Shown here in pieces: positions 1-64,000 of a stretch of DNA of 64,000 nt. The stretch comes from an uncultured Chryseobacterium sp. (GTDB taxonomy: Bacteria; Bacteroidota; Bacteroidia; Flavobacteriales_F; PHOS-HE28). The translations under genes and the position numbers were made by a program. The stretch lies in contig CAZYPC010000001.1 of NCBI GenBank assembly GCA_964649165.1, positions 31,529-95,528 on the forward strand. Reading direction: 5' to 3'. Positions within the stretch are counted from its first letter, which is position 1. Each line of letters starts with the position of its first letter. Below the pieces are notes generated by a model, which saw nothing but the letters and a program-made list of their open reading frames with translations, was not told the DNA's origin and did not search any database.

Positions 1-647
1 TCGCCTATTACCGCGAGTGCATCGAGCGCCCCGGTCTGGACCCGGAGATCAAGGCACACCTGCTCAACAACATCGAGCGCCTGAAAGAGCGCGGTCATTC
101 GGTTGAGCCCATCGAGCTGCCCATGCTGGACCACCTGGTGCCCACGTACTACATCCTGGCCACAGCGGAAGCCAGCAGCAATCTCGCGCGCTTTGATGGT
201 ATCCGTTATGGACACCGCAGCAAGGCGGCACAGGGCGTGGATGATACCTACCGCAAGAGCCGCACGGAAGGTTTCGGGGCGGAGGTGAAGCGCCGCATAC
301 TCCTCGGCACCTTCGTGCTCAGCGCGGGCTATTACGATGCTTACTACGCCCAAGGCATGCGGGTGCGCCGTCTGATCCGCGACAACACGCTGAAAGCCTT
401 CGAGCACTACGACCTGGTAATGACGCCGACCTGCCCCACCACCGCTTTCGGTCATGGTGAGATCAATGATCCTGTGGCCATGTACCTGCAGGACATTTTT
501 ACCGTGCAGGCCAATCTCGCAGGGGTGCCCGCCATTTCCATCCCAACGGGAACCCACTCCAACGGCCTGCCGTTCGGTACACAGCTGATGGCGAAGCCGT
601 TCGATGATGAGCGGCTCATCATGCTCGCGCACCAACTCTTCGTCTGA
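1..647 (+). CDS. gatA: Glu-tRNA(Gln)/Asp-tRNA(Asn) amidotransferase subunit A, C-terminal part (5' end outside window)
   Basis: Frame open from base 3 with no stop. Translation contains LVPTYYILATAEASSNLARFDGIRYGHR and FTVQANLAGVPAISIP, typical GatA C-terminal blocks. Stop at 645-647. Confidence 0.9.
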   Translation, partial: AYYRECIERPGLDPEIKAHLLNNIERLKERGHSVEPIELPMLDHLVPTYYILATAEASSNLARFDGIRYGHRSKAAQGVDDTYRKSRTEGFGAEVKRRILLGTFVLSAGYYDAYYAQGMRVRRLIRDNTLKAFEHYDLVMTPTCPTTAFGHGEINDPVAMYLQDIFTVQANLAGVPAISIPTGTHSNGLPFGTQLMAKPFDDERLIMLAHQLFV

Positions 648-801
648 CGACGTTCTCTATTCAGAAAGCTCCATGGGTCCGGTTTACCGGCTGATGGGTT
701 CTTGGTTACCTTTCGTCGAAGCCGCCATTCACAGATGATCGTGGACCGCTCCCTAGAACCATGCGGAAGGCCGCGCGTATGAAGCCTACTTTTCGCCGCC
801 C

Positions 802-2283
802 ATGACGAAGCACCTCGCCTTTTGCCTGGCCCTGGCCCTTTCCATGGGACCTGCGTGTCCACTCTTCGCCCAGAGCACGATCCCCAGTGATGACGAGGTA
901 CTGGCCCGGATAAACGACCTGAGCAACCTGCCCTGGCTGAAGAACGACCCTTTCACCACGGACGTGAAAGCCCTGAACACCCACGGTTTCGCCCCGACCG
1001 ATACACCGAGCTACGCTCCCGACGTGGTACGCCACCGGCTCGCCCTGCTCGATGAACGCACTCCCTTCAAGCTCACCTACAATGAGCCGGTGCAGGGCTA
1101 TATCGACATGTACACCAAGCGGAAGCGCGAGCAGGCCGCACGCATGCTCGGCCTGGCCCAGCTCTACTTCCCCATTTTCGAGGAGGCGTTGGACAGGCAT
1201 GGAATGCCCCAGGAATTGAAGTACCTGGCCGTGGTGGAGAGTGCCCTCTTCCCGGGAGCCAAGTCGCGCGCAGCCGCCGTGGGGCTCTGGCAGTTCATGA
1301 TCGGCACCGGCAAGATGTACGGGTTGGAAGTGGACAGCTACGTGGATGAACGCTGCGATGTGTACCAAAGCACCGAAGCCGCCTGTCTGTATCTGAAGGA
1401 CCTCCATCGCATCTTCGGCAATTGGGAACTGGCGCTCGCTGCTTACAACTGCGGCCCGGGCAACGTGAACAAGGCCATCCGCCGCTCCGGGGGAACGGAC
1501 TACTGGAGCGTGTACAATAACCTGCCCCGGGAGACACGCGGCTACGTCCCCGCTTTCATCGCGGTGAACTACCTGTTCAACCACGCGGCCGACCACAACA
1601 TCTATCCGGTCATTCCGAATTACTGTGCGTACGAGGTGGATACCGTCCAGGTGTGCTACCCCGTGGACCTGGCGAAGCTGGCCGAGATCAGCGGCGGTAA
1701 TGCGCAGGAGATACTCGACCTCAACCCGGTGTACAAACGCGGTGTTGTGCCCGACGTGGATCAGTCCGCCACGCTATATCTGCCACGCACGCTCGTTGCG
1801 GACTTCATTGACCGTGAGGACTTCATCCGCTACAGCTACCTGCCCGACACGCACATGCCCGCCCCGGTGGCGAAGGGCACGAGCAAGTCGTCCGATAGCG
1901 GCACGGCGACGGCACAGCGCACGCACACCGTACGGCGTGGGGAATCGCTCGGCACCATCGCGCGCAAGAACCATGTGACCGTCAGCAACCTCCGCGCGTG
2001 GAACAAACTGCGCAGCGACCGTGTGCGCGTCGGCCAGAAGCTCATCGTGAGCAAGGGGACGAACGCCTCCTCCTCCGACCAGAGTTCCAGTGAGCAGAAG
2101 AACGGAGCGAACAGCGCGACGGAGATCATCTTCCATACCGTGCAACCCGGCGACACTCTGTGGGGCATAGCTCAGCGCTATCCCGGTGCGTCGGTGGAGG
2201 AGATCAAACGGATCAACAACGCGGACGACCTTGAACACCTGAAGGTGGGCAAGAAGATCAAGGTGGCCGTGCAGAAGAGCTGA
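802..2283 (+). CDS. Secreted lytic transglycosylase (MltD-like) with two LysM domains
   Basis: Signal peptide MTKHLAFCLALALSMGPACPLFAQ. SLT block AVVESALFPGAKSRAAAVGLWQFM...AAYNCGPGNV. Two LysM repeats: HTVRRGESLGTIARKNHVTVSNLRAWN and HTVQPGDTLWGIAQRYPGASVEEIKRIN. Confidence 0.85.
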   Translation: MTKHLAFCLALALSMGPACPLFAQSTIPSDDEVLARINDLSNLPWLKNDPFTTDVKALNTHGFAPTDTPSYAPDVVRHRLALLDERTPFKLTYNEPVQGYIDMYTKRKREQAARMLGLAQLYFPIFEEALDRHGMPQELKYLAVVESALFPGAKSRAAAVGLWQFMIGTGKMYGLEVDSYVDERCDVYQSTEAACLYLKDLHRIFGNWELALAAYNCGPGNVNKAIRRSGGTDYWSVYNNLPRETRGYVPAFIAVNYLFNHAADHNIYPVIPNYCAYEVDTVQVCYPVDLAKLAEISGGNAQEILDLNPVYKRGVVPDVDQSATLYLPRTLVADFIDREDFIRYSYLPDTHMPAPVAKGTSKSSDSGTATAQRTHTVRRGESLGTIARKNHVTVSNLRAWNKLRSDRVRVGQKLIVSKGTNASSSDQSSSEQKNGANSATEIIFHTVQPGDTLWGIAQRYPGASVEEIKRINNADDLEHLKVGKKIKVAVQKS

Positions 2284-2502
2284 TGCACTTCCTGTTCTCC
2301 GCTCGATCGGCCGCGCTTGTTCACATAACGTCTAGCTTGAACAGCAACGGGCTTCCCGTTGAAGTTCAGGCAATAGTCCGGACGATGATCGCGTTCACTG
2401 AGAGGACCATCGTGCATTGTTGATAATTCGACGAGCCGAACGACCCGGTCGTCGGCTACTTTGCGGTGGTCAGCAAGACGGCTTTCACGTCGATCACCAG
2501 CC

Positions 2503-2733
2503 ATGGAACTCACGCGCATCCGTCCGTTCGCCCACAAGCACTGCCGCTTCAAATTGCGCAGCGGCAAAGAGGTTTTCGGCGTGATCTGGGAGGTCGAAGG
2601 CTTGGAGAAACGCTCCCTCTTCTTCGCCAGCATCGGTGATTATGAGCGCCTGCAGCGTGACCCGAACAAGCCGGTGAGCGTGATCAACCTCCGCCCGGAG
2701 GAGATCATGCATGTGGAGAGCATCGCCTCCTGA
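2503..2733 (+). CDS. Small hypothetical protein (76 aa)
   Basis: ATG at 2503 inside ORF 2461..2733. Third codon positions are strongly G/C-rich like the neighbouring real genes. No recognisable family. Confidence 0.45.
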   Translation: MELTRIRPFAHKHCRFKLRSGKEVFGVIWEVEGLEKRSLFFASIGDYERLQRDPNKPVSVINLRPEEIMHVESIAS

Positions 2734-2759
2734 GGCGACACTTCCGCGATCGTCCTTCT

Positions 2760-3287
2760 TCAAGTTCCGTGTGTTTTCGCTCGGCGCTCGCGGCGCTGTG
2801 CCCATAGCATGATCAACGGACTCAGCAGAAGGCTCCCCGGAAGGATCAAGTAATACCACGGACGGAAAAGTGTCCAACTTGATGGCAAGTAGTCCCGGTG
2901 CCATGAGGTAACGATGATGACGATCCGTTCGAACAGGCCGAACGGATCCGCGAGCACGATCGCCATGGCCCAGGCCCACCACCACGAACGACGCAGCGGC
3001 TTGATGAGCAGCAAAACGATGGGCAAAGTGAGAAACAACGGCCGGGCCCAGAACCAAAGAGAACGGGTATGCTGATGGTCATATGCCAGTGTGTTCGCCA
3101 ACCATGCGAGCAGCCCCATACCTGCTCCGACGACCGCGAGCCACGCACAGGACACGAGCATCTTGTTCCATGCCTCTGAACGCTCGCGTCGGATGGTTCT
3201 CCAGGCAGCCAAAAGCGGGATCGACAGGACGAACAGTGCCTGGAGCAGATCGGCCAGCCAGGTCAGGTATGGCCAGACCACGAACAT
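2760..3287 (-). CDS. Hypothetical multi-pass membrane protein
   Basis: 175-aa ORF with several hydrophobic W/L-rich segments. Its ATG at 3287 lies 2 nt downstream of the ptrB-like stop, so it is probably co-transcribed. Confidence 0.55.
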   Translation of the reverse strand: MFVVWPYLTWLADLLQALFVLSIPLLAAWRTIRRERSEAWNKMLVSCAWLAVVGAGMGLLAWLANTLAYDHQHTRSLWFWARPLFLTLPIVLLLIKPLRRSWWWAWAMAIVLADPFGLFERIVIIVTSWHRDYLPSSWTLFRPWYYLILPGSLLLSPLIMLWAQRRERRAKTHGT

Positions 3288-3289
3288 CT

Positions 3290-5458
3290 TCAGTGACCGG
3301 ACAGCAGGCCTGCGCGCTCAACAAGGAACGCGTAGATCAGCGCCACCTCCTTCAACCGTTCGAAACGCCCGCTGGCCCCGCCGTGGCCGGCCTCCATGTT
3401 CGTTTTGAGAATGATCGGATCGGCGGACTTCTGGTGTTCGCGCAGGCGTTGCACCCACTTGGCCGGCTCCCAATACTGTACCTGACTATCGTGGAATCCG
3501 GTCAGTACCAGCATCGCGGGATACTCGGCGTCCTTCACATTGTCGTAGGGTGAATAAGAGAGCATGCGCTCGTACGCCTCCTTCTCCTTGGGATCGCCCC
3601 ACTCATCGAACTCCCCCGTGGTGAGCGGGATGCTGTCGTCGAGCATGGTGGTCACCACGTCCACGAAAGGCACTTCAGCCACCACGCCGTTCCACAGATC
3701 GGGTCGCATGTTGGTGACCGCGCCGACGAGCAGGCCCCCGGCGCTACCACCCATGCAGTACAAGCGCTCCGGGTCCGCGTATTTGTTCTTCAGGAGGAAC
3801 TCGGCGCAGTCGATGAAGTCCGTGAAGGTGTTCATCTTATGCTCCATCTTGCCGTTGTCGTACCAGGCACGACCCAGCTCTTCGCCGCCCCGGATGTGGG
3901 CGAGGGCATAGACGAAACCCCGATCGAGCAGGGAGAGCCGCGCACTGCTGAAGGTCGGGTCCATGCTGTAGCCGTAGGATCCGTATCCGTACAGGAGCAG
4001 CGGTGACGTGCCGTCAATGCGCGTGCCCTTCCGATAGACGATGCTCACTGGCACGCGCTTCCCGTCACGCGCAGGCGCCCATACCCGTTCGCTCAAATAG
4101 TCGGCAGCGTTGAACGTGCCCACAACCTCCTGCTGTTTGAGCAGCCTGTCCTCCTTCGTGTTGAGGTCGTGCTCGTAAACACCGTTCGGAGTGGTCAGGC
4201 TGGTGTACCCATAGCGCAGCTTGTCGCTGTCGAATTCCGGGTTGATACCTGTGGATGCTACGTAAGCAGGATCATTGAAGAGGATGGGATGTTCCTCCCC
4301 AGTGCTCAGCTTCCGCACACGCAGGTGCGTCAATCCATCCCTGCGTTCGCTGAAGACCATGTGGTCCTTGAACAGATCCACATCCTCGAGCAGTACATCC
4401 TCGCGATGCGGCACCACCTCGGTCCACGCCTCTTTGGACGTGTTCTTCACCGGGCATTTCATGAACCGGAAATTCGTCGCCTTCCAGTTGGTGAGGATGA
4501 AGAACTCGCCGTTCGCGTGCTGAACGCTGTATTCGTGTTCCTCTTCGCGCGGCAAGACCACGGTGAACTTACCCTTGGGCTCACTGACGGGCAGGTACCA
4601 CTCCTCGGTGCTGAGGGTGCTGCCCGTGGTGATCATCACGAACGCGTTGCTGCGGTCCCGGTACACATCACAGCTGAAAGCACCGTCCTTCTCGTGATAC
4701 ACTTCCACATCGCTCTTCTCGTCGGTGCCGAGCGTGTGGCGGAAGATCTTGTAGTTGCGCAGGGTCTTGTCCTTGCGGCTGTAGTAGAAGGTCTTGTCGT
4801 CCGCCCAGGCGCCGCCGCCGCTCGTATTGGTGATGATGTCCGGCAGTTCCGTTCCTGTGGACAGGTCACGGAAGCGGATGGTGTAGAGACGCCGGCTCAC
4901 CGTGTCCACACTGTAAGCGCACAGGTCGTTGTTCGGACTGATCTCGAAGTCTCCCAGATCGAAATAGTCGTGCCCTGCAGCCATCACATTCTCGTCGATG
5001 ATGTCCTCCAGCTTCGCCGGCAGGCTACCATCCGCGTTCGCCTTTCCGCGCATGTGCACGGCGTACTCCTTTCCTTGTTCGAACCGGTGATTGTACCAGT
5101 ACCCGTTCTCGCGGTAAGGCACGCTCAGATCCTCTTCCTTGATACGCCCCTTCATCTCCTTGAAGAGCGTTTCGCGCAGATCCTTCACGGGGGCGAGCAG
5201 GCTGTCGGCATAGGTGTTCTCCGCGTTCAGATGCGCGATCACCTCCTGGGTGTGCGCGTCCGGCGTCGGGGTCTGCCTCTGCTCCTCGCTCAAGCGCATC
5301 CAGAAGTACTCATCGTTGCGAATGTGGCCGTGCTCGGCCATTTCGTGGGGGACCTTCTTGGCCTGGGGCGGCCGGGGTTGTTCGGTGGGCATGGGTGTCG
5401 GGAAGTCGCCGCAGGCACTCATCAGAGCGAACGCTGTGATCAAGCTGAGGCGGTTCAT
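3290..5458 (-). CDS. ptrB: Oligopeptidase B / prolyl oligopeptidase family S9A lipoprotein
   Basis: 722 aa. Lipoprotein-type leader MNRLSLITAFALMSAC. N-terminal propeller region followed by a catalytic domain with nucleophile elbow GGSAGGLLVG, then HDSQV and EAGHGG blocks. Confidence 0.85.
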   Translation of the reverse strand: MNRLSLITAFALMSACGDFPTPMPTEQPRPPQAKKVPHEMAEHGHIRNDEYFWMRLSEEQRQTPTPDAHTQEVIAHLNAENTYADSLLAPVKDLRETLFKEMKGRIKEEDLSVPYRENGYWYNHRFEQGKEYAVHMRGKANADGSLPAKLEDIIDENVMAAGHDYFDLGDFEISPNNDLCAYSVDTVSRRLYTIRFRDLSTGTELPDIITNTSGGGAWADDKTFYYSRKDKTLRNYKIFRHTLGTDEKSDVEVYHEKDGAFSCDVYRDRSNAFVMITTGSTLSTEEWYLPVSEPKGKFTVVLPREEEHEYSVQHANGEFFILTNWKATNFRFMKCPVKNTSKEAWTEVVPHREDVLLEDVDLFKDHMVFSERRDGLTHLRVRKLSTGEEHPILFNDPAYVASTGINPEFDSDKLRYGYTSLTTPNGVYEHDLNTKEDRLLKQQEVVGTFNAADYLSERVWAPARDGKRVPVSIVYRKGTRIDGTSPLLLYGYGSYGYSMDPTFSSARLSLLDRGFVYALAHIRGGEELGRAWYDNGKMEHKMNTFTDFIDCAEFLLKNKYADPERLYCMGGSAGGLLVGAVTNMRPDLWNGVVAEVPFVDVVTTMLDDSIPLTTGEFDEWGDPKEKEAYERMLSYSPYDNVKDAEYPAMLVLTGFHDSQVQYWEPAKWVQRLREHQKSADPIILKTNMEAGHGGASGRFERLKEVALIYAFLVERAGLLSGH

Positions 5459-5491
5459 GGGCGGGCTGAGGCGGGCAAGTTAGCCGCCCGA

Positions 5492-6250
5492 TCAGTCCAG
5501 TACGGTGCGCAACACATCCAGGGAACGCAGCTCTCCGAACCCCTCGACGTGCAACCGGAAATAGAGGAGCAAGTCGTCCATCGTGCACCGACGGACCGCT
5601 GCGGAAGACCCGTGGAGCCGCCCTTCCTGTACGCGATCCTCTACCTGCGTGATCAACTGTGCGAACAAGGCCGCCGAGGCCGGCTCCATGCAGAACTCAT
5701 GAGGTGCCTCTCCTCGGAAGAAATATCCTTCACGTAGATCGAACCGGTCCTCCCCTTCCTGAGGTGGTTCGGGGAAGAAACCCAGGCGCTTCGCCAGGCC
5801 GACAAGCATGAGCAGTGGTTGGTGTGCCGTATCGGGGTCCGTATCCAATGACTCGAGCGTTTCCAGAACGAAGTCGAATAGCCGGGGGTCGGCCGCCTCT
5901 TCACGCAAGGTGCGATCGAGCACCTCCTGTGCGAAAAGCAACAACACCCCCCGACGGGGTTCCTGCTGAACGCGTGTATAGGGCCGATCGATCCGCAGGT
6001 CACGCACCGTGCGCATGCGGTGTTCTCCTGCTTCGGGAGCCACGAGCTCCACGCGTGAAAGCGGTTGCAGCGCGGCCTGTCGGGAAGTGTCTTTCCCGCC
6101 CGTCCGAACGATGTAGGCACGCAGGCCGAAGCGCTCCGTATAGGCGCGCAGCACCACGCTTCTGTCCGAGTACTTTACCGTACGCAGGACGATCGCCCGG
6201 GTCGCTTGGGGACCTGTGACCCCGCGTCGATCAGGATGCGCTGGTGACAT
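5492..6250 (-). CDS. recO: DNA repair protein RecO
   Basis: N-terminal OB-fold pattern ATRAIVLRTVKYSDRSVVLRAYTERFGLRAYIVR and a length of about 240 aa. The exact start is uncertain and may lie downstream of 6250. Confidence 0.8.
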   Translation of the reverse strand: MSPAHPDRRGVTGPQATRAIVLRTVKYSDRSVVLRAYTERFGLRAYIVRTGGKDTSRQAALQPLSRVELVAPEAGEHRMRTVRDLRIDRPYTRVQQEPRRGVLLLFAQEVLDRTLREEAADPRLFDFVLETLESLDTDPDTAHQPLLMLVGLAKRLGFFPEPPQEGEDRFDLREGYFFRGEAPHEFCMEPASAALFAQLITQVEDRVQEGRLHGSSAAVRRCTMDDLLLYFRLHVEGFGELRSLDVLRTVLD

Positions 6251-6269
6251 GCGGGATCGTTGGGGCCGC

Positions 6270-8630
6270 TCAGCGTACCACCATCACCTTCGTGTTGCAA
6301 TGCAACGTACCGGTGGGGTCGGATGCGAGCACGAGATACACCCCTGTGCTCACCCGCTGTCCGCTCAGGTCGGTAGCCGGCCATACGGCCTGGCCGCCAT
6401 TGGACACGGTGCGGTACACCAGGTTGCCCGCCATATCCGTGATCCGCACGTCACTGTCCGCGATGAGGCCCGTGATCGCGACCGGTCCTTGATAGGCTTC
6501 ACGGACCGGATTGGGGAATACCGTCGCACATGAAGCTTCCCTGCCGCCTTCCGTCGCTTCCCCTCTGTAGCTGACGATGCCTTGATCGGTGGCGATGAAC
6601 ACCTCGCCGGTCACGCCATCGATGGCGATGCTCGTCACGTTATTGCTGGGCAAAGGGCTGTTCTCCTTTGTGAAATGCGCCAGTTGTTCCGTCCCGTCTG
6701 GGCTTACCAGGAAGGCACCGCTGCTTTGCGTGCCGAGCCATTTCCGATTGCCGCCATCCACTACGACCGCGCTGACCACTTCGGTCTCCAGGAGGATCTG
6801 GATATTGCCATCCTGCTCGATGAGTATCTGCTGACAATCGAAATTCTCGTCGCTGAAGATGGCCTCCGGGTTGTAAAAGACCGCGATGCCCTTCCCCGTA
6901 CCTACCCAGACCTCACCATCCTGATCCTCGGCGATGGCGAAAACGTCCAGGGTGGGGAGCTTTCCCTGGTTCTCGAAGGTGGTCAGCAATTTGAACTGAT
7001 CGTCTCCCGTCTCATCGATCGTCCCTCCGTCATTGAACACGAGGATCCCGGCGGTCCGCGGGCGCACCAGCCACTTCTGCCCGTTCTCCATGGCGGTGAT
7101 GTCAGCTACCAGATCCCCCCCCCCCAGCACGTTGCCGGGATCAAAGGATCTCCAGGTTCCATCCCGCTTGCGCACACTCACCACGTTCTGTGTGTAGGCG
7201 TTCGAAACCCAGAGATTGCCGTCCTCATCAAAATCCAACCCTCCCACGTCAACGACCCCATCAGCGGGATTTCCGTTCGTGCCCAACGAGCTGTTCGTAG
7301 CGTTCCAGATGGCCTGTACTACACCGTTGCGCCATTCCAGCACGCCTTCATCCCAGCTTCCGGTGTAAGCATGGCCGGGATCTTCGGGATCCACGGCAAC
7401 GGCCATGGGATCCACGGCGCCACCCCCGAGGTTGTTCACGCCCATCATCAGCGGGTCGTCGGCCTCCTGCACCGTGCGCCACGTCCCATCTTTGAACAGA
7501 TGCACCCCTTGGTGATTGAAGGTGCTCGTCCAGGTTCCGCTCACCGACCCGCTGGCCACCATGAGCAGGCCGTTCTGAACATCCAGTTTGACGGCACCGC
7601 TCGACCTCGGTCCGTTCGGCGCCGCTTCGAGCCCCGCATCCTGGCCATCGCAACGCACCAGGCTCCGGTCGCCCGTGGCCACCCACACTCCTCCATTGGA
7701 AGCCCCGGCCACAGTAGTCACGAGGAAGTACTTCCCGTTCACCGTGTTCGCTTGGAAAACGCGCTCGAGCGCGCTGTTGTATTGACGGGCCTCGAACGTG
7801 TGACCGATGACAAGCCGCTGGCCGTCCGGAGAAACGCTCATGCCTCTCACATCGCGTCCGTACGCATCAGTCAACCTTTGCCACCCGCCGTCCCAGTAGT
7901 AGATCGTGTCGGTTTCGGCCGTGCTCGGTGGTGCCGCCGACCAGTTCACGAACAATCTGCCTCCGAATGATTCGGCATCGGAGAAAAAACCATTGGCCTG
8001 GGGCAGGTCGGCGCGCTGGTGCCAGCTGGTGAAGGCCGCCAGGTTCGCATCCTGGCGCCAGGCGCTGAAAACTCCCAGTTCCGTGGCCGCGTAGATCGAA
8101 TCCTCATGGAATGTCAGCGTGTTCACACGGTGTTGCGCAGCGTTCGGGAAAATGATCCATGTGTCTTTCACCTCCCTTCGCACCAGGTCCATCACAACGA
8201 TGCCGAAGCCACAGCTGAGATACGCCCGGTCGCCCTCGCATGTGATGCCGTAGACGCGTTTGTCGCCAATGATCCCGCTGCGCTGGATGTCACTGAGGTT
8301 CACACTGGACTCGCCGAAGACCACATCGACATTGCCGTTGCCATAACCGACCACCAAGGCGCCCAGCGCCGAGTTCCAACCCAGGGCGCTTACGTCCACG
8401 TCGCTCAGGGCGTTCACCTTGTTGATGCGCGTTGTTTCGTTCGTGGCGGGGTCGAACTTGAAAACGCCGTTGCGGGTCGCGCAATAGGCCGCCCCGCCGC
8501 CTTCCACAACGGCAACCGTGCTCAGGTAGGCGAAATGATCCCTCCAGTGTCCGATGGCGGGCTGTGCGACCGCGGACATTGAGCACACCAAAAAGGCCAG
8601 TATGTAGACGAGGGTGCGGACTGTTTGCAT
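6270..8630 (-). CDS. Two-propeller (Reg_prop-like) secreted protein with T9SS CTD, PorZ-like
   Basis: Start reset to MQTVRTLVYILAFLVCSMSAVAQP (signal peptide). Repeated propeller-type blocks. C-terminal 80 aa (ATVFPNPVREAY...GVYLVLASDPTGTLHCNTKVMVVR) is a T9SS sorting domain. The size and architecture recall PorZ; that assignment is from memory only. Confidence 0.7.
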   Translation of the reverse strand: MQTVRTLVYILAFLVCSMSAVAQPAIGHWRDHFAYLSTVAVVEGGGAAYCATRNGVFKFDPATNETTRINKVNALSDVDVSALGWNSALGALVVGYGNGNVDVVFGESSVNLSDIQRSGIIGDKRVYGITCEGDRAYLSCGFGIVVMDLVRREVKDTWIIFPNAAQHRVNTLTFHEDSIYAATELGVFSAWRQDANLAAFTSWHQRADLPQANGFFSDAESFGGRLFVNWSAAPPSTAETDTIYYWDGGWQRLTDAYGRDVRGMSVSPDGQRLVIGHTFEARQYNSALERVFQANTVNGKYFLVTTVAGASNGGVWVATGDRSLVRCDGQDAGLEAAPNGPRSSGAVKLDVQNGLLMVASGSVSGTWTSTFNHQGVHLFKDGTWRTVQEADDPLMMGVNNLGGGAVDPMAVAVDPEDPGHAYTGSWDEGVLEWRNGVVQAIWNATNSSLGTNGNPADGVVDVGGLDFDEDGNLWVSNAYTQNVVSVRKRDGTWRSFDPGNVLGGGDLVADITAMENGQKWLVRPRTAGILVFNDGGTIDETGDDQFKLLTTFENQGKLPTLDVFAIAEDQDGEVWVGTGKGIAVFYNPEAIFSDENFDCQQILIEQDGNIQILLETEVVSAVVVDGGNRKWLGTQSSGAFLVSPDGTEQLAHFTKENSPLPSNNVTSIAIDGVTGEVFIATDQGIVSYRGEATEGGREASCATVFPNPVREAYQGPVAITGLIADSDVRITDMAGNLVYRTVSNGGQAVWPATDLSGQRVSTGVYLVLASDPTGTLHCNTKVMVVR

Positions 8631-8738
8631 TCGGGGCGGGTAAGGGGCACCGGTATGAACGCGCTCAGAACGCGATCGGTATGGGCAAAGTAACCGCATG
8701 AACGCGAAGATCCCCCGCCTGAGGCGAGGGATCCGGAG

Positions 8739-8809
8739 AGGTCACGAGCGGAGTCGAACCGCTGTAGCAGCTTTTGCAGAGCTGAGCCTAGCCACTCGGC
8801 CACGTGACC
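8739..8809 (-). tRNA. tRNA-Cys (GCA)
   Basis: Hand-folded from the reverse complement. Acceptor stem GGTCACG/CGTGACC is 7/7 paired. Anticodon stem CAGCT/AGCTG with loop CTGCAAA. T-arm AGCGG-TTCGACT-CCGCT. Total length 71 nt. Confidence 0.9.
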
Positions 8810-8884
8810 GCTTGAGTGGGCGGCGAAGATAGGTGGAAGGGCAGTCGGATGGCAGCCCCCTGTTCAGCGACCGCACCAGCCTCA

Positions 8885-9241
8885 TCAGCCCCTCCCCTCG
8901 ATCTCGTAAACCACTTGGGCCACGGCCCCCCCAACCGGCGGATGTTCCTTGGTAAGGCGGACCTGCCAGCGGAACTCCCCGGGCCAGGTCGCCTTCAGAT
9001 GGTTCAGGAGACGGCGGGCCACGTGCTCGATGAGCGCGCTGCGGATGGCCATTTCCTCCAGTACGATGGCGGTCACGCGACCGTAGTCGATGGTATCCCG
9101 AAGATCATCGCTGTTCTCGGCCTCCGTGAAATCCCCCTCCACGCGTACATCGACGCGATAATGACCACCGATACGGGCCTCCTCGGGCAGACATCCGTGA
9201 TATCCGAAGGCCCGGATGCCATTCACTTCGATCATTCCCAT
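8885..9241 (-). CDS. folB: Dihydroneopterin aldolase
   Basis: MGMIEVNGIRAFGYHGCLPEEARIGGHYRVDVRVEG...DTIDYGRV is the FolB pattern. Candidate ATGs at 9241 and 9235; the latter forms an ATGA overlap with the gltX stop. Confidence 0.85.
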   Translation of the reverse strand: MGMIEVNGIRAFGYHGCLPEEARIGGHYRVDVRVEGDFTEAENSDDLRDTIDYGRVTAIVLEEMAIRSALIEHVARRLLNHLKATWPGEFRWQVRLTKEHPPVGGAVAQVVYEIEGRG

Positions 9242-10767
9242 GATGCGCACAGTTCGAGACCGGCCTTCAATCGGGCGATCACTTCCTCTTTTCCCAGCAA
9301 AGCGCTCACATCGAACATGCCCGGACCCTGCATGCGCCCGGCCACGAACAGACGGTATACCGGCATCACCTGGCCCACTTTCATTCCTTTCTCCTGTAGC
9401 ACGGTGTTGAACTCCGCTTCCAGGCTCCCCGGAGCGAAGACCGGTAACGCCGCTAATGCCGTCAAATAAGCTTCGATGGCGGGGGCCGTTTCAGGCTTCC
9501 ACCGCTTTTTCAGCTCCTCGTTCGCCGCTGCGTTGCCGCTGAGCGGGGAGCCCTTGGTGAAGAGGTAGACCCCTTCCAACATGTCCTCAACGAAGGTGGC
9601 GCGCTCCTTCAGCAGGGCTGCCGCATGGGTCGCACGTTCCAGCGTCGTCGTGATGCCCTTTTCCTTCAAGCGTTCGAGCAACTTCGCACCGAGCTCCGCA
9701 TCGGGCCGCATGCGCAGGTACTGCTGGTTGAACCACTTGGTCTTCTCCGGATCGAACTTGGCTCCGCCCTTGTGGACCCTTTCGAGATCGAACAAGCGCG
9801 TGAGTTCTTCCAAGCTCATGATCTCCTGGTCGGTCCCGGGGTTCCATCCCAGTAGGGCCAGCATATTGATGAAAGCTTCCGGGTAGTATCCCTTTTCCCG
9901 ATAACCGCTGCTCTTCTCCTTGCTCACCGGGTCGATCCAATCCAGAGAGAACACCGGGAATCCCAGTCTGTCTCCATCGCGCTTGCTGAGTTTCCCGTTC
10001 CCATCGGGCTTCAGTATCAGCGGCAGATGGGCGAAGGCCGGACGCTCCCAGCCGAAGGCCTCATAGATGAGCACATGCAATGGCGCGCTGGGCAGCCACT
10101 CCTCGCCGCGGATCACATGCGTAATGCGCATCAGGTGGTCATCAACGATATTGGCCAGGTGATAGGTGGGCATGCCGTCGCTCTTGAACAGCACCTTGTC
10201 GTCGATGTTGGCGCTGTGCACCACCACCCAACCCCGGATGATGTCCTCGAACCGCACTTCGGCGTGACGGGGTACCTTCAAGCGCACCACATACTGGTCG
10301 CCGCGTGCAAGGCGCTCCTTGACCTCATCCGCGCTCAGGGTGAGCGAATTCTTCATGTGCTCGCGCGTCACCGCGTTGTAGGCCGGGGCCGCCACGCCAG
10401 CGGCTTGTAGCCGAGCGCGCATGGCCTCCAGCTCCTCGGGCGTGTCAAAGGCATAGTACGCCTTGTCCTTGGTGATCAGCTCCTCCGCGTAGCCCTTGTA
10501 CAGGTCTTTCCGGTCGCTCTGCCGGTACGGTCCGTGCGGGCCACCCACCCATGGACTTTCGTCGGGTACCAGTCCGCACCACTCCAAGCTCTCCTTGATG
10601 TATTGTTCAGCGCCGGGCACATAGCGCGTCTGATCAGTGTCCTCGATGCGCAAAAGGAACTGTCCACCGTGTTTCCGGGCGAAGAGGAAGTTGTAAAGTG
10701 CGGTACGGACACCGCCCATGTGTAAGGGACCGGTGGGGCTGGGTGCGAAACGGACACGAACGCTCAT
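9232..10767 (-). CDS. gltX: Glutamate--tRNA ligase
   Basis: Start reset to MSVRVRFAPSPTGPLHMGG (HIGH-type motif). KMSKS-type motif GKLSKRDG is present. The listed ORF extends 65 codons further upstream without support. Confidence 0.95.
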   Translation of the reverse strand: MSVRVRFAPSPTGPLHMGGVRTALYNFLFARKHGGQFLLRIEDTDQTRYVPGAEQYIKESLEWCGLVPDESPWVGGPHGPYRQSDRKDLYKGYAEELITKDKAYYAFDTPEELEAMRARLQAAGVAAPAYNAVTREHMKNSLTLSADEVKERLARGDQYVVRLKVPRHAEVRFEDIIRGWVVVHSANIDDKVLFKSDGMPTYHLANIVDDHLMRITHVIRGEEWLPSAPLHVLIYEAFGWERPAFAHLPLILKPDGNGKLSKRDGDRLGFPVFSLDWIDPVSKEKSSGYREKGYYPEAFINMLALLGWNPGTDQEIMSLEELTRLFDLERVHKGGAKFDPEKTKWFNQQYLRMRPDAELGAKLLERLKEKGITTTLERATHAAALLKERATFVEDMLEGVYLFTKGSPLSGNAAANEELKKRWKPETAPAIEAYLTALAALPVFAPGSLEAEFNTVLQEKGMKVGQVMPVYRLFVAGRMQGPGMFDVSALLGKEEVIARLKAGLELCASWE

Positions 10768-10910
10768 GATGCTCAGGCTCAAGAAGGACCTGCAAAGGCT
10801 CCCTCCATGGAAGGGCGGCGAAAATAGCCCCTGTCGGTGAGCGAAAACGCCGCTCTGGCAGCTTCTGGAATTGGGCTTTGAGACCTGCGAAGCCTCGTCT
10901 CCTCCACCGC

Positions 10911-10940
10911 TTGTCAACAAATTCGTCGAAATATTTTCAC
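10911..10940 (+). promoter_or_regulatory. Possible Bacteroidota-type promoter (TTG ... TAttTTca) upstream of the MORN-repeat gene
   Basis: An AT-rich patch in otherwise GC-rich DNA. TTG at 10911 and TATTTTCA at 10932 roughly fit the -33 TTG / -7 TAnnTTTG consensus. It lies 50-80 nt upstream of the ATG at 10989. Confidence 0.3.
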
Positions 10941-10988
10941 CATTCGTCGAAACGACGCGCATCTTTGCCGGTGAAAACCCGGTTCACC

Positions 10989-11519
10989 ATGACGCTCCAA
11001 CATCTTCTACAGGCGACTGCGCTCCTCCTTGCTCCGGTTGCACTACGTGCCCAGTGTAGCGAAGTGCCCTTGGTGGACAAAGAACTCTTCGACCTGCTAC
11101 GCAAACAGCCCACGCTGTCCGCTATGCACGCGGAGTCCCGCATCGATGTGGTGAATGATCGTTTCGAGCCCTGCGCGCGCAGGAAGGAGGCCCGATATGT
11201 GCGCACCATCACCCCGGTTCAGCACGGCTACTCCGTCCGGGTGCAGACCCCGCATGGCTTCACCCTGATGACCGGCATGTTCAAGGACGAGGCCGCGACC
11301 ATGCCTCATGGCGATTTCCGCTACTACGATGACGCTGGGACCCTTCGGGCCGAAGGCCGCTACGTGGACGGCCGCAAGATCGGCGTATGGCATCGCTGGG
11401 ATGACCGTGGTACCGCGCTGTCCGACAAGAAGTACGATGGGCTGGACTGGGAGGGCATGCAACTGAAGCTCGGGCTGACGAGCCAGTGCTGCTATCTGGA
11501 GGATATGGCGGCTGAATAA
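10989..11519 (+). CDS. Secreted MORN-variant repeat protein (YwqK-like)
   Basis: Start reset to MTLQHLLQATALLLAPVALRAQ (signal peptide). HGDFRYYDDAGTLRAEGRYVDGRKIGVWHRWDDRG matches the MORN/YwqK repeat pattern. Confidence 0.55.
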   Translation: MTLQHLLQATALLLAPVALRAQCSEVPLVDKELFDLLRKQPTLSAMHAESRIDVVNDRFEPCARRKEARYVRTITPVQHGYSVRVQTPHGFTLMTGMFKDEAATMPHGDFRYYDDAGTLRAEGRYVDGRKIGVWHRWDDRGTALSDKKYDGLDWEGMQLKLGLTSQCCYLEDMAAE

Positions 11520-11544
11520 CCTCTCTTGGGGAGGCACCAAAAGC

Positions 11545-11588
11545 GAAGGAGCGCGATGCCGGGCTTGTTGCCGTCATCGCGCTCCTTC
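11545..11588. terminator. Bidirectional stem-loop between convergent genes
   Basis: Perfect 14-bp inverted repeat GAAGGAGCGCGATG (11545-11558) / CATCGCGCTCCTTC (11575-11588) with a 16-nt loop. It sits between the stops at 11519 (+) and 11608 (-). There is no clear U-tract. Confidence 0.5.
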
Positions 11589-11607
11589 TGTATGCAGGCC
11601 TGCTCGC

Positions 11608-11937
11608 TCAGCGGAGCTGTACGCCCTTCAGTAGCAGGCGCTGCCAGGACGGGTTCTGCCGCAGGTAGTCCTTCACCTTCGGGCAGAGCGGGATCAGCTT
11701 CAGCTTGCTGGCCTCCACGTGGGTCAGCGTCTTCTCCGTGAGCACACGGTGGGCATCGCCGGTGGCCAATTGCTTGGGAACATCGGTACGCGTCAGGAAG
11801 ATGCGGTCTCCCTGATGGTCATACTCGATGCGGGCGCGCTGGTCGCCGACCTTCAGCACGAATTGGCGCGTGGCCTTCTCGTCCATCAGGGTCAGTTCGT
11901 TCAGGTCGCTTACGGCAGGGGTGGTTGTTTTTGCCAT
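11608..11937 (-). CDS. Small GNAT-like N-acetyltransferase (YjdJ/Acetyltransf_CG type)
   Basis: Start reset to MAKTTTPAV. At about 109 aa, the stretch RIEYDHQGDRIFLTRTDVPKQLATGDAHRVLTEKTLTHVEASKLKLIPLCPKV resembles the short GNAT-fold family. Confidence 0.6.
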   Translation of the reverse strand: MAKTTTPAVSDLNELTLMDEKATRQFVLKVGDQRARIEYDHQGDRIFLTRTDVPKQLATGDAHRVLTEKTLTHVEASKLKLIPLCPKVKDYLRQNPSWQRLLLKGVQLR

Positions 11938-12091
11938 GGTGAAGAGGTCGGCAAAGATAACCGTAGCGATCACCATTGTTCATAAGTCGGTTCAAAGGGT
12001 GGTCCGCTGGTGGGCAATACGGCCAATGAACCAGTTCAATGGCGGAGGGCTTGAGGTGCCCAGACCTTTGTGCCCACTGAAAGCCAAGCAC

Positions 12092-12967
12092 ATGGACCGC
12101 AAGGACTTCCTCCGCACGGGCCTGCTCGGGGCCGGGGCCTCAACGTTGACCGGGGCGGTGCTCGCTTCCCCGAACCAAGAAGATGGTCCCGCTACCCGAA
12201 CGACCGGCTTCAACCACCTCCCCACCGAAAACCCACGCATCATGGCCAACACCGTCCTGCACAAAGCCGCCAGCCGCGGCCACGCCGATCATGGCTGGTT
12301 GAACAGCCATCACACCTTCAGCTTCGCCAACTACTACGATCCGCAGCGCATGCACTTCGGCGTGTTGCGTGTCCTGAACGACGACTCCGTGGCCCCCGGC
12401 ATGGGCTTCGGCACGCATCCGCACGACAACATGGAGATCATCTCCATCCCCCTGGAAGGCGATCTGGAGCACAAGGACAGCATGGGTAACATTGCCGTCA
12501 TCCGCCACGGGGACGTGCAGGTGATGAGCGCCGGCACGGGCATCCGCCACAGCGAATACAACCGCAACAAGGACGCGCACGTGAAGTTCCTCCAGATCTG
12601 GGTGTTCCCGGACAAGCGCGGCGTTCAACCCCGCTACGATCAGGTCACCCTCGACGCCAGCAAGCGCCACAACCGCCTGCAGCAGATCCTTTCGCCCAAA
12701 GCCGAGGATGAGGGTGTCTGGATCCACCAGAACGCCTGGTTCCACCTCGGCACCTTCGACAAGGGTTTCCGCACAAGCTACGCACTGAAGGACCAGCGTA
12801 ATGGTGTGTATGTCTTCGTCATCAAAGGGGACGTCACCGTGAATGGCATCGCCCTGAACCAACGCGACGGGCTCGGTGTTGAGCAGACCACAACGCTCGA
12901 CATCCAGGCCGACAGCGACGGTGCCGAAGTACTGCTGATGGAAGTTCCCATGGAAGTGAATTCATGA
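12092..12967 (+). CDS. Pirin family protein with Tat-like N-terminal leader
   Basis: HKAASRGHADHGWLNSHHTFSFANYYDPQRMHFGVLRVLNDD...HPHDNMEIISIPLEG is the pirin cupin core. The N-terminus MDRKDFLRTGLLGAGASTLTGAVLA looks like a twin-arginine-type leader. An alternative start at MANTVL is possible. Confidence 0.8.
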   Translation: MDRKDFLRTGLLGAGASTLTGAVLASPNQEDGPATRTTGFNHLPTENPRIMANTVLHKAASRGHADHGWLNSHHTFSFANYYDPQRMHFGVLRVLNDDSVAPGMGFGTHPHDNMEIISIPLEGDLEHKDSMGNIAVIRHGDVQVMSAGTGIRHSEYNRNKDAHVKFLQIWVFPDKRGVQPRYDQVTLDASKRHNRLQQILSPKAEDEGVWIHQNAWFHLGTFDKGFRTSYALKDQRNGVYVFVIKGDVTVNGIALNQRDGLGVEQTTTLDIQADSDGAEVLLMEVPMEVNS

Positions 12968-13566
12968 CGACCGACACCCGAACAGACGCGCGCGTGATCA
13001 AGAAGGCGCGCACCGACCACGATGTGCTACCGGTGATCCGGGAGCGGTTCAGCGCACGGGCCTTCAGTCACGAGCCGCTCTCGGAGGAGCAGCTGATGAC
13101 CTTGTTCGAGGCGGCCGCCTGGGCACCGAGCGCGATGAACGAGCAGCCATGGCGATATCGCTATGCGCTGCGCGGAACGGGAGCATTCGATCACCTGTGG
13201 AGCCTGCTGAACACCGGCAACCAGCCATGGGCGAAGAACGCCGCGGCACTGGTTGTCTGCTCGGTGATGACCACCCTGGAACGCAACGGGCATCCCAACC
13301 ACAGCCGCCTGCACGACCTCGGCCTGGCCAACGCGCAACTGCTGACGCAGGCCACAAGTATGGGCATCTTCGGCCACTTGATGGGCGGCTTCGATCATGG
13401 CCGCGCACAAGAGGAGCTCGGGCTTGATCCGGCGCACGAGGAAGTGTTCTGCATCCTCGCACTCGGACGGATCACCTCTCCGGAAACGCTGGAAGAACCG
13501 TTCCGGACACGGGAAGTGACGGCGCGTTCGCGGAGGCCGTTGCACGCTACCATGACCCGGCTCTAG
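12964..13566 (+). CDS. Nitroreductase family protein
   Basis: RERFSARAFSHEPLSEEQLMTLFEAAAWAPSAMNEQPWRYRY is the nitroreductase N-terminal signature. ATGA overlap with the pirin stop. Confidence 0.8.
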   Translation: MTTDTRTDARVIKKARTDHDVLPVIRERFSARAFSHEPLSEEQLMTLFEAAAWAPSAMNEQPWRYRYALRGTGAFDHLWSLLNTGNQPWAKNAAALVVCSVMTTLERNGHPNHSRLHDLGLANAQLLTQATSMGIFGHLMGGFDHGRAQEELGLDPAHEEVFCILALGRITSPETLEEPFRTREVTARSRRPLHATMTRL

Positions 13567-13667
13567 GCCACCTTGCCAGCTCCCGGATACCGCGGTGCCC
13601 GGCGCTGGGCGCCGTCGCGGTTTCGGGAACGGCAAGGAGCATCTTTACGTCCCCGCCACACAGCGGG

Positions 13668-14966
13668 ATGAAACATATGCGCGTGCTGCTCTTCCTCCTC
13701 GGCGTCGTTCTGCTCATCGTGCCCGAGTTTCTGCGGGTCTACTACATCATGCCCTTCCCCGGCAGTCAGGAGGACGTGGCGACCGACCTGCGACAAGTAC
13801 ACATCGCCTATTGGCTCCATACCAACATCTGGTGGGTGCGCCTGATCGGTCTCGCATTGCTCATCGGGCCGTTCATCCACTACATGAAGCACGGCAACCT
13901 GTGGAAACGCATCGGCATCCTCTTGCCCACGGCGTTCGCGGTTCTAGTGTTCTATATGTTCAACTTCAAGTTCATGGCGGACAAGATGTTCTACCCGCCG
14001 AAGGAGAAGACCCTCACCCCCGTCCCCTCTCCGGGGGAGAGGGGAGCAATGCCGGATAGTGTGGCGAACCATCTGGCCATCGTTGTTGAGCGCTACGGCG
14101 ATGCGCGGGCCTATCCCATCGAGCTGATCGGCTATCACCACCAAGTGCTGGACACGATCGGAGGAGAGCCGGTGATGGTCACCTATTGCACCGTGTGCCG
14201 CACGGGCCGTGCGTGGAAGCCCGAAGTGAATGGCCAGCCGGAGACGTTCCGTTTGGTGGGTATGGACCATTTCAACGCGATGTTCGAGGACAGCCGCACG
14301 GGCAGCTGGTGGCGGCAGGTGACCGGCGAGTGTATTGAAGGGCCTTTGAAAGGACAACGACTCGAAGAAGTACCGAGCGAGCAATTGACGCTCGGCGAGT
14401 TCAGTGCACTTCATCCCGCAGGTCTTGTCTTCCAACCAGATCCGAACTTCTCAGAACAGTATGCGGGGCTCAAGGGCTTCGATGATGGCACGATCGAAAG
14501 CGGTTTGGAATACCGCGACCCGGAGAGTTGGCAGCCCAAGAGCTGGGTTTTGGGTGTGGTTCACAACGGACAGGCGCGGGCCTACGACTGGAACGATCTG
14601 CAAAGTGACTGGCTTGTTTTCGACACCCTTGGCGGTGATTGGATAGAGATCGTTTCTTACGAACGGGCTGCCAGAGCTGAAGACATTGAAAAACTCGACT
14701 CTCTTTGGGCTCGACAAGCTCGTGGCGAACGGGTGGATTCCCTCCAGGCTCGCTTCTATGTTCATGAACCTCGATCATTTCATGTGCGGCTTGCGGCAGG
14801 TAACGAACGCTTTTCGTGCCATGGGAGCGGCGTAGACCCGCTATCCCCACAGACCCAAGAAGAAGCCCGTGTTCTTGACAGCCTTCGCATTCCATCCTAC
14901 CAGGAGTTCTGGCATAGCTGGCGCACCTTCCACCCAAACACCACGCGGTACGAGCCGAAGAAGTGA
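13668..14966 (+). CDS. Membrane-anchored DUF3179 domain protein
   Basis: Four N-terminal hydrophobic helices. These are followed by GDARAYPIELIGYHHQVLDTIGGEPVMVTYCTVCRTGRAW...FEDSRTGSWWRQVTGECIEGPLKG, the DUF3179 pattern. Confidence 0.75.
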   Translation: MKHMRVLLFLLGVVLLIVPEFLRVYYIMPFPGSQEDVATDLRQVHIAYWLHTNIWWVRLIGLALLIGPFIHYMKHGNLWKRIGILLPTAFAVLVFYMFNFKFMADKMFYPPKEKTLTPVPSPGERGAMPDSVANHLAIVVERYGDARAYPIELIGYHHQVLDTIGGEPVMVTYCTVCRTGRAWKPEVNGQPETFRLVGMDHFNAMFEDSRTGSWWRQVTGECIEGPLKGQRLEEVPSEQLTLGEFSALHPAGLVFQPDPNFSEQYAGLKGFDDGTIESGLEYRDPESWQPKSWVLGVVHNGQARAYDWNDLQSDWLVFDTLGGDWIEIVSYERAARAEDIEKLDSLWARQARGERVDSLQARFYVHEPRSFHVRLAAGNERFSCHGSGVDPLSPQTQEEARVLDSLRIPSYQEFWHSWRTFHPNTTRYEPKK

Positions 14967-15012
14967 TCTTCGCGATGGCGGGTCAAGCCCGCCATGACAA
15001 CCTTCACAGATC

Positions 15013-15429
15013 ATGGCACACGATCCCCTTTTTGAACAACGCATCGCCGAAGCACTGAAAGCGCAAGGCGCGAAACCCGAGCACAAGAAGATGTTCGGTG
15101 GTGTGGCCTTCATGGTACACGGCAACATGAGCGTGGGCATCACGAACAAGGGCGACTTCATGGCGCGCTTCGATGGCGAACGACACGAAGAGATACTGAA
15201 GTGGCCCGGTGCCAAACCGATGACGTTCGGGCACAAGAGCATGAAGGGCTTTCTCTTCGTGGATGCCGATGCGGTGGGTACGAAGGCCGCGCTCGACAAA
15301 TGGATCAAGCTTTCGCTCGCATACGTGAACGACTTGCCGAAGAAGACGGCCAAGGCGGCTGGAAAGTCAGGGGCCAAGAAGGCCGCGCCGGGGAAACAGC
15401 CAACCAAGAAGGTCGCACGGAAGAAGTAG
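15013..15429 (+). CDS. TfoX N-terminal-domain protein with Lys/Ala-rich tail
   Basis: KKMFGGVAFMVHGNMSVGITNKGDFMARF...MKGFLFV fits the TfoX_N pattern. The C-terminal tail is KKTAKAAGKSGAKKAAPGKQPTKKVARKK. Confidence 0.6.
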   Translation: MAHDPLFEQRIAEALKAQGAKPEHKKMFGGVAFMVHGNMSVGITNKGDFMARFDGERHEEILKWPGAKPMTFGHKSMKGFLFVDADAVGTKAALDKWIKLSLAYVNDLPKKTAKAAGKSGAKKAAPGKQPTKKVARKK

Positions 15430-15508
15430 CGGCTCGCTTCGCTCGTGATTACCGATTGCTTCGCTTTGCTCGCAATTACTGGTCGCTGCGCTCTCGAAAC
15501 CCAAAGCA

Positions 15509-16189
15509 GTGACCGACCGTATGAGCGGGCCCACGGCCCGATTCAATGGGCCGCTCCCAATGAGCGCTCTCGCACAACTCGCCACTTCCCTCGGCCGCGT
15601 CGATGAACTGCCGAACATCGCCCTGGCCGAATCCATCGCAGCGGAGAAGAACATCCCCGCGATCCGCGAACTGGTGGATGTGCTCAACGGCAAGGACAAA
15701 GCGCTGAAGAGCGACGCCCTGAAGGTCCTGTACGAAGTGGGCTACCGCGCGCCGGAGCTGATCGCACCCTTCATCGCCCAATTCAAGAACCTGCTAGCCA
15801 ACCCCGACAACCGCCTGGTGTGGGGGGCCATGTGCGCCATCGATGGCATCGCGACGATCAAGCCGGACGCCGTGTTCATGATCCTGCCCCAGATCATGGC
15901 CGCCGTGGACCGCGGAACGGTGATCACCCGCGATCACGCCGTGAAGACCCTGGCCAAGCTCGCCGCCCAGGAACGCTTCGCGCGCACAGCCATGCCACTG
16001 CTGCTCGAACAATTGCGCACCGCACCGGTGAACCAGTTCCCCATGTACGCTGAACTGGTCGCGGCGATCGTCTTCCCGCAGGACGTGAACAACATGCGCC
16101 AGATCCTGGAGGCCCGGCTGCCCGAGCTGCCCAACGAAGCGAAGAAGAAGCGCGTAGAGAAGGCGCTCCGCAAGCTCCGCGCGGCGTAG
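15509..16189 (+). CDS. Hypothetical alpha-helical (HEAT/ARM-like) protein
   Basis: All-helical repeat-like sequence with high GC3. The start is uncertain; ATGs also occur at 15521 and 15560. Confidence 0.45.
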   Translation: MTDRMSGPTARFNGPLPMSALAQLATSLGRVDELPNIALAESIAAEKNIPAIRELVDVLNGKDKALKSDALKVLYEVGYRAPELIAPFIAQFKNLLANPDNRLVWGAMCAIDGIATIKPDAVFMILPQIMAAVDRGTVITRDHAVKTLAKLAAQERFARTAMPLLLEQLRTAPVNQFPMYAELVAAIVFPQDVNNMRQILEARLPELPNEAKKKRVEKALRKLRAA

Positions 16190-16310
16190 TTCATATCATC
16201 CGCAGATAGCGCAGATGACGCAGATGGGTCGCTGACGCGACCTATGCGCGCACCAGCCGGCCGTCCACTTCCGTCGCTGTGCCGCATCTTCACGGCCCCG
16301 ACACGTCGGG

Positions 16311-18920
16311 ATGCGACACATGGAAGGCTTCCTCATCCTGCTCGCCGTACTGATCCCCATCGCGCTGCTCGTGCTGCTGGTCATGAACATCAGCCGGATG
16401 AGCGGGCTGAAGGAGGAGGTCCGGCTGATGCGCCTGCAGATGCAGGAGCTGATGAAGGCCATGGCGTATCGCCCCGCCGGTGCGGCACCGCCGGTGAAAG
16501 AAGCGCCATCTGCCGCAACCCCTCCTGTGACGCCGGTGGTCGCACCACCCGTCCCGCCACCACCACCTACGCCGGTCGCACCACCGGTGGTCGTGCAACC
16601 GCCCCCCGTCATTCCGGTACCCGCACCTGTGGCACCTCCGGTCATCACCGACCCGCCGCCGACCATGGTGCCACCACGACCGGCGGATCCGCTGCACGGC
16701 CTTCGCGAAGAGTTGCGCGAACAGCAGGCCGCCGCATCCGCGAAGCCGACCGCTGTTCCAGAACGAGTGGTCATCGCTCCGCCGCCGCCGCGACCACCAC
16801 CGTCACCGAAGCCATCGTTCCTCGACCGCAACCCGGACCTGGAGAAGTTCATCGGTGAGAACCTGATCAACAAGATCGGCATCGCCATCCTGGTGCTCGG
16901 CCTGGGCTTCTTGATGAACTGGGCGATCGACCAGGGGTACATCAGCAAACCCGCCCGCACCCTCATCGGCATCGGTAGCGGGGGCCTGCTCATTTTCCTC
17001 GGGCACCGCTTGCGCGAGAAATTCCGGGCCTTCAGTTCCGTTCTCGTCGGTGGCGGCCTCGCGGTGCTGTACTTCAGCATCGCCTTCGCCTACCGTGTCT
17101 ACGAGATCATCCCACAGACGCCCGCCTTCCTGGTCATGCTCGGGATCACCGGGCTGGGCGTTCTGCTCACGCTGGTCTTCGATCGTCGCGAACTGGCCGT
17201 GATCGCCCTGCTCGGAGGGTTCGCGGCACCATTCCTCGCCAGCAGCGGAGACGGAAACTACAAGGTGCTCTTCAGCTACCTGCTGATCTTGAATACCGGC
17301 ATGCTGGTGCTGGCCAATTACAAGAAGTGGCACCTGATCAACGTGATCGCGTTCCTGCTCACTTCGATCATATTCGGGGGCTGGTTGAGCATGCGCTTCC
17401 TGGACATGGATCCCAGACCGGTCTGGCTAGCGATGGGTTTCGCCACGGCGTTCTTCCTCGTGTTCTTCATCATGAACCTGCGCTACAACCTGAAACACGG
17501 CTCGCAGTTCGTGGCGCTGGACTTCTCGTTGCTGCTCGCGAACACGGCCGTGTATTTCGCCGCGGGACTTTCCATCCTGCAGAACGTGAAACCCTCGCTC
17601 GATGGCCTGTTCGTCATCGCGCTCGCGGCGTTCCACCTCGTGTTCGCGTGGATGTTCCACCGCCGCGCCAACGCTCCGAAGCACTTGGTCTACCTGCTCA
17701 TCGGGCTTGTGCTCACCTTCCTCAGTCTTGCCGGTCCCCTGCAGCTCCACGGCAACCACATCACGCTGTTCTGGGCGGCCGAATGCGCGCTGATGCTCTG
17801 GTTCTCCCAGCGCGCCGGTATCCGCCTCGTGGAACGCGCGAGCATGCTGGTGGGCATGCTCATGCTCATCAGCCTGCTCATGGACTTCTCCAAGCACTAT
17901 GGTGCCGAGCCGTTGGCGCGCCTGACCCCGCTGCTGAACCAGGCCTGGATCACCGGGACCGTGGCGGCGGCGGCGCTGCTCCTCTATGGCAAGCTCTGTG
18001 AAAAGCTCCCCGCCGATCGGGATGTGGTGCCGGGTCTTTCCCCGGCGATGTTGCGCACCATCGCATTCATCCTCGGGACCATCGTGCTCTTCCTGGTCAA
18101 CTTCCTGGAGATCGCTCACCAGCTCGGATACGTCTACAACCAGCAGGTGGTGATGATGGCGCTCTCCACCTATACGTTGGCGGCACTCGTGGCCATCCAT
18201 CTGCTCACCCGCACCGCCCATAACGGCGTGCGCGTCGCGGTCCTGTTGCTGCTCGCCTTCGCCTTGCTCCATCGGATCACCGGATTCTACCACGGCAGTA
18301 TCCATGCGTTGCTCGATGTGCGCACAGGCAACGGTGGTGCCGGGTACGCGCTGTTCCACTACGCCTCCTTCGCGGCCGCCTGCGCGGCGCTGGTGTGCGT
18401 CGCCATGGCCGCTCGCAAGCTGATCCCGCGACCTTCCGCCGGATGGAACGCCTATCTCTGGTGCATCTGCGCGTACCTCGTCTTCTTCGCCAGCCAGGAG
18501 CTGGATCATGCGATGCTCGCCTTCGCTGCACCTGCCACCAACGACGCGGTGGAGGGCATGTGGGCCGAGGGCGTCGATCCGCGGACCATGCTGCTCGACG
18601 CGATGTACTCGTTGCGCAAAGCCGGGTATCCGATCCTCTGGGGCCTGGGCTCCTTCGTGCTGATGTGGTACGGTATGCGCACACGCCAGCGCACGGTGCG
18701 CATCATCGCGCTCTCGCTGTTCGGGATCACCCTGGTGAAACTCTTCGTCTACGACATCAGCGGCATCAGTGAAGGTGGCAAAGTGGCGGCGTTCATCTGC
18801 CTGGGCATCCTGCTGCTCGTGGTGAGCTTCATGTACAACAAGCTGAAGGTGCTGTTGAAGGAGGATGGACGATCAGATGATCAGAACGATCGCTTCGCTA
18901 ACGCTCGCGAGATCAGATGA
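16311..18920 (+). CDS. DUF2339 family polytopic membrane protein with Pro-rich N-terminal linker
   Basis: 869 aa. One N-terminal TM helix, a coiled segment, a roughly 100-aa P/V/A-rich low-complexity stretch, then about 20 hydrophobic helices, as is typical of DUF2339. Confidence 0.75.
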   Translation: MRHMEGFLILLAVLIPIALLVLLVMNISRMSGLKEEVRLMRLQMQELMKAMAYRPAGAAPPVKEAPSAATPPVTPVVAPPVPPPPPTPVAPPVVVQPPPVIPVPAPVAPPVITDPPPTMVPPRPADPLHGLREELREQQAAASAKPTAVPERVVIAPPPPRPPPSPKPSFLDRNPDLEKFIGENLINKIGIAILVLGLGFLMNWAIDQGYISKPARTLIGIGSGGLLIFLGHRLREKFRAFSSVLVGGGLAVLYFSIAFAYRVYEIIPQTPAFLVMLGITGLGVLLTLVFDRRELAVIALLGGFAAPFLASSGDGNYKVLFSYLLILNTGMLVLANYKKWHLINVIAFLLTSIIFGGWLSMRFLDMDPRPVWLAMGFATAFFLVFFIMNLRYNLKHGSQFVALDFSLLLANTAVYFAAGLSILQNVKPSLDGLFVIALAAFHLVFAWMFHRRANAPKHLVYLLIGLVLTFLSLAGPLQLHGNHITLFWAAECALMLWFSQRAGIRLVERASMLVGMLMLISLLMDFSKHYGAEPLARLTPLLNQAWITGTVAAAALLLYGKLCEKLPADRDVVPGLSPAMLRTIAFILGTIVLFLVNFLEIAHQLGYVYNQQVVMMALSTYTLAALVAIHLLTRTAHNGVRVAVLLLLAFALLHRITGFYHGSIHALLDVRTGNGGAGYALFHYASFAAACAALVCVAMAARKLIPRPSAGWNAYLWCICAYLVFFASQELDHAMLAFAAPATNDAVEGMWAEGVDPRTMLLDAMYSLRKAGYPILWGLGSFVLMWYGMRTRQRTVRIIALSLFGITLVKLFVYDISGISEGGKVAAFICLGILLLVVSFMYNKLKVLLKEDGRSDDQNDRFANAREIR

Positions 18921-20152
18921 TGGTCGCAAGCCGAACCCTTTGTGCGCTGACAGGTCTTGGTGCGGCGCTGGTCCTGTGCGCCCAGCCGCAGTGGAGCGCG
19001 CCGTTGGCCCCTGTGGAGCGCGGGGGCTACTATACCGTCGTGCTTTCGCCGGAAGTGATCGGCCGATCCCGCGAGGACCTGTCCGACCTGCGCCTGTTGG
19101 ACTCGGCGGGAAAGGAGGTGGCCTACCTGGTCGAGCGCGAGCCCGCGATGTACGAACGCTCCTGGATGCGCTCCTACAAGCTCCTGCGGAACGAACGGCT
19201 GAAGCGCACCACGGTGGTGGAGATGGAAGCCGACAGCACGGGCACGGTGGATGAACTCCTGGTACGGGTGCGCAATGCGCGCGTGAGCAAACGCGCTCGG
19301 ATCACGGGCAGCGATGATCGCTCGGACTGGTACATGATCCAGGATGAATGCCTCGCCGTGGGTGAAGGCGATGGGGCGACGAGCGTGCTCCGGTTCGTGG
19401 ACCTGCCCTTGAGCGACTACCGCTACTACCGGATCGTACTGGATGATTCCCTGAGCGCTCCCGTGCAGGTGCTGGACCTCGGGCACAGCGCTCGCATGCG
19501 CAGTGAAGGACGCTACACGGAGATCGACGGGCTGTCGTTCACCCGGACCGAAGACCGGTCGATCACGCGGATCGCGTTGTTCGGCGGCTCGCCCTTCCGT
19601 GCGGAACGTCTGCGGTTCAACATCCGGAGCGATGTGCCCTTCCAGCGCCGCGCCAAGCTCGCGCATCATGTCAGCTACACCGTGCGTGAGCGCAAGCGCG
19701 AGGTGACGCGGATGAGCGAGGAACCACTCGGCGACCTCACGTTGACCCGCAGCTCGCGCGGCAACGTGCCGGGGCCGAACACCATTGTCGATACGCTCTT
19801 CGTGCTGATCGAGAACGGCAACGACCGGCCACTGGACATCACCGGCATCCATGCGCTGCAACTCGAAACACGACTGGTCGCGAAACTGGAGGCAGGAGCA
19901 CGGTACACGATCACCACGGCGGATACGAAAGCGACGATGCCCCGGTATGACATCGCCCACTTTCGCGACAGCCTGCCGACTTCCATCGCCACCTTGAACG
20001 TCCCGGCAATGACGGCACGACCGAAGGCACCTGCCCCGGAACCTCCATTCACGCCTTCGATGTACTGGGTGTGGGCGGCGATCATCGGCATCGGCGCGAT
20101 CATCGCGGTCTCCTCGGTGCGCTTGCTGCGGCGGTCATCAACGAACGACTGA
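18917..20152 (+). CDS. DUF3999-like protein (signal peptide + C-terminal TM anchor)
   Basis: ATGA overlap with the DUF2339 gene. Signal peptide MMVASRTLCALTGLGAALVLCAQ and C-terminal helix MYWVWAAIIGIGAIIAVSSV. The DUF2339/DUF3999 pairing is recalled from other genomes. Confidence 0.5.
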   Translation: MMVASRTLCALTGLGAALVLCAQPQWSAPLAPVERGGYYTVVLSPEVIGRSREDLSDLRLLDSAGKEVAYLVEREPAMYERSWMRSYKLLRNERLKRTTVVEMEADSTGTVDELLVRVRNARVSKRARITGSDDRSDWYMIQDECLAVGEGDGATSVLRFVDLPLSDYRYYRIVLDDSLSAPVQVLDLGHSARMRSEGRYTEIDGLSFTRTEDRSITRIALFGGSPFRAERLRFNIRSDVPFQRRAKLAHHVSYTVRERKREVTRMSEEPLGDLTLTRSSRGNVPGPNTIVDTLFVLIENGNDRPLDITGIHALQLETRLVAKLEAGARYTITTADTKATMPRYDIAHFRDSLPTSIATLNVPAMTARPKAPAPEPPFTPSMYWVWAAIIGIGAIIAVSSVRLLRRSSTND

Positions 20153-21904
20153 ATGCGGAATATCCTGACCGGTCTGTTGGCCTGGGCCATCGGGGCGACG
20201 ATATCGTCGCCCCTGCGGGCACAATGCGACGGATGCCTCGCGAACATTTCCTGTTCCGTGGATCCCGCCTACCCGACGCTCTGCCCCACGCAACCGCCCG
20301 ATGCGACCGCCGGGGAACCCTACAGCGCGGACATCACCTTCTGGTTGCCCGTGAATTTCACCGATCCCGGTACCGGCTTCAACGTGGACTTCATGCTCAT
20401 GACCATCACCGGCGTGAGCGGTCTGCCGTACGGATTGGACATCACCTACAGCGAACCCTCGGGAGTCTATCATCCGCAGGATAACCAGTACGGTTGCGCG
20501 CGCATCTGCGGCACGCCGATCAGTGCGGGCACCTATACGGTCACCATCAGCATCCTCGCCGGCGTGGAGTACAACGGATTCCCGATCAACGCCGTGGAGC
20601 AATTCCCGCTCACGCTGGTCGTGCAGCCGGGAACGAGCAGCAATACCAGCTTCTCCTTCACGCCGAACACCGGTTGCGGATCAGTGGAAGTGCAGCTCGA
20701 TGCGCTCATTGATGGGCAGGGTTCTCCAGTGACGTACGCATGGGACTTCGGCAACGGCAACACGGGCACGGAAGCGACAAGCACCCAAGCCTATGACGCA
20801 CCTGGCACGTACAGCATCAGCTTGGAGACCAGCATCGGTGGCTACGTGCTCAACAACGTTTCCGTCGGTGGCGTGAACGACAACTGGTGCGGTGATGTGG
20901 AGGAGATCGAGCTCTTCGGCAGCTGCCAGGGCGACCCGGACATCTACTTCATCCTCACCGATGGGCAGGGCGGGACCTATGAATCATCGCACGGCGAGGA
21001 CAGCGGGAGCGAAAGCTGGAGCGGTTTGAACATCACACTCGGCACACCGCCCTACGCCATCGAGTTCTGGGACGAGGATCCGATCAGCGTGGATGACGCG
21101 CTCGGCACCTACAACATCCCGCAGAACGGCGAAGGCGACTACACCTTCACCGTTGCGGGCGGGACGTTCGGCAGCCTGCACATCGACCTGGTCCCGCTTC
21201 AAGTGTTCAGCGACACGGACACGGTGGTGGTCTTCGCCGCACCGCAACCGATAATCAGCTACGATACGCTCGATGCGCAGATCTGCGTGAGCGACACGGG
21301 GCTGGTCGGCATCACCTGGTTCAATGATGGGGACACGGTGATGACGGGCAATGTCTGCATGAACGCGGACAGCTCGGGCACTTGGTGGGCCGTGGTGAAC
21401 AATGCCTTCGGCTGCCCGACAAGCACGGATACCGTGGTCATCTGCCCGATCATCACCATCGAACAGAACGGCGAAGTGCTCTACACCGAGACCGATCTCA
21501 GCAATTACCAATGGACATGGAATGGCGAGCCCATCGCAGGTGCGGATGGGCCGTTCATCATCGCGGAGACCGGCGGGCTTTATGCCGTGAGCGCGACGGA
21601 CGAGAATGACTGCCTGCTCAGTGCGGAGTTCCAGCTGGTGATCATGTCGGCGCCGAGTATGGCCGTGGGGTCCGACCTCCTTCGCGTTTTCCCATCGCTG
21701 GCGAACGACCGTATCACCGTACGCACTACGATCCCCGGATCGATCCGCGTGGACGATGCCTTTGGCAGGACCGTGCTCGACCTCGGGAAGATCGCACCGG
21801 GGGACCGGATCATCGCCGTTCAGTCGCTCCCGGTAGGGCCTTACCACGTGCGATTGGACCATGCCGACGGCTCGGCCGTAGCGCGGTTCGTGCTGCAGCA
21901 TTGA
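20153..21904 (+). CDS. PKD-domain T9SS cargo protein
   Basis: Its ATG directly follows the previous stop (TGAATG). PKD block YAWDFGNGNTGTEATSTQAYDAPGTYSISLETS. C-terminal T9SS CTD LRVFPSLANDRITV...VGPYHVRLDHADGSAVARFVLQH. Confidence 0.8.
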   Translation: MRNILTGLLAWAIGATISSPLRAQCDGCLANISCSVDPAYPTLCPTQPPDATAGEPYSADITFWLPVNFTDPGTGFNVDFMLMTITGVSGLPYGLDITYSEPSGVYHPQDNQYGCARICGTPISAGTYTVTISILAGVEYNGFPINAVEQFPLTLVVQPGTSSNTSFSFTPNTGCGSVEVQLDALIDGQGSPVTYAWDFGNGNTGTEATSTQAYDAPGTYSISLETSIGGYVLNNVSVGGVNDNWCGDVEEIELFGSCQGDPDIYFILTDGQGGTYESSHGEDSGSESWSGLNITLGTPPYAIEFWDEDPISVDDALGTYNIPQNGEGDYTFTVAGGTFGSLHIDLVPLQVFSDTDTVVVFAAPQPIISYDTLDAQICVSDTGLVGITWFNDGDTVMTGNVCMNADSSGTWWAVVNNAFGCPTSTDTVVICPIITIEQNGEVLYTETDLSNYQWTWNGEPIAGADGPFIIAETGGLYAVSATDENDCLLSAEFQLVIMSAPSMAVGSDLLRVFPSLANDRITVRTTIPGSIRVDDAFGRTVLDLGKIAPGDRIIAVQSLPVGPYHVRLDHADGSAVARFVLQH

Positions 21905-22458
21905 TCCGAACGAACAGGCGGCACAGTCCCCTGCAGAGAATTTATTGCCGGAGCCGTGCCGCCCGCCTCAATGCCCCCCGGTCTTACCCGTTTCCCGGTG
22001 GACCTGTTCCCATTCGCCCTCATGCCGGGCCCTGATCCAGGAGTTGGAGCTTGGTCGTGTCTTCCTTGGTGGGATCCAGCGAACAAAGCACTGGATCGCG
22101 TGTGTTGGCCAGGCCACATTGGGCGTGGCTCGCGCAGCCAGCAAAGAACAGCAAGCAAGTGCCCATGACCCGAACGACTCCATCAGGGCGTACTCGCGCT
22201 CCGCTCCCCCCTCTGACGGCCCTTCTCCCTGCGTCTCGTTCACGGCAGTACTTCGTTGTCCCGGCAAAGTAGCGGTTAGCGCGGGTCAATCCCTGCGGGC
22301 CATATCCATGATCACATGAACCAAAGGACGGGCGGTGTGTACCATCCACACCGACCTGCTCGGATCTAACATCTGTTCACATGGCACGCCCTGCCCACCC
22401 CCCTACTTTCGGCCAACATTCCCCACGCTGGCGCGTTCCTTGACCGCCAGCACCCCCT

Positions 22459-25400
22459 ATGCCCTCCGACTACAACCTGCTGATCGAGAAGCTGGATGCC
22501 TTCATCCGGAAGTACTACAAGGACCGCCTGATCCGCGGGGCCTTGTACAGCACAGGCCTGCTCGTGCTCTTCTTTCTGGGCGCATCGCTCAGCGAGTACT
22601 TCGGGCGCTTCGGCACCACGGCGCGCACGGTGTTGTTCTGGGGCTTCCTCTTCGTGGCCGCTGGCGTGTTGGCGCGCTTCATCGTTTTCCCCCTGGTGAA
22701 GCTGTTCCACCTCGGTAAAGTGATCTCGCATGACGAGGCCGCGAACATCGTGGGCCAGCACTTCCGCGAGGTGAAGGACAAGCTGCTGAACACGCTGCAA
22801 CTCCGCGAGCAGGCCAACAGCAACTTCGTGAATCGTGAACTCATCGAGGCCAGCATCGCGCAGCGCAGTCGCGAACTCTCTCCTGTCCCCTTCGCGGCGG
22901 CGATCGACTTCTCGAAGAACCGCAAGTACCTGCGCTACGCCCTGCCTCCCCTGGCGGTGCTCATCATCCTGCTCTTCGCCGCGCCCAGCCTGATCACCGA
23001 CCCGGCGAACCGCATCATCAAACACGGCAAGGAGTTCGCGCCCGACGCGCCGTTCCGCTTCATCGTGCTCGACAGCAACCTCACGGTTCCCGAGCAGGAG
23101 GACTTCGAGCTGCATGTGGCCATCACCGGTGAGTTCGTGCCGCAACTGGTGGAACTCGATATCAACGGGCAGCGCATACCGCTGGTGAAACAGGACGCCG
23201 CGCATTTCACCCATCGCTTCCGGAATGTGCAGCAGGCCATCGACTTCAAGCTCACGGCCGAGGGTTTCTACAGCGATGGCTACACGCTCAACGCCGTGAG
23301 CAACCCCATGCTCACCGACCTCGCGCTGCGGTTGGAGTACCCGCCCTACCTCGGCATGGCGAACACCAGCACGAACGGCAACGGCGACGTCACCGTGCCG
23401 GTGGGAACCCGCATCACCTGGACCGCCACCACGCGCAGCACGGACGAACTGCTGCTCGCTTTTGACGACACCACCTTCGCCCTGCAGCCACAAGGCGACA
23501 ATGCCTTCCTGTCGTCGCGCCGCTTCCTGCAGAGCCGCACCTACACGCTCGTGCCGCGCAAAGGAGACCGGGTCGCGCAGCACCCGCTGCAATACCGCGT
23601 GGATGTGGTGCCCGATCTCTACCCTACCATCCTCGTGGAGCAGAAGACCGACAGCACCTCTCCGAAGCGTCTCTACTTCAAGGGCGATGTCGCCGACGAC
23701 CATGGCTTCGCCAAACTGGTCTTCCACTACGGCTTCTCCGAGGGTGGCGACAGCGTGATGACCGATCGACGCGAGCGCACGCAAGAGCTCACCATCGACC
23801 GGAAGAACACGCGCCAGGAGTTCTTCCACTATTGGGACCTGAGCGACCTGCGCTTGCTGCCCGGCGACAAGCTCGAGTACTGGTTCGAGGTGTGGGACAA
23901 CGACGGCGTACACGGCAGCAAGAGCGCCCGCAGTGGCACGCAAGTTTTCGAAGCTCCCACGTTGAAGGAACTGGCCGACAAGCAGGACGCGCAGAACGAA
24001 GTGGTAAAGGACCAGTTGAAGGAGAGCATCAAGGATGCCCAGGAACTGCAGCGCGAACTGGACAAGATGCGTCGCGACATGCTGGACAAGAAGGAGCTGA
24101 ACTGGCAGGACAAACAGAAGCTCGAGAACGTGATGCAGAAGCAGAAGGAACTGCAGCAACGCATCGAGAAGACCACCGAGCAGTTCAAACAGAACAACCA
24201 GGAGCAGCAGAGCTTCAAGGAAATGGACGAGCGCCTGCTCCAGAAGCAACAGCAGGTGCAGGAGCTCTTCGAGAACGTGTTGAGCGAGGAGATGAAGAAG
24301 CTCTACGAGGAGGTGCAGAAGCTCATGGAGCAGATGAACAAGGAGGACCTCCAGCAGAAGATGGAGGATATGAAGATGAGCCAGGAGGACATCGAGAAGG
24401 AGCTCGACCGCGCCATGGAACAGTTCAAGCGCATGGAGGTGGAACAGAAGGCCGAGGACATCGCCGACCAGCTGGAGGACCTTGCCGAGAAACAGAAGGA
24501 ACTGTCCGAGGAAACGAAGAACGAGAAAGGCGACAACAGCGAACAGCAGAAGAAGCAGGAGGAGCTTAACAAGGAATTCGAGGACATCCGCAAGCAGCTG
24601 GACGAGCTGGAGCAGAAGAACAGCGAGTTGGAAACCCCGGTGGAACTGCCCAAGACCGATGAGCAGGAGCAGGAGATCCAGAAGGAGCAGGAGGGCAGCC
24701 AGCAGGACATGCAGCAGAAGGAGAACCAGAAGGCCGGCGAGAAACAGCAGAAGGCCGGGGAACAGATGGAGCAGATGGCCTTCCAGATGAAGAGCGCCAT
24801 GGGCGCCAATGAGCAGGAGCAACAGGAGGAGGACATGGACGCGCTGCGTCAGCTGTTGGAGAACATCGTGGAATTGAGCTTCGACCAGGAGGCCGCACTG
24901 AACGACCTGGGCCGCACCGCCGCGAAAGACCCCCACCTGGTGGACATCGGCCGGCAGCAGAAGAAGATGCGCGACGACGCCAAGGTGATCGAGGACTCGC
25001 TCTTCGCCCTCAGCAAGCGCGTTCCGCAGTTGCAGGCGGCCGTGAACCGCGAGATGAACGCCGTTAACGAGAACATGGACCAGGCCATGGAGCACCTGGC
25101 CATCAGTCGCGCCGATATGCGCGGCAAGCCCCAGGCGGCGGACAAACAGCAGCGCGCCATGACCGGACTCAACAACCTGGCGCTCCTGCTGGACGAGGCG
25201 CTGCAACAGATGCAGCAACAACAACAGCAGAGCGGCATGCCAGGCAGCGGCAAATGCAACAAGCCCGGCGGAAGCGGCAGCAGCAGCGGTGACAGCAAGA
25301 AGATGGCCAAGACCAAGGCCAACCAACAGGCCTTGAGCAAGCAGTTGGAAGAGATGAAGAAGGCCCTGGAGAAGAACGGCAAGAAGCCCGGGGGAAAGCC

Positions 25401-25896
25401 CGGCCAGAAGCCGGGAGAGAAGCCCGGGGCCGATGGTAAACCCGGCGGCATGGGGCTGCCCGGCATGAGCCAGCAGCTCGCCCAACTCGCTGCACAACAA
25501 GCCGCCATCCGCAAGGAGATGCAAAGGGCCGCCCAGGAATTGAACAAGGATGGCAGCGGCGCAGGGCAGCCCCTGCAAAAGCTGGCCGAGGAGATGGAGA
25601 AGAACGAGAAGGACATCGTGAACCGCAACATCACGCAGGAAACGCTGAAGCGCCAGCAGGACATCATGGTGCGCCTGCTGGAGGCCGAGAAGAGCGAGCG
25701 CGAGCGCGAACTCGACAACAAACGCGAGAGCAACGAGGGTCGCGAAACGCCCCACGCGGACCCCGCCCGCTTCTTCGAGTACCAGCGCAACAAGCAGCGC
25801 GAGGCCGAACTTTTACGAACAGTACCCCCGGGATTGAAGCCGTACTACAAGGCCAGGGTGGCGGAGTATTTCGATACTTTTGACCGACCCCGATAA
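22459..25896 (+). CDS. DUF4175-like large membrane-anchored coiled-coil protein
   Basis: N-terminus YNLLIEKLDAFIRKYYKDRLIRGALY followed by two TM helices, as I recall for DUF4175. The central region of about 600 aa is Q/E/K-rich coiled coil. Confidence 0.7.
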   Translation: MPSDYNLLIEKLDAFIRKYYKDRLIRGALYSTGLLVLFFLGASLSEYFGRFGTTARTVLFWGFLFVAAGVLARFIVFPLVKLFHLGKVISHDEAANIVGQHFREVKDKLLNTLQLREQANSNFVNRELIEASIAQRSRELSPVPFAAAIDFSKNRKYLRYALPPLAVLIILLFAAPSLITDPANRIIKHGKEFAPDAPFRFIVLDSNLTVPEQEDFELHVAITGEFVPQLVELDINGQRIPLVKQDAAHFTHRFRNVQQAIDFKLTAEGFYSDGYTLNAVSNPMLTDLALRLEYPPYLGMANTSTNGNGDVTVPVGTRITWTATTRSTDELLLAFDDTTFALQPQGDNAFLSSRRFLQSRTYTLVPRKGDRVAQHPLQYRVDVVPDLYPTILVEQKTDSTSPKRLYFKGDVADDHGFAKLVFHYGFSEGGDSVMTDRRERTQELTIDRKNTRQEFFHYWDLSDLRLLPGDKLEYWFEVWDNDGVHGSKSARSGTQVFEAPTLKELADKQDAQNEVVKDQLKESIKDAQELQRELDKMRRDMLDKKELNWQDKQKLENVMQKQKELQQRIEKTTEQFKQNNQEQQSFKEMDERLLQKQQQVQELFENVLSEEMKKLYEEVQKLMEQMNKEDLQQKMEDMKMSQEDIEKELDRAMEQFKRMEVEQKAEDIADQLEDLAEKQKELSEETKNEKGDNSEQQKKQEELNKEFEDIRKQLDELEQKNSELETPVELPKTDEQEQEIQKEQEGSQQDMQQKENQKAGEKQQKAGEQMEQMAFQMKSAMGANEQEQQEEDMDALRQLLENIVELSFDQEAALNDLGRTAAKDPHLVDIGRQQKKMRDDAKVIEDSLFALSKRVPQLQAAVNREMNAVNENMDQAMEHLAISRADMRGKPQAADKQQRAMTGLNNLALLLDEALQQMQQQQQQSGMPGSGKCNKPGGSGSSSGDSKKMAKTKANQQALSKQLEEMKKALEKNGKKPGGKPGQKPGEKPGADGKPGGMGLPGMSQQLAQLAAQQAAIRKEMQRAAQELNKDGSGAGQPLQKLAEEMEKNEKDIVNRNITQETLKRQQDIMVRLLEAEKSERERELDNKRESNEGRETPHADPARFFEYQRNKQREAELLRTVPPGLKPYYKARVAEYFDTFDRPR

Positions 25897-25902
25897 CGCC
25901 CG

Positions 25903-26340
25903 ATGGCAACCCTTACCGAGGACGTCCAGTTCACCCAGCGCATCGAATTCCCCGCCAAGGCGGAGAACATCGCGCTGGCCGAAAAGCTCATCGATGAGGC
26001 CTGCCAGAAGCATGGCGTGCACGAAAGCCATTATGGCGACATCCTCATCGCCATTACCGAAGCGGTGAACAACGCCATCCACCATGGCAATCGGCTGGAC
26101 CCTGCCAAGAACGTGATGCTCGGCTACAAGCTCGACGGGGACAAGATCGTGTTCGTCGTCGGCGATGATGGCCCCGGCTTCGACTTCGACCATCTGCCCG
26201 ACCCCACCGACCCGCAGAACCTGGAGAAGCCCCACGGACGCGGCGTCTTCCTCATGCGCACCCTGGCTGACAGCATCGAGTTCAGCGATAATGGCGCCAC
26301 CGTGGCCATGGCCTTCAGCCTGCAGCCGGTGAAAGAGTGA
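25903..26340 (+). CDS. HATPase_c-type ATP-binding protein (RsbW/SpoIIAB-like anti-sigma kinase fold)
   Basis: N-box ILIAITEAVNNAIHHGN, G1 box GDDGPGFD and G2 box GRGVFLM in a 145-aa protein. Confidence 0.75.
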   Translation: MATLTEDVQFTQRIEFPAKAENIALAEKLIDEACQKHGVHESHYGDILIAITEAVNNAIHHGNRLDPAKNVMLGYKLDGDKIVFVVGDDGPGFDFDHLPDPTDPQNLEKPHGRGVFLMRTLADSIEFSDNGATVAMAFSLQPVKE

Positions 26341-26765
26341 TGGCCAGGTCCGGCCGCATCGAATTCCTCGCTCGTTCCGTTCCCTCCGCCTATCGCGACC
26401 GTCGCCGCTTGCGCAAATGGCTCGTCGCCGTGGCCAGGGACCACGGGCATAGCATCGGTGAGCTGAACTACGTGCTGATGAGCGACAAGGAGTTGCTCAC
26501 CTACAACCGCGAGTTCCTCCAGCACGATGAGTTCACGGACGTCATCACCTTCGACGGCCAGACGGGCACCGGCGTAAGCGGCGATGTGCTCATGAGCCTG
26601 GACCGCATCAAGGACAATGCGGGAACGTTCGGCGTGAGCGCACAGCATGAACTGCGGCGGGTGATGGTGCACGGATTGTTGCACTTGCTCGGACATACGG
26701 ACAAGAGCGCCGTGAAACGCAAGGCCATGAGCGCGCTGGAGGACAAGTACTTGGCGCGCTACTGA
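26340..26765 (+). CDS. ybeY: rRNA maturation endoribonuclease YbeY
   Basis: Zinc-binding motif HGLLHLLGHTD near the C-terminus and a size of about 141 aa. The ATG overlaps the preceding TGA (TGATG). Confidence 0.9.
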   Translation: MARSGRIEFLARSVPSAYRDRRRLRKWLVAVARDHGHSIGELNYVLMSDKELLTYNREFLQHDEFTDVITFDGQTGTGVSGDVLMSLDRIKDNAGTFGVSAQHELRRVMVHGLLHLLGHTDKSAVKRKAMSALEDKYLARY

Positions 26766-26867
26766 AGAACGTGCCGCTGTCGCGGCATCAGATTTTACCG
26801 CAGAGAGCGCTGAGGTGCGCAGAGAAATTCGGATCACCGGCCCATACCGCTAGCCACGGGCCGGTCT

Positions 26868-27281
26868 TCAAGGCAAACGCACGCCCTGCTGCACCAGCTG
26901 TCCGCGCAGCACCTTCGATCGCTGCACCAGCTTGGAGGTCTCGATCGCGCTCTGCTCGAAGGGCGGCGCTGATTTTTTAAGCCTCTTGCGCTGCCGCTTC
27001 ATCTCCTTGTCGAGTCCTTTCACATCGTCGCGGATGCGGCCCAGTGCGGCCTTGCGGTCCTGCCCGGCCTTCGCGATGGCATCGATGCCGGTGGCGGTCG
27101 TTTCCAGCGCATCGCGGTAAGCCCGCAGGGTATCCCGGTACGCGTCCATATCGAACCGCATCGCTGTGAACGCCTTCGTTCGGTCCGACATGCGGAGATA
27201 AGTGCTGTCACCGATGACGGCTTGCGCGCGAGCGGCCAAACCGAGGAGGGGAACACAGAACAGGATGATCAGGCGCGACAT
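26868..27281 (-). CDS. Secreted coiled-coil hypothetical protein
   Basis: Start reset to MSRLIILFCVPLLGLAARAQA (signal peptide). The rest is helical and charged. Confidence 0.5.
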   Translation of the reverse strand: MSRLIILFCVPLLGLAARAQAVIGDSTYLRMSDRTKAFTAMRFDMDAYRDTLRAYRDALETTATGIDAIAKAGQDRKAALGRIRDDVKGLDKEMKRQRKRLKKSAPPFEQSAIETSKLVQRSKVLRGQLVQQGVRLP

Positions 27282-27311
27282 GGCGCAAAGATGCGCCCAT
27301 CGCACGACCGC

Positions 27312-28187
27312 TCAGTTGTGCGAGCTCACCCGCTGCACGCCCAGCATATCGCCCATGCGGCACAAGGCCCCGCCAACGGCCGCGTATCCGGTAGCGGCCA
27401 CCGCCTTCAACGTGCTGTGCCGCTTCTTGAAGCTCCACACGTCCTTCAGGAACAGCGGGAAGTTGTGGTCGTTCAGCAGGTCGAACGCCACGGAGATCGT
27501 CGGCTCCAGGCTCTTGGCCGTGTGCCAGATGCCGAAGGGGATGAACAGCGTTTCGCCAGGGCCTACCACGAAGCGGATGGGCGTGGCGTTCCTGTACTTC
27601 GGGAACTTGGTCAGGTCCACATTCTCCAGATCCGGGATCTCGCTGATCCACGGGTCGCCCGGCTTGGGGTACATGTATTCGTCCTGCCCCCGCGGCCACA
27701 CCGTGAACTCTTTGTGGCCGTAAAGCTGGTTGACCCAGGCGCTCAAATGGTAGTAATCCACGTGCGCGTAAGGGAACTTGCCCCCCGTGCCGCCGATGAA
27801 CAATTCCAAGGCGCTGCCCCAGTAGCCGCGCTTGAACCAGGAGCTCTCCAGCCAGTTCGGCTTCGCGTAACCGAGGTTCACCGGCATCACCATGGGCAAG
27901 ACCTCCGGCAGGGTTGTCGGGATGTGGAATTTGCATGGGTAGGGCACCGGCCGGCTCGTGTCCTTGCCCTCCACCAGATCCAGGATCTCGGTCATGGTGT
28001 AGGTCACATCATTCACCTCGGTCTTGCGGTCGCCGTAGTTCTTGCGGAACCAGTCCGGCGTGAAGGTGTTGTACGCCCCCCACACCTTGGTGGCGTTCTT
28101 CAACACCAGCGGGATGCCCGGCTTCCAGTGTTTCTCGATGAACTCCTCGTGCGTGATCTCTGACGCGTCGACCTTGCGGACTTCCAT
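27312..28187 (-). CDS. Cupin-like / JmjC-domain protein
   Basis: LELFIGGTGGKFPYAHVDYYHLSAWVNQLYGHKEFTVWP ... GETLFIPFGIWHTAKSLEPTISVAF fits the H-x-D...H JmjC/cupin_8 pattern. Confidence 0.75.
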   Translation of the reverse strand: MEVRKVDASEITHEEFIEKHWKPGIPLVLKNATKVWGAYNTFTPDWFRKNYGDRKTEVNDVTYTMTEILDLVEGKDTSRPVPYPCKFHIPTTLPEVLPMVMPVNLGYAKPNWLESSWFKRGYWGSALELFIGGTGGKFPYAHVDYYHLSAWVNQLYGHKEFTVWPRGQDEYMYPKPGDPWISEIPDLENVDLTKFPKYRNATPIRFVVGPGETLFIPFGIWHTAKSLEPTISVAFDLLNDHNFPLFLKDVWSFKKRHSTLKAVAATGYAAVGGALCRMGDMLGVQRVSSHN

Positions 28188-28298
28188 GGCGATGATTGAG
28201 CACGCTGGAACGCGCGCTCCGAGGGGAAAGATACAGGCGCTCCCGAGGGGGTTCGCGCTGACGGAAGTCAGGCCATCAACGATCGGATGAGGATGCGA

Positions 28299-29831
28299 CT
28301 ATTCGATGATCAACTTGGCCCCGCTCAACCAGGTGCTGCCATGGGTGAGGTGAACGTAGTACGCACCGGCACCCAGCGAATGCACATCCAGTTCGTTCTG
28401 GCCCACCACCGCTTTTTGCACCAGCACCTCCTGACCTGTCGCATTTACCACTCGTATCCGCAGGTCGCCCGAGGATGACATCGACGAAGGCAAGGACACC
28501 GTGACCACCGCACTGCCACGCGTCGGATTGGGCGCCACGCTCAGCGCATCCTTCAAGTTCGTGACCTGCGAAGTGATCGCCGTACTGAAGTCATCGCACC
28601 CCGGCACCAAACAGCCCATGCTGTCGACCTTCACCACCCACAGGTCATGGTCGTACTGCGGTGGGTTGTTACCGCTCGCACTGTAGTTCACCCAGCCAAC
28701 GGCGATGAAGCCTCCATCATCCGTGGGCAGCACATCGCGGAAGCTCCCTTCACCGTCGTCCAACAAACTGTCCGCATAGAAGTAGTGTCGCATCCACAAA
28801 CTGTCCCCGTCCGAGTTTGCTCGGAGTAGTACTCCCTTGCGATCGCCATTCTCCTGGTAGCTCTGGCCGCAGGTGATCAGATCGCCGAAGGGTTCAACTT
28901 CCTTAACCGCGAAGAAGGTCGTGTTCACGGCTTCCGCGCCATACATGTGCGACCAGACCGTGTTGCCTGCGGCGCCAACCTTCACCATGCATAAAATACC
29001 ACCCAAACCCGCTTGTTGAGGGAACGCACTTGCGAAAACGCAACTTGAATCGGCCAAGGTCTCAATGTGAGCGTTCGGGGAATCACCAATTGAATCACCA
29101 TAGGTGCGTTCCCAAAGGAGTTCGCCTTGCGAATCCACACAAAACACCCACTGATCGCTTAGTCCGACATGATACGTCTTTTGTCCCCCGAGATAGTAGC
29201 CACCGTTCGGAGCCGAGCTCACCGAGACAATTGATTCAATCGTTTCCAGTTGTCCATATGTTTCGCTCCATTCAGTTTCACCCGCACTATCGACTTTCCA
29301 TAACAAAGCATCGCTGTAGACAGGATTTGCGATTTCTGCGGCAACAACAAAGCCATTATTTGATGATTGCTTGGCCTGATAGCCAATGCAAGTTCCAGCA
29401 GCCTCGTCGAATTCCGACAGAACGGCCACATTACCTCCGTCATCCACCACAATCAACACGGCTCGAATTGTCCCTGTTGTATCCGTCGTACTTCCACCGA
29501 GAACATAACCGCCCGCTTCGGTCCGGTCAGCAGTATTCGCCCAGCCCGGGTACACAACGGTCCATGGATATCCCAGTCGATGCTCAGCAATGGGAAATCC
29601 CTGTTCGTCCACTTCAATCGTGATGACAGATGAGCCGTAGTACAGGCTATCAGTCCAAGGGGCGTTACCTATACACAGGAAGTTCCCATTGGTCATTTTC
29701 TCGACGGCCCAGGCAACTTGCCACTCATGTTGGCCCAGTACATCATAGCGCCGCGAGAATTGCTGTGCTGGTGTGGCTGAGGAGCATACGCTCCCCAGCC
29801 ACACCAGCACAGCTATGCGCCAAGCGCCCAT
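28299..29831 (-). CDS. T9SS cargo protein, repeat-rich (propeller-like), function unknown
   Basis: Start reset to MGAWRIAVLVWLGSVCSSATPAQQ. C-terminal CTD LSVAPNPTRGSAVVTV...GAYYVHLTHGSTWLSGAKLIIE. Confidence 0.7.
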   Translation of the reverse strand: MGAWRIAVLVWLGSVCSSATPAQQFSRRYDVLGQHEWQVAWAVEKMTNGNFLCIGNAPWTDSLYYGSSVITIEVDEQGFPIAEHRLGYPWTVVYPGWANTADRTEAGGYVLGGSTTDTTGTIRAVLIVVDDGGNVAVLSEFDEAAGTCIGYQAKQSSNNGFVVAAEIANPVYSDALLWKVDSAGETEWSETYGQLETIESIVSVSSAPNGGYYLGGQKTYHVGLSDQWVFCVDSQGELLWERTYGDSIGDSPNAHIETLADSSCVFASAFPQQAGLGGILCMVKVGAAGNTVWSHMYGAEAVNTTFFAVKEVEPFGDLITCGQSYQENGDRKGVLLRANSDGDSLWMRHYFYADSLLDDGEGSFRDVLPTDDGGFIAVGWVNYSASGNNPPQYDHDLWVVKVDSMGCLVPGCDDFSTAITSQVTNLKDALSVAPNPTRGSAVVTVSLPSSMSSSGDLRIRVVNATGQEVLVQKAVVGQNELDVHSLGAGAYYVHLTHGSTWLSGAKLIIE

Positions 29832-29835
29832 GCGT

Positions 29836-32800
29836 TCAGCGTAGAACTTCGAATTTGGTATTGCCGGCATTAATGCCGTCAATGAAGAGCCCGGCAGTGT
29901 ACACACCAGCCGCCAGGTCCTTCTCCGGGATCTCGAACATGCCAACGCGCCCAGAGAACTGATTTTCCAGTATGATCCGACCGACTGGGTCCACCACGCG
30001 GATCACCGCCTGATCAGCGCCCTCTGGTAACTGTGCCACCAAGTAAACCGGCCCATTCGAGGGGTTCGGGTAAGCGGTGAGCAACGGTTCCATCACCGCA
30101 CTGGCGCGCTCCTTGGCTTGTGCGCTCCGGACCGGTCGCGGCAATACAACCTCCTCCGGCCATTCCTCGCCCAACATCATAAGCCACGCTTGCGCGGCGC
30201 CCGCACCACTGCCGTCCGTAGTTGCGAGCTGTTGCAAGGTGCCTACTCCGCCGGCGTCCAGGTCAGTGGCCTTCTGGTAATGCTCCAGCAGGTTCACGTA
30301 AAGATCCTGCACGATGAAGTAGTCCTCCAGGTCGCGGTCAAGCAGCCCGGCGTCCACTTCCGTGCGGGCCAGGTGCAGATCGCCCATGGCAAGCGCGAGT
30401 CCAAGACGATCCACGGCCGACGTACGCTTCGGATGGTCCGTGTGCAGTTGAAGCGCGCCACTCAGGGTGGCGCCTTGTCGGCCCAGGAGTGCCTTGGATG
30501 TGTAATCGCGCAGCGCATTCGCCTTGTTGCCGTAAGCGCGCGCCATGTCGCTCTCCATGAGGCTGAGCATGCTGATGCCGCCGCCTTGGGCATTGTTGAT
30601 CAGGGTCTTGTGGTAGTCCGTCAAGCCAGAGGATTCCACCAGCGCCAGCACTTCGGCCTGCAGCGGACTGTTGGCGATGAGGGCCTGCGCCACATGCCAA
30701 GGATTCATGGCGGGCACCCGGTTGATGGTTTCCTCCCACGCCCGGAGGGTGACGCGCGGTGCAACCAGCATCAAGTGATTGCGCACGTCGTAGCTGCTGT
30801 TGTGCGCGTCGCGGATATAGTCCAACAAACCGGCCGTGTTCCCGCCGTCCGCCCAGTCGTCATAGACCTCCCGCAACAGGGTGAACTCGGCCTCTGCCGC
30901 GGCCGCCGAGCCCACATCGGCCGTGGCAACCATGCCGCCACTCAGGTCAACCGGACAAACGAGGGGCTTGTCGTATTGATGAACTGTCGGCATGTACTGC
31001 GCCGCCTGATCGATCACCGCGCTCGCGCATTCAGGCACCACCCGCAGCGGAGTGCTCGCCGGATCGTGGTGATAGTAGTCGAACTGGTTCAGCCCGAATT
31101 CCACGTAGAGGTTCTGCTCGGAACTACCACCCAGACAGAGCGGTTCGAACGTGTTGCCACCGGGCGCTTTGTTGTCCGCATCACCGCCCTGCTGCTGCCC
31201 AATGGTCGCTTCGTCGGTAAAGGCGATGTCGTAGTCGTTGGCGGTGGTGCTACTGTAGTCGTTGCATTTGAAGTGCAGGCCGCCGAACTCGTCCGCGCCA
31301 TGGTTCTCCTTTTGGATGACGGTACCCGCGCTGTAGCCTGCGGTGCCGTTACCCGTGAAGCCATTGTAGCAGTTATTGTAGAACAGGTTGTTCTCGATGC
31401 CGGTCTTGCTGAAGATGCTGCCGGCCTTGGGCCAATCGCTACCGGTGGCGGTGAAGACGTTCTCCTCGAACTCGAAACCGGTGCAGGCGTACAGGGATGA
31501 GCCGTAGTTGTACTGAAGCCCGGTCACCGGATGGTCGGGGACGTTGACGGTATTCCGGGTGATGACCGAGTTGGAGGAGCCGGTCAAGTAGATGCTCAAT
31601 CCGCAGCCATTGAACACGCCTTCGTCGAGCTTGATCATCCGGCCTGCGGTCCAGGTGTGGTGCCGCACCGCGAGGTAGAGACCGGTGAAAGCGGGCACGG
31701 TGAGGGACACGGGGTCCCGCTCGATGACGGCCGTAGTATGAAAGGCGAAGAAGCCCATGCCCCATGTGAGGGCGTTGGCGGGATCGCTCTGGGCGGTGTT
31801 CTCAAACGAGCAGCCCCAGAGGGTCATGGGCCCGGCATCCTGGGCCACGACATGTGCTTTGGGGTTGAGGGTCGAGTAGTTCAAGGCGGCGTTGGTGCGG
31901 AAGGTACAACGGGTGTAGGTCTGCATGGCCCCAACGTCGAACGTGTGCGGTGCCCTGTAGACGTCCCACTTGTTGTTCTCGAAGACGGCATCGGTAAGGG
32001 TGATGTTGCCGCCGCCGCTTCCGTCATCCACGCTCGGGTTGACAGGATCCCCGTCCGAAGCGAGGATTCCGGTGAAGGCGTTGCTCACCTTCCCGCCGGA
32101 TTCCACAATCACACTCCCCGCGCCGGTACCGGTCCCATCACTGAGGACTTTCACGCCATCCCACATGCTGGTGGGGCAGCCGCTCACCGAGGTGAGGTGG
32201 GCGTTGTTGCGCATGAGCAAGGTGGCCCCCGGCATCACCTTCACGTTGGTTGGGAATGTGAACTGGCGACTGTCCGCGAAGCCGATGGTGGCCCCATCGA
32301 TGGTGAGGGTGAACCCCGGATCGATGACGAAGCTGCCCTTCACGTTCATGGTAGTGTTCCAAGTGGTGTTAGCGGTGATGTGGTACTCGCCGTTGGGATC
32401 GAGCGTGTACGGGGCATACGATGCGCGGGGATCGCAGGGGGAGAGTTTGGCGAGGTAAGCGTCGTCGAACGCATGGCCGGTATTCCCGCTGATCAGGATG
32501 CCGCCGTCACCCGAATCGCAGATCTTGAAGTTGCATTGCCGCTGGCGGATGTTGTCCGGGAAGCACACGGACACAGGACCTGCACCTGGCGCAACACCTG
32601 GGCCGTCACCATCGTCCCATTGATACTGCCAGAACTGGTCGCCGGTATTGGGGTCCAACTTGGTGCAGTAGCTATCCGTGCCCCAGTAGGAAAAGATGTC
32701 GTTGTTGGCAGGTGGTGCCGCATCCCAGTCGATAGGTTCGATCCCTGCGAGGTCACCCGGATCGGGATCATAGCTGTAGTTGTTCTGCAGGCAGGTCTGT

Positions 32801-34359
32801 GCTTCGGGTGTAAGGTCATCAAAACCCCACCAGTCGTTCGCACTATGGGGTGGCGACCATCGCGTACTGGCCACGGCGATGTTGCCATCGCTTAGCGGAC
32901 AGACGGAAAGTTGGAGGTCGAAGCCCCTGAAACCTGGGCCGAGATCGCGCAAGAGCGTAACGGTTCCGGGCAGTTCAGGATCGATCCGGTAGATGAAGGC
33001 TGAGGCTTCGTGGTTGCCAGGGAAAATGCTCCCGTTGAAGTTCGCGAGCACCGGCCAGATGATCAGAGGCTGTCCGTTGTCCATCACAAAACAGATATCC
33101 GTGCTGTTCTGGTTCAGTGTCAGCTCGTGCTCCGTGAACTGTTCATTGTCAATGGAAACATCCTTGTACCAATCCGGCTTGTGGGGGAGGGCGGGGTCTG
33201 TGGAGTCATCCATGTAGAACATCCACGAGGAGTACTTGCCTCCCCAATCGGGCGTCCACGCCCTGTATCGGAAACCGGAGACCGCGAAATGCTCGCCCGC
33301 TTCTTTGGGTGTGCGACCGATCGCGTAGCCCCAGGTGTTGCCATCCGCTGGAGGGAAGTAGATCTCTTGTGCGGGGTCATTCGCATCCGTCCCATCATAG
33401 ACATGCTGCCAGTTGAGGTAGCCCTCTTGGGTAATGTCCAGCACGATAGGCCGATGGCCAGTGGCTCCTTGTACCATGCCGACGACACGGTATCCGTCGA
33501 GCGCCTGTTGCTGGTCGTAAGTGGGTTCCACATCCCACCCGATACCGACCCGCGAGGCGGCCTCCGTGAAGGTGGCGTCCGGCCCATAGAGATTCGACCA
33601 GATGATGGACCCATCCACAGGGTCGATCTTCATGACGATGAGCTTGTCTTGGCCATAGCCGCAACCTGAAACGGTCAACGGTTGTGTACCCGATTGTGGA
33701 TTATACCGGACGACCGTTGCCGGATCCAAGTTGCTCGGGACCCGATTCGTGGAATTGCGGCCCGTGACCACGATCTTGCCTTCACCATCGATGACCAGTC
33801 CATAAAGTTGGCCGGGCAAATAGGTCTGGTACCACTGCACGTTGCCTTCCATGTCGAATCGGGCGACCGTTCCGAAGATCGATCCGCCGCTCCATCTTTC
33901 GTACGTAAGGAGATGGCTCGGGTCAGGTTGACCTGTGGCATCCCCGTACACGCAGTCACCTTGGGTGTCGGTTGTTCCAAAAAGGAAGTTGGCGAACGTG
34001 GTATACCCACAAGCTATGCTACCCACGGGAACATCGTTTTCATAAATGACCTTCACGGCGTAGAACCAGTCGATGCCGCTCTGGTCCTTGGTCTGCGTTC
34101 CTTGCGGCAGATTAGCCGCAGTCCATTGGGCAGGAGCATTTGTACCGGTCACATAGGTGTACCATACCCCGGCAGGGCGATCCTCAGGGGCATTCCAATC
34201 GTGCCATTCCACCGTCGGGGCCGGCTCTAGGACCTGCTGCCCCAGAACCCATTCAGGCGCGCTCCAAAGCGCACCGACCAGAAACACCCCCCCCCCGTGC
34301 CATTTTTCCGCGACCAGCGAGGCCAAAAGCACCTTCCCACCACACGGAAACACGGGCAT
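29836..34359 (-). CDS. Very large (about 1500 aa) T9SS cargo protein with beta-helix-like central region
   Basis: Continuous high-GC3 ORF. CTD LLTAYPNPSNGPVYLVAQLPEG...GVYTAGLFIDGINAGNTKFEVLR. Its stop is 4 nt upstream of the next gene's ATG. The N-terminal start is uncertain. Confidence 0.75.
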   Translation of the reverse strand: MPVFPCGGKVLLASLVAEKWHGGGVFLVGALWSAPEWVLGQQVLEPAPTVEWHDWNAPEDRPAGVWYTYVTGTNAPAQWTAANLPQGTQTKDQSGIDWFYAVKVIYENDVPVGSIACGYTTFANFLFGTTDTQGDCVYGDATGQPDPSHLLTYERWSGGSIFGTVARFDMEGNVQWYQTYLPGQLYGLVIDGEGKIVVTGRNSTNRVPSNLDPATVVRYNPQSGTQPLTVSGCGYGQDKLIVMKIDPVDGSIIWSNLYGPDATFTEAASRVGIGWDVEPTYDQQQALDGYRVVGMVQGATGHRPIVLDITQEGYLNWQHVYDGTDANDPAQEIYFPPADGNTWGYAIGRTPKEAGEHFAVSGFRYRAWTPDWGGKYSSWMFYMDDSTDPALPHKPDWYKDVSIDNEQFTEHELTLNQNSTDICFVMDNGQPLIIWPVLANFNGSIFPGNHEASAFIYRIDPELPGTVTLLRDLGPGFRGFDLQLSVCPLSDGNIAVASTRWSPPHSANDWWGFDDLTPEAQTCLQNNYSYDPDPGDLAGIEPIDWDAAPPANNDIFSYWGTDSYCTKLDPNTGDQFWQYQWDDGDGPGVAPGAGPVSVCFPDNIRQRQCNFKICDSGDGGILISGNTGHAFDDAYLAKLSPCDPRASYAPYTLDPNGEYHITANTTWNTTMNVKGSFVIDPGFTLTIDGATIGFADSRQFTFPTNVKVMPGATLLMRNNAHLTSVSGCPTSMWDGVKVLSDGTGTGAGSVIVESGGKVSNAFTGILASDGDPVNPSVDDGSGGGNITLTDAVFENNKWDVYRAPHTFDVGAMQTYTRCTFRTNAALNYSTLNPKAHVVAQDAGPMTLWGCSFENTAQSDPANALTWGMGFFAFHTTAVIERDPVSLTVPAFTGLYLAVRHHTWTAGRMIKLDEGVFNGCGLSIYLTGSSNSVITRNTVNVPDHPVTGLQYNYGSSLYACTGFEFEENVFTATGSDWPKAGSIFSKTGIENNLFYNNCYNGFTGNGTAGYSAGTVIQKENHGADEFGGLHFKCNDYSSTTANDYDIAFTDEATIGQQQGGDADNKAPGGNTFEPLCLGGSSEQNLYVEFGLNQFDYYHHDPASTPLRVVPECASAVIDQAAQYMPTVHQYDKPLVCPVDLSGGMVATADVGSAAAAEAEFTLLREVYDDWADGGNTAGLLDYIRDAHNSSYDVRNHLMLVAPRVTLRAWEETINRVPAMNPWHVAQALIANSPLQAEVLALVESSGLTDYHKTLINNAQGGGISMLSLMESDMARAYGNKANALRDYTSKALLGRQGATLSGALQLHTDHPKRTSAVDRLGLALAMGDLHLARTEVDAGLLDRDLEDYFIVQDLYVNLLEHYQKATDLDAGGVGTLQQLATTDGSGAGAAQAWLMMLGEEWPEEVVLPRPVRSAQAKERASAVMEPLLTAYPNPSNGPVYLVAQLPEGADQAVIRVVDPVGRIILENQFSGRVGMFEIPEKDLAAGVYTAGLFIDGINAGNTKFEVLR

Positions 34360-34663
34360 GCCACCCGCGCTTCGGACTCCTGTTCTTTGTCTTCATGTTC
34401 TGTTGGTTTGTTGTCCATGGGAAAAGGGTACCCACGGAGCGGAACAAACCTCAACAGCGTTCCCGGCCCCCGCAATACCCTGCGGGGGGTAATTTGCAAG
34501 GGTCCGGCCACGGGACTACACTTCCTATACACTTCGGACCTCATGTTCCACGGGCTCCGTCTGCCGCAGGCAAAGGATCTCCACCCCTGAACGAAAACCA
34601 TCCATGAGCGGAGGATGACCTCGCACACGCAGTGTGCCCAAGACAGCACGCCGTGCGACCGGT

Positions 34664-36130
34664 TTACTCCTTCGCCGTCCCCTGGATGTACCCCATGCAC
34701 TTGTCGAACACCACAGCCGCCACCTTCCGCCCCATGGCCAAGCCCTCCACATTGTCCACCTGGATGTGGTAGCCACCGAGCACGCGGCTGAACCCGGCCT
34801 GCTCCGCTGTACTGCTGAACGTGGGGAACTTCAACGTGATGCTGTCCGCGGTGATGCCCGGTTCGGTGAGCCAGCCGGGTAGCAGGCGCACCTCCACGCC
34901 GTAGTCGTCGCTGCCGGTGTACAGCTTCAGCGCTTCGGCGCAACCTCCGCTCACCGTGCTGTGGCCGCTCGGGTAGGCCGGGAATGGCGGACAGAGGAAA
35001 CTGTCCGGCGAGTAGGGCCGCCAGTCCTTGCCCTTCATCTTCACCATGCCCTTGTGCGGGCCGCCCCAGCCCATGATGTCCTCCTTGCCCATGATGTAGT
35101 GTACCTGCTGGTAGGGGCGACTCGTGTCGTAGTAGTATTTCGTTTCCCAGCACGCGATGAAACAATCCATCGCCGTGGCGGTGACGATGAAGTACATCTT
35201 CACATCATCGTCGAGGGTGTGCTTGTCGCGCACGCTCACGTCGCGGCTGAAGATGAGCCAGTGACCGGCCTGCTGCACGCTGCGCGGCCCATCGCGCATG
35301 AACTCCACGAGCGCTTTCTGCTCGTTGGTGAGAGCGGCTTGCAAGGCGACGACCTCCCGCACCTCCTTCTCCAGTTGTGCATCCCCCATGCGTGGCGGCG
35401 GCGGGCTGCGGAACTGGCTACCGCTGTCCAGGGCGAAGGGCCTCACATGACCCCAATGCGGTGCGAGCGCGCCGGGTGCCCACTTGGTGCCATCCTCGCG
35501 GATGAAGGTCTTCGGCTGCCAGCGGTCGATGTCGTTGAGCTTCTCCACCGTGTTCTTCGGCTCGTAGTGCGTGTAGTCACCGCACGGCTTGGGGGCACGC
35601 GCGTCTTCTCCGTACATATTGCTGCCGTCGTTGCGGCAAGCGCCCACCACGGCCTTTGATGCCAGGTTGCCGATCCCGGCCGGGGTGGCCGGGTCCTCGC
35701 TCCAGTTGTTCGGGTCAAAGCCGAACTCGGTGAGCCGCTGCGCGAAGAAGGCCGAATCCGCCGGGTACACGGTCTGCAATGCCCGGCACGCGGCATAGCT
35801 GATGGCCATCTGTTTCGCCGCGAGGTCGCGTTCCTGCGCCGGCCGACGCTCCACCTTCAGATGTACCGCTGCGGCTGCGCTGTCGTACCGGCTCCACGCG
35901 TCGTACATGGACCGGGCGACGAGTGCGACCAACCGGCTGCTCACCGGCGGACGTGGGCGATTGCGCTCCGTGTCGTTGGCCGTGCCCTCCAGAAGTACAC
36001 CTCCCCATTTGTAGGCCATGTTGTCCCTGCCCGTGGGCTCTGGCGCGGAAGGTTCTTCTTGAACTGTGGGGGCCGGTTGCTGCGAACAGGCCGCCAGCAA
36101 CAGCAGCACGGGGAGGAGCGGGTGACGCAT
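34664..36130 (-). CDS. PAP2-superfamily / vanadium-haloperoxidase-like lipoprotein
   Basis: Start reset to MRHPLLPVLLLLAACSQQ (lipobox). C-terminal acid-phosphatase/haloperoxidase motifs PSGHSTVSGG and SRVLGGYHIQVD. Confidence 0.7.
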   Translation of the reverse strand: MRHPLLPVLLLLAACSQQPAPTVQEEPSAPEPTGRDNMAYKWGGVLLEGTANDTERNRPRPPVSSRLVALVARSMYDAWSRYDSAAAAVHLKVERRPAQERDLAAKQMAISYAACRALQTVYPADSAFFAQRLTEFGFDPNNWSEDPATPAGIGNLASKAVVGACRNDGSNMYGEDARAPKPCGDYTHYEPKNTVEKLNDIDRWQPKTFIREDGTKWAPGALAPHWGHVRPFALDSGSQFRSPPPPRMGDAQLEKEVREVVALQAALTNEQKALVEFMRDGPRSVQQAGHWLIFSRDVSVRDKHTLDDDVKMYFIVTATAMDCFIACWETKYYYDTSRPYQQVHYIMGKEDIMGWGGPHKGMVKMKGKDWRPYSPDSFLCPPFPAYPSGHSTVSGGCAEALKLYTGSDDYGVEVRLLPGWLTEPGITADSITLKFPTFSSTAEQAGFSRVLGGYHIQVDNVEGLAMGRKVAAVVFDKCMGYIQGTAKE

Positions 36131-36232
36131 CTCGGTGGAAAGGGCCGTGAGTTTAGCACGCTTCGATGGCTCCGACACTGATCATGGGCAGGACGCATCG
36201 CGCGCAATGCGGGGACTCGTAATTTCAACCCC

Positions 36233-36775
36233 ATGCGGACCATGACCCTTCTCTCGGGAACATTGTTGGCCGGCGCCATTTACGCCCAAGGCACCTTCAG
36301 CCTGACCAGTACCACCGTCGGCGGCCAGGCCACGGATGAACAGGTCTTCAACGGGTTCGGCTGTACGGGCAAGAACATCAGCCCGCAGCTCAGCTGGCGC
36401 AACCCGCCGGAGGGCACGAAGAGTTTCGCCATCACCATGTACGACCCGGATGCGCCCACTGGCAGCGGCTGGTGGCATTGGGTAGCTTTTGATATCCCCG
36501 CCTCCACCACAGGCATTCCGGCCGGTGCCGGTACGCCCAACATGCCGGGCATGCCGGCGGGTGCCGTGCAGAGCATGACCGACTTCGGCCAGCCGGGTTA
36601 TGGCGGTCCCTGCCCCCCGGCCGGCCATGGACCGCACCAGTACATCATCACCGTGTACGCGCTGAAGACCGATAAGCTCGGACTGGACGCCAAGGCGGGC
36701 GCACCCATGGTCGGCTTCAACCTGAACCAGCACTTGCTCGGCAAAGCCGGTCTGGTCTTCTACTACGGTCGTTGA
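36233..36775 (+). CDS. YbhB/YbcL family Raf-kinase-inhibitor-like (PEBP) protein
   Basis: Signal peptide followed by NISPQLSWRNPPEGTKSFAITMYDPDAPTGSGWWHW...GYGGPCPPAGHGPHQYIITVYAL. Confidence 0.9.
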   Translation: MRTMTLLSGTLLAGAIYAQGTFSLTSTTVGGQATDEQVFNGFGCTGKNISPQLSWRNPPEGTKSFAITMYDPDAPTGSGWWHWVAFDIPASTTGIPAGAGTPNMPGMPAGAVQSMTDFGQPGYGGPCPPAGHGPHQYIITVYALKTDKLGLDAKAGAPMVGFNLNQHLLGKAGLVFYYGR

Positions 36776-36785
36776 ACGGAGCGCC

Positions 36786-37205
36786 ATGACCATCGAGCAC
36801 CGCGAGACCCGCACCTCCATCGCCCGCATGACCCGCGTGCGGCCGGATTACCTTGAAGTCATGTACGAGCCGGGATGCATGCTCACCTCGGCCTTCTTGA
36901 AGGAGGTGCGCGAGGCCAGGCGGGAACTCATGGGCGGCTCACCATACATCATGTTCAGTATCCTTCCAGAGGATGTGGACTTCGAGCTCGGTGCTGTGAA
37001 CGTGGACCACCTGGCCGACGACCGCCGAGATGGGAACTTCCTCGCCATCGCCGTGGTGACGCGCACGAACATGATCGAGATGATCCTGAAGCTCTACTTC
37101 TCCTATTACCCGCTGCTCACACGGCTGCTGGTGACGGACAAGGAACGGGAAGCCCGCGAATGGGTGGACACCCAGTTCAAGGAGTTGGGGCGACCGGTGG
37201 TGTGA
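36786..37205 (+). CDS. Hypothetical protein (139 aa)
   Basis: High-GC3 ORF starting 10 nt after the PEBP gene. No confident family; it is faintly SpoIIAA/STAS-like. Confidence 0.5.
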   Translation: MTIEHRETRTSIARMTRVRPDYLEVMYEPGCMLTSAFLKEVREARRELMGGSPYIMFSILPEDVDFELGAVNVDHLADDRRDGNFLAIAVVTRTNMIEMILKLYFSYYPLLTRLLVTDKEREAREWVDTQFKELGRPVV

Positions 37206-37208
37206 TCC

Positions 37209-37607
37209 TCAGCGGTTCACCGCCGCCTCGAAGGTGTAGTGGTGCACCTTTTCCACGATATCGATCACCATCGAGCCGCTGAGCCCTTGCAGTTCGCCGG
37301 TGGCGGAATCCGGCACCACGGTGATGCGCTGCTCAGGTTGGCCACGTTGCATGCTGCTGCAATGCATCAGCGCGAACCCGCCCTCACGCCCGAGCAGCTT
37401 GCCCGTGAAACGCTCGAGCGCCACATAGGCCCCGGACGCTTTTTCCCTGTCCATCATCCCGAGCATCTCCACCACGCTCGTCCCCTCCAGGTCGCCGTGG
37501 AAGGTCTTGTCGAAGCGCATCCGGCCGGCACCCAGCTCTTCCGTGCTCTTGTCCGCCGAAAGCGGTGTGGCTTTGATGTTGAATGTGCCCTTGAGCGTTG
37601 CGTTCAT
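37209..37607 (-). CDS. DUF3224 domain protein
   Basis: Start reset to MNATLKGTFNIK. FDKTFHGDLEGTSVVEMLG...GAYVALERFTGKLLGREGGFALMH matches my recollection of DUF3224. Confidence 0.65.
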   Translation of the reverse strand: MNATLKGTFNIKATPLSADKSTEELGAGRMRFDKTFHGDLEGTSVVEMLGMMDREKASGAYVALERFTGKLLGREGGFALMHCSSMQRGQPEQRITVVPDSATGELQGLSGSMVIDIVEKVHHYTFEAAVNR

Positions 37608-37669
37608 GTATGCCGTATGGGCACCAAAACTAGGAGCGGATGCCTGGCGGCTGGAGCGGCCCGGCCGTA

Positions 37670-38095
37670 TCAGTCCCGGTCGCGTTCCAACGACTGCTTG
37701 CTGTTCTCCTGCCGTTCCCTGCGCTTGTCCTGGAGCTTCTTCTTCCCTTCTTCCTTTTTCGCCTGCCACTTGGCGTATTGTTCGGCGGTGAGCACAGCTC
37801 TCAGACCCGCTTCGTAATGATCGCGCCGATCCTTCATCGCGGCACGACGTGCATCACGATCCTGATCGGCGGCGGCACGGTCCTTCTCAACCCCGGTCGC
37901 TTGCTCACGGTTCAACACTTCCACCCGTTCGACCTGCTCAGCGCTCAGCCCCAGCTCCTGCGTCATCCGTTCCGTGCGGGCCTTCACCCGTTCGTCGACG
38001 GTTCTGTGCGGCCGCTCCTTGGGTGCCACCCCGTCCTGTGCGTAACACGATAGGCTTGCGGCCGCGAGGGCCCCCATCATCATCCACTTCTTCAT
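37670..38095 (-). CDS. Periplasmic helical protein with L(S/T/N)xEQ repeats (Spy/CpxP-like)
   Basis: Signal peptide MKKWMMMGALAAASLSCYAQ. Motifs LSAEQVERV and LTAEQYAKWQAKKEE. Paralog of the ORF at 40963..41349. Confidence 0.55.
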   Translation of the reverse strand: MKKWMMMGALAAASLSCYAQDGVAPKERPHRTVDERVKARTERMTQELGLSAEQVERVEVLNREQATGVEKDRAAADQDRDARRAAMKDRRDHYEAGLRAVLTAEQYAKWQAKKEEGKKKLQDKRRERQENSKQSLERDRD

Positions 38096-38191
38096 TGGTT
38101 CTTTGGTCTTGTTGATACATGGACCAAGGCCGCGCCAAAGGGTTCGATCGCTCCGCTCCAGTGTTAACTGAACTTGGGAAGCGCCCTGCCG

Positions 38192-40252
38192 CTAGCGCCG
38201 CCCTGCTCCGGCGTATTGGTCGAGCCAGCCGAACACCGTGCTGTACCACTGCTTGGAGTTGCGCGGCTTCAGCACCCAGTGGTTCTCATCCGGGAACCGC
38301 AGGAAGCGCGACGGCGTGCCTTTGGCCTGCAGCGCGGTGAACGCGCCGATGCCCTGCTCCACAGGTATGCGGTAGTCCAGGTCGGAGTGGATGATGAGCA
38401 TCGGGACCGTCCAATCCTTCGCGTGCAGTGCGGGGTTGAAGGTGTCGTAAAGCTCCGGTCGCGTGAACGGTGAGCCGCCCTGCTCCCACTCATCGAACCA
38501 CATCTCCTCGGTGGTGTAGCCCATGCCGCGCGAATCGAAGACGCCGTCGTGCGACACCAGGCATTTCCACGGCTCCTTCCAATTGCCGGCGATCCAGTTC
38601 ACCATGAAGCCGCCGTAGGATGCACCGAGAGCGGCCGCGCGGTCGCTGTCCAGGAACGGGTATGTTTTCAGGGCGTGGGCCCAGCCCTTCTTCAGGTCCT
38701 CCAGCGGGCGGTCGCCCCAGTGCTGGCTAATGGCGTCGCAGAACGCCTGTCCATAACCCGTGCTGCCGTGGAAGTCGATCATCACCACCGCGTATCCCGC
38801 CCCGGCATAGCTCATCGCGTTCCAGCGGTAGGTCCAGATGTCGCCGAAGCTGCCTTGCGGACCGCCATGGATGAGGAAGGCGACAGGGTACTTGCGCCCC
38901 TCCACGTATCCGGCCGGTTTCACCACGTAGCCGTACACCGTCTCATTGTTCCATCCGGGGAAGTTGAATTGCTCGTAGGCACCGAACTCCTTGTCCTTGA
39001 GTGACGCGTTCACGCGTGTGAGGTTCACCGCGCCCTCGTCGATGAGCAACGCCTTCTCCTTCGCCGCGTAGAGCACCGCTGGGCTGTTCAGCGCGCTCTT
39101 CAGGAACACGAAACCCTTCGGTGTCCAGCGGAACGCATCGATGTGCCCGTCCTTCGACAGCGCTGTGACTGCCCCGCTTTTCACGTCGATGCGGAAGAGC
39201 TTGTGCTTGCCGAGGTCGTCGGCCGTCACCAACAAGCTCTTGCCGTCAGGGCTCCAGGTCATCTGGTCCACGCTGCGGTCCCAGCCGGGTACCAGCGGGG
39301 TCACTGCGCCCGTGCTCAGGTCGCGCAGTTGCAGCTCGAAACGGTCGGCCTCGAACCCCGGCCGCTTCATCGCCTTGTAAGCCAGTGTTCTCCCGTCCGG
39401 GGACACGCACGGGTTCGCATCCCAGGCCGGGTTGGAGGCGGTGAGGTTCGTGAGCGCGCCTCCCGTAATGGCCACGCTGTACACATCGAAATTGGTGCTC
39501 CACGGTTCGGTGGTGCCAGCCAGCCGCGCGCTGAAGTACACGGTCTTCGAATCCGGCGCGATCCAGAAGTCGTTCTCGTCGCCGAACGGTTTCGAAGGCA
39601 CATCCCCATCATAGCCCTGCGTGAGCGCGGTGACCTTGCCGCTGCCGATATCCACATGGAACAAGTGGTTGCGCGTGCCGTCCGCCCACTCGTCCCAGTG
39701 CCGCACGAAGACCTTGTCGAACACCGAGCCGCTGCCCATCTTCTTTTTCTCGCGCCATTGCGCCGTCAGGCCCGGTTCATCTCCCTTCACCGACGGCAGT
39801 ACCGACATGGACAACACGAGGCCGGTGCCGTCCGGGGTTACCCGGAACGCGCCGACGTCCAGCGGCAACCGTGTGACCTGCCGGGCCTGTGAGCCGGCGA
39901 TGTCCGTGGTCCATACCTGCATGCTGTGACCGCCTCCACGGCCTGATAGGAAATAGATGCTCTTACCGTCGGGTCCCCATTGCGCGCCGGCAGCTCCACT
40001 ATCCGAAACAGCGAGCCGCACCTCAGGTGTCGTGGGAGCACCCAGGTCCTTCAACCACAAGGAGGACACACCCTTGTTCTTCTCCATGTCGGTGGCTCGC
40101 ACGTTGAACAGGGCATGGCGCCAAGTGGGGTCCACGTCCAACCCACTGATGCGGTCCAGCATCAGCAGGTCGTCCACGGTGAAGGGTGTGCGCTGCGCCA
40201 GGGCGAGGGCGGGCAAGAGCAGAACGAGCGGGAGGAACGGACGGCGATGCAT
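38192..40252 (-). CDS. S9 family serine peptidase (propeller + alpha/beta hydrolase)
   Basis: Start reset to MHRRPFLPLVLLLPALALAQ. Nucleophile elbow GASYGGFMVNW, followed by DLDYRIP and ENHW blocks. Confidence 0.85.
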   Translation of the reverse strand: MHRRPFLPLVLLLPALALAQRTPFTVDDLLMLDRISGLDVDPTWRHALFNVRATDMEKNKGVSSLWLKDLGAPTTPEVRLAVSDSGAAGAQWGPDGKSIYFLSGRGGGHSMQVWTTDIAGSQARQVTRLPLDVGAFRVTPDGTGLVLSMSVLPSVKGDEPGLTAQWREKKKMGSGSVFDKVFVRHWDEWADGTRNHLFHVDIGSGKVTALTQGYDGDVPSKPFGDENDFWIAPDSKTVYFSARLAGTTEPWSTNFDVYSVAITGGALTNLTASNPAWDANPCVSPDGRTLAYKAMKRPGFEADRFELQLRDLSTGAVTPLVPGWDRSVDQMTWSPDGKSLLVTADDLGKHKLFRIDVKSGAVTALSKDGHIDAFRWTPKGFVFLKSALNSPAVLYAAKEKALLIDEGAVNLTRVNASLKDKEFGAYEQFNFPGWNNETVYGYVVKPAGYVEGRKYPVAFLIHGGPQGSFGDIWTYRWNAMSYAGAGYAVVMIDFHGSTGYGQAFCDAISQHWGDRPLEDLKKGWAHALKTYPFLDSDRAAALGASYGGFMVNWIAGNWKEPWKCLVSHDGVFDSRGMGYTTEEMWFDEWEQGGSPFTRPELYDTFNPALHAKDWTVPMLIIHSDLDYRIPVEQGIGAFTALQAKGTPSRFLRFPDENHWVLKPRNSKQWYSTVFGWLDQYAGAGRR

Positions 40253-40411
40253 GGGACGTATTTGTGGGCGAAAGCTATCGTCCTTCCGGTCGTACCGACC
40301 GCGGCCTCGATCCCGGCCGCCACTTGCTCGTCCGCGCATACCCCTTTACGGGGGGCGTCGCAGTTTCGCACCGTCAACAACGAACAACAACCAAACAAAC
40401 ACTTATCAAAC

Positions 40412-40801
40412 ATGGCATTCCGCGCAGACCTTGAGATGAACGGCAAAACGTACCGCCTGCTGCATTGCAGCTACGCCCTGAACCGCGATGTGGACCACAC
40501 AGGCCGCCCCGCGAGCGAAGTGAAGGGGGGCACGGTCTCCTTCGAGATCGAAAGCACGGAGGATACCTCCATCTGGGACCTGATGATCGCCCAGTTCAAG
40601 AGCACCGACGGCACCATCACCTTCAAGAAGCGCGACGAGGACGCCAAGATGAAGGAATTGAAATTCGAGACCGGCTACGTCGTGGCCCTGAGCGAGAACT
40701 TCGACAGCACGGGTGGGAACCCGATGAGCCTGAGCTTCACGGTGAGCGCCAAGAAGCTGACCCTGGGTAGCGAGGGCCTGGAGAACGAGTGGCCTATCTG
40801 A
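40412..40801 (+). CDS. tssD: TssD/Hcp-like tube protein (Bacteroidota T6SS-iii type), orphan
   Basis: 129 aa. MAFRADLEMNGKTYRLLHCSYALNRDVDHTGRPASEVKGGTVSFEIEST...TITFKKRDEDAKMKELKFETGYVV closely follows the Bacteroidota TssD family pattern as I remember it. This is the in-frame tail of the listed ORF 39980..40801. Confidence 0.7.
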   Translation: MAFRADLEMNGKTYRLLHCSYALNRDVDHTGRPASEVKGGTVSFEIESTEDTSIWDLMIAQFKSTDGTITFKKRDEDAKMKELKFETGYVVALSENFDSTGGNPMSLSFTVSAKKLTLGSEGLENEWPI

Positions 40802-40816
40802 GCCAGCTGAGACGGG

Positions 40817-40851
40817 AGCGCGGTCGTGGGGACACGGCCGCGCTTCTTTTT
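40817..40851 (+). terminator. Rho-independent terminator after the tssD-like gene
   Basis: Stem GCGCGGTCG (40817-40825) / CGGCCGCGC (40834-40842) with one mismatch, followed by TTCTTTTTT. Confidence 0.6.
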
Positions 40852-40886
40852 TGCAGCACCCATAGTGTGGGCTGCGGACAAAGGAC

Positions 40887-40910
40887 GGAGGCCCCATCCC
40901 TGGGGCCTCC
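40887..40910 (-). terminator. Hairpin downstream of the minus-strand gene ending at 40963
   Basis: Perfect 10-bp stem GGAGGCCCCA / TGGGGCCTCC with a 4-nt loop. The U-tract on the minus strand is weak. Confidence 0.4.
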
Positions 40911-40962
40911 GCCGTGTTCAAGCATTGCGACAAGGGGTCGCCCATGCGGGTCATTCCCGGCC

Positions 40963-41349
40963 TCAATGCTTCATCTCTTCCTTCTTCTTCTCGGTCAGAT
41001 CGCTTGTGCCCTTCTGGCGCATTTTCTCCCATTTGGCGTACTGCTCGGCATTCAATACCGTCTTCATCTCGCGGTCGCGCTCGGTCATCAATGCTGCGGT
41101 CTTGTCGCTCAGTTCCTTCTCTGTTGGCTTGGGCACTTGTTGTTCAATGGCTTCGTGCTTCTTCACATAGCGGTCGGCGATCTCCTTCACCTTCGCCTTC
41201 TGCTCATCGTTCAGCCCGAGCTGCACGTTGAGTTTTTCGGTATTCACGGCAACCCACGCCTTATCCATGGCATCGGGTTCGGTCGTCTGGGCCTGGGTGT
41301 TCATAACGCCCATAAGCGCGATCGCGCCGGCCAGGATCAGGTTCTTCAT
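40963..41349 (-). CDS. Periplasmic helical protein with LNxEQ repeats (paralog of 37670..38095)
   Basis: Start reset to MKNLILAGAIALMGVMNTQAQ. Motifs LNDEQKAKVKEI and LNAEQYAKWEKMRQKG. Confidence 0.55.
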   Translation of the reverse strand: MKNLILAGAIALMGVMNTQAQTTEPDAMDKAWVAVNTEKLNVQLGLNDEQKAKVKEIADRYVKKHEAIEQQVPKPTEKELSDKTAALMTERDREMKTVLNAEQYAKWEKMRQKGTSDLTEKKKEEMKH

Positions 41350-41636
41350 GTCCTTTGTGTTTGTCCATCTGATCGGTCCATTACCGGGCCACCTCTTGGC
41401 TAACCATCGATGAACATTCTCAAAGGCCCGCCACATCAGGGTTCCGTGCCAAGTGATCCTCATCGAGGCCCTGGTGGGCGTTGTGTACGGTCGTGCTCAG
41501 TGGTGGGGCGTGTTCGCCTCGTACATAGCCCGTCACCGGGCAGGGGAGCGACCTCCAGTGAGATGCTCCCGTTCATAAGTACCGCTTGCGCATACCGTGG
41601 ATCTGGTTAGCTTGGTCACACCATCCCCACCAGACC

Positions 41637-42599
41637 GTGCGCCTACTACCTGTTCTACCGTTCCTCGTGTACGCGTGCCTTCTGCCCGCCCGTGCGACCT
41701 CACAGTCCATCGCACCGGATGGCACCGTGAGCGCGGGTGGACATGGCACCGGCACGACCGCCATGCTGTCGTGGTCCCTCGGGCAGATCTCCGGTGCACA
41801 TCTCACCGGCAGCTCCAGCATCATCACGGCTGGCATTCAGCAGCCAGAGGTGCCGTGGGCACACCTGAGCGCTCGCGTACTTCTGGGTGGCCCGTACAAT
41901 ACCGTCTCGGCGCTGATGAACGACGGCCTCCGGACCGGCTCGCTCATCCCCGCTTCCGAGCCGTACACAGCAGCGGGCTTCGTGCACCATGGCGAAGGTG
42001 GCGGCGAACTGGTCTCCCCGGCCACACTCGCGGTCAGCGGCAGCAACGCGATCGTGGATTGGGTCTTCGTTGAGCTCCGCTCGGCGAGCCTTCCGCAGCA
42101 GGTGCTCTCCACCCGGTCGGCCCTGGTGCAACGCGACGGCGATGTAGTGGACACTGACGGAACATCTCCGCTGCGCATCAGCGCTATGCCCGGCAACTAC
42201 CATGTGGCCGTGCGCCACCGCAACCATCTGCCAGTGATGACGCTCAGCCCCGTGGCCCTGGGTCCCACCGCCACGACCGTCAACTTCATCGATGGTAGTG
42301 CGACCACCTACGGCACCGAGGCCCAGCGCCTGAACGGCGCCGTGCGCCACCTCTGGCCCGGTGATGCCACCGTGAACCAGCAGGTGAAATATACCGGAAG
42401 CGCCAACGACCGCGATCCCATTCTCATCGCCGTGGGCAGCACCACGCCCAACAACACCCTGGCCAACCAGTACAATCCGAAGGATGTGAACATGGACGGT
42501 TCGGTGAAGTACACCGGAACGAACAACGACCGTGACCCCATCCTGGTGACCGTGGGCAGCACCACACCCAACAACGTGCGCCCGGCCCAGCTTCCCTGA
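41637..42599 (+). CDS. Secreted hypothetical protein with two dockerin/EF-hand-like C-terminal repeats
   Basis: Probable GTG start giving MRLLPVLPFLVYACLLPARATSQ. Duplicated block VKYTG(S/T)(A/N)NDRDPIL(I/V)(A/T)VGSTTPNN. Confidence 0.55.
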   Translation: MRLLPVLPFLVYACLLPARATSQSIAPDGTVSAGGHGTGTTAMLSWSLGQISGAHLTGSSSIITAGIQQPEVPWAHLSARVLLGGPYNTVSALMNDGLRTGSLIPASEPYTAAGFVHHGEGGGELVSPATLAVSGSNAIVDWVFVELRSASLPQQVLSTRSALVQRDGDVVDTDGTSPLRISAMPGNYHVAVRHRNHLPVMTLSPVALGPTATTVNFIDGSATTYGTEAQRLNGAVRHLWPGDATVNQQVKYTGSANDRDPILIAVGSTTPNNTLANQYNPKDVNMDGSVKYTGTNNDRDPILVTVGSTTPNNVRPAQLP

Positions 42600-42614
42600 T
42601 ACCACCACCCGATC

Positions 42615-44525
42615 ATGCGACTTTCCACCATCTTCCTTGCCCTGCTGCCGCTGTCCGTTCTGGCGCAGGTCCCGCAGGCCTTCGAGTTCCAGGGTGCCGC
42701 ACGTGACCTCAGCGGCAACCTGCTCGTGTCCCAGGCCATCTCCCTGCGACTGGGTATTGTTTCCGGCACCAGCGGCGGGCCGCTGCTCTACCAGGAGACA
42801 CAGGCCACCACCACCAGCGCCCTGGGCCTCTTCACCGTGCAGGTGGGCAACGGCACGCCCGTGCTCGGCACCTTCGCCGCCATCGCCTGGAGCACCGGGC
42901 CCCGCTTCCTGAAGGTGGAGATGGACCCCGCCGCCGGGACCAGCTACCAGCACATGGGTACCACACAGCTCCTGAGCGTGCCCTACGCTCTTGAGGCCGG
43001 TAGCACGCCCTGCTTCACCGCCTCCGCCACGGGTGATACGCTCCGGCAGGGCAACGGCTGTTATCTGATCATCCCCGGTCTCAGCGCCGCCAACCCCACT
43101 TGCACTGACGCCGATGGCGATGGCTTCTTCAGTCTTGCCGGTTGCGGTACGGCCGTGGATTGCGACGATTCGAACCCGGCCATCAAGCCCGGCGCGACGG
43201 AGCTGTGCGACGGTATCGACAACAACTGCAGCGGTGCCGTGGATGAGGGCAACCCCGGTGGTGGCGCGGCGTGTACCACCGGCCAGGCCGGCGTATGCGC
43301 GAACGGGATACAGCAATGCGTGGGCGGTGCGCTCACATGCGTCCCCAGCCAAAGCCCTTCTACAGAAGTCTGCGACGGGCTCGACAACAACTGCAACGGT
43401 GCCGTCGACGAGGGCAACCCAGGGGGCGGTTTGTCGTGCAACACCGGCCAAGCAGGTGTGTGCTCGGCGGGCACTACCCAGTGCCAGAGCGGGGTCATCG
43501 TGTGCGTCGCCAACGTGAACCCCTCCGCTGAGGTCTGCGACGGGCTCGACAACAACTGCAACGGTGCGGTAGACGAGGGCAATCCCGGCGGGGGCGTCCC
43601 TTGCACCACCGGACAACTCGGGGTATGCTCGGCGGGCACCACCCAGTGCCAAAGCGGAGCCATCGTGTGCGTTCGCAACGTTAACCCCTCCGCAGAGATC
43701 TGCGACGGGCTCGACAACAACTGCAGTGGTGCGGTGGACGAAGGCAACCCGGGTGGCGGCATCGCCTGCAACACCGGACTGCTCGGCGTTTGCTCCACCG
43801 GCACCACCGCGTGCAGCGGTGGCGCGATCATCTGTGTGCAGAACGTATCAGCTACGGCCGAAGTGTGCGATGGGCTGGACAACAACTGTAATGGTGCCGT
43901 CGACGATGGTGCCGCCTCCGCATGCAATGACGGTCTCACCTGCACCACGGATGCATGCAGTTCGGGCACATGTACCAATACCGTGCAGGCGGGTTTCTGC
44001 CGTATCAGCGGTGTGTGCTACGCCAACGGCACCTTGCGACCCGGCTTCCCCTGCCAGGTGTGCAATTCATCGGTGAGCAACTCCGCCTGGAGCAACGTGA
44101 CCAGCGGGACCGTATGCGCCGCAGCAAGCTGCTCAGGAGGTGTCTTCACCGCGGCGAGCGTATGCAATGGTGCGGGGTCTTGCGTAGCCGGCTCCACGAC
44201 CAATTGCTCCCCGTACACCTGTAACACCGGTGGCACCGCCTGCCTTACCAGCTGCACCACCAGCAGCCAATGCGCATCAGGCTTCTACTGCAACGGCAGC
44301 ACCTGTGTGGCGTTGAAGGCCGCCGGATCACCTTGTGCCTTGAGCGGCGAATGTGCGAGCGGTTTCTGCGTGGATGGTGTGTGTTGCAGCACCAGTTGCA
44401 CCAGTACCTGCAAGCGTTGCAACATCGCCGGCTCGTTGGGCACCTGCTCGAATATCCCGGCTGGCACCGACCCTGACAATGAATGCACCGGCAACTGCAA
44501 TGGGGCCGGCGCTTGCGGGCCATAG
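42615..44525 (+). CDS. Secreted Cys-rich repeat protein (MopE-like 'putative metal-binding motif' repeats)
   Basis: Signal peptide MRLSTIFLALLPLSVLAQ. Five tandem (E)xCDG(L/I)DNNC(N/S)GAVD(E/D)G units, followed by a further Cys-rich tail. Confidence 0.7.
   Translation: MRLSTIFLALLPLSVLAQVPQAFEFQGAARDLSGNLLVSQAISLRLGIVSGTSGGPLLYQETQATTTSALGLFTVQVGNGTPVLGTFAAIAWSTGPRFLKVEMDPAAGTSYQHMGTTQLLSVPYALEAGSTPCFTASATGDTLRQGNGCYLIIPGLSAANPTCTDADGDGFFSLAGCGTAVDCDDSNPAIKPGATELCDGIDNNCSGAVDEGNPGGGAACTTGQAGVCANGIQQCVGGALTCVPSQSPSTEVCDGLDNNCNGAVDEGNPGGGLSCNTGQAGVCSAGTTQCQSGVIVCVANVNPSAEVCDGLDNNCNGAVDEGNPGGGVPCTTGQLGVCSAGTTQCQSGAIVCVRNVNPSAEICDGLDNNCSGAVDEGNPGGGIACNTGLLGVCSTGTTACSGGAIICVQNVSATAEVCDGLDNNCNGAVDDGAASACNDGLTCTTDACSSGTCTNTVQAGFCRISGVCYANGTLRPGFPCQVCNSSVSNSAWSNVTSGTVCAAASCSGGVFTAASVCNGAGSCVAGSTTNCSPYTCNTGGTACLTSCTTSSQCASGFYCNGSTCVALKAAGSPCALSGECASGFCVDGVCCSTSCTSTCKRCNIAGSLGTCSNIPAGTDPDNECTGNCNGAGACGP
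43200..43925 (+). repeat. In-frame 165-bp tandem repeat (4 full + 1 partial copies) inside the MopE-like gene
   Basis: Repeat-initial Glu codons fall at 43200, 43365, 43530, 43695 and 43860, an exact 165-nt period. The core TGCGACGGGCTCGACAACAACTGC is nearly identical in every copy. Confidence 0.9.
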
Positions 44526-44557
44526 GAACTTGACCGGTCCCTCGCGCACCCCGTTCT

Positions 44558-45550
44558 TCAGCGCAGCGTGAATCGCTGGGCCGCCCAGGCGCCAGTACCA
44601 CACAGGAGGTAGACTCCGGCTGCTGCGTTCTCCATGTGCAGCACCGTGCTGGTCGACCGTTCGACCATGCTCGTCACCCTGCGCCCCATGGAGTCCAGCA
44701 CACACAACGGCCCGAGCGCAGCGCCATCCGCTGAGGTGATCCGCAACAACCGGCCATCGAGCACGACCATCGGTGCGTTCGAGCGCTGATCACCGATGCT
44801 GTTGCTCATATCCACGCACGGCGTGTAGTAGTCGAACGGCACGGTGACCTGCGTGCCCGCGACCATCACGGCGGCGGGACCGATGTTCTCGAACATGTTC
44901 CCCTGCTGGCAGACACCGACGTTGTATTCCAAGCCCACGTTCTCGGGCTCTTGCACATGCAACGTGTAGTGCCCCGGCGGCAGGCATAGCTCCGCGAAGG
45001 CCTGTTGTTGGTCCTGCATGCTGATGCCGAGGGTCCCGCTCGCCACGGTAACACCCAGGCTGTCGCTCACCTGCCAGTTGAAGCTCGCGGTAAAGAGCTG
45101 ACCGCCACCGGCCATGTTGTAAAGGAACACCGTGAGCGGCGTGCAGCTATCCGGCGGACACAGGTCGGCATCCACGGCCCAGGTGCAGGTATCGATACCG
45201 TCCATATTGTAGTGCAGCAGGACGAGTTCGCCGGTGATGGGAGAGACCGGCAGGGCCGCACCGGGTACAAGGCTCAGGTGATGCGTCTGCGGCGCATGAC
45301 CGATGCCGAAGAACTCCATTGGTTCCACGGCCACCGTATCGCCACCGGCACCGATGAGATGGAACTGTGGGCCGCTGAAGAACAGTGTGCTCGTGTTGTG
45401 CACGTACACGTTCAACATCGAGTCGCTGAAGGGATGGTAGCGTATATGCAGGATGGCCAGGCTGTCGCACAGGTCCTGCGCGAACAGTGTGGCGGGGAAT
45501 GCGCAGGCCAAAGCTGATGCGCACAGCAGGCGGTGTCGGGAGGTGGCCAT
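44558..45550 (-). CDS. T9SS cargo protein, function unknown
   Basis: Start reset to MATSRHRLLCASALACAFPATLFAQ. The C-terminal part RLLRITSADGAALGPLCVLDSMGRRV...AAGVYLLCGTGAWAAQRFTLR is CTD-like. Confidence 0.65.
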   Translation of the reverse strand: MATSRHRLLCASALACAFPATLFAQDLCDSLAILHIRYHPFSDSMLNVYVHNTSTLFFSGPQFHLIGAGGDTVAVEPMEFFGIGHAPQTHHLSLVPGAALPVSPITGELVLLHYNMDGIDTCTWAVDADLCPPDSCTPLTVFLYNMAGGGQLFTASFNWQVSDSLGVTVASGTLGISMQDQQQAFAELCLPPGHYTLHVQEPENVGLEYNVGVCQQGNMFENIGPAAVMVAGTQVTVPFDYYTPCVDMSNSIGDQRSNAPMVVLDGRLLRITSADGAALGPLCVLDSMGRRVTSMVERSTSTVLHMENAAAGVYLLCGTGAWAAQRFTLR

Positions 45551-45630
45551 GGAGCAAAGGTGATGCGCTCCGCTAGCGCGGACATTGCACAGGACCGGGC
45601 AAGACTTGCAGACTTCCGTGCTCTTCTGCA

Positions 45631-45759
45631 CTAGTGCATGGCCGCAAAGGACAAGGCCAGCACCAGGAACAGCAGGCCGATGGCCCAGGCCGCGAGCAGG
45701 AGCGGATGCTTGCGCTCGAAAACGAAGTGGTCAGGGCAGTGGTAAGGGTCGGTGCGCAT
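45631..45759 (-). CDS. Candidate 42-aa single-TM micro-protein
   Basis: Hand-translated (below the ORF-track cutoff): MRTDPYHCPDHFVFERKHPLLLAAWAIGLLFLVLALSFAAMH. GC3 is high, and it lies about 80 nt upstream of the T9SS cargo gene. Confidence 0.3.
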   Translation of the reverse strand: MRTDPYHCPDHFVFERKHPLLLAAWAIGLLFLVLALSFAAMH

Positions 45760-46243
45760 GTCGTTAGTCCAAGATGGTCGGGCCCAGCGAGGGAAGTCAA
45801 GGGTTTATTCCTGGTGGATGGTGCGTGTCGCAGATCCATCGTCGTTGGGGGGGTGTGCTCCCGACAAACCCCAGCGGTGCGCAGAACATGCCCCGGACCG
45901 GAACGCGGAAATGAAGTCCGTTCGTTTGGCAAAACCGCAACAGTCGCAGCCAGGGAGGTTTCGGGCCGCCGTGGCACGCCTCATGCACCTCCCTTATCAC
46001 GCTCAGCATAGTTGAAGGAGAGGTCCTCCAGATGAGCTGAGCCAGACAGGCAGGAACCGGGTTCCTGCCTGTCGACTTTGGGGGACCTCTTGAACCTCGT
46101 GGTCCTCAGGTGAACGTCACATGCGCACAGAGAGGGTCCACCTGCTCAGTGCGGTACGCCGTTCGCGCAGTGGGATGTACGTCCAGTTGACGGGCGGTTC
46201 ACCTTCGTCACATCCGAACCCATCGAACAAACCCGTCCCTATC

Positions 46244-46381
46244 ATGCGTTATCTCCTTGTGAAACGATTCGCCTTCCTGCTGACCCTGGTGATGATCATG
46301 GCCTCCTGTGCCAGTAACAACGGCATGGTGCGCAAGTGCAACGGTAAACGCGGAGAGCGCGTGCCGATGGGGGTGTTGTGA
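46244..46381 (+). CDS. Tiny lipoprotein (45-aa precursor, 24-aa mature)
   Basis: ATG at 46244 gives MRYLLVKRFAFLLTLVMIMASC (lipoprotein leader) followed by ASNNGMVRKCNGKRGERVPMGVL. The last 17 codons are re-copied in the tandem repeat downstream. Confidence 0.5.
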   Translation: MRYLLVKRFAFLLTLVMIMASCASNNGMVRKCNGKRGERVPMGVL

Positions 46382-46735
46382 ACGACATCCTCCAGCCTCC
46401 ACTCACTCGCACCGCTGTTGCCCCGCGCGCTGGAGTGAGTGTCGGCTTGGTGCGCAAGTGCAACGGTAAACGCGGAGAGCGCGTGCCGATGGGGGTGTTG
46501 TGAACGACATCCTCCAGCCTCCACTCACTCGCACCGCTGTTGCCCCGCGCGCTGGAGTGAGTGTCGGCTTGGTGCGCAAGTGCAACGGCAAACGTGGTGA
46601 GCGCGTGCCGACGGGGGTGCTGTGAGCGGCATCCTCCTGTCTTCGGAGGGCTTGGGAACGCTTCCAGATGGAGGTCGTAGCGCCGTCACTGACCCGCCCC
46701 GCTGCCGGCCCGCGCGCTGGAGTGAGTATCGACAT
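46327..46735 (+). repeat. 122-bp tandem repeat x3 (copies 1 and 2 identical, copy 3 diverged and longer)
   Basis: Copies start at 46327, 46449 and 46571. Each unit holds the last 17 codons plus stop of the lipoprotein gene and a downstream hairpin (CACTCACTC ... GAGTGAGTG). Confidence 0.9.
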
Positions 46736-46736
46736 G

Positions 46737-49700
46737 CTAGTCCTTCACGCGCACCACGCGCGTGCTGTAGCGCTCGGTGCCGGTCGCGGCGATGACCATG
46801 AGCGGGCCGGACGAGTTGTTGAACAAGCGCGACGGCAGTTTCAACTCCTGGACCACTGTGAGGATCGGTGGGCAGACAGAACGGCCCAGCGCATCCAGCA
46901 CGGTGAGCCGCCATGTGCCCTTATGCGGTAGCTCCAATCGCAGGTCTCCCGTGAAGGGGTTCGGGTAAGCACCGAGTGATAAAGGCTGGTCGTCGTGCGC
47001 ATCCTGCACCGGCATGGGTATCTGCGCGCAGTTGAGACCGGGCTTCGAAATGAAGCCATCCCACATTTCATCCTCTGCGGTGAAGAGGGAATCGCCCCAG
47101 TAGGAGACGCCGTAGGTGCTCCGTATCTCTCCCAAGAGCATGATCGTGCCCTCGGGATCGCGGAAAATGGGCGTGCGATAGCTCGTGACATTGCCGTACG
47201 CGTTGGGCAGGGTGGTCCAGGGGACATAGACGTGTTGCAATGCACCCTCCCTGTTGTAGACGGTCATGAACAGGTCCCCGCCACTGGCGGCACACCAGAG
47301 CGGTGGTGTGCTGATGGAGCTGATGTAGCCATTGGCTCCCCCTCCGCCGAACTGGCTTACTGCCGTGAGCTGGTCGCCGGTGAGGTCGAGCCCGGTGGTC
47401 CAGCTGTTGCAGTTGAAGAGCGCGCCGTTGCCCCAGGCCAGGTGTCCGCTCGCATCCAGCTTGGCCACGAAGAATCCGCAGTAGCCGGTCATCTCTGCCA
47501 CGCTCCCATCCGAATGATGCAGCTCGCTCACCTGCGTGGTGTAATAGTGGTCGTTGTTGCCGGTGATGAACAGGTCGCCGTTCTCCGCTGTGGCCACGGC
47601 CACCACCTGGCTGCCGAAATCGTTATCGATCGCGTACAGGCACCATTGGAATTGTCCGTCGGCGTCGTAGCGCGCAGCGTACATATGCCCTCCATAATCG
47701 GGTTCCGTGGGTTCTGCGAGGTAGCTGGGGCCATCATTCGCTGAATAGAAGGTGGCACCGTATTCCAGATCGCCACCCAGGCTGATGGTGCCGTCCGCAT
47801 CCACATCCATGTCCCAACATTTCACCGGATTCGAGTAGTCGCTCGCGATGTACGTCTGCCAGATCGGGACTCCGATCGGCGATGTCCGCAGCAGGAACGT
47901 GCCGTGATCCACGGCCTCGGTGTTGAAGAAATACTCGACGCCTTCATACCAGTACCGGCCGATGTTGACGAGGCTGCCCATGACGTACACATTGTCCAGG
48001 CTATCCACGTCGATCACGGAGGTGCTCGCCTGGTAGAAACACGAATGCCATTGGTGCCGACCACGAGCATCAAGGCACATGAGGTAGCCATTGCCATACT
48101 CGAAGTAGGGCAGCGTGTCCCCGGCATTGTCGAGGAAGCGGTTCACGACGTCGGTGCCGGAAATGAGAACGTTGCCGTTGGACTGAGAGCTGATCGCGGC
48201 GATTGTCGAAACCGGCTCACCGAGCGTTTCCACCCACCAACGCAACACGCCGGAGTAAGTGTACTTCGCCATGAAGTCGCTCGACCCCGACGCGAGCAGC
48301 ACGGTTCGGCCCTGCCTGCTCGGCAGCAGGATGTTCTCCACGGATTTTCCGCTCACCAGGAACCCATCCCCGGTATCGTGGCCGTCCGTGATGCAGGCCC
48401 GGCCACTGCCGTTCCAGAGCGGGTCGTTGCCGACCATCATCATGGTCCAGCAGCTGTCCTGCGCGCCTTCCTCGAAAATGAAAGGACCTTCACTGGTCAG
48501 CGTGTCGTAGCAGCCGGCGTCGCTCCAGCAGATGAGCGTGACCTCCGTAGGTCCGGGTGAACCATAGCTGATGCCTTCCGGATCCTGGAGTCCGGAGCCC
48601 GGAGGTTCGGCGGTGGGCCCGAAGTCCCAAACGAAATGCTGCGCATCGTCGCAATGCGCGTAGAAACCCACGCCCTCTCCCACCAAGGCGTTCACGAGAT
48701 CGCTGTGCAGCCGGGCCCGCGTTTCTTCCACACGGATGTGGATGGTATCCGGCAAGGTGCGCGTGCAATTGGCGTAGATGTTCCTGGCCTCGATCACCAG
48801 GTCCGCGGTGCCTTCGATGACAGCGGTGTTCAACTGGAGCGCTCCGCCGTTGCCGGTCGCACTGGCGAGGTCCTCCTCATGGGTGATGTCGCGGCAGGTG
48901 TATGTCACATCGGTCTGCGTGCCCGCGATGGTGATGGTGGTCGTGCCCTGCTTGCACAGGATGCTATCAGATACGGCAACAGCAAGGTCCACCAACGGAG
49001 GGTCCACGATGTGGATCTGCAGATGGGCCGTGTCGCTGTATATGCCATTGCTCACGGTGAACATGAGCTGATGCACGCCGACATCATCGATCACCAAGGA
49101 GAAGTTGCCCGAGCAGGACCCGGCGACGGGCTCGCCATCCAACTGCCAGCTGCAGGAGTTATCGGACCAGCTGGACGTGCCACTGGCCAGGGTGGACTCG
49201 CCCACGCAACCGCCTTGGGACAGGATACCACAGAACGGCATGCTGTTCCCGCCACCATCAGCGGTGTACAACACCCGTCCGTTCTCACCCACGGCGTAGC
49301 CTTCAACAAAGTCGACGTCGAACTGGATGTCATCGATAGCGCCGGTGCCCGCACTGGGTTGCCATTCCAGTATCCCGGGGTTCGAGCCGCCCTTGTACAT
49401 CCCGTGTCCCGTGGCCACCCAGCAGCTGTTAACGCTCATCACGATGTCACGACCGTCCAGCGGATAAGGCTCGAACGAGGTGAGGTCCGTGGGCGATGCG
49501 CTGGAAGAGAACCGGTAAACGGCTCCACCTACGCCATACTGCTGCGTGGACGATCGTGCCCTGATCCCCCGGAAGGTGCGGCCGGGCGAAAGATGTGGGG
49601 TGAGGGTGAGCCCAGAGGTCTGGTCGCTGCAGAACACATACACGCCATCGCCGCCGATGAGGAAGGTGCCACTCAAGGAGTTCAAGCTGAGAAGGGGCAT

Positions 49701-50210
49701 GTCGAGTCCGCTTGCCACCTCGGTGAAGGATGCCAGGTCCGTGCTGCGGAGCACCAGACCATGGTCCCCCACCGCATGGATGCGGCTCTCGGCCGAATTC
49801 ACCGAAATGGCGTTCAGTGCGGACGGTGTGGGCCCCACGTGCAGGAAGGCATACGACTGGTCACTGATGTTCACCTTCAGGATGATCGCCCGCTGGTCCA
49901 CCGTGTCCGTGCCGGCGAAATAGGCGATGTCCTGCTCCGCCTCGCGTGCCGTAACCCCCGAGAAGCTCGTGTGATCGTACTGCGCATCATCCGCTGACGA
50001 ACCGGTGATCTCGAAGCGCGTCCAGGCATCCGTGCCAACCCCTGCGGTGGTGCTGAAGTAGATGCCATGCTCTCCACATACCACCACGTGCGTATCCCAC
50101 CAAAACACGCCCGTCAGATCATCGTCGATGCCCGAGGCGAGGTCCGTCCATTGGGCATGAGCTGGGCGCAGCAGGCCGAGTAATGCAAGTAGAAAGAACG
50201 GGCGCATCAT
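46737..50210 (-). CDS. Large T9SS cargo protein (propeller-like and PKD-like modules)
   Basis: Start reset to MMRPFFLLALLGLLRPAHAQ (ATGs at 50210 and 50207). CTD LSLGAYPNPFTGDLRLELPHKGTWRLTVLDALGRSV...RVVRVKD. ATGA-type overlap with the upstream gene's stop. Confidence 0.75.
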   Translation of the reverse strand: MMRPFFLLALLGLLRPAHAQWTDLASGIDDDLTGVFWWDTHVVVCGEHGIYFSTTAGVGTDAWTRFEITGSSADDAQYDHTSFSGVTAREAEQDIAYFAGTDTVDQRAIILKVNISDQSYAFLHVGPTPSALNAISVNSAESRIHAVGDHGLVLRSTDLASFTEVASGLDMPLLSLNSLSGTFLIGGDGVYVFCSDQTSGLTLTPHLSPGRTFRGIRARSSTQQYGVGGAVYRFSSSASPTDLTSFEPYPLDGRDIVMSVNSCWVATGHGMYKGGSNPGILEWQPSAGTGAIDDIQFDVDFVEGYAVGENGRVLYTADGGGNSMPFCGILSQGGCVGESTLASGTSSWSDNSCSWQLDGEPVAGSCSGNFSLVIDDVGVHQLMFTVSNGIYSDTAHLQIHIVDPPLVDLAVAVSDSILCKQGTTTITIAGTQTDVTYTCRDITHEEDLASATGNGGALQLNTAVIEGTADLVIEARNIYANCTRTLPDTIHIRVEETRARLHSDLVNALVGEGVGFYAHCDDAQHFVWDFGPTAEPPGSGLQDPEGISYGSPGPTEVTLICWSDAGCYDTLTSEGPFIFEEGAQDSCWTMMMVGNDPLWNGSGRACITDGHDTGDGFLVSGKSVENILLPSRQGRTVLLASGSSDFMAKYTYSGVLRWWVETLGEPVSTIAAISSQSNGNVLISGTDVVNRFLDNAGDTLPYFEYGNGYLMCLDARGRHQWHSCFYQASTSVIDVDSLDNVYVMGSLVNIGRYWYEGVEYFFNTEAVDHGTFLLRTSPIGVPIWQTYIASDYSNPVKCWDMDVDADGTISLGGDLEYGATFYSANDGPSYLAEPTEPDYGGHMYAARYDADGQFQWCLYAIDNDFGSQVVAVATAENGDLFITGNNDHYYTTQVSELHHSDGSVAEMTGYCGFFVAKLDASGHLAWGNGALFNCNSWTTGLDLTGDQLTAVSQFGGGGANGYISSISTPPLWCAASGGDLFMTVYNREGALQHVYVPWTTLPNAYGNVTSYRTPIFRDPEGTIMLLGEIRSTYGVSYWGDSLFTAEDEMWDGFISKPGLNCAQIPMPVQDAHDDQPLSLGAYPNPFTGDLRLELPHKGTWRLTVLDALGRSVCPPILTVVQELKLPSRLFNNSSGPLMVIAATGTERYSTRVVRVKD

Positions 50211-52297
50211 GGACGGTCCTGGATGATGAAGCGGAAGGTCCGGGCGGACATGCCCTGACTTGAAATGCTCAAGGTGTAAGGGCCGGGCGAGAGCGCACTG
50301 ATATCCATCGGGAACGCGGCGCGGCTGACCCGATGCAGGCAGGTGCGTCCCAAGGCATCTCTGACGATGACCTCTTCTTCGCCCTCGCGCGGCGTGGCCG
50401 ACAGGAGGAACAAGTGATCGCGCGCGGGCACGGGATACAGGGCCCATCCATCAATGCCTTGTTCCAGCATGCCGACGTAGACACTCATCGTCGCGCTGGT
50501 CCATATGCATCCGAAGCTGTCCGTGTAGGTCACTGCATAGCTGCCATCAGTCGCTGGCACGAAGGCGTTGCTGTCCGCGCCTACGATCGCAGCGCCATCA
50601 AGCGACCATTGATAATCGGTGTAGTCCGGAGAAACGCTCAGCACACCGCCGAGGAACGTCGGCACCTCCAGCGCCGGTATGCTCACCTGGAACGTGATGG
50701 TATCGATGCCGAAGTCGTTCGATACGATCAGCATGACCTGGTAGTCTCCGGTCGACGGAAAGCTGTGTGCGGGGTCCGCGCTGGTGTCCGCTGGACTGCC
50801 GTCATCGAAGTCCCAGAAATAGGTACCGGGTCGCACGCTCAGATCCTCGAACTGCACCGTGAGGTCCTGCGGGCAGTCGTGCGCGAACCAGGCGATGGGC
50901 GGCAGGTCCGCGTGGTTGAACTCATCCGCCCCGATATCCGGATACTCTGCATCACGCAGGTCGCCATCGATGTCGTCGACGGCCAGAGGCATGGGCACGG
51001 CCCCGAACTGGATGAGCGGATGCGCGGCGTGCAGGTCGTTCGCGTTATCCACGAAGTGGGGATCCACGCTCACGGAGGATGCCTCGAGCCCGGTGGCGTT
51101 CCGAAAGGTGTCCAGATCCGTGTACCAATCCCACGTGCTGTGTATCACCGCGAAGCCACCATCGCTGCGGTGGATGTCGTTGTGGTCGCTCGTAAGTCCC
51201 TGCGTATTGTAGTCCGTGTACAATACCACCGACGTATCGCTGTGCAGGATGTTGTTGCGCAGCACGATGGAGTTGACCTCGTTCAGCGCGACCGCACCGA
51301 AGAGCGAATTGTCGAAGACCCATACGTTCTCGGACTCCCGGAGGTAGACGCCCTCGAACGCCGTTGTGTGGAAGGTCCCGTTCTCGTTGGACATGGAGAC
51401 GTTCCGCGTGTATCCGCCGGAGATCATGTTGTTGTAGATCTGGACCGGCAGTGCGCTGTAGCCGATGGCGCGGTACGTTTCGATGCCGTGGTCGTACAGG
51501 CCGTACATCGTGTTGTGGTGCACGTAGGTGCGGTATATCTCCTCCTCCCATCCGTCCAAGTAGACGCCGATGCCGCTGTTCGTGATCCGGTTGTATCCGA
51601 TATCCAACGAATCGCCATAGATGATGCCCTGGATCCGGATCGCGACCTCGCAGGAATCGAAGCTGTTGTTCCAGATGATGTTGGGGCCCACATGGCGGTT
51701 CGACCCGCTACCGCCGAGTTCGATCGACGAGTAGACCATGGCGTTCTCCAGGTCGCGGAACTGGTTGTGGGTGAACGTGTGCGAATCGCCCTTGGCGACG
51801 GAAATGCCGTTGTGGAACCCGTCCGCCGGCAGGCCCTGGACGATGCAATGGTCGAACGTGATGCGATGACTGAAGGTGACCTCCAAACCCTTGTAGAGCC
51901 AACCGCTGCTCCCGCCCACCCGGGGGTAGATGGTCAGGTATTGAAAGGTGAGGTCGCTGCACTCATAGACCCCACTGAGCGTGGTGATCACGTCCTCGGC
52001 CTGTTCCGTTTCCGACTTGATCAGCACCGGATAGTACGGGGTGAGACCGCTGATGTAGACGGCGAGGTCGGTCGAATAGTCTCCGGGGCGGAGCAGGAAG
52101 GTCACTGGCGCGTTGCAACCGATGAGGTCCAGCGAGGTGATCGCCGCATCCAACGTCGGGTAGTCGGGCGCTGTGCCGCCCACCGTGTAACTCCCGTGCA
52201 ACTGCGCTTCGACTTCGGGACAGAAGCCGAGCGCCACCAGCACAAGCAGCAGTGTTGTCCGGGTCGACCGACGGGATGCGTTGGCCGGGATCTCCAT
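50207..52297 (-). CDS. Right-handed parallel beta-helix + PKD T9SS cargo protein
   Basis: Start reset to MEIPANASRRSTRTTLLLVLVALGFCPEVEAQ. Repeated beta-helix turns (NNSF..., NNMISGG..., NNILHSD...). PKD block YFWDFDDGSPADTSADPAHSFPSTGDYQVMLIVSN. CTD GWALYPVPARDHLFLL...GPYTLSISSQGMSARTFRFIIQD. Confidence 0.8.
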   Translation of the reverse strand: MEIPANASRRSTRTTLLLVLVALGFCPEVEAQLHGSYTVGGTAPDYPTLDAAITSLDLIGCNAPVTFLLRPGDYSTDLAVYISGLTPYYPVLIKSETEQAEDVITTLSGVYECSDLTFQYLTIYPRVGGSSGWLYKGLEVTFSHRITFDHCIVQGLPADGFHNGISVAKGDSHTFTHNQFRDLENAMVYSSIELGGSGSNRHVGPNIIWNNSFDSCEVAIRIQGIIYGDSLDIGYNRITNSGIGVYLDGWEEEIYRTYVHHNTMYGLYDHGIETYRAIGYSALPVQIYNNMISGGYTRNVSMSNENGTFHTTAFEGVYLRESENVWVFDNSLFGAVALNEVNSIVLRNNILHSDTSVVLYTDYNTQGLTSDHNDIHRSDGGFAVIHSTWDWYTDLDTFRNATGLEASSVSVDPHFVDNANDLHAAHPLIQFGAVPMPLAVDDIDGDLRDAEYPDIGADEFNHADLPPIAWFAHDCPQDLTVQFEDLSVRPGTYFWDFDDGSPADTSADPAHSFPSTGDYQVMLIVSNDFGIDTITFQVSIPALEVPTFLGGVLSVSPDYTDYQWSLDGAAIVGADSNAFVPATDGSYAVTYTDSFGCIWTSATMSVYVGMLEQGIDGWALYPVPARDHLFLLSATPREGEEEVIVRDALGRTCLHRVSRAAFPMDISALSPGPYTLSISSQGMSARTFRFIIQDRP

Positions 52298-52345
52298 GGT
52301 GGTTCGGGTGGGGCGGTGCGTAAAAGTGCGAAGGTCGCCGTCGGC

Positions 52346-52729
52346 ATGGAAGGTACGCGGGGCGGAATACCCGTTCTGGTGGACGCACCGGGTGAATATT
52401 CCGCGGAGGTCACCAGCATCCACGGCTGCACCGCAACGACCGCACCTTTCACCGTGCTCGCGCTCGATGTCCCCGCCCCGAACACCGCGACTTGTCGCCT
52501 GGTGCCGAACCCGATGAGCGATGAGGTCATGCTGCTCAGCAACGAGGTGCTCACTTCCGCACACCTGGTGGAATGGTGCGATGCATCGGGCCGCGTGGTA
52601 CAACGCCAAGCCGGTGCGGGCAGCACCACCCTGGCCATGCAGGTGGGGCACCTGCTGCCGGGTGTGTACACGCTGCGGACCACAGCGCCAGATGGTGCAC
52701 GCAAGGCCCTGCGCGCTGTGGTGCGCTGA
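52346..52729 (+). pseudogene. CTD-only remnant of a T9SS cargo gene (no signal peptide, N-terminally truncated)
   Basis: This is the tail of the otherwise antisense ORF 50333..52729. It reads ...APGEYSAEVTSIHGCTATTAPFTVLALDV...CRLVPNPMSDEVMLLSNE...LLPGVYTLRTTAPDGARKALRAVVR, i.e. the half-module and CTD seen at the ends of intact cargo genes here. Confidence 0.5.
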
Positions 52730-52739
52730 ACACCGGCGC

Positions 52740-52928
52740 TTACGCGCAGGAGCAGACGAGCGCTCCGCACCCGCAGTCGCACCCCAGGCCGGGGCAGCCA
52801 GGCCCACAGATGCAGGGCAGCGCGCACGCGCAGCTTTGCGCGGTGTCTTCGCAGTTGCACGCCGTGGTGCGGGCGGGCGCGGTGATGTGGCCTATCGCGA
52901 TCACAAGGTTCTTCAGTGCGGTTCTCAT
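52740..52928 (-). CDS. Cys-rich micro-protein (62 aa; 12 Cys in the last 39 residues, mostly CxC)
   Basis: MRTALKNLVIAIGHITAPARTTACNCEDTAQSCACALPCICGPGCPGLGCDCGCGALVCSCA. GC3 is high. An alternative GTG at 52976 would add MTFASSNNNEHEHHDA. Confidence 0.45.
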   Translation of the reverse strand: MRTALKNLVIAIGHITAPARTTACNCEDTAQSCACALPCICGPGCPGLGCDCGCGALVCSCA

Positions 52929-53081
52929 GGCGTCGTGGTGTTCGTGTTCGTTGTTGTTCGACGACGCAAAAGTCACGGCGCGACAAGCCTGGGGCGTTAC
53001 ATCATCGTGGAACAGGTTTACATCGGCTTCCCTGTGGTCGCCAACAGGGGCAGGCCGCGACGCGTTCCGTCGTACCGCGTC

Positions 53082-54503
53082 TCAGTTGGTAACGACCCTC
53101 ACATGGGCCACTCGCGCCCCCACCCGCATGTGGAGCAAATACGTGCCTGCACGCAGGGCACCCAGGTCCAGCCGGGAGATGTTGCGTACCCTGATCACGG
53201 TACGTCCGTCCAGGTCGCACACCCACGCTTCCTCCACCATCCGGTCCAGCAGCAGCGGCCCCGCCGTGGGGTTGGGGAACGCGCGTACCACAAGCTCCGT
53301 GTGCTCGTCCATCGCGGTGGAAACGCCACAACTTACCGGCATGGGCACGTTGTGGTCCTCCATATCGCCGACGCCCAGGGCACCTTCCCAGTTGCGGCCC
53401 CAGGCCCAGAGGCTGCCGTCCGTGCGGATGCTCGCGCTGCTGTTGCTACCCAGGCTGATGGACGCGCTGCCCACGCCGTTGGGAAGGGAAAGCGGGCTGG
53501 CGAAGAAGAAGGTGTTGTTGCCCACACCCAGCTCACCGTCGTAGTTGAAGCCCCAGCCCAACAAGCTACCGTCCATCCGCTGCGCGATGGTGTGCGCATC
53601 GCCGCAGGCCACCGCCTGCCATACGGTGGCGATGCCGATCTGCTCGGGCACGGGGTGATAACTGCTGTTGTCGCCCACGCCCAACTGGCCATAGTCGTTG
53701 CGGCCCCAGCCCCACAGGGTGTTGGTCCCCTTCAGCGCGAAAGAGTAGTTCGTGCCGGTTGCGATGGCACGCCAGTCGGTGTCCGTGCCCACGTGCGTGG
53801 GCTCCACCTTCATCTGGTTGTCGTTGAAGAAGCCGAGCTGGTAGTAGTTGTTCCGGCCCCAGCTCCACAAGCTGCTGTCCATCTTCAGGGCCAGGCAATG
53901 GTCCGCATAGGTGGCCACGCGCCACCACGTGGTGTCCGTACCCACCTGCGTCGGCTCGAGCACATCCTCCTGGTCGCCCAGCCCAAGCTGCCCGGAGCCA
54001 TTGTACCCCCACGACCACAGCGTGCCATCCGCGCGCAGGGCCACGGTGTGCAACGAGCCGCATTGTACCGCTGTCCATGTAGCGCCGGTCCCTACCTGGG
54101 TGGGCAGGTGGCGATCGCTCACGGTGCCATCCCCCAGCTGCCCGTGGCTGTTGCTTCCCCAGGTCCACAGCGTCCCATCCGCCTTGATCGCGGCGCTGTG
54201 CAGGCCGCCCAGTTGGAGCGTATTGTCGAAAGTGCCGCTCACCGCCACCACCGCCCAATCGTTGGCGCTGCCCACCTGGTGCGGCTCGCTCACCGGCGTC
54301 GTGCCTCCACTGCCCAACTGCCCCGCGTCGTTCCAACCCCAGGTGTACAAGGTACCCCCGGTCTGGATGCCCGCGGAATGGCGGAAACCATAGGCCACCT
54401 GCTGCCAGCATTGGCCCATGACCAGGCTCTTCACCACGAATAACAAAACGAGCGCAGGCAGACGCAGGGATAGCGGCGCATAACGCGGAAGGATCGACAG
54501 CAT
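53082..54503 (-). CDS. RCC1-repeat (7-blade propeller) T9SS cargo protein
   Basis: Seven repeats of the type [15 protein letters not shown] / [15 protein letters not shown] / [15 protein letters not shown] and so on. [19 protein letters not shown]...[21 protein letters not shown]. Confidence 0.85.
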
Positions 54504-54611
54504 GGTCCAGAAAAGGTTGGGGCTGAAGGTACCGGGTGTTGGAGCCCTTCCGGCAGGTGGAGTCCTTCGCGCATGCGCCAACCACGCGAGCGCGGGCTGA
54601 GGCCGCCCACT

Positions 54612-55052
54612 TCAGTCGATCAGCAACAGCGCCCCCGGCAGTTCCTTCTTCACGCGGCTCTTCAACTCCTTCTTGTACGCCTCGGAGAAGGCGTTGTCCC
54701 CCAGGATCAACTCCTTCAGATGGGTCAGTTGGAAGACTTCCTCCGGAATGCGTTCCAGTTGGTTGCCGGCCAGACTCAGGCTTTTCAAGGTCGTGAGGCT
54801 GCCGATCTCCTTGGGCACCGTGGTGAGCCCGTGATCGGTCAGGTACAATTCTTCCAAGTGCGTGTATTGCGCCAGGTCCGTGGGGATGGTGGTCAATGTT
54901 TCGCCGGTCACCAACGGGTTGATCCGGATGGTGCGCACACCCGCCGGTGCCTTGGCCGCCTCGGCGAAGGAGGTACACTTGGTGCATTGCGCGACCAGGG
55001 CCAGGGGCGCAGCGAGCAGGAGGATGAGCAGGGCGTTCTTCGGGGTGCGCAT
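54612..55052 (-). CDS. Small secreted leucine-rich-repeat protein
   Basis: Signal peptide MRTPKNALLILLLAAPLALVAQ. LRR units LTTIPTDLAQYTHLEELYLTDHGLTTVPKEIGSLTTLKSLSLAGNQLERIPEEVFQLTHLKELILGDN. Confidence 0.75.
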   Translation of the reverse strand: MRTPKNALLILLLAAPLALVAQCTKCTSFAEAAKAPAGVRTIRINPLVTGETLTTIPTDLAQYTHLEELYLTDHGLTTVPKEIGSLTTLKSLSLAGNQLERIPEEVFQLTHLKELILGDNAFSEAYKKELKSRVKKELPGALLLID

Positions 55053-55520
55053 TGGCGAAAGATAGCGGGGGCGGCCAGTGGCCGCAGTGGCGCAAACCGT
55101 TGTGCGATGGGGATGCGCAGGTAGCGCGGAAGCCTAGCGGGCGTGGACGTACCGCATGAGCGGTACGCGGTTGGGTTGAGGGGCGGCGCTCAGGTGGATG
55201 ACCACACCCCACACCGAACAGGGATCGATCGCGCACGAGCGCCGTCGCGCGCGAAGCGGATGCCGGAAACCGCTGAGCACGGGATCCACAACGACGGGTG
55301 GGTTACCCGCGCTGCTGGTCCACCAGGGTCACGAACACGTGCTCGCCCCGGTCCTACAGCGCGACGGGTTCGCCGATGGAGCACTTGCCCGAACGCCCGG
55401 CTTTCTCCTGCAAGGCGGCCGGTCAGTGGCTGCGTCACGCGTGCAGGATGTTGCGACGCAGCCGCTGCGGCTTCTGCGCCCATACGGCATCGCGCACCGC
55501 GGAAATGGGCGAAGCCCCGT

Positions 55521-56366
55521 TCAATAGTTGGCGAACGTTCGCACCGCCACGTGCCCGTCCGTCCATTCCGCGCGCGCCACGTAAAGGCCGGGGGGCAAGG
55601 GCGCCAGCGATAGGCTGGTGCTCGGCCCCGCTGCCTGCACGACCAAGCGGCCGCTCATGTCCATGATCCGTAACCGCATGATCGCACTGCGTGCATTCAT
55701 GTGCAACGCCCCCTCGCCGGGCAATACCTGCCATTCGGAAGGGGCGCTCGCTTCGGCCACGCCCGCGCTCAGGTCGAAGCCCAAGGCGTCCACGGAAAGC
55801 GTGGACCCCGAGATGAGGTTCGCGCCGGTGACGAAGCTGATCGCCGCGCTGTCCGGCAACGCGGGGCTCCCGTAGGTGATGGGCACCGAGAAGGCGGTCC
55901 ATTGGGGGATCACCCCGCTGAAATAGAGGAGGCCGGAACCGATGTCCTCCCGCCCGCCGAGCTCGGCATTCCAACGGGTAAGGTCCACCTGGGCGGTGCC
56001 GTAGTCACCGTCCTGCTGGTAGTATTGCCATTGGCCGGTAAGGGCCGAAGGTCGCAGCACGCAGGGGAAGGCCGGGTACTCCGGGCTGCCGGCGAACAAG
56101 CTCCCCGCTACCACGGCCCCGCCGAGCACGGTGGCGCAGGTGATCTCCGTGTAGTGGCTGCCCTCCGGCGCATCCGTGATGCCATCGCCGCAGGAAATGA
56201 CCGGAAAGGTGATCGCGTTGGAGCTGGTCCATCCCACGGGATCACTGTAGGTACCGTTGGACGCCCAGTCCTCGAAGCCCGCATGGGGGATCTGTGCGTT
56301 GGCCTGCCTGGGCAAACCGGCCAGCATCCAGGGAACGCAGAGCAGGGGGAGCAAGGGTGTGCGCAT
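55521..56366 (-). CDS. T9SS cargo protein, function unknown
   Basis: Signal peptide MRTPLLPLLCVPWMLAGLPRQANAQ. CTD-like end EWQVLPGEGALHMNARSAIMRLRIMDMSGRLV...GLYVARAEWTDGHVAVRTFANY. Confidence 0.65.
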   Translation of the reverse strand: MRTPLLPLLCVPWMLAGLPRQANAQIPHAGFEDWASNGTYSDPVGWTSSNAITFPVISCGDGITDAPEGSHYTEITCATVLGGAVVAGSLFAGSPEYPAFPCVLRPSALTGQWQYYQQDGDYGTAQVDLTRWNAELGGREDIGSGLLYFSGVIPQWTAFSVPITYGSPALPDSAAISFVTGANLISGSTLSVDALGFDLSAGVAEASAPSEWQVLPGEGALHMNARSAIMRLRIMDMSGRLVVQAAGPSTSLSLAPLPPGLYVARAEWTDGHVAVRTFANY

Positions 56367-56430
56367 GGGCAGCGGTCGGGTAGGTGGCGAAATGCCGGGA
56401 ACGAAGTTCGGGAATGGTGGGGAAGACTGG

Positions 56431-57063
56431 TCAGCCTTCGTGTTTCGCCAGCGCTGGCACGATGATCAAGCCGGTGGCCACTTCGCCGAAGGCCACCACG
56501 GGCGCACCAGTGGCGGCCAGGTACGCGGTACGGGCGCAGAGCGCGGCGTCCACGCAATCGATGTTGGTGAGCTCCGACTGGTCGATCCCCAGCAGCTCGA
56601 GCAGCGCGCGGCGCTGCGCGCGTTTGCGCTTTGCATTGGCGTTGCCGCCGCGTAGGTGCCATGTGATGGCGTGCGGAAAGGTCTCGAAGCAATAGCGCTC
56701 CCGACCGGGTGCTGTGGGGTCGCGCACAGGATGCGTGGGCGCGAGCGCATCATACAGCGCCATGCCGTTCCGCATCCAATCGTAGTGCTTCTTGGGATGG
56801 GCAATGGCGCCGGCTTCCGTGGGCGAGGAGAAGCACCAGATGTGTTTCTGCATCAGCGCATGCTCGGCGGGCCGCCCCCGGCCCGTGGTGCTCCAGGCGC
56901 AGGGCGCGTCGATGGCGATCACGGCGGCATCCATCTCCTCCAGGCACCAACGCACCAGCGCGCTTATGTCCGTATCGGCCTTCTTCGCGCGGTAGCGGCC
57001 GCCCTCCAGCGCCACGGCGTGGAAGCCCTTGCTGCGGCCACCGACATCGATGCCGATGACCAT
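56431..57063 (-). CDS. DUF429 (RNase-H-like fold) protein
   Basis: Start reset to MVIGIDVGGRSKGFHAVAL... followed by AVIAIDAPCAW and DAALCARTAYL, the DUF429 layout as I recall it. Confidence 0.6.
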   Translation of the reverse strand: MVIGIDVGGRSKGFHAVALEGGRYRAKKADTDISALVRWCLEEMDAAVIAIDAPCAWSTTGRGRPAEHALMQKHIWCFSSPTEAGAIAHPKKHYDWMRNGMALYDALAPTHPVRDPTAPGRERYCFETFPHAITWHLRGGNANAKRKRAQRRALLELLGIDQSELTNIDCVDAALCARTAYLAATGAPVVAFGEVATGLIIVPALAKHEG

Positions 57064-57177
57064 GGGGGATGTGCGCGAAGTGGAAGTGAGCATGGTTCCT
57101 GGGCCGAAGATGTCCCACCTATTGGCAGATGCGTAGGACGATCGCTCCAAGGAGGGGTAAGTCCTTTTCGTGCAGGG

Positions 57178-59322
57178 CTAGCCGTTTTGCGATGGACGTA
57201 TGCCAAGCTCGTTCATCACCTCTTTCGCTGCGATCGTGCCTTGATCGTTCATCCGAAACTCCACGAACAGGCTTCGGAGATGCTTTGATACCTCGTTCAG
57301 GTCATCGCCCATCGTGAAGACCTTGGGGTCCCCCACGACAATGAGCTTTTGTTTGGCCCTGCTTATGGCCACATTCACCAAGCGCTCACCCGTGTTGCCC
57401 TTGTAGAGCTGACCGATGCGCCGCTCGCTGCTGTCCACCACATCCCAGACGATGACGTCGTATTCCGAGCCCTGAAAGGAGTGGATGGTGCCCACCTTGA
57501 TGCGTTCCAGGTCCTCCTTGGTGAGCATGCTGGCGTTGAGCAATGCCTGAATGCTCTGCACCTGTCCGTTGTACGGTGCAACTACACCGATGCTCACTGT
57601 TGCATGTGAGCGAACCAGACGTTGCACCAATGCTGCGACGAGTTCGGCCGAGGCAGTGTTGCGCCGCGAGCGGGTCTCCGTGACGGACACACGCGAACCA
57701 TCCTGCGGCCCGAAGTGGATGAAGTTGACCGGCCCCTCCGGAAGGAAATCGACATCGAGCAAGTGCAAGCCTTCACGCTCCACCTTGGAGGTGAGCCGAT
57801 GGTCATAGAATCGCTCGTTGATCAACGCACAGATCGCCTCGTCCATGCGGTGCTGCTCGTTGAGCATCACCAGCCCTTGTTCCTTATAGGCGGGCACGTC
57901 GGCGAGGTAGGTGAAGATGTCCGTGGCGAACCAATTGCGCGCGGCTTCGGTAGCGCTCACGCAGATGGGGCCTAGCTGTTTGAAGTCACCAGTGATCACC
58001 AGCTTGTCGCGGGTGAAGAGGCCCATGGCGATGGTCTGTACCAGCGGCATCATGCTCACTTCGTCGATGATGAGCACGTCGAACTGCTGCGGTTGGAACG
58101 CATCGCTCAGAAAGCACATGGCCGAGGTGGTGAGCGTGACGCTCGCCTCGCGCACGCGGGCCTCGTTCGCCTTCTTCAAGAGCTTGCGCAACTCCACCAC
58201 CTTGTCCTGTAGCTCGGCGCGCAACTCGGGCTTGTTTTCCGGTGCGCGCGCCAGAGCCGCTTGCGCCTTTCCTAGTTCGCGGCGCAGGGTGATGATGTGC
58301 TCCTTGTCCGGGAACAAGCGGTCGTCCTCGTTGATCTCGGCCATGGCCGGGTAGCCGAAGCGCAGCACCTTTCGCGCATCGAGCAACTCGCGCGTTTCGG
58401 GAATACGTTCCATTTCCTTCACCACCGCGCGTGTCAGGTGATCCACGGCGATGTTGGAGATGCCAGAGGCCAGCACCTTGCGCCCTTGTGCCGCTGCGCG
58501 CGCAATGATCTTGGCCAGCGTGAAGGTCTTGCCCGTTCCCGGCGGACCCCAGATGAAGGTCTGGTCCTGGCCGAAGACCCGTTCCATCACCGCCCGTTGC
58601 GGCTCGTTCACATCGGGATCCACGATGCTGACGGAGCCGTTGGATGCGCGCACAAGGTCCCGGCGTTCGAAGAGCCGAGCAGCCGCCGAGTCCGGGTGGT
58701 TGGGTATCTGCTCGAACTGCTGCTGGATGCGCCGGAGGAAATCGATGGGGTGCGTGCGGAAACGGAAGCGCGCGGCTATCTGCTCAGGTGATAGCGCAAC
58801 CTTCGCCCTGAAGATGATGATGGAAGTGCGGTTGTAGTAAGCCAACAACACTCCACTGGCGGCACCGGCCTCGGGTAACTCCGGCCACCAGAGGTCGATG
58901 GGCAGGCCTTCCTGCCCAGGTGCGGCCAAGCCATCAGGCAAGGAGATCACCGCCTCGTACATGTGGCCTGCCGTGTTCTCCTTGAGCAAGCGCAGCACCT
59001 TGGCCACGATCCAATTCTTGCGGTGGTCCTGCTCCACGGCGGTCTTCTCGTCGTGGAAGGCCTTGCGCACTTCTTCCTCGGGCAAACTGCTCAGGTCGAA
59101 GCTGCTGGGGAAGTCGCGCGTGAGCTTGCGCCAATCCGGCCGACGCAGGTGGCTACCGATGGGTTTGAAGTAATCGTTGTAGTCCTCCAGGCATTGCGCC
59201 ACTACTTCACCATCCAGGTGGTCGCGATGCAGCAGGTTCTTCAGCTGCACGGCCGTGTAGTCCCGCTCCCGATGGTCGAGCTCGTACCACTTCTGGATGA
59301 TCTTGTGGAAGAGGACCTGCAT
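57178..59322 (-). CDS. Upf1-like superfamily-1 helicase (AAA_11/AAA_12 type) with unknown 270-aa N-terminal domain
   Basis: Helicase motifs present: NEPQRAV (Q), WGPPGTGKTF (I), LIIDEVSMM (II), VITGDFKQLGP (III), TIHSFQGSEYDVIV (V), NVAISRAKQKLIVVGD (VI). Confidence 0.85.
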   Translation of the reverse strand: MQVLFHKIIQKWYELDHRERDYTAVQLKNLLHRDHLDGEVVAQCLEDYNDYFKPIGSHLRRPDWRKLTRDFPSSFDLSSLPEEEVRKAFHDEKTAVEQDHRKNWIVAKVLRLLKENTAGHMYEAVISLPDGLAAPGQEGLPIDLWWPELPEAGAASGVLLAYYNRTSIIIFRAKVALSPEQIAARFRFRTHPIDFLRRIQQQFEQIPNHPDSAAARLFERRDLVRASNGSVSIVDPDVNEPQRAVMERVFGQDQTFIWGPPGTGKTFTLAKIIARAAAQGRKVLASGISNIAVDHLTRAVVKEMERIPETRELLDARKVLRFGYPAMAEINEDDRLFPDKEHIITLRRELGKAQAALARAPENKPELRAELQDKVVELRKLLKKANEARVREASVTLTTSAMCFLSDAFQPQQFDVLIIDEVSMMPLVQTIAMGLFTRDKLVITGDFKQLGPICVSATEAARNWFATDIFTYLADVPAYKEQGLVMLNEQHRMDEAICALINERFYDHRLTSKVEREGLHLLDVDFLPEGPVNFIHFGPQDGSRVSVTETRSRRNTASAELVAALVQRLVRSHATVSIGVVAPYNGQVQSIQALLNASMLTKEDLERIKVGTIHSFQGSEYDVIVWDVVDSSERRIGQLYKGNTGERLVNVAISRAKQKLIVVGDPKVFTMGDDLNEVSKHLRSLFVEFRMNDQGTIAAKEVMNELGIRPSQNG

Positions 59323-59357
59323 CCTGGTGTTGCGCTATTCCATCGGGGTAGGTCGGT

Positions 59358-59810
59358 TCAGAACTCGAACAACTCCATAAGGTCCGTCACGACCTGCAGA
59401 TCCGCCTTCTTGACCATACACTTGCCGGGATGCTCCTTGCGGGGCGCCCGAGCCAAAGCGCGTACCCGGCCTTCGCGAGAAAGCGCGCGGTAGGTGATGG
59501 TGGGTGGCTCGGCTGTGTAATCCACTTGCGCCACCACCACCTGGCTGCGCTTCTGCAACAGCGCCTTGTGCACATCCCAGGCATCGGTAGAGCCGCCGTA
59601 GGCCTTGAGCTGCATCAAGAGGAACTCATCACGGTCATCGAGACCCAGGATGATGTCGAAGCCATAGAGGTCTATGTCCGAACGGCCGATGAGCGGGGTC
59701 TTGCCACGCCGGGTGACAGCCAGGATGAAATCGCGGATGAACCACGACTCCACCAAACTCTCTTGGATCGTGGAACGCGAGGGGTCCTGGAAATAGGTCT
59801 TGAGCGACAT
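59358..59810 (-). CDS. Hypothetical 150-aa protein, possible restriction-endonuclease-fold (D...D...QxK)
   Basis: ESLVESWFIRDF...GRSDIDLYGFDIILGLDDRDEFLLMQLKAY resembles a PD-(D/E)xK core with Q in place of D/E. Its stop is 35 nt upstream of the helicase ATG. The fold assignment is an inference. Confidence 0.5.
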   Translation of the reverse strand: MSLKTYFQDPSRSTIQESLVESWFIRDFILAVTRRGKTPLIGRSDIDLYGFDIILGLDDRDEFLLMQLKAYGGSTDAWDVHKALLQKRSQVVVAQVDYTAEPPTITYRALSREGRVRALARAPRKEHPGKCMVKKADLQVVTDLMELFEF

Positions 59811-59870
59811 TGGTTTGGTGCTCGTTCAACAGGTGTACACCGGGCGTTGGATGGACATGCAAGCTCCCTT

Positions 59871-60683
59871 CTAATTGGAATTGTACCCGTGCTCCCTGCT
59901 GCGCAGAAGGTTCTTCCAATGACTTTCGCGCGCACCGATCTGCTCGTCCGAAGCTCGCGAATCGGCGATCTCCAGTATCGAGAACTGGAAGTTGGTCAAA
60001 TACTCCGGTGGGTGTGCCCCGAGCAACTCTCGCAATTCCTTGTTGCCGCCGTGACCGGTCCAGACATAGGTGCACCACCGCTGCCACAAGCCGCTTTCGC
60101 CATCGGCCTTGCCCACGTAGTGCTTGCCGTTCAGCATGTCGGTGATCAGGTAGACCCCCTTCACGTTGCTCAATGCAGACTTCCAGCTTGCTACTTCCTG
60201 CTCCACGATCGTCTTCAGCTTGGGGTAAGGGACCGTTGTCCAGTTGAACCCTGGAAATTCCTCAATGGTCAGCTTCTTCTCGCGGATCTCGCTCAGTGTG
60301 AACGCGCTGCCGTCCTCGTGCCCCCAGAGGTAAGCCGCGCGTCCACCGCGTTCGTGGTGGACGACCAAACGGCCGATCCACATCTCGTGGCCGGTAACCA
60401 GTTCGGTCTTGTAGCGATACAGCTTCTTTTCCTCCAGCCAATCGTGGCCAAGCACCTTGTACACCCCAGCGAACAGCCACTTGTTCCGCTCTGGCAGCTT
60501 GATCAAGCTCACGATATGGTTGCACGGCCAGTTGCGTTGCCGCTGCCACTCCTGCCACTCCTGGAACCAGCCCGCGAAGAATGCGTCCAGTGGTGGGTCT
60601 ATGTCCGACGTGGCCAAGTGAAGCTTGTAGTTCTTCAGGTCCAACGGAACCTGATTGGCAAGCAGGAAGTCAACGAGCTTCAT
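59871..60683 (-). CDS. GIY-YIG nuclease with uncharacterised 170-aa N-terminal domain
   Basis: C-terminal VKGVYLITDMLNGKHYVGKADGESGLWQRW...FQFSILEIAD...ARESHWKNLL matches GIY...YVG...R...E...N of the GIY-YIG fold. Confidence 0.8.
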   Translation of the reverse strand: MKLVDFLLANQVPLDLKNYKLHLATSDIDPPLDAFFAGWFQEWQEWQRQRNWPCNHIVSLIKLPERNKWLFAGVYKVLGHDWLEEKKLYRYKTELVTGHEMWIGRLVVHHERGGRAAYLWGHEDGSAFTLSEIREKKLTIEEFPGFNWTTVPYPKLKTIVEQEVASWKSALSNVKGVYLITDMLNGKHYVGKADGESGLWQRWCTYVWTGHGGNKELRELLGAHPPEYLTNFQFSILEIADSRASDEQIGARESHWKNLLRSREHGYNSN

Positions 60684-60741
60684 TGTCGCAGCATATCAGT
60701 TGGACTGCACAGCGTGTTGGGACGATCCGATCAGCAGCAGG

Positions 60742-61698
60742 CTAGTCGGAAATGGGCTCCAGACCGATCAACAGGAAACTCACTTTCCCCGTATCCTCGG
60801 TTTCGTCCGGTGTCTCAACGATCTCTTGAATGGTCGCGCGCACACGCTGATTCCAATGGACCGCAACCAACTTCTGCACCACTTCTTCGGCAATGTCACC
60901 AATGATCGGCTCGCCTCCCGTTCGCAACTCGAACCTCTTCTTGGACGTGCTGCCCCCTACAAGTTCCCCCTCAATGACCCGGGGTTCCTTCGGTTTGAGA
61001 ACGATCGTATCGAGCCACGCCTTACGGTCTCGCGCCTGTGCAGCTTTCAAACGAACTCCGGCGCGACGGGTCTGCGTCCGCATGACGATCTGCGCATTGT
61101 TGTCGCCTATCTCTTCAACGAGCTTCTTGTAATGGCTCTTGATGCGCGAAGAGGTCTTGAAGATGGAAAGCAGGTCGTCCGTGGTGCCCTCGGGATCAAG
61201 CAAACGACCGAGCACCGCCATCACTTCATTCGGGTCGTAGGCCCGCACACGTTGAAGCTCCTCACTCGTTGCGAAGCGGAACTTGATGCCAAAAGAAGAG
61301 TCGAACCCACCAGCAATGAGCAGACGACTCTCCTCCAATACGATGTTCGGTACAGCGGCACGCGGCGTGGGCTTGCCGAATGATTGGGTAATAGCGTCCA
61401 CAAGGGACTGGGTCGTTGCCAATACGCGACCAAGAAAGCCTGCCTGGATATCGTGGCCCACCACCGGGTCGCCGTCCAAACTGAACACCACATCGCTATT
61501 CTCCAGTTCATAAGCGATCGATGTCTCGAGCTCTGCCTCCAGGTCTTTCAAGTGGCCCTGCCATGCATCCCATTGCAACTGGGCGGCGAAATCATCCTTG
61601 AGTGCAGAGCCTTCATTCGGAAGCGTTGCTTTGAACTGCTCCAACTGGGCCTCCACCTCGGATGAGGGCCGCGGTATGTGAAGCTCTTCAGTGCGCAT
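60742..61698 (-). CDS. Hypothetical 318-aa protein
   Basis: An uninterrupted ORF. Its ATG (61698) lies 11 nt inside the upstream ORF (stop at 61688). No recognisable motif. Confidence 0.6.
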   Translation of the reverse strand: MRTEELHIPRPSSEVEAQLEQFKATLPNEGSALKDDFAAQLQWDAWQGHLKDLEAELETSIAYELENSDVVFSLDGDPVVGHDIQAGFLGRVLATTQSLVDAITQSFGKPTPRAAVPNIVLEESRLLIAGGFDSSFGIKFRFATSEELQRVRAYDPNEVMAVLGRLLDPEGTTDDLLSIFKTSSRIKSHYKKLVEEIGDNNAQIVMRTQTRRAGVRLKAAQARDRKAWLDTIVLKPKEPRVIEGELVGGSTSKKRFELRTGGEPIIGDIAEEVVQKLVAVHWNQRVRATIQEIVETPDETEDTGKVSFLLIGLEPISD

Positions 61699-62242
61699 GG
61701 CTCAGAACAGGACACAAGTTAGGGTCGCCGATACGCATCTCGACCAGTCCCTTCCGGCCCCTGTGCGGGGCTTCCGGTTTGCCGGGGCGGGAATAGTCGC
61801 GGGCGCTTGAGAACCACTGCCGCCAATAGGCACGCAACTTCTCGGTTTGACTTTCCCATGCATGTCCTACGGGGAATACCACCACTAAGAACGTGTGGCA
61901 GGAGTATTTCGCCTTCGTGCTCTCCCGGCCATTCATCAACGCCCCTGCGTTCACTTGTTGCGGAACGGTAAGAGAGTTCAGTTCGGTAGCATGGCTGAAG
62001 TTGGCCAGGTCGATATCCTCGGGGTTCGTTCGTGTCGCGTCCACAAAAGACCCATCGACCCATTGGGTCACGTTCAGGCCAAGCGCGGCAATGTCGGCTT
62101 GATAGTCCTGTAGGCCCTTGAATATGCTGGCTCTCGTCGTTGACGTGGATCCATCCACACAACGCTCGTGGAGGTCATTGGCGTCCCCGGCATGCACTCC
62201 ATCCGGAAGGAGGCCTTGGGCATTGAAATCTGGGAGTGGCAT
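61688..62242 (-). CDS. Minimal nucleotidyltransferase-like protein (MNT/DUF6932-like)
   Basis: MPLPDFNAQGLLPDGVH... N-terminus and WVDGSFVDATRTNPEDIDLANF (G-S ... D-x-D) resemble the pol-beta-type minimal NTase family recalled as DUF6932. It starts 18 nt after the methyltransferase stop. Confidence 0.5.
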   Translation of the reverse strand: MPLPDFNAQGLLPDGVHAGDANDLHERCVDGSTSTTRASIFKGLQDYQADIAALGLNVTQWVDGSFVDATRTNPEDIDLANFSHATELNSLTVPQQVNAGALMNGRESTKAKYSCHTFLVVVFPVGHAWESQTEKLRAYWRQWFSSARDYSRPGKPEAPHRGRKGLVEMRIGDPNLCPVLSHAH

Positions 62243-62260
62243 GCGGCTCTTTGTCTTGCG

Positions 62261-64000
62261 TCAAGATAGGTCGGTTTCGGACTCCTTCACGACCGCCTTC
62301 CTCTTCCCACTCCCCTCCACTATAGCTATCTCCTCCTCCGTAAGCCCATACAGCCCATACACCACCTGGTCTATCTCCTGCTCCACCGCCAAGGCCGCAG
62401 GCCCAGCCTCCATCCCCAGCCGCTTCTTGACCAACCGGACTAGTTTGGAGTCACGCGCCGCATTTGGCTTCGGAAGTGGCAACTGAGCAACAGATCTGGC
62501 TTGAATCTCACTGAACACCTTCTTTGTTGACTTAAGGAAGGTCGAGTAGTAGTAGTTCCACAGCTTCGAATTGAACAAGGCTAGAACCCATTCTGGTTGG
62601 CGTTCGACATCCTCATTCAAGTTGATCGCCACTAGGGTGTTCAGGGCATAGTACTGCTGTTCGTCGATGGCAGCCATTAGACTGGATGACACCCTGCGGA
62701 AGAAAATCTTCTTCGCGGAAAGAAAGATGTCCTCTCGCTTACAACTATGAATCGCCTCTACATCGTAGCGCAGGTAGTTTCCTGCCCACGAGATGCCGTA
62801 ACGATGAACCTCACGACCATCAAGCACGGGCTTGTAGTTCTTACCCTTCGCCTTCTCAAAGAGATGTGCTGCGCGATCACCCTTAAGTGCTATGGCTTGA
62901 TTGATTGAGCTTATCTCACCAAGCGTGCCCGAAGAACGGTCGTCGATTGATTTCTTAAGGTCCCGACCAGCGCTGTCCTGCAACACAGAGAATCGCAGTA
63001 GGTCGTCGTTGGCGAATTCACTTCTGGGTGTCGTGGTGGTCGTCCATTGGTAGTCGCCGGAGAATGCCGTGACCTTTAGCGATTCGGTTGGCTCTTTGAC
63101 TCGCTCGAGGAATAAGGACACGGTTTCCACAACGGCATCTTCAAATGGGAGCTTTTCATACGTCACTATTTCAGAGACTTGGGTGTGCTCCAGAATGAAC
63201 TTGCGTAGCTGGTGATAATACTCTTGCGTGAGGATTGTGTTGGGAACGATATATGACAGCACTCCTCCGGTGGCAAGCAGACGAGCACCACTCTCGATGA
63301 AGAAACCGAACGTGTTCATCCTACCCATGGACGAACTATAGTTGGCAAGCAGGTACTTCCGCTGTGCGCTGTCGAACCAGTCATACATCGCCAGTTGAAC
63401 GTACGGTGGATTGCCAATAACCACGCTAAATCCGCTACTGAGCCCATACATCCACTCCGGATCGAAGAAGGGCGCGCTGGCGTTCTGGTCGTAGGGGTCC
63501 CAAGCGGCCAGCATGCGTGCGGTCTTGGGCTGTAGCTCATGGTCCTGCACCAGCAGCTCGGCCAGTTGTTCGCGCAGCACCTTGTCCTGCTGGCGGCACT
63601 TCTCCTTGCGCTGCGGGGTGCGCGCCTCGAAGTAGTCATGCCGCACGCGCTTCAGCTGCGTCTTCTTCTGCTCGATGGCCGGGTTGGTGAACAGGTTGTC
63701 GTGTTCCTTCTCCAATTTCATGAGCGTATTGGCCGCCACGAACTTGGTCTCCAAATTGGGCAGGGCGCGCACGCCGCGGTTGGGCCGCGCGTCTGCCACG
63801 CGCTGGTCCACCACCAAGCTGATGAAGAAGCGCAATTTGGCGATCTGCATGGCGATGGGCTGGATGTCCACGCCGTAGATGCCGTTCTCGATCAGGTAGA
63901 GCTTGCGGCCGTAGTCCAGCGCATTGTGCTCAAAGGCATCCTCGATGTCGGCGACGGTGCGCTCTCGGATATCGGCATCGTCCAACTGTGCGGCCTTTTC
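62261..64000 (-). CDS. Eco57I/PglX-like N6-adenine DNA methyltransferase (COG1002 type), N-terminus outside window
   Basis: The frame stays open to base 64000; the listed M at 63985 is a TTG. YGVDIQPIAMQIAKLRFFISLVVDQ, catalytic VIGNPPYVQL, a TaqI-like C-terminal specificity region, and the typical tail VVYGLYGLTEEEIAIVEG. Confidence 0.85.
   Translation of the reverse strand, partial: EKAAQLDDADIRERTVADIEDAFEHNALDYGRKLYLIENGIYGVDIQPIAMQIAKLRFFISLVVDQRVADARPNRGVRALPNLETKFVAANTLMKLEKEHDNLFTNPAIEQKKTQLKRVRHDYFEARTPQRKEKCRQQDKVLREQLAELLVQDHELQPKTARMLAAWDPYDQNASAPFFDPEWMYGLSSGFSVVIGNPPYVQLAMYDWFDSAQRKYLLANYSSSMGRMNTFGFFIESGARLLATGGVLSYIVPNTILTQEYYHQLRKFILEHTQVSEIVTYEKLPFEDAVVETVSLFLERVKEPTESLKVTAFSGDYQWTTTTTPRSEFANDDLLRFSVLQDSAGRDLKKSIDDRSSGTLGEISSINQAIALKGDRAAHLFEKAKGKNYKPVLDGREVHRYGISWAGNYLRYDVEAIHSCKREDIFLSAKKIFFRRVSSSLMAAIDEQQYYALNTLVAINLNEDVERQPEWVLALFNSKLWNYYYSTFLKSTKKVFSEIQARSVAQLPLPKPNAARDSKLVRLVKKRLGMEAGPAALAVEQEIDQVVYGLYGLTEEEIAIVEGSGKRKAVVKESETDLS

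Follow-up and report, generated by a model that had tools for sequence, protein, structure and literature searches.

A tandem array of mini-lipoprotein gene 3' ends and stem-loops in an uncultured member of the Flavobacteriales: anatomy, unit number and relics in related lineages

The locus and its mini-lipoprotein gene

The DNA analyzed here (the window, 64,000 nucleotides) carries a small plus-strand gene whose 3' end is repeated head to tail up to the end of a convergent gene. The copies form one array at 46321-46637, for which TRF gives a period of 122, 2.6 copies and 95% matches. The features of the locus are as follows.

46244-46381, plus strand: mini-lipoprotein gene, 45 aa, product MRYLLVKRFAFLLTLVMIMASC followed by ASNNGMVRKCNGKRGERVPMGVL (homologues and alignment A1)
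46326-46344, 46448-46466 and 46570-46588, plus strand: 19-nt run TGGTGCGCAAGTGCAACGG, identical at the start of all three units
46327-46448, plus strand: unit c1, consisting of the gene's last 17 codons and stop (46328-46381) and a 67-nt tail with an intact hairpin
46378-46503, plus strand: ORF2, 41 aa, with a GTG that overlaps the TGA stop; judged a by-product of the duplication
46392-46450, plus strand: hairpin B of c1, core CACTCACTC (46400-46408) with GAGTGAGTG (46433-46441), outer part 46392-46397 with 46444-46450
46449-46570, plus strand: unit c2, identical to c1 throughout; its own intact hairpin, the second of the array, is at 46514-46572
46500-46625, plus strand: ORF3, the equivalent of ORF2, likewise judged a by-product of the duplication
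46571-46736, plus strand: unit c3, diverged, ~165 nt, with a coding-like part (46572-46625, VRKCNGKRGERVPTGVL and a stop), an insertion and a degenerate hairpin tail
46737-50447, minus strand: convergent gene for a large secreted protein, likely start 50210 (1157 aa), its stop adjoining the end of c3

A preliminary description of the region had reported a repeat with identical first and second copies, which is borne out by TRF and by the 100% identity of c1 and c2. The five changes that it listed for the third copy are all exact: GGT>GGC, CGC>CGT, GGA>GGT and TTG>CTG are synonymous, and ATG>ACG replaces Met by Thr. Also as described, a TAA lies in frame at 46345, and the GTG codons at 46378 and 46500 overlap the TGA stop (GTGA). 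The codon phase of the repeat starts at 46328, position 46327 being the last G of the preceding ATG or TTG, and the sequences at the unit boundaries are CGGCATG, CGGCTTG and CGACATG. The c1-c1 junction has the sequence GAGTGTCGGCTTGGTGCGCAAGTGCAACGGT, and the c1-c3 junction reads ...AACGGC. Against the repeat unit, the first 67 nt of c3 match at 90%; matching resumes at 84% past ~43 extra nt, an insertion at roughly 46638-46680 that has no other occurrence in the genome. Aligned globally, the c3 and c1 tails give 53 matches, 14 mismatches (14/67, 21%) and a 43/44-nt indel. The end of c3 is thus at 46736, and the stop codon of the convergent gene is reached 1 nt further on. The repeat unit was found at a single locus of the 4.98-Mb, 268-contig MAG; a dispersed repeat or mobile element was rejected because of this confinement and the uniqueness of the c3 insertion.

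As a separate observation, the convergent protein (46737-50447, minus strand; 1157-1236 aa) is without a Pfam domain, and its C-terminal ~80 residues resemble, by eye, a type-9-secretion sorting domain.

The gene that the array extends is called publicly as an 86-aa frame from 46121 (46121-46381). This call is over-extended, and 46244 is the true start, because the homologues begin at the signal-peptide Met (46244) and the upstream extension is unconserved. The lipobox reads L/M-A-S-C, with its Cys (codon 46307-46309) invariant in 19/19 family members, and the 45-aa product is a predicted bacterial lipoprotein, that is, a signal peptidase II substrate. Searches against Pfam and NCBIfam returned no match above noise. 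Homologues are present in 43 of the 131 species of the window's genus and in a few other families of the class, near relatives in metagenomes have 93-57% identity, and the named relatives, in a search with the 86-aa version, are uncultured Flavobacteriales MAGs. Across 300 genomes sampled evenly from the phylum, the family was absent, the matches being signal-peptide noise only. Among 1.84 billion representatives, the family comprises 15 clusters of proteins that are 36-90 aa long as called and that carry a signal peptide, a lipobox Cys and the C-terminal motif, which occurs once per protein; the exception is the mis-called protein P0022 (see below). Counted from the signal-peptide Met, the members have 36-50 aa, with a mature part of ~20-24 residues.

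The family C-terminus follows the pattern RKC[ND]G..G.[RK][VT]PMG.., and in alignment A1 (19 members) C22, K31, C32, G34, G37, M42 and G43 are invariant, so that K-C-x-G-x2-G-x4-M-G, including a second conserved Cys, stands at the extreme C-terminus and the Met of PMG (M42) is found in 19/19 members. The family loci examined were the window gene (46244-46381), L006-L019, L029-L034 and L054-L085. The 45-aa gene is a member of a conserved family of mini-lipoproteins, so far without annotation, in uncultured Flavobacteriales; this family and its clade-specific conserved 3' stem-loop, described below, may outweigh the repeat itself in worth. In one species of the genus, a second, weaker motif match lies 1.5 kb downstream of the gene (G025:C17:25602-25724 and 27169-27255); in a longer alignment this match has a TAA inside and may be a dead paralogue.

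The stem-loop behind the gene

The tail of c1 folds into a stable hairpin on both strands (plus strand, -28.9 kcal/mol, z = -2.8; minus strand, -35.6 kcal/mol, z = -3.3). The related lineages in which the surroundings of the gene could be compared are listed below, with the identity of their protein to that of the window.

L032 (93%): single copy, same convergent neighbour, different hairpin
L029 (91%): hairpin B, followed by a relic that TAG interrupts in frame
L030, L033 and L034 (80%, 82% and 76%): single copy, hairpin B absent
L031 (71%): hairpin B present, second copy not detectable
L055 (62%): hairpin B (loop deletion), followed by a relic that has lost 1 nt, at which the contig ends
L054: hairpin B, then an intact second copy

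Hairpin B thus recurs in L029, L031, L054 and L055, with 91.8% of the cells paired and 3 pairs changed on both sides, and it accompanies the lipoprotein gene into different neighbourhoods. Its conservation score was reached by only 8 of 500 shuffles, and slid controls collapse. The statement of the preliminary description that every unit carries a hairpin is correct for c1 and c2, in which it is intact and conserved with compensatory changes, but not for c3, where the 5' arm is mutated and the tail has no stable fold, being no better than shuffles (z = +1.7). In the roughly 40 gene-bearing species of the genus and in the other family genomes, neither hairpin B nor a second copy was found.

The c1 hairpin is probably a 3'-end or terminator-type stem-loop that the gene shares with its convergent neighbour. 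It resembles intrinsic (Rho-independent) terminators in being a G+C-rich stem-loop 13-20 nt past the stop, between convergent genes and with compensatory conservation. It differs from them in that no U-rich tract lies directly behind the stem, the downstream sequence being TCGGCTTGG, and a consensus scan of 45600-47000 gave 0 terminator-like sites; a terminator role is thus putative. The repeat region has no match in Rfam, and a scan of metagenomes for the hairpin loop gave 12 hits, all of them chance matches in G+C-rich coding DNA.

Could the array as a whole be maintained for the hairpins, for example as a stack of bidirectional terminators or of stabilisers between the two convergent genes, the coding-like segments being mere passengers? 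The compensatory conservation in 4-5 lineages, the movement of the hairpin with its gene, the stability on both strands and the two intact hairpins of the three-unit form are all in keeping with such an RNA- or DNA-level function. However, the hairpin of c3 is degenerate, the closest relative, L032, has one unrelated hairpin and no repeat, and neither the missing U-tract nor the Rfam result fits, so that we regard this explanation of the array as unlikely.

The number of repeat units

These data raise the question of whether the exact copy c2 is real or was introduced during assembly. Exact-protein look-ups led to the same locus in three other assemblies of this organism, namely L026/L050 (Logan, SRR8797212, a 9.5-kb k=31 contig) and L027 and L028 (both from ENA). 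All are ~100% identical to the window, and in all of them c1 passes straight into c3, c2 being absent. If c2 were an artefact, the true locus would be c1 + c3 everywhere, as these three independent assemblies show it; moreover, the source of the window is a fragmented MAG of the short-read type (268 contigs), and exact 122-nt tandem copies are difficult for short reads. The three units of the window represent the minimum path through a loop of the short-read graph.

Simulation of the k=31 graph gives a different picture. A two-unit sequence contains no repeated 31-mer, no branch and hence no loop that could lead an assembler to insert a unit, whereas a c1-c1 junction creates an out-branch after the k-mer 46558-46588, with the right-hand unitig starting at 46559. 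Two contigs, L051 (SRR8797219) and L052 (SRR14932646, in 3 samples), stop precisely at 46559 when followed from the side of the convergent gene, and the last 31-mer of both is gagtgtcggcttggtgcgcaagtgcaacggC. These ends match the simulated branch point, which is unique to the c1-c1 junction; therefore, forms with at least three units and two-unit forms seem to coexist, even among the samples of a single study. The same branch point would also arise from a plain C/T variant at 46589, but such a variant forms a simple bubble, which assemblers usually pop, and is less likely. Exact tandem copies are also no general feature of this assembly, in which the other long-period TRF arrays are diverged, with periods mostly divisible by 3, like protein-domain repeats. 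An assembly origin of c2 consequently appears improbable to us, and the unit reads as a very recent, polymorphic extra copy.

Two further contigs end in or near the 3' arm of the hairpin (...GCTGGAGTGA...), L025 at 46438 and L053 at 46709. Neither the two-unit nor the three-unit graph predicts a branch there, and the ends could reflect a drop in coverage at the G+C-rich hairpin or a further variant. A metagenome scan for the two unit junctions gave no hit.

The preliminary description had offered a recombination or phase-variation substrate as one possible reading of the repeat. Its first half is supported by the two-unit and at least three-unit forms in different samples; phase variation is not, since the first unit and its stop codon are unchanged in every copy-number state. 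Contingency loci share the unstable repeat number with the locus studied here. In the latter, however, the repeat lies behind the stop of the live copy, and the unit number alters no frame or promoter spacing, the gene, its stop and its upstream sequence being identical in the two- and three-unit forms.

A closer comparison is with bacterial minisatellite or VNTR arrays, which form and are resized by slipped-strand mispairing or by unequal crossing-over between direct repeats. The likeness extends to the head-to-tail direct copies (period 122) with an identical newest pair, to the 19-nt run at the unit boundaries, which allows misalignment, and to a unit number that differs between samples of the same organism (at the level of assemblies and contig break points) and leaves the frame of the live gene unaffected. 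Unlike an ordinary minisatellite, the unit here is the gene's last 17 codons with the 3' hairpin, which is why dead copies mimic coding sequence, and the relics that several lineages carry at a homologous junction suggest an old array undergoing turnover. The locus can thus serve as a small, clean case of copy-number polymorphism that is readable from de Bruijn contig break points.

Second copies in other lineages and the status of the diverged unit

A second copy or relic occupies a homologous junction in four of the five hairpin-B lineages. L054 and L029 share the junction after GTGTC[AG]GC; in the window and L055 this junction is 18 nt shorter, with CGGCTG and CGGCATG on either side. The relic of L029, interrupted by TAG, reaches a local alignment score of 25 against a null maximum of 23, and that of L055 is frameshifted; two of the four second copies are thus plainly dead.

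L054 was located through an ORF2-like product that had been called as protein P0022, and it shows a tandem duplication of this kind, with a period of 140, in a second lineage. P0022 itself (L054 363-548, 61 aa) is a mis-call, which runs in the -1 frame through the end of the first gene and the hairpin into the second copy. The two copies of L054 differ at 12 of 72 sites, with 10 silent changes and 2 replacements, a pattern with P = 0.003-0.005 even if copy 1 is constrained and both branches had equal time. Taken alone, this pattern would suggest selection on the second copy; it needs either an assumption of allele replacement or turnover, or real selection. The second-copy peptide, CASSNGMVRKCNGQRGTRVAMGVL, is the exact C-terminus of an extant full-length member, P0026, and the L054 gene is of the P0030 type. 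Moreover, the lineage-specific Thr and Ala of the second copy recur in the first copy of L054 and not in the window copies; therefore, the copies have been homogenised or renewed within lineages. We argue for a fossil in L054 as well, because of the match to P0026, the sharing within the lineage and the two dead copies among the four.

In the window, the coding-like part of c3 differs from c1 at 5 of 51 positions, with 4 synonymous changes and 1 replacement. The preliminary description took this bias as a sign that the third copy is, or recently was, under coding selection. With both copies neutral, at least 4 synonymous changes out of 5 have P = 0.014-0.026, but this is the wrong null, and with c1 constrained and c3 neutral, P is 0.08-0.13; with the constraint placed on c1 alone, the 4:1 excess is therefore not significant. 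The sole replacement (Met>Thr), on the other hand, falls on the invariant M42. When the five changes were polarised with L032 as the outgroup, 2 silent changes fell to c1 and 2 silent changes plus Met>Thr to c3; this carries little weight, as the polarisation depends on such outgroups and L032 may itself have lost a copy by recombination. We conclude that c3 is best read as an older duplicate, a decaying fossil, because the invariant Met and the hairpin are lost, ~43 nt are gained and the synonymous excess is not significant. On the same grounds, present coding selection on the third copy is not supported; its derivation from a selected coding sequence is.

The main competing explanation is that the downstream copies are translated and selected, giving leaderless peptides that end in the lipoprotein's C-terminal motif (MVRKCNGKRGERVP(M/T)GVL type). 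Products of 41 aa would start at the GTG that overlaps the stop, and products of ~18 aa (MVRKCNG...) at a TTG, GTG or ATG of the unit junction. The GTGA stop-start overlap, the in-frame start codons at the beginnings of the second copies (TTG GTG in the window, ATG GTG in L054), the four synonymous changes to one replacement in the window and, above all in its P of ~0.003-0.005, the intact second copy of L054 speak for this explanation, and the in-frame starts count against the fossil reading. The reading frames themselves behave otherwise. The 24-codon linker of ORF2 and ORF3 shows 12 nucleotide differences from its L054 homologue, and since 0 of the 12 are synonymous, the linker is not evolving as a protein; its frame is stop-free in 60% of shuffles. 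Neither product has the signal peptide and lipobox found in every family member, neither ORF is called in the public gene calls of the same locus, and in the 15 clusters the motif stands once per protein, at the C-terminus of a protein with a signal peptide, except in the mis-called P0022. Together with the replaced invariant Met in c3 and the dead relics of L029 (TAG) and L055 (frameshift), this makes selected leaderless peptides a doubtful proposition, in our estimate an improbable one. ORF2 and ORF3 are accordingly not treated here as genes, in keeping with their probable origin as by-products of the duplication, and the earlier suggestion of a peptide family with a shared C-terminus is not supported, given the linker, the missing signal peptide and the openness of shuffled frames. 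Very unlikely indeed is the more far-reaching proposal that this Flavobacteriales clade keeps and translates leaderless peptides of ~18-41 aa as a cytoplasmic twin of the exported lipopeptide (a partner, decoy or regulator); were it true, copy number would set the dose, and the 10:2 pattern of L054 would be true purifying selection.

Other coding readings were tried and rejected. A -1 programmed frameshift would have to occur at G GGG GTG in the window and at ATG GGC GTC in L054; neither is a heptamer, and the site is unconserved. For a -1 frameshift or stop-start coupling, the stem is at least 16 nt away (a spacer of 5-9 nt is expected), and the linker is without coding constraint. Stop-codon read-through in the zero frame reaches another TGA inside the 3' arm of the hairpin. 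Gene conversion from silent cassettes (pilE/pilS-like) would have a single diverged copy at its disposal, whose one amino acid difference lies at an invariant site.

The explanation that we consider probable is an old tandem duplication of which the first unit alone is functional, and which continues to look young because the array turns over and its live allele is replaced. The minisatellite-like array would have arisen when the 3' part of a real mini-lipoprotein gene was copied along with the stem-loop after its stop. In this array, c1 provides the end of the gene and the conserved hairpin, and c3 would be the older duplicate in decay. The copy c2 would be a very recent re-duplication of c1, for which the 19-nt run was probably the site of slippage or unequal crossing-over; recombination across the 122 identical bases could remove it again, and such gain and easy loss would explain the coexistence of two-unit and at least three-unit forms, and c2 may be a snapshot of array renewal by unequal crossing-over. 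A fossil of this kind would look synonymously diverged since it is young, the live copy changes silently only, and turnover or allele replacement resets the comparison. If the live allele is replaced by recombination with other strains, fossil and live copy would descend from two once-selected alleles, and a second copy with the P0026 C-terminus beside a gene of the P0030 type, as in L054, is what would be expected. The main caveat to this explanation is the 10:2 silent pattern of the intact second copy in L054, and selection on downstream copies may act in some lineages. The junction types also count against it, being discordant with the gene tree (window and L055 versus L054 and L029); either the 18 nt between CGGCTG and CGGCATG would have to be deleted in parallel, or lineages would have to have recombined.

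Displaced or duplicated 3' gene ends are known from homology-facilitated illegitimate recombination and from the integration of islands in tRNA or tmRNA genes. There, as here, a functional end is followed by a second end that differs mainly at silent sites, and the two ends of L054 match two different extant alleles. The present locus differs in that no mobile element, integrase or foreign DNA lies between the copies, which are directly tandem, one unit being an exact recent duplicate. Overall, the feature is of an ordinary kind, and its mildly instructive side is a caution: a dead duplicate of a gene end may show a synonymous bias without selection, because its live counterpart changes silently only and turnover or allele replacement keeps the fossil young.

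Elsewhere in the window, a plus-strand gene at 42615-44525 encodes a 636-aa secreted protein with at least 5 repeats of a MopE-type Cys-rich metal-binding motif (PF11617, E = 2e-39), and TRF finds a 165-nt period at about 43363-43906, within this gene.

Follow-up and report, generated by a model that had tools for sequence, protein, structure and literature searches.

The question raised by this locus is whether an unusually cysteine-packed mini-ORF, lying between two genes related to type IX secretion (T9SS), is a gene at all and, if so, what its product might do. The window (the whole stretch of 64,000 nucleotides that was analysed) comes from an uncultured genus of Flavobacteriales found in activated sludge. 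The mini-ORF is very probably a real gene of 62 codons, whose sequence suggests a metallothionein-like, metal-trapping peptide, because it is preceded by a conserved control site that in this bacterium also appears to drive three sister peptides, as well as pumps and chaperones for copper.

The cysteine-rich ORF and its start codon

The ORF (52740..52976, minus strand) is present as an earlier note on this DNA had described it, with 12 cysteines in its last 39 residues (residues 24-62) and six CxC pairs (CNC, CAC, CIC, CDC, CGC and CSC); it runs for 78 residues counted from a GTG and for 62 counted from an internal ATG at 52928. The genes and gene parts are as follows.

53082..54581, minus strand: RCC1-repeat T9SS cargo gene (Pfam RCC1 / WD40_RLD), context only
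52740..52928, minus strand: coding sequence of the 62-residue Cys-rich peptide MRTALKNLVIAIGHITAPARTTACNCEDTAQSCACALPCICGPGCPGLGCDCGCGALVCSCA, ATG at 52928-52926, stop at 52742-52740
52863..52907, minus strand: hydrophobic in-frame insert LVIAIGHITAPARTT, residues 8-22 (15 residues), delimited by alignment and absent from all other family members
52746..52859, minus strand: Cys-rich core, residues 24-61, with the 12 cysteines, delimited by alignments and BLASTP to sister peptides
52382..52729, plus strand: convergent remnant of a T9SS C-terminal domain (Pfam Por_Secre_tail, E 1.5e-6; TIGR04183), context only

Third codon positions in the proposed frame are G/C-rich, in agreement with the earlier note: GC3 there is 0.85, within the 0.82-0.86 spanned by four neighbouring genes, while the two alternative frames reach 0.56 and 0.69. 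The cysteine density by itself is not exceptional and does not go beyond chance in so GC-rich a genome, where 7 of 101,811 stop-to-stop frames hold at least 12 cysteines per 39 residues, the other six being off-frame products of GC-rich DNA that are rich in Arg, Ser and Pro. The ORF is raised above chance because a conserved operator and promoter stand ahead of it and because it aligns to a conserved peptide family.

The ATG at 52928 is the true start, and its context CGACGCCATGA is common to the window ORF and the family members. The upstream GTG (52974-52976) was considered as an alternative start and rejected, as it overlaps the first base of a conserved -7-like box. The His/Asn-rich stretch NNNEHEHHD, which the earlier note had read from this GTG as additional metal ligands, is thus a translation of untranslated DNA: its codons are the conserved TCGAACAACAA leader, found 5' of the ATG in all members.

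The position of the ORF 3' of the RCC1-repeat gene, and its convergence on the C-terminal-domain remnant with 10 nt from stop to stop (the remnant ends at 52729), were both confirmed. A spacer of 153 nt separates the RCC1-repeat gene from the peptide ORF downstream and contains a promoter of the peptide gene's own; the RCC1-repeat gene is outside the unit.

The peptide displays the traits of the metallothionein class: cysteine accounts for 12 of its 62 residues and for 31% of the core, there are six CxC pairs and one His, and Phe, Tyr and Trp are absent. AlphaFold2 (AF2) predicts no autonomous fold and no helical bundle for it (pLDDT 48); the predicted absence of an autonomous fold is as expected for an apo-thionein.

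A genus-level family of CxC peptides

The family, as defined in this analysis, comprises about 15 peptides of 40-46 residues from the same genus, sharing nine cysteines in the pattern C-x4-6-C-x-C-x2-3-C-x-C-x3-C-P-x3-C-x-C-x-C. It is under purifying selection: dN/dS ranges from 0.10 to 0.56 in 21 pairs, the variable columns at codon positions 1, 2 and 3 number 14, 17 and 28, and TGC and TGT alternate at three of the eight invariant Cys codons. Residues 26-54 of the window peptide align to this pattern and keep all nine family cysteines (C26, C33, C35, C39, C41, C45, C52 and C54, which are invariant, and C50, which is nearly so), with C24, C59 and C61 as extras. Against the closest members, the window copy has a pN/pS of 0.22-0.29.

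In single pairwise BLASTP comparisons of the window copy with sister peptides, E values of 9e-7 and 3e-5 were obtained; an HMM built without the window sequence scores the ORF at E 0.4 (13 bits, composition-corrected), which ranks it fifth of 101,811 frames, and with a profile built from an alignment containing the window sequence, a circular test, E is 2e-8. Canonical members are 40-46 residues long with a hydrophilic N-terminus (MKTPMKxVEQ...); the window copy is 62 residues long, its MRTALKN aligning to MKTPMKS before the 15-residue insert, and ends in a GALVCSCA extension that carries the CSC tail. It is atypical in having no adjacent regulator, in being species-specific, and in its insert, longer leader and extra CSC tail. 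No ortholog or synteny of the window locus was found in the 130 other species of the genus.

The family is itself patchy (12 of 131 species of the genus) and some of its other members have decayed: one copy (G131) is truncated to 37 residues and the copy on contig C146 has lost one conserved cysteine. The family profile found nothing in 300 other Bacteroidota (0/300). The spacing of the cysteines, which the earlier note had proposed to check among homologs, is conserved across the genus family; outside it, Pfam had no match for the window peptide (E up to 0.1) or for three sister peptides (E up to 1), including to PF02069 and the eukaryotic metallothioneins, and neither NCBIfam (window peptide and three sister peptides) nor the PDB chain sequences (searched with the family profile) gave a match. 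A single-sequence search in 5.8 billion proteins returned no candidate; a profile search of 1.84 billion representatives yielded only 6 proteins and a second search only 5 among 5.8 billion clustered proteins, and both members with a named source are labelled "hypothetical protein".

Operator, promoter box and leader

The elements ahead of the window gene are the following.

53016..53024, minus strand: operator half-site 1, GATGTAAAC, starting 21 bp (two helical turns) from the start of half-site 2
52996..53003, minus strand: operator half-site 2, GATGTAAC, scoring 46.2 bits in a whole-genome scan with a position weight matrix (PWM)
52967..52974, minus strand: -7-like box, GACTTTTG, resembling the Bacteroidota -7 promoter element
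52929..52966, minus strand: A/C-rich 5' leader of 38 nt, CGTCGTCGAACAACAACGAACACGAACACCACGACGCC, the stretch translated as NNNEHEHHD in the earlier note

The layout is thus a direct repeat GATGTAAAC-N12-GATGTAAC, 21 nt, the box GACTTTTG, the A/C-rich leader and CGAC(G/A)CC-ATG, and the element with identical geometry precedes the family's approximately 15 homologous peptides in their 12 species. The half-site starts are 21 bp apart and half-site 2 is 21 nt from the box, both distances being identical in the window copy. The likeness of GACTTTTG to the Bacteroidota -7 element was judged against what we take to be its consensus, TAnnTTTG; of 12 peptide promoters, 9 conserve the box and the others have a near variant, and it always lies 21 nt after half-site 2. 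From box to ATG, the other peptide genes have 29-31 nt; the window copy has 38 nt, additional CGAACA units making its leader 8 nt longer than those of the sister genes.

The upstream stretch of 74 nt at 52951-53024 shares 82% identity with the DNA 5' of a 44-residue CxC peptide in another species, whereas the coding parts have diverged much further. Similarity matches to the upstream element, some of them partial, occur in 18 of 131 genomes of the genus. A sigma-70 promoter scan gave no match, as expected for Bacteroidota; the single match of a terminator scan is merely the -7 box region, and an Rfam search of 52600-53150 gave no match.

The regulon in the genome

In the PWM scan of the whole genome only a few sites passed. 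Sites precede four CxC peptide genes (the window copy and those on contigs C146, C30 and C68), the window operator being, at 46.2 bits, one of the four top sites. A site also precedes an operon that encodes an HMA (CopZ-like) chaperone, then a P1B (CopA-type) ATPase, an HMA-DUF3347 lipoprotein and a multicopper oxidase, and another precedes a small secreted protein and a large ORF of outer-membrane type; two weak extra matches (C163 and C80) look spurious. An operator of the same exact type also stands before a peptide gene with a multicopper oxidase next downstream. On reading, the ATPase sequence carries the motifs CPC, YN-x4-P and M-xx-SS, which we take to be a Cu(I)/Ag(I) signature. The regulon includes exported HMA lipoproteins, and two of the four peptide genes of this one genome have no linked regulator.

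The presumed HMA-AraC regulator

Two close copies of a regulator here called HMA-AraC are present in the genome, on contigs C30 and C146, directly upstream of the peptides there; such regulators also stand upstream of distant homologues on metagenome contigs. None is present in the window, where no remnant of one was found either. The regulator is predicted to consist of an N-terminal domain of ferredoxin-like HMA fold and a C-terminal AraC/MarA double helix-turn-helix: the AF2 model (pLDDT 86) has a beta-alpha-beta-beta-alpha-beta N-domain with CxxC, for which Foldseek found GolB, Atx1 and HAH1 (TM 0.58-0.70) and also TTHA1718, and AraC/MarA domains were found for the C-domain (TM 0.80). In Pfam the regulator matches HTH_18 at 6e-17, with HMA reaching only 0.08. 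N7, M8, V9, C10, R12 and C13 (N-M-V-C-x-R-C) are invariant in 14 regulator sequences from several Bacteroidota lineages.

Of 301 Bacteroidota genomes sampled, 154 carry this type of sensor. The peptide is not its obligatory partner, as most regulator loci elsewhere have no adjacent Cys-rich ORF: at 29 loci outside the genus none was found, and among 80 further HMA-AraC loci only the four from the same genus have one adjoining. Adjacency and co-occurrence suggest that the regulator binds the repeat. The type seems to have diversified in specificity, because the genome has a third HMA-AraC paralogue (42-45% identical), which is associated with another repeat and with a P-type ATPase cluster of its own. 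Nothing relevant on a metallothionein of Bacteroidota or on a copper regulator of the HMA-AraC type was found in the open-access literature searched; peptide family and sensor are absent from that literature and from the domain libraries (Pfam, NCBIfam), HTH_18 being what Pfam does give for the regulator.

Proposed mechanism and alternative explanations

The ORF is probably a genuine small gene, a divergent member of the CxC-rich family of 40-46 residues, and would encode a thionein of a copper regulon. A rise in cytoplasmic Cu(I), possibly Ag(I), would lead the HMA-AraC regulator to bind the metal at N-M-V-C-x-R-C; so loaded, it would sit on the direct repeat GATGTAAAC-N12-GATGTAAC, which leaves 21 nt between its end and the -7-like box, and its occupancy would activate transcription of the peptide gene in trans. 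The 12 thiolates of the peptide, presumably located in the cytoplasm, may then sequester the metal as metal-thiolate clusters in the manner of a metallothionein, in parallel with export (CopZ-like chaperone and CopA-type ATPase) and oxidation (multicopper oxidases) by the same regulon. Activation rather than repression is suggested because the operator lies upstream of the promoter box. Copper as the inducer and metal binding by the peptide are plausible readings, the latter drawn from the regulon context.

Copper specificity is argued by guilt by association; Zn, Cd or Hg can also be bound by CxC peptides and by HMA/CxxC sites. The same mechanism might thus serve one of these metals: CxxC HMA domains and CxC peptides are not copper-specific, and the third paralogue, with its own repeat and P-type ATPase cluster, hints at diversified specificity in this type of regulator. 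Such a thionein for Zn, Cd or Hg is nevertheless quite improbable, given that the exact operator type precedes the CopZ-like chaperone/P1B ATPase/multicopper-oxidase operon and the peptide gene followed by a multicopper oxidase, that the ATPase carries CPC, YN-x4-P and M-xx-SS, and that the peptide lacks a His-rich or Asp/Glu-rich ligand set of the Zn type. An origin as a RiPP precursor or as a chance ORF in a GC-rich spacer is more improbable still. Cys-rich RiPP precursors, such as those of the SCIFF/ranthipeptide and lanthipeptide types, exist, and short Cys-rich ORFs do arise by chance (the 7 of 101,811 frames); yet no maturase gene (radical SAM, LanM, LanB/C or similar) was found among the surrounding window ORFs or at the sister loci, where the neighbours are regulators, oxidases and permeases, and the peptide has no NCBIfam RiPP-precursor match. 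Chance frames are rich in Arg, Ser and Pro and overlap genes on other frames, whereas the window ORF is intergenic, stands behind a conserved promoter and aligns to a family under selection; the empty Rfam search also counts against this reading. The preference of the earlier note for a metallothionein-like peptide over a RiPP is thus supported by the selected CxC family, the copper-type operon operator, the HMA-AraC neighbours at sister loci and the missing maturase.

The atypical features of the window copy bear on two further possibilities. It could be a decaying paralogue, a duplicated promoter-plus-peptide cassette stranded between two T9SS cargo genes, no longer functional or selected, its ORF open merely by virtue of being short; its restriction to one species without a syntenic ortholog, the odd N-terminal insert, the lengthened leader, the lack of an adjoining regulator, the E value of only 0.4 with the HMM built without it and the decay seen in the G131 and C146 copies would all fit, as would the neighbouring remnant, a sign that the spot tolerates gene debris. 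Decay is distinctly unlikely all the same, since the nine family cysteines are retained and three more added, synonymous differences per site against the nearest members are 3-4 times the non-synonymous ones, GC3 (0.85) is that of live genes, the start context is intact, and the operator, at 46 bits and with the exact 21/21 spacing, equals the sites before the ATPase operon.

The other possibility concerns the insert, for which no donor sequence was found in the genome, and which could be either a weak Sec signal with a possible APA/R cleavage site or drift. Its best 9-residue Kyte-Doolittle mean is 2.11, against 2.14-3.27 in local signal peptides. If it were a Sec signal, with MRTALK as n-region, LVIAIGHIT as h-region and possibly APA/R, the Cys domain would lie in the periplasm or outside the cell, as a copper trap or a disulfide-rich peptide; this exported variant is rather unlikely. 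In its favour, no family member has a hydrophobic stretch other than this insert, which has two basic residues ahead of it and a small-x-small motif behind it; its hydropathy is at about the bottom of the local signal-peptide range, and exported HMA lipoproteins belong to the same regulon. However, the h-region is short and contains Gly-His, all sister peptides lack a signal, and free thiolates would be hard to keep reduced outside the cytoplasm; as for the cleavage site, APA/R is possible for signal peptidase I, and TTA/C is a poor lipobox, with Arg at -4 to Cys24 and no Leu at -3. The "secreted Cys-knot peptide" offered in the earlier note draws weak support from this marginally hydrophobic insert and was not upheld. 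A bolder proposal is unlikely as a whole: that the window gene is an exported derivative of an undescribed Cu(I)-thionein family, in which the 15-residue insert turned a cytoplasmic sponge into a periplasmic or extracellular one, and that a copper sensor of a new class, an HMA domain fused to AraC and present in about half of the sampled Bacteroidota, controls the entire family as its activator. The window copy, longer than the others and with its hydrophobic N-terminal insert, is the odd one out and a natural test case for retargeting such peptides.

Significance and comparison with known systems

To our knowledge, bacterial metallothioneins are rare and few families have been described, namely SmtA/BmtA, MymT and a few others. 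The present locus adds evidence for a peptide family missed almost completely by gene callers, of which one genome can carry four, two of them unlinked to any regulator. If confirmed, promoter, sensor and sequestering peptide would make a compact copper-inducible set for Bacteroidota genetics, of use also in biosensing or recovering metals in wastewater organisms.

Csp-type and DUF326-like copper-storage proteins are Cys-rich four-helix bundles. The window peptide would share with them the storage of Cu(I) by many cysteines; it differs in its 62 residues, the absence of a predicted helical bundle and a CxC rather than Cx3C spacing. At one HMA-AraC locus from Chitinophagales (L153), a protein that looks Csp-like, as judged by its Cx3C-type motifs, is encoded directly downstream of the regulator.

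Fungal Cu(I)-thioneins (the Neurospora/Agaricus-type metallothioneins, and yeast Cup1 with Ace1) are under copper-activated transcription factors. Like the window peptide, they are very short, dominated by CxC and CxxC and free of aromatic residues, and activation by a Cu(I) factor, established there, is proposed here; the bacterial host, the lack of a Pfam metallothionein match and the different fold of the putative activator set the present system apart.

SmtA/BmtA (PF02069) are under the control of SmtB/ArsR-type repressors (e.g. PMC8790569). In both cases a small bacterial Cys-rich peptide acts, or here would act, as a metal buffer under a dedicated metal sensor, a presumed one in the present case. 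SmtA-type proteins, however, bind Zn/Cd, have a fold like that of a zinc finger and use His ligands, whereas the window peptide has no PF02069 match and is associated with another class of regulator.

The parallel with MymT, reportedly described by Gold et al. in 2008, is functional and regulatory only, Pfam and NCBIfam having revealed no sequence relationship of the window peptide to catalogued metallothioneins. In Mycobacterium tuberculosis, the copper-responsive RicR regulon includes a small Cu(I) metallothionein (MymT), a multicopper oxidase and small ORFs (PMC3944814). As there, one cytoplasmic copper sensor (here presumed) would govern scattered promoters through a shared operator, the regulon comprises, beside a multicopper oxidase, a small Cys-rich candidate thionein and small proteins whose function is unknown, and some members, such as the window copy, are unlinked to the regulator gene. 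RicR is a repressor of the CsoR family, whereas the presumed sensor here is an HMA/AraC fusion with its operator upstream of the promoter box; and in place of the single peptide gene of the RicR-MymT system, four are found in one genome here.

The Cysteine-Rich Reading Frame and Its Start Codon

The minus-strand reading frame read in the earlier note as a metallothionein-like or secreted Cys-knot micro-ORF lies exactly where that note had placed it, and the sequence bears out the 12 cysteines and six CxC pairs counted in its last 39 residues, the RCC1-repeat cargo gene upstream (153 nt away), the 10-nt stop-to-stop gap to a T9SS C-terminal-domain remnant on the plus strand and the G/C-rich third codon positions. 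The window features concerned are:

22459-25896, plus strand: gene for a 1,145-aa protein
52740..52976, minus strand: cysteine-rich ORF with the GTG start of the earlier note (GTG at 52974-52976)
52740..52928, minus strand: the same ORF from an internal ATG at 52928, encoding the 62-aa window peptide
53025-53081: interval from the RCC1 gene stop to the operator
53082..54581, minus strand: RCC1-repeat T9SS cargo gene

GC at codon positions 1/2/3 of the ORF is 0.55/0.68/0.85; for GC3, four genes nearby give 0.82-0.86, and reading the ORF in its two other frames gives 0.56 and 0.69. At least 12 cysteines in 39 residues occur in 7 of the 101,811 stop-to-stop frames of this 61% GC genome, the other six being Arg/Ser/Pro-rich off-frame artefacts, and cysteine-richness alone is thus no proof of a gene.

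A search of related genomes retrieved a 44-aa peptide, MKNPMKSAEEAQANCSNTSCTCTTCTCGITCPGEGCDCGCSCCK, from another species of the genus, encoded directly 3' of an AraC-type regulator; when the two loci are aligned, the DNA 5' of the ATG is more conserved than the coding sequence. This upstream DNA carries an element of four parts:

Direct repeat: GATGTAAAC-N12-GATGTAAC, half-site starts 21 bp apart
Spacer: exactly 21 nt between repeat and box
Box: GACTTTTG, resembling the Bacteroidota -7 box
A/C-rich leader: TCGAACAACAA...CGACGCC, then the ATG

We take the consensus of the -7 box to be TAnnTTTG. The geometry is unchanged in 14 of 14 promoters measured, and the ATG follows the box after 29-31 nt in the sister genes and after 38 nt in the window, where extra CGAACA units lengthen the leader. 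The upstream GTG runs into the first base of the box, and the codons that would spell the His/Asn-rich stretch NNNEHEHHD are the conserved leader itself; the N-terminal extension suggested in the earlier note is therefore 5'UTR, not protein, and the window peptide, read from the internal ATG, is MRTALKNLVIAIGHITAPARTTACNCEDTAQSCACALPCICGPGCPGLGCDCGCGALVCSCA, devoid of aromatic residues.

The interval between the RCC1 gene and the operator contains two inverted repeats, both short (GACGCG...CGCGTC and CCCTGT...ACAGGG). These could serve as terminators of that gene; a simple terminator scan does not call them, as no T-run follows. Elsewhere in the window, AT skew is strong (0.49) between 24 and 26 kb; this is accounted for by the gene of the 1,145-aa protein, in which a long central part, rich in Glu, Lys and Gln, resembles a coiled coil and short tandem repeats are degenerate. 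The protein looks ordinary.

A Peptide Family Under Purifying Selection

About 15 homologous peptides of 40-46 aa stand downstream of the element (consensus MKTPxKSVExTxANCGNANCTCxICTCGPxCPxxxCxCGCxxK). Among the seven gap-free 43-aa members, dN/dS is 0.10-0.56 in 21 of 21 pairs; 14 alignment columns vary at the first codon position, 17 at the second and 28 at the third, and TGC and TGT alternate at three of the eight invariant cysteine codons; the family is thus protein-coding and under purifying selection.

In a profile search of Bacteroidota genomes, matches are confined to this genus. Two distant homologues occur on metagenome contigs, each preceded at 100-170 nt by an HTH_18 regulator of 175-181 aa; one of these loci, in 39% GC DNA, has a perfect TATCTTTG box and a repeat like that of the element. 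Large protein collections hold only 5-6 family proteins (the two with a source name are both labelled "hypothetical protein"), and Pfam, NCBIfam and PDB-sequence searches gave no match for any member searched. Signs of decay or turnover are visible in two copies, one cut to 37 aa with several cysteines missing (L013 / L102, G131:C118) and one with Arg in place of an otherwise conserved cysteine (SSERTCGC; G000:C146:2388-2519). A distinct 59-aa cysteine-rich subfamily, MNTFLNTAASASCTCHIVDTTCTPANVCDAQALGGCRCACACGAHCPGSGCGCGCICGE, found at G000:C68:17318-17590 and at locus L032 of another genome (G093), has a weaker operator variant upstream and no adjoining regulator; the family HMM does not pick it up.

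A Scattered, Co-Regulated Gene Set

Used as a query, the 91-nt upstream stretch finds similarity, in part incomplete, in 18 of the 131 genomes of the genus, and three more matches on other contigs of its own genome, two covering the element only partly. Scanning all 5 Mb of the assembly with a position-weight matrix yields six credible operator sites, which define a co-regulated gene set; two weak matches, on C163 and C80, look spurious.

Operator sites of the assembly, by contig
C1 (window): 62-aa peptide; no regulator nearby
C146: regulator, operator, 43-aa peptide, multicopper oxidase (Pfam)
C30: regulator, operator, 47-aa peptide, two large ORFs that by eye resemble permeases (MacB/FtsX-like)
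C68: 59-aa peptide, without regulator
C22: HMA chaperone, 809-aa P1B ATPase, HMA-DUF3347 lipoprotein, multicopper oxidase (Pfam)
C166: 84-aa secreted protein, then a 779-aa ORF resembling an outer-membrane receptor by appearance, then a 259-aa ORF

Read by eye, the C22 ATPase contains CPC, YN-x4-P and M-xx-SS motifs, presumably a Cu(I)/Ag(I) signature. The C166 secreted protein (G000:C166:1442-1800) belongs to an unannotated family of 84-93 aa, ending in ...HPxFRIRLGRSFTITVPK, that recurs behind the same operator (L014, L015, L017, L021) and has no Pfam or NCBIfam match.

The HMA-AraC Regulator

The regulator, a presumed copper sensor, is present in three copies in the window's genome, with homologues in 154 of 301 sampled Bacteroidota. 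Pfam recognizes HTH_18 (6e-17) and only a weak HMA match. The AF2 model (pLDDT 86) predicts a beta-alpha-beta-beta-alpha-beta, HMA-type domain followed by a double helix-turn-helix, with Foldseek TM-scores of 0.80 to MarA/AraC domains and 0.58-0.70 to GolB, Atx1, HAH1 and TTHA1718. N-M-V-C-x-R-C is invariant in 14 of 14 sequences from several Bacteroidota lineages; as I-[KR]-N-M-V-C-x-R-C at residues 5-13, it is conserved across loci L087-L166, in records titled Segatella, Saprospiraceae, Lewinellaceae, Pseudoflavitalea, Ohtaekwangia, Dysgonomonas, Runella, Fluviicola, Chitinophagaceae and Flavobacteriales, so that cultured strains are available for testing the sensor.

The third paralogue (G000:C10:9049-9800; 42-45% identical) has downstream of it another kind of repeat, TGTAAC...TGTAAC, likewise with 21-bp spacing, and GAGCTTTG; further 3' lie HMA proteins and a second large ORF, ATPase-like by appearance. 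The locus may represent a sister regulon that responds to a different metal. In a Chitinophagales MAG (L153:3258-3480), the regulator precedes a 74-aa cysteine-rich protein. Judged by its Cx3C-type motifs, this protein resembles the four-helix-bundle copper-storage (DUF326-like) proteins and not the CxC peptides, so that the partner that sequesters the metal may be exchangeable.

The Window Copy

The window peptide aligns with the family at 34-50% identity with nine of nine family cysteines kept. Its residues 1-7, MRTALKN, match MKTPMKS; a 15-residue hydrophobic insert and an extra cysteine (C24) follow, and a GALVCSCA extension ends the chain. When the window peptide is left out of the family HMM, the model places it 5th of 101,811 frames, though only at E 0.4 after composition correction; pairwise BLASTP gives E 9e-7 and 3e-5 over CPGxGCDCGC. 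E-values are fragile for sequences so short and composition-biased. Membership thus rests on promoter homology, identical geometry and cysteine pattern together, not on protein score alone. The insert marginally resembles a signal peptide (hydropathy 2.11 versus 2.14-3.27 for local ones), with APA|R as a possible cleavage site and TTA|C as a poor lipobox; the peptide may act in the cytoplasm or may be exported.

The 130 other species of the genus yielded no ortholog or syntenic locus, and neither a regulator remnant within the window nor a donor sequence for the insert was found. The copy is possibly a slowly decaying duplicate; against such decay count its retained cysteines, its GC3, its intact, high-scoring operator and its synonymous bias, the 22 core codons alignable with the two nearest relatives showing 0.67-0.74 differences for each synonymous site as against 0.17-0.20 for each non-synonymous one.

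Proposed Mechanism and Comparison with Known Systems

In the copper regulon that we propose, the metal-loaded HMA-AraC regulator would bind the direct repeat with its 21-bp spacing, which has a position suited to the contact of AraC-type activators with RNA polymerase, and would switch on the window peptide gene in trans. The closest match to the window promoter, at 87% over 53 nt, is the promoter of the C30 copy, which makes the C30 regulator the likeliest partner of the window gene. The peptide would then buffer Cu(I) through thiolate clusters, the ATPase and oxidases meanwhile removing copper.

The members of the genus are uncultured 'Flavobacteriales bacterium' MAGs, whose record titles point mostly to activated sludge and wastewater plants as sources. 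The open-access literature searched contained no description of a Bacteroidota metallothionein or of an HMA-AraC copper sensor. In peptide style, fungal Cu-thioneins are presumably closest to the family. The closest functional analogue of the proposed regulon is the RicR regulon of M. tuberculosis, in which a scattered operator governs the MymT thionein, a multicopper oxidase and small ORFs (PMC3944814), although it differs from the present system in sensor class and logic.

Follow-up and report, generated by a model that had tools for sequence, protein, structure and literature searches.

Seven open reading frames, all on the minus strand, occupy positions 56431 to 64000 of the window, the 64,000-nt stretch of DNA that was analyzed (Table 1). 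A preliminary description had presented them as a compact co-directional cluster with gaps from an 11-nt overlap to about 115 nt, and the ORF calls agree. The spacings in gene order are +18, -11 (an overlap), +58, +60, +35, and +27 or +114 nt, the last pair reflecting two starts of the DUF429 gene: that of the longest ORF and the likelier one, position 57063 (210 aa), chosen by gene callers on identical contigs.

Table 1. Genes of the cluster, in gene order
Gene	Product	Position	Strand	Length or extent
1	Methyltransferase	62261-64000+	minus	ORF, runs off window end
2	DUF6932 NTase	61688-62242	minus	184 aa
3	NTase partner	60742-61698	minus	318 aa
4	UzuA	59871-60683	minus	270 aa
5	g5	59358-59810	minus	150 aa
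6	Upf1-like helicase	57178-59322	minus	714 aa
7	DUF429 protein	56431-57150	minus	239 aa as longest ORF

Base composition varies along the cluster. Part of it had been called AT richer, and indeed GC is 0.49 to 0.58 over 60 to 63.2 kb versus 0.65 to 0.69 in the 52- to 57-kb flank; the dip is modest, however, because the mean GC of the window is 0.614. GC3 falls into three strata, 0.66 to 0.70 for the methyltransferase, NTase, and 318-aa genes, 0.79 to 0.80 for the UzuA, 150-aa, and helicase genes, and 0.82 to 0.86 for the DUF429 gene and the flank, which suggests separate acquisition histories. The flank is GC rich as first described, and its designation as T9SS cargo holds in part: a PKD protein (50207 to 52300) has a sub-threshold match to Por_Secre_tail (4e-4), the 281-aa protein adjoining the cluster has no Pfam match, and the two remaining neighbors match RCC1 and LRR.

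PADLOC, Pfam, NCBIfam, and PHROGs place the seven genes in separate units. The units already catalogued are a methyltransferase of the type II/IIG restriction-modification (RM) kind, PDC-M63A/B, Uzume, a MkoA-like helicase core, and PDC-S44; the biochemical activities of all seven gene products are predictions. Gene 1 encodes the C-terminal ~579 aa of an Eco57I/TaqI_C-type N6-adenine DNA methyltransferase whose 5' end lies beyond 64000. Its initial assignment as Eco57I-like is confirmed by Pfam (Eco57I, 2.6e-31; TaqI_C, 5e-23) and by the catalytic motif NPPY (fragment residue 197), and in PADLOC it matches REase_MTase_IIG (9e-43) and MTase_II (2e-39). The closest full-length relative is a 1179-aa protein of locus L011 (78% nt and 81% aa identity), and the last 600 nt of the window (63399 to 64000) are 89.5% identical to locus L017 in nucleotide sequence. 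HSDR_N is present in many methyltransferase homologs. Type IIG status is not established for the L011 protein, however, because no nuclease domain was found in its N terminus.

Related loci point to a partner for the methyltransferase. At five of them (L011, L016, L017, L023, and L024), a gene for an HKD/PLD-SNF2 helicase precedes the related methyltransferase, and the co-directional cargo downstream is different each time. The L017 copies are frameshifted, and in L016 defense genes also interrupt the HKD-SNF2 and methyltransferase system itself. The PLD-SNF2 fusion matches the "HKD+Snf2" and DrmD models. Weak, sub-threshold Pfam matches to DUF4391 (E = 0.005 and 0.0007) fall in the N terminus of the L011 methyltransferase (residues 65 to 184) and in a separate L016 ORF, and in L023 and L024 small ORFs without family assignment lie between the SNF2 gene and the methyltransferase. 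By homology, gene 1 would encode the subunit for methylation and specificity in an RM-like system made of HKD-SNF2, a DUF4391-like element, and the methyltransferase, and we infer from relatives at 78 to 90% nucleotide identity that a SNF2 partner lies upstream in this genome. The methyltransferase would mark host DNA at whichever motif its TaqI_C-type recognition domain reads, and a SNF2 translocase-PLD nuclease, encoded beyond the window end, would cut unmarked DNA. Judging by four relatives, the DUF4391-like element may lie between the two genes or be fused to the methyltransferase.

Type-2 "BREX-related" systems combine an HKD-SNF2 helicase with an N6-adenine methyltransferase and are RM-like (NAR 2026, PMC12839542). 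The likeness to such systems lies in a gamma-class methyltransferase, Eco57I/MmeI-like, that carries a TaqI_C recognition domain and, in the relatives, in a PLD-SNF2 fusion before the methyltransferase and other defense genes after it. Unlike in the Type-2 systems, limited searches of the relatives showed neither a DUF499 ATPase nor DUF3780. Class 1 DISARM (DrmD/DrmMI) also differs, as DrmA/DrmB (DUF1998)-type genes were found neither in the window cluster nor in the 10-kb flanks of the relatives, where the sole DrmA-model matches fall within the SNF2 helicase region; the DrmMI match to the methyltransferase is no stronger than 2e-10. Finally, identity with BREX PglX was rejected: NF033452 scores 60 bits against a cutoff of 500, and no other BREX MTaseX model does as well. 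Neither PglZ nor BrxC is encoded by the six genes downstream of the methyltransferase, and L011, L016, and L023 show the SNF2-PLD gene instead.

Genes 2 and 3 resemble PDC-M63, a two-gene phage defense candidate of PADLOC from a 2024 preprint by Payne et al. The minimal NTase first proposed for gene 2 is upheld by matches to DUF6932 (PF22014, 3.9e-27), PDC-M63A (PDLC04744, 3.1e-22), and phrog_9194 (3e-21) and by a GS-x10-DID motif at residue 64, of the GS...DxD kind. The product of gene 3 matches PDC-M63B (PDLC04748) at E = 0.0034, partially and over residues 226 to 304 only, as well as phrog_18731 (3e-7), and has no PDB or Pfam match. By BLASTP, it reaches only 0.003 and 0.016 with the B proteins of two plasmid-borne pairs, from Klebsiella and Bradyrhizobium, the former value being with a bona fide M63B protein. 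The layout of an A protein (157 to 184 aa) and an overlapping B protein (310 to 318 aa) is also found on those two plasmids, the Klebsiella pair (A, 2e-41; B, 4e-47) lying at a lambda-like prophage region. In gene order, sizes, and overlap, the DUF6932 protein and its downstream partner of ~310 aa agree with bona fide PDC-M63 pairs, but the window B protein is highly divergent. We regard genes 2 and 3 as a PDC-M63AB-like pair, probably an NTase and a divergent partner without a recognizable domain. The NTase may be translationally coupled to its partner, and the pair could be a toxin/antitoxin-like or a nucleotide-modifying abortive module. When PDC-M63AB was deleted in E. coli NILS69, no defense was shown (bioRxiv 10.1101/2024.12.20.629700).

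The product of gene 4 matches UzuA in PADLOC (PDLC03973, 3.2e-62) over profile positions 42 to 278 of 278 and phrog_26160 (1.5e-55) over its full length. It had been described as a GIY-YIG nuclease, and the motif GVY-x10-YVG at residue 176 argues that this was correct; the GIY-YIG match itself (E = 7e-4) is below the Pfam cutoff, and the I-TevI catalytic domain in the PDB is matched at 0.009. Judged by sequence, gene 4 is UzuA, the single-gene Uzume, with a family-specific N-terminal domain and a predicted C-terminal GIY-YIG nuclease that would cleave phage DNA. Homologs occur in 431 plasmid records, and the three inspected (3/3) are stand-alone genes. Uzume reportedly belongs to the set of defense systems of Millman et al. 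2022. It is a single-gene GIY-YIG system (bioRxiv 10.1101/2024.10.26.620412), and a near-full-length profile match, a C-terminal GIY-YIG motif, and a single gene leave no architectural difference in the window copy, which is set inside a larger island and is predicted to act in a Flavobacteriales-like host.

How the seven genes came to lie together is best addressed by comparison with related loci, and we consider it likely that they form a mosaic defense island of separately mobile modules rather than one system. At no other locus do the seven genes recur in this order. The nearest relative carrying both the methyltransferase and the helicase is L011, and its DNA homology to the window is confined to 63988-62297 (78%) and 59322-57265 (74.6%), with no synteny outside those two genes. 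Between them, L011 carries PDC-S26, PDC-S19, NsnA, and HEPN-AbiU2, which replace four window genes. Moreover, the conserved 3'-terminal segment of the methyltransferase (62296-62349, minus strand) matches L011 5013-5066 at 87% (blastn, window 62349-62296), and L011 contains a 74% direct repeat (4871-4923 and 5013-5065) that amounts to an orphan second copy downstream of its methyltransferase. We read the orphan copy as a probable recombination scar that marks the proximal end of the variable cargo. The region 3' of the methyltransferase would then be a cargo site at which co-directional defense cassettes are exchanged by recombination, and the cargo here would be the PDC-M63AB-like pair, Uzume, and a cassette of g5 and the helicase, with the DUF429 gene at the edge. 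Two sub-units recur elsewhere, the NTase/partner pair and the g5-helicase cassette.

The preliminary description had favored a single undescribed system, in which the methyltransferase would mark self and the NTase, nucleases, and helicase would jointly serve as sensor and effector. In its favor, the genes run in one direction with little space between them, all seven carry nucleic-acid-related domains, and the whole block is intact on contigs L001 to L004, but the protein sequences there are identical to those of the window. We find a single system very improbable, as PADLOC and Pfam split the locus and the combination is found in no second genome. Moreover, L011 has four other genes in the inner positions and lacks DUF429, L025 keeps only g5 and the helicase, UzuA and PDC-M63AB stand alone elsewhere, and the three gene groups differ in GC3. 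Tight co-directional packing of defense-type domains does not make a system. The broader claim, that of a defense gene cluster with signs of horizontal acquisition, is supported.

[quoted passage not shown] 2024). The island resembles these cases in that conserved system genes flank variable co-directional defense cassettes and several cargo genes match models derived from embedded genes. It differs in that the cargo lies downstream of the methyltransferase, not demonstrably between two core genes, and in that the host system is outside the four surveyed. Perhaps the methyltransferase and the Upf1-like helicase are themselves the core of one "host" system (HKD-SNF2, methyltransferase, and SF1 helicase), since their co-retention in two genomes without flanking synteny means that the helicase could belong to the methyltransferase system. 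Both genes persist in the window and in L011 while everything between and outside differs, homology resumes exactly at the helicase ATG, and inner genes match embedded-gene models (PDC-M63, PDC-S26, and PDC-S19). Such a core seems unlikely, however, as it is seen at two loci only and the related methyltransferases of L013, L016, L023, and L024 have no SF1 helicase downstream. Moreover, in L025, which has the helicase, the 1.4 kb of contig available upstream of g5 encodes no methyltransferase, and distant helicases of ~740 aa are found alone on haloarchaeal and Cytobacillus plasmids. A mosaic island remains our preferred reading. It provides a natural example of cassette exchange beside a conserved RM-like methyltransferase, with a putative recombination scar, in high-GC Flavobacteriales MAGs, and it supports "guilt-by-embedding" discovery at such sites outside model phyla.

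The product of gene 6 matches AAA_11 (1.4e-26) and AAA_12 (1.5e-35), its core (residues 236 to 673) matches Upf1/IGHMBP2/DNA2 structures at 6e-27, and both Walker motifs are intact, A as GPPGTGKT (residue 259) and B as DEVS (residue 420). The designation as a Upf1-like SF1 helicase therefore stands, but the N-terminal domain first given as 270 aa is about 237 aa long. Identity to the helicases of L025 (89% aa) and L011 (77% aa) includes this region, for which no homologous family, domain, or fold was otherwise detectable, and a single-sequence model of it was unusable (pLDDT 40). We classify the protein as a predicted SF1B helicase of the Upf1-like type with a family-specific N-terminal region. 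Type I Mokosh (MkoA and MkoB) and type II Mokosh (the MkoC fusion) likewise have a Upf1-like (COG1112-type) SF1 helicase core beside a nuclease gene. Mokosh type I identity was rejected, as the MkoA profile (2.7e-60) is matched at positions 616 to 1082 of 1112 only and none of the seven proteins matches MkoB or PLDc in Pfam or PADLOC; the MkoC match also covers the helicase part only (positions 768 to 952 of 1136). In contrast, a true Mokosh I in L006 scores 3.5e-123 for MkoA and 6e-23 for MkoB. The window has no PLD, and its nuclease candidate is the 150-aa PD-(D/E)xK protein encoded upstream of the helicase. The Nhi model of PADLOC did not match the helicase either. As first described, the cluster appears not to be a canonical BREX, DISARM, Mokosh, or Nhi system.

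The 150-aa protein, g5, has no Pfam, PADLOC, NCBIfam, or PHROG match. Its early likening to a PD-(D/E)xK fold was borne out by an AlphaFold2 model (pLDDT 85, pTM 0.81) for which the top 20 PDB matches in Foldseek are all PD-(D/E)xK nucleases (probability up to 0.99, but E of ~1e-3 and TM of 0.35 to 0.5). Among the top matches, at probability 0.98 to 0.99 and E of ~1e-3, are Hjc, EcoRV, and the nuclease subunit of SPARDA complexes. Thus, g5 models as a stand-alone PD-(D/E)xK-fold protein and is a predicted nuclease. Its family is rare, comprising 69 clusters among 1.84 billion representatives (clusters at 50% identity), and distant members show weak PDDEXK_5 matches. Residues D47, G50, and K69 are invariant and E17, E21, D52, and Q67 are near-invariant, in the pattern E17/E21...D47-x-FG-x-D52...Q67-x-K69. 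Because g5 keeps all family-invariant residues, it is not decaying.

The cassette of g5 and the helicase (57178-59810) is what is new here; most other modules were already catalogued. A single 2,569-nt alignment (81.8%) joins window 59812-57247 to L025 and begins at the g5 ATG, the flanking genes differ on either side, and g5 and the helicase gene lie 35 nt apart in the window and 1 nt apart in L025. Hachiman pairs HamA, a PD-(D/E)xK-like nuclease, with the helicase HamB, and Gabija is taken as a further functional analog. By analogy only, the cassette is likewise a two-gene unit with a small restriction-endonuclease-fold protein beside a helicase. The window helicase, however, belongs to SF1B (Upf1-like) rather than SF2, g5 is roughly half as large as HamA and does not match DUF1837, and PADLOC returned no Hachiman or Gabija nuclease for the cluster. 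The Upf1-like 5'-3' helicase might load on phage replication or transcription intermediates and deliver or license the g5 nuclease, a logic that is that of Mokosh, Hachiman, and Gabija with different parts. We tentatively propose, at somewhat less than even chance, that the cassette is a two-gene anti-phage system not yet catalogued, in which the nuclease is licensed via the helicase N-terminal region, and that proteins of the g5 family serve as a portable effector or adaptor with alternative partners: this helicase, a 191-aa protein, and a protein similar to the PDC-S68 C-terminal domain.

Alternatively, g5 and the helicase may be mere neighbors, the helicase being self-sufficient and g5 an independent nuclease or the remnant of a cassette with the 191-aa protein; this, too, we hold to be possible, if short of probable. 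The link is seen in two independent contexts only, the window and L025, and the L011 helicase has no g5. Helicases of similar size are monocistronic elsewhere. Co-localization with Upf1-like helicases, which had been raised for g5 among others, is found in L025; other g5 relatives pair instead with the 191-aa protein (L006 and L010) or with a 238-aa protein (L027), and the three inspected UzuA homologs stand alone. Between L006 and L010, the g5 homolog and the 191-aa gene are 87.8% identical in nucleotide sequence over exactly those two genes, which marks a discrete cassette, and the window has no homolog of the 191-aa protein. Against mere adjacency, the pair is inherited as a single block of DNA in both contexts, with 1 nt between the genes in L025, the GC3 values are alike (0.79 and 0.80), and g5 retains its invariant residues. 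The proposed two-gene system is the sole concrete lead: if active, it would bring to the defense catalogue a new family of small PD-(D/E)xK proteins along with a compact module of nuclease and helicase.

The DUF429 gene at the island edge is of a different kind. Its initial designation as an RNase-H-like protein fits its matches to DUF429 (PF04250, 2e-24) and PDC-S44 (PDLC05019, 9e-15), the latter over profile positions 9 to 158 of 259 only. DUF429 belongs to the RNase H-like superfamily and has a conserved, nonmobile genomic context (Majorek et al. 2014, PMC3985635). The gene is absent beside the helicase in L011 and L025, and its GC (0.67) and GC3 (0.83) are like those of the flanking genes. 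It may be resident here, or else a single-gene candidate of its own (PDC-S44).

The seven minus-strand genes at window 56431-64000 are not a single system but a set of modules that differ in ancestry and lie downstream of an RM-like methyltransferase. ORF calling recovered all seven genes where the preliminary description had placed them, and its domain guesses were borne out: Eco57I and TaqI_C with NPPY in the methyltransferase, DUF6932 with a GS...DxD nucleotidyltransferase motif in the NTase, a C-terminal GIY-YIG domain in the 270-aa protein, an Upf1/IGHMBP2/DNA2-like SF1B core in the 714-aa protein, and DUF429 in the last gene. Its proposal of a single undescribed seven-gene system did not survive, as PADLOC-DB divides the locus into separate units and co-occurrence differs in relatives. 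Five of the seven genes belong to catalogued systems or candidates. Moreover, no PLD/MkoB, PglZ, BrxC or DrmA/B gene was found within the cluster, and the BREX PglX model scored 60 bits on the methyltransferase against a cut-off of 500. Both mosaic defense islands and cargo exchange beside or within multi-gene systems are already known.

Features of the seven-gene locus and of the comparison contigs, with PADLOC-DB assignments for genes 1 to 7
Feature	Contig	Coordinates	Match
Gene 1, methyltransferase	window	5' end beyond 64000	type II/IIG methyltransferase models
Gene 2, NTase	window		PDC-M63A, 3e-22
Gene 3, 318-aa partner	window		PDC-M63B, weak, 0.0034
Gene 4, 270 aa	window		UzuA, 3e-62, profile positions 42-278 of 278
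Gene 5, g5, 150 aa	window	59358-59810	
Gene 6, helicase, 714 aa	window	57178-59322	MkoA helicase half only, positions 616-1082 of 1112
Gene 7, DUF429	window	likely start 57063	PDC-S44, 9e-15, partial
Helicase residues 1-240	window	58603-59322	
Methyltransferase catalytic part	window	63399-64000	L017:11051-11652, 89.5% nt
Methyltransferase recognition domain	window	62411-63430	L011, 81% aa; L013, 70% aa
Methyltransferase DNA homology	window	63988-62297	L011, 78%
Helicase DNA homology	window	59322-57265	L011, 74.6%
Methyltransferase 3' end, window allele	window	62296-62349	
Methyltransferase 3' end, real	L011	4871-4923	
Methyltransferase 3' end, orphan copy	L011	5013-5065	
Second GC dip	window	~28000-30000	
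HKD-SNF2 gene and methyltransferase N-terminal part	L017	5900-9900	
Three tandem GIY-YIG ORFs	L024	16871-17833 (minus)	
Second defense island	L006	4498-17086	
238-aa gene after g5 homologue	L027	821-1537	PDC-S68 C-terminal domain, 1.5e-16
741-aa helicase	L033	3191-5416	
741-aa helicase	L034	3518-5743	

The cluster is tightly packed and compositionally uneven. From gene 1 to gene 7 the intergenic spacings are +18, -11, +58, +60, +35 and +27 nt, the last becoming +114 nt with the DUF429 start that gene callers used on identical contigs. Part of the cluster had been described as AT-richer, and the GC content is indeed 0.49-0.61 versus 0.65-0.69 in the immediate flank. GC3 falls into three groups: 0.66-0.70 in the methyltransferase, NTase and 318-aa genes, 0.79-0.80 in UzuA, g5 and the helicase, and 0.82-0.86 in DUF429 and the flanking genes. 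Neither tRNA genes nor Rfam families were found in the region, and scans for sigma-70 promoters and terminators, which are ill-suited to Bacteroidota, returned hits at the level of shuffled sequence. We note a second GC dip elsewhere in the window, down to 0.56 where the window as a whole averages 0.61.

What accompanies the methyltransferase can be read from its relatives; several of the comparison loci in this analysis are MAG or metagenome contigs. The methyltransferase has abundant homologues, and many of them resemble type IIG enzymes, measure 940-1000 aa and carry HSDR_N. In five loci (L011, L016, L017, L023 and L024) the methyltransferase is preceded by a PLD(HKD)-SNF2 helicase gene whose product matches the "HKD+Snf2" and DrmD models. 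The N-terminus of the L011 methyltransferase (E 0.005) and a separate ORF of L016 (E 0.0007) match DUF4391 weakly, below the Pfam cut-off, and small ORFs with no family assignment occupy the equivalent position in L023 and L024. Downstream, the co-directional defense-type cargo differs from locus to locus (Mrr; AIPR, TIR and AAA; ABC ATPase). The L013 locus has no SNF2 gene, and AbiU2, TIR and GmrSD lie downstream of its methyltransferase. Because relatives carry SNF2 upstream and cargo downstream, the window methyltransferase is most likely part of a SNF2/methyltransferase RM-like system with partner genes past 64000. All five contigs of identical sequence (L001-L005) stop inside or before the methyltransferase; those that are independent Logan assemblies (L001-L004) break off at window ~62408 and ~63633, within the gene or at its end, and the breaks may reflect strain-level alternative paths. 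The catalytic part is 89.5% identical in nucleotides to that of the frameshifted L017 and similarity to L017 is lost in the recognition domain, which is nearer to L011 and L013, a sequence pattern that suggests specificity-domain swapping. Compared with L016 and L011, the reading frame of the HKD-SNF2 gene and of the methyltransferase N-terminal part shifts several times in L017, a Flavobacteriales MAG contig, which reflects either pseudogenes or misassembly of the MAG. Separately, three tandem 80-aa GIY-YIG ORFs lie near another HKD-SNF2/methyltransferase locus in L024, a Saprospiraceae MAG contig.

The site downstream of the methyltransferase holds different defense cargo in each relative examined, and L011 gives the closest view of it. 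L011, a Flavobacteriales MAG contig, carries the sole close helicase relative among GTDB species representatives, 77% identical in amino acids over the full length, and a methyltransferase 81% identical. DNA homology to the window is limited to these two genes; synteny does not extend beyond them, and DUF429 is absent. Between them L011 carries four other genes: PDC-S26 (PDDEXK_4), PDC-S19 (DUF3644 and an EC042_2821 REase-like domain), NsnA (GmrSD_N and HNH) and HEPN-AbiU2. An alternative is that the methyltransferase system includes the helicase as a core "bookend", with cargo embedded between the two. This reading, judged from two loci, is disfavored, as four related methyltransferase loci have no helicase, and L025, another helicase relative, has no methyltransferase in the 1.4 kb of contig upstream of g5. 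L011 also has, 142 bp past the real methyltransferase 3' end, an orphan duplicate of that end, 53 bp long. The duplicate is 87% identical to the window allele versus 74% to its own gene, and we read it as a probable mark left by recombinational exchange of cassettes. In L011, HEPN-AbiU2 may have been exchanged into the locus as an effector for the helicase; a divergent AbiU2-family gene (23% identity) follows the methyltransferase in L013, where the helicase is absent.

Uzume is described as a single-gene GIY-YIG system (bioRxiv 10.1101/2024.10.26.620412), and UzuA homologues occur in 431 plasmid records, all three of those inspected being isolated genes with unrelated neighbors. The NTase/partner pair is a sub-unit supported by conservation and already catalogued as a candidate. 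The same layout, in which the stop of A (157-184 aa) overlaps the start of B (310-318 aa), was found in a lambda-like prophage region on a Klebsiella plasmid (bona fide PDC-M63A and PDC-M63B) and on a Bradyrhizobium plasmid; the window B protein is marginally similar to both plasmid B proteins. A single deletion test of PDC-M63AB in a native host detected no defense (bioRxiv 10.1101/2024.12.20.629700), and no mention of DUF6932 was found in the literature. DUF429 belongs to the RNase H-like superfamily; Majorek et al. 2014 (PMC3985635) noted that its gene neighborhood is kept among closely related taxa, which speaks against mobility. With a host-like composition and no copy beside the helicase in L011 and L025, DUF429 was ruled out as a nuclease partner of the helicase, and we take it to be the island edge or a resident gene.

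The locus yields two new leads: the family to which g5 belongs, and the cassette that g5 forms with the helicase. In L025, g5 directly precedes the helicase with a 1-nt gap (84% and 89% amino acid identity to the window, respectively). The window and L025 align without interruption over 2,569 nt at 81.8%; the aligned block runs from the g5 ATG to a point ~70 nt short of the helicase stop, and its neighboring genes differ on either side. Conservation in two independent contexts supports g5+helicase as a sub-unit. It is uncatalogued because PADLOC has no g5 model and its A+B definition would not call Mokosh without MkoB.

The g5 protein matched no family library searched, and PDB sequences gave no match, a 32-sequence profile included. 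The preliminary description had likened it to a PD-(D/E)xK fold, and modeling agrees: an AlphaFold2 model with six homologues as input (pLDDT 85) had as top Foldseek matches the nuclease subunit of SPARDA complexes, Hjc and EcoRV, all PD-(D/E)xK nucleases, at probability 0.98-0.99 with marginal E-values of about 1e-3 and TM-scores of 0.35-0.5. A BFVD search gave the same kind of matches. A word index returned seven homologues, and HMMER, run over all 1.84 billion representatives, returned 69 clusters, with E17/E21, D47-x-FG-x-D52 and Q67-x-K69 conserved. No relatives were found in plasmid, phage or viral-contig collections. In L006 and L010, a g5 homologue and a 191-aa protein form a discrete cassette, 87.8% identical in nucleotides over exactly both genes, downstream of big MmeI-like methyltransferases. 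BLASTP found no similarity between the 191-aa partner and the helicase N-terminal region, and that identity was ruled out. In L027, the g5 homologue is followed by the 238-aa PDC-S68-like gene; the window helicase also matches PDC-S68 models weakly, over its core. The L006 cassette sits in a second defense island, on an 86-kb JGI contig, with a 1404-aa MmeI-like type IIG enzyme, a metallo-beta-lactamase-fold protein, Mrr_cat and a canonical Mokosh type I pair (MkoA 3.5e-123, MkoB 6e-23), the MkoA carrying an N-terminal protein-kinase domain.

How g5 and the helicase might work together is suggested by analogy. Mokosh, Hachiman and Gabija are analogues for a helicase-guided nuclease, and the cassette would act by such a mechanism. 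We consider it possible rather than probable that the pair functions as a new two-gene system whose PD-(D/E)xK component is portable. Functional coupling is uncertain because the L011 helicase lacks g5, g5 relatives have other partners, and ~740-aa helicases occur alone. The helicase N-terminal region gave noise in a PDB profile search and a single-sequence AlphaFold2 model of pLDDT 40, too low for a fold search. Residues 1-240 retrieved no match from a word-indexed protein search, the parent included, although Logan contigs do carry calls of the full-length protein; the blank may stem from the index rather than from biology. A metagenome scan with the helicase gave two distant fragments of the core, a viral-contig scan gave none, and plasmid tblastn alignments were confined to the core and, at most, the final ~65 residues of the N-terminal region. 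Finally, the 741-aa Upf1-like helicases of L033 and L034 share the window layout of unassigned N-terminal region and core and stand alone, with GmrSD (DUF262-HNH) and restriction-endonuclease neighbors on a haloarchaeal Halalkalicoccus plasmid and a reverse transcriptase on a Cytobacillus plasmid. We speculate that these 741-aa proteins may be an unrecognized single-gene defense family.

Follow-up and report, generated by a model that had tools for sequence, protein, structure and literature searches.

The stretch described here belongs to a high-GC Flavobacteriales genome, in which it makes up the distal part of a defence island, and lies in a window of 64,000 nucleotides (the whole stretch of DNA that was analysed); its genes are listed in Table 1. 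Three of them, encoding a GIY-YIG protein, a small protein of PD-(D/E)xK fold and an Upf1-like helicase, had been put forward in an earlier note as a single module. The arrangement given there was confirmed: all three open reading frames lie on the minus strand, separated by 60 nt (GIY-YIG gene to small gene) and 35 nt (small gene to helicase gene). The genes are real and conserved; identical copies of the trio are found on independent metagenome contigs. Upstream, the gene of the 318-aa protein is probably the second member of a candidate pair resembling PDC-M63, and the reading frame of the methyltransferase continues without a stop up to the final base of the window, its gene running past the window end. 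The methyltransferase is 81% identical in amino acid sequence to the C-terminal half of its counterpart in locus L011 (at least 1179 aa), and its gene forms the conserved upstream boundary of the island, which is overall of modest novelty.

Table 1. Genes of the defence island in the window, in order of position.
Feature	Coordinates	Strand	Remarks
DUF429 gene	56431..57150	(-)	Pfam DUF429 2.1e-24; PADLOC candidate PDC-S44 9e-15; 27 nt downstream of helicase
Upf1-like SF1 helicase gene	57178..59322	(-)	714 aa; N-terminal helical module, probable 1B barrel/stalk, RecA1/RecA2 core
Small PD-(D/E)xK-fold gene	59358..59810	(-)	150 aa; Hjc/DREN-like fold plus short C-terminal beta/alpha extension
UzuA-family GIY-YIG gene	59871..60683	(-)	270 aa; N-terminal domain of ~170 aa plus C-terminal GIY-YIG nuclease domain
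318-aa protein gene	60742..61698	(-)	weak PDC-M63B match 3.4e-3; phrog_18731 2.9e-7; 11-nt overlap with upstream DUF6932 gene
DUF6932 gene	61688..62242	(-)	Pfam DUF6932 3.9e-27; PADLOC PDC-M63A 3.1e-22
Eco57I/TaqI_C-type (type IIG-like) methyltransferase, C-terminal part	62261..64000	(-)	Pfam Eco57I 2.6e-31, TaqI_C 5.1e-23; REase_MTase_IIG 8.6e-43

The 270-aa protein had been called a GIY-YIG nuclease and a different effector solution; only the first of these descriptions stands. The signature residues are all present (GVY176, YVG189, R202, E253 and N267, comprising the conserved Tyr, Arg, Glu and Asn), Pfam GIY-YIG was matched at residues 175-268 (6.9e-4, below the gathering score), and a group I intron endonuclease model of NCBIfam matched at 1.3e-7. 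Much stronger was the match to the PADLOC UzuA profile PDLC03973 (3.2e-62, residues 39-270 against profile positions 42-278 of 278), with a second UzuA profile at 1.2e-42 and phrog_26160 matching over the full length at 1.5e-55. Judged by these profile matches, the protein is UzuA, a member of the Uzume family, and thus an already-named system and not a novel effector. The literature counts Uzume as a single-gene defence system of the GIY-YIG type. Full-length homologues, ~38-42% identical, are carried by 431 plasmid records, and in the three plasmid contexts examined neither a helicase nor a small-nuclease neighbour was found; the downstream gene was on the opposite strand in all three and the upstream gene in two. 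These contexts, together with the listing of Uzume as a single-gene system, suggest that UzuA is autonomous and has no obligatory neighbour. Its N-terminal domain presumably recognises the target or trigger, and its GIY-YIG domain would cut nucleic acid. The window member shares with Uzume the near full-length profile match, the complete signature and the lack of such neighbours in the three plasmid homologues; it differs in its limited identity to the latter and in its setting, a Bacteroidota island in which it is tightly packed against its neighbours.

The 150-aa protein matched nothing in Pfam, PADLOC, NCBIfam, PHROGs or the PDB sequences, and its family is rare (69 matching cluster representatives among 1.84 billion proteins). 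Its AlphaFold2 model (pLDDT 93, pTM 0.86) has the elements H10-33, E39-43, E53-57, E63-71, E77-81 and H82-86, that is, the restriction-endonuclease-like alpha-beta-beta-beta-alpha-beta core fold. The top PDB matches in Foldseek were all PD-(D/E)xK nucleases (SPARDA DREN, Hjc, EcoRV, HincII and I-Ssp6803I), and the viral fold matches were likewise PD-(D/E)xK proteins, including Holliday junction resolvases. The nuclease-like nature proposed earlier was thus borne out by structure prediction and fold search. The D..D..QxK core is also present, in the motifs SDIDLYGFDIIL at position 44 and LLMQLKA at position 64. In a family alignment of 33 sequences, reaching down to 22% identity, D47 and K69 were invariant and E17, E21, D52 and Q67 were conserved in at least 90%; W78 and H81 were also conserved. 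In the resulting signature helix 1 carries E17/E21, strand 2 opens with D52 and strand 3 holds Q67-x-K69, with Q67 standing in the place of the usual acidic residue. This residue order (helix-1 Glu, strand-2 Asp, strand-3 (E/Q)xK) is shared with Hjc and SPARDA DREN (DUF4365), the top fold matches at E values of 8e-4 to 1e-2; however, the TM-scores to these are only 0.4-0.5 and the identity 12-15%, and the 150-aa protein differs further in its glutamine, in an extra C-terminal beta/alpha part (~89-150) and in having no detected Pfam family. Distant relatives of ~240 aa gave a weak PDDEXK_5 match. On the strength of the model, the 150-aa protein is the founder of a small, undescribed family of predicted PD-(D/E)xK nucleases with an Hjc/DREN-like core. 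It would most likely be an oligomeric, Mg-dependent DNA endonuclease that acts alone.

The helicase was found to be as previously described in its core: motifs I (GPPGTGKT at 259), Ia (SNIAVD at 289), II (IIDEVSM at 418), III (GDFKQLGP at 445), V (TIHSFQGSE at 612) and VI (VAISRAK at 651) were located, Pfam AAA_11 (1.4e-26) and AAA_12 (1.5e-35) were matched, and no nuclease domain was found in the 714 residues by Pfam, NCBIfam or PADLOC. Its sequence relatives in the PDB are Upf1 (6e-27), IGHMBP2 (5e-26), DNA2 and Sen1, spanning 6e-27 to 1e-11, and the TIGR00376 IGHMBP2 model matched at 2e-56, below its cutoff. These eukaryotic SF1B enzymes (Upf1, IGHMBP2, Senataxin and DNA2) are its closest relatives of solved structure and share its SF1 motifs I-VI and AAA_11/AAA_12; the window helicase differs in lacking the CH, R3H and DNA2-type nuclease domains. 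The sizeable N-terminal domain, earlier left unassigned, probably corresponds in large part to the N-terminal region of Upf1-family helicases: a model of its 235 residues, of moderate confidence (pLDDT 70.6), has strands at 104-190 with flanking helices and matched parts of IGHMBP2, Upf1 and Senataxin chains (probability 0.95-1.0, with low TM-scores), while the fold search with it yielded no nuclease match. This region may represent the 1B barrel and stalk, and the first ~60-100 residues form a family-specific helical module. About 37 full-length relatives (45-89% identity, ~700 aa) were found, sporadically, in Flavobacteriia; such a rare and patchily distributed family is not that of a housekeeping RecD/Dna2 helicase, in agreement with the earlier view. 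The protein would be an accessory Upf1-like SF1 helicase that translocates on single-stranded nucleic acid, by analogy with its family in the 5'-3' direction.

Among defence systems, the best PADLOC match of the helicase was MkoA (2.7e-60, helicase part only), followed by MkoC (2.9e-34, helicase core only), both of the same Upf1-like (AAA_11/AAA_12) class. The MkoA match is limited to profile positions 616-1082 of 1112, however, so that the N-terminal half of MkoA (~600 aa) is absent; the PLD that is fused in MkoC is also missing (Pfam), and no PLD or MkoB match was found in any of the seven island proteins (Pfam, PADLOC). Assignment as a Mokosh system was rejected, as both the MkoA N-terminal half and a fused or adjacent PLD nuclease are absent.

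The surroundings of about 10 helicase genes and about 17 small-protein genes were compared, most of them on short contigs. In several Flavobacteriaceae the relative of the helicase stands alone as a single gene; in others it closes a row of restriction-modification or defence genes at the 3' end. The gene order is methylase, helicase, DUF429 in L010, and HEPN_AbiU2 followed by helicase in L011, L018 and L037; in L021 Mrr and an unknown 192-aa gene precede the helicase, and in L012 it is preceded by HsdR, the end of hsdR and the helicase start sharing one base. In L019 and L020 the helicase is solitary among housekeeping genes, with both flanking genes on the opposite strand in L020. At the DNA level, homology of the window to L010, L011, L018, L021 and L037 sets in no more than 1-3 nt from the start codon of the helicase. 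In L001-L005 and L024 the small protein is followed by an unrelated 191-aa protein and preceded by Lactamase_B-like or unknown genes. Elsewhere it was accompanied by McrC/McrB directly upstream in L026 and L016 and by a convergent McrBC in L013, and by a UDG-like gene (L025), Exo_endo_phos (L028, L029), HSDR_N and HEPN_Swt1 (L030) or glutamate synthase (L017, L032). This variety suggests that the 150-aa gene travels through defence islands beside many different partners. UzuA was absent from the 10 other helicase contexts and from all of the about 17 small-protein contexts.

As the neighbours of both the small protein and the helicase change between loci, we lean, with somewhat better than even confidence, towards reading the three genes as separate functional units lying side by side and not as parts of one machine. 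The proposal of the earlier note, that helicase, small restriction endonuclease-like protein and GIY-YIG protein make up one split system with two effectors, now appears highly improbable. The trio is indeed adjacent, on one strand and with short gaps, and several metagenome contigs of the same organism carry identical versions of it; yet these identical copies of the window sequence are the only places where it occurs, UzuA being absent at every other locus with a relative of the helicase or the small protein. In L022 the gene upstream encodes an unrelated 377-aa protein and not UzuA, and UzuA is itself a known single-gene system whose three plasmid homologues do without the other two as neighbours. 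The three-gene module is largely refuted by this absence of synteny in relatives. A different explanation is that the helicase is an accessory translocase of restriction-modification genes, and that UzuA, the small nuclease and the other intervening genes are later insertions into the operon. The helicase lies downstream of a type IIG-like methylase row, on the same strand, in the window, L010, L011, L018 and L037, the methylase directly adjoining it in L010, and it follows a type I system in L012. Against this stand the diversity of the restriction-modification systems, which differ in type and family (the L010 and window methylases do not match at E < 1e-3), the lack of any restriction-modification gene within 8 kb of the helicase in L019 and L020, and the lack of a methylase in the 1.3 kb of available upstream sequence on the L022 contig; moreover, unrelated defence genes are known to settle in restriction-modification operons. 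We consider this explanation improbable.

The remaining alternative is possible, though on the unlikely side: the small PD-(D/E)xK nuclease and the Upf1-like helicase may form a split two-gene defence system, with UzuA a mere neighbour. In such a pair the helicase would be loaded onto intermediates of phage replication or recombination and would license the small nuclease or feed DNA to it, a logic resembling that of HamA/HamB in Hachiman, GajA/GajB in Gabija and the fused Nhi. The evidence for it, which also counts against separate units, comes from the closest relatives, L022 and L023 (84% identity for the small protein, 89% for the helicase), where the two genes are again adjacent. Homology between the window and L022 covers exactly these two genes (59812-57247, 2.57 kb, 82% DNA identity), from 2 nt before the small gene start to near the helicase end, with unrelated flanks on both sides, as would be expected of a mobile two-gene unit. 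The gap between the genes is short (35 nt in the window, 1 nt in L022) and holds no terminator-like site, the small-protein family has retained its putative catalytic residues, and the helicase, which carries no effector of its own and would be unusual as a stand-alone defence gene, may need a partner in trans; separate nuclease and helicase systems have precedents in the literature. On the other hand, seven of the nine other helicase contexts contain no small gene, including those of relatives at 77-82% identity and the solitary orthologues, and about 15 of the 17 small-protein contexts contain no helicase of this family. Only one shallow clade shows the pairing, which could then be due to recent common descent.

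If the pair is real, it would share with Hachiman, Gabija and Nhi the coupling of a PD-(D/E)xK-type nuclease to a helicase that, according to the literature, senses replication intermediates. The differences are considerable. The small protein gave no DUF1837/HamA match (Pfam, PADLOC) and no GajA match, and GajB profiles matched the helicase weakly and partially (best 4e-8). HamB is an SF2 helicase and GajB is UvrD-like, whereas the window helicase is SF1 and Upf1-like. In Nhi, nuclease and SF1 helicase are fused in one polypeptide, whereas the window nuclease is separate, and the pairing found in the window is limited to the nearest relatives. A cooperating pair would add an SF1B/Upf1-type variant to nuclease-plus-helicase immunity as represented by Hachiman, Gabija, Nhi and Druantia. 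Carried further, the small protein and helicase would be an undescribed split nuclease-helicase moving as a 2.6-kb cassette or, in a stronger version, the helicase family would be a generic adaptor for whichever small nuclease lies immediately upstream (PD-(D/E)xK in the window and L022, HEPN_AbiU2 in L011, L018 and L037); we regard this proposal as speculative and unlikely to hold.

For the separate units that we favour, the locus illustrates that close packing of genes on one strand of a defence island cannot be read as a sign that they work together; among these three is a one-gene system that already has a name. Two leads for defence discovery in Bacteroidota emerge. One is a rare, unannotated 150-aa PD-(D/E)xK family that turns up repeatedly next to defence genes, among them McrBC and helicases. 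The other is the sporadic, nuclease-less Upf1-like helicases, which border a slot of variable cargo next to a type IIG methylase. In this lineage the methylase and helicase genes appear to frame the slot, whose cargo in the window would be the DUF6932 pair, UzuA and the small nuclease; L011 keeps the methylase (81%) and the helicase (77% amino acid identity) with entirely different cargo between them. On the other side of the helicase, the DUF429 gene that follows it directly in L010 encodes a protein with 66% amino acid identity to that of the window.

A row of minus-strand genes fills the final 8 kb of the window, and over it G+C drops from ~0.62-0.67 to 0.555-0.58. The earlier note had read three adjacent genes of this row, encoding an SF1 helicase, a small restriction endonuclease-like protein and a GIY-YIG protein, as one split module, and the gaps of 60 and 35 nt that it gave between them are exact. 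The methylase ORF was called from a TTG at 63985; as the open frame continues through 63985-64000 to the end of the window, the gene is truncated there and not short. The DUF6932 gene and the 318-aa gene following it overlap by 11 nt and match the two components of the PADLOC candidate system PDC-M63 (M63A at 3e-22 and, weakly, M63B at 3e-3, respectively). The two genes probably make up an uncharacterised pair with a defence or toxin-antitoxin-like role. A sigma-70 promoter and terminator scan of the minus-strand gaps returned nothing and is of little use here, since Bacteroidota promoters deviate from the sigma-70 consensus. Past the DUF429 gene T9SS-tailed secreted proteins are encoded, of a kind typical of Bacteroidota; Por_Secre_tail domains were also found in L010, one of the related contigs (L001-L037) that carry relatives of the small protein or the helicase.

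Coordinates of the gene row and of other features in the window and in related loci (L numbers)
Feature	Coordinates	Strand	Remark
Eco57I/TaqI_C-type methylase	62261-64000	-	frame open up to window edge
DUF6932 protein, 184 aa	61688-62242	-	
318-aa protein	60742-61698	-	
270-aa GIY-YIG protein (UzuA)	59871-60683	-	
150-aa small protein	59358-59810	-	
714-aa helicase	57178-59322	-	
DUF429 protein	56431-57150	-	PADLOC candidate PDC-S44
1145-aa ORF	22459-25896	+	
HEPN_AbiU2	L011:7386-7964		
HEPN_AbiU2	L018:7312-7965		
HEPN_AbiU2	L037:5746-6393		
McrBC with small-protein relative	L026:1-1526		
McrBC with small-protein relative	L016:4218-8428		
McrBC with small-protein relative	L013:7980-12319		

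The 270-aa protein is a member of the known, self-sufficient UzuA family. It carries the GIY-YIG signature claimed for it, matches two UzuA profiles of PADLOC (one at 3.2e-62 and over almost its full length, the second at 1.2e-42), and aligns end to end with phrog_26160; in the literature Uzume, the corresponding defence system, is counted with the single-gene systems that have a GIY-YIG domain. Full-length homologues (38-42% identity) were found in 431 plasmid records, from hosts including Klebsiella, Enterobacter, Bacillus, Pseudomonas, Alteromonas and others. In the three plasmid contexts examined, the downstream genes always lie on the opposite strand, as do the upstream ones in two, and neither an SF1 helicase nor a small nuclease was seen beside the homologue in any of the three. 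Taken together, the profile matches, the single-gene listing and the plasmid contexts assign the protein to this family. Its N-terminal domain, previously taken to be unassigned, belongs to the UzuA family architecture, and UzuA would act as a lone GIY-YIG endonuclease guided by that domain.

UzuA is absent from all of the loci described below that carry relatives of the helicase or of the small protein, and the trio was seen only on contigs identical to the window sequence. These two results largely refute the three-gene module: the syntenic trio is not kept in relatives, and the "different effector solution" that the three genes had been thought to form is not supported. With UzuA already known, the novel parts are two orphan families and a possible two-gene cassette.

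The small protein adds a new family to the PD-(D/E)xK superfamily. Searches of Pfam, PADLOC, NCBIfam, PHROGs and PDB sequences gave no meaningful match, and the PDB sequence hits, to designed SAKe proteins over 33 residues, were taken as spurious. The family is rare: a word-indexed search gave 7 clusters, and 1.84 billion proteins yielded only 69 representatives at E < 1e-3. Across 33 aligned members, with identity down to 22%, D47, G50 and K69 are invariant, and E17, E21, D52, Q67, W78 and H81 are conserved in at least 90%; the D..D..QxK string that had been claimed is present. The AlphaFold2 model built on this alignment is confident (pLDDT 93, pTM 0.86), and places E17 and E21 on a long helix, D52 at the opening of strand 2 and Q67-x-K69 on strand 3, followed by a further beta/alpha portion. 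The top Foldseek matches in the PDB were all PD-(D/E)xK nucleases (the SPARDA DREN domain, archaeal Hjc, EcoRV, HincII and I-Ssp6803I; E from 8e-4, TM-scores 0.4-0.5), a viral structure library returned Holliday-junction resolvases and PD(D/E)XK proteins, and distant relatives of ~240 aa match Pfam PDDEXK_5 weakly. The "mini-REase" call was thus borne out for fold and signature, from which nuclease activity is predicted; the protein may be an Mg-dependent oligomeric endonuclease of the Hjc/DREN type that could cut branched or invading DNA. A plasmid search and a viral contig scan found no relatives of the small protein, and the viral scan found none of the helicase N-terminal domain; a phage origin was rejected on the viral result, and plasmid carriage on the plasmid searches.

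The helicase is likewise a new, uncharacterised family, inside a well-known class. SF1 motifs I, Ia, II, III, V and VI are in place with the expected spacing, Pfam AAA_11 and AAA_12 match, and, in agreement with the earlier note, there is no fused nuclease domain. By sequence, its best relatives of solved structure are Upf1 (6e-27), IGHMBP2 (5e-26), DNA2 and Sen1; the NCBIfam IGHMBP2-family model scores far under its cutoff. The best defence profile was the helicase part of Mokosh MkoA (2.7e-60), matched over positions 616-1082 of 1112 only, and a PLD domain is neither fused to the window helicase nor near it; on these two grounds its identification as Mokosh was rejected. Some 37 full-length relatives of roughly 700 aa were found, one group at 77-89% identity in high-GC Flavobacteriales MAGs and the other at 45-48% in Algibacter, Formosa, Mariniflexile, Lacinutrix and Gelidibacter, a sparse distribution unlike that of a housekeeping gene; plasmid matches cover the core only, at ~30% identity. 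Residues 1-235 are well conserved inside the family. A model of moderate confidence (pLDDT 70.6) gives this part a helical module, a long helix and a beta-rich region, and resembles parts of the chains of IGHMBP2, Upf1 and Senataxin; in sequence, the match to the Upf1 core begins no earlier than residue 236 (chain residue 178). Judging from the model, the 1B barrel and stalk of the Upf1-like class probably make up much of what had been supposed to be an unassigned sensor; should this assignment hold, ~60-100 residues would be truly family-specific. The helicase is predicted to use ATP to move 5'-3' along single-stranded nucleic acid, and to have a putative small recognition module at its N-terminus.

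The closest relatives of the small protein and of the helicase occur together. L022 encodes both (84% and 89% identical to those of the window), and L023 has the same small protein followed by a helicase start. Homology between the window and L022 forms one 2,569-nt block of 82% identity (window 59812-57247), running from 2 nt before the small-gene ATG to near the helicase end; outside the block L022 differs on both sides, with an unrelated 377-aa gene upstream and other genes downstream. This fits a two-gene cassette moved or retained as a unit, and it also fits a chance adjacency that arose recently and was inherited in a single shallow clade as the island around it turned over. Because both families are otherwise found apart, we regard a functional pair as rather unlikely. 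Should the two cooperate, the scheme would likely follow those described in the literature for Hachiman, Gabija or Nhi, with the helicase engaging replication intermediates of the phage and activating the nuclease or feeding it.

A locus search for small-protein relatives used an 11-sequence subset, as the 33-sequence alignment was too diverse. In L001-L005 and L024 (69% identity to the window protein) the small gene has unrelated genes upstream and a gene for an unrelated 191-aa protein downstream. It directly follows McrC/McrB in L026 (62%) and L016 (55%) and faces a convergent McrBC in L013 (34%), so that association with these type IV restriction genes recurs at least as often as that with the helicase. 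Other neighbours are a UDG-like gene (L025, 68%), Exo_endo_phos (L028 and L029, 29%), HSDR_N with HEPN_Swt1 (L030, 28%) and glutamate synthase (L017 and L032, 26%). The small gene overlaps the mcrC end by 4 nt in L026; in L016 it is broken over three reading frames (8001-8428) and the adjacent mcrC is fragmented too, which reflects either a decaying locus or indel errors of a long-read MAG assembly.

Between L001 (10001-11190) and L005 (5156-6233) the small protein is 93% and the 191-aa protein 92% identical; the two genes stay paired while those on either side differ. Just 14 members of the 191-aa family could be detected, and domain searches gave no match. That it is a free-standing helicase N-domain was rejected (BLASTP E = 2; N-domain HMM against the 191-aa protein, E = 3.7; 15-sequence family HMM against the helicase, E = 1.2), and the family HMM found no member in the helicase loci. 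A common upstream partner of the small gene was also rejected, the upstream proteins of L001, L005, L022, L025, L026 and the window being mutually dissimilar.

At the DNA level, the homology that the helicase loci share with the window sets in no further than 1-3 nt from the start codon of the helicase gene. A big Eco57I-type methylase is conserved along with the helicase in the window, L011, L018 and L037 (amino-acid identity between the window and L011 is 81% for the methylase and 77% for the helicase; helicase 77% also in L018 and L037), and the genes between the two are completely different; in L010 (helicase 81%) the two are adjacent, followed by DUF429. The simplest reading is that methylase and helicase frame a variable-cargo slot, occupied in the window by the DUF6932/318-aa pair, UzuA and the small nuclease, and empty in L010. 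That the helicase instead serves the restriction-modification system is a reading weakened by the diversity of RM types beside it and by solitary orthologues. Mrr and an unknown 192-aa gene precede the helicase in L021 (82%), the hsdR end and the helicase start have one base in common in L012 (48%), and in L019 and L020 (45-47%) it stands alone amid metabolic genes, both flanking genes in L020 being on the opposite strand.

The cargo of L011 and L037 consists of PDDEXK_4 or a 411-aa gene, then EC042_2821, GmrSD and AbiU2, and that of L018 of AAA_23, GmrSD, a 504-aa gene and AbiU2, so the slot looks like a cassette hot spot. In these three loci HEPN_AbiU2 lies 35-36 nt upstream of the helicase, mirroring the place of the small nuclease in the window; AbiU2 may be a swappable nuclease partner there, or its position may be coincidental. 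Just past the methylase stop, L011 has a repeat of the final ~54 nt of that gene (L011:3013-3066 against window 62296-62349, 87% identity), which may be the footprint of cassette insertion at the methylase 3' end. The DUF429 gene starts 27 nt past the helicase in the window, and its L010 counterpart is 66% identical; the other helicase loci have no DUF429 gene after the helicase. Elsewhere in the window, the 1145-aa ORF lies within a very strong AT skew (up to 0.49) and contains short imperfect 18-24-nt repeats in which GAG/AAG codons abound; its product is probably a long Glu/Lys-rich low-complexity or coiled-coil protein.
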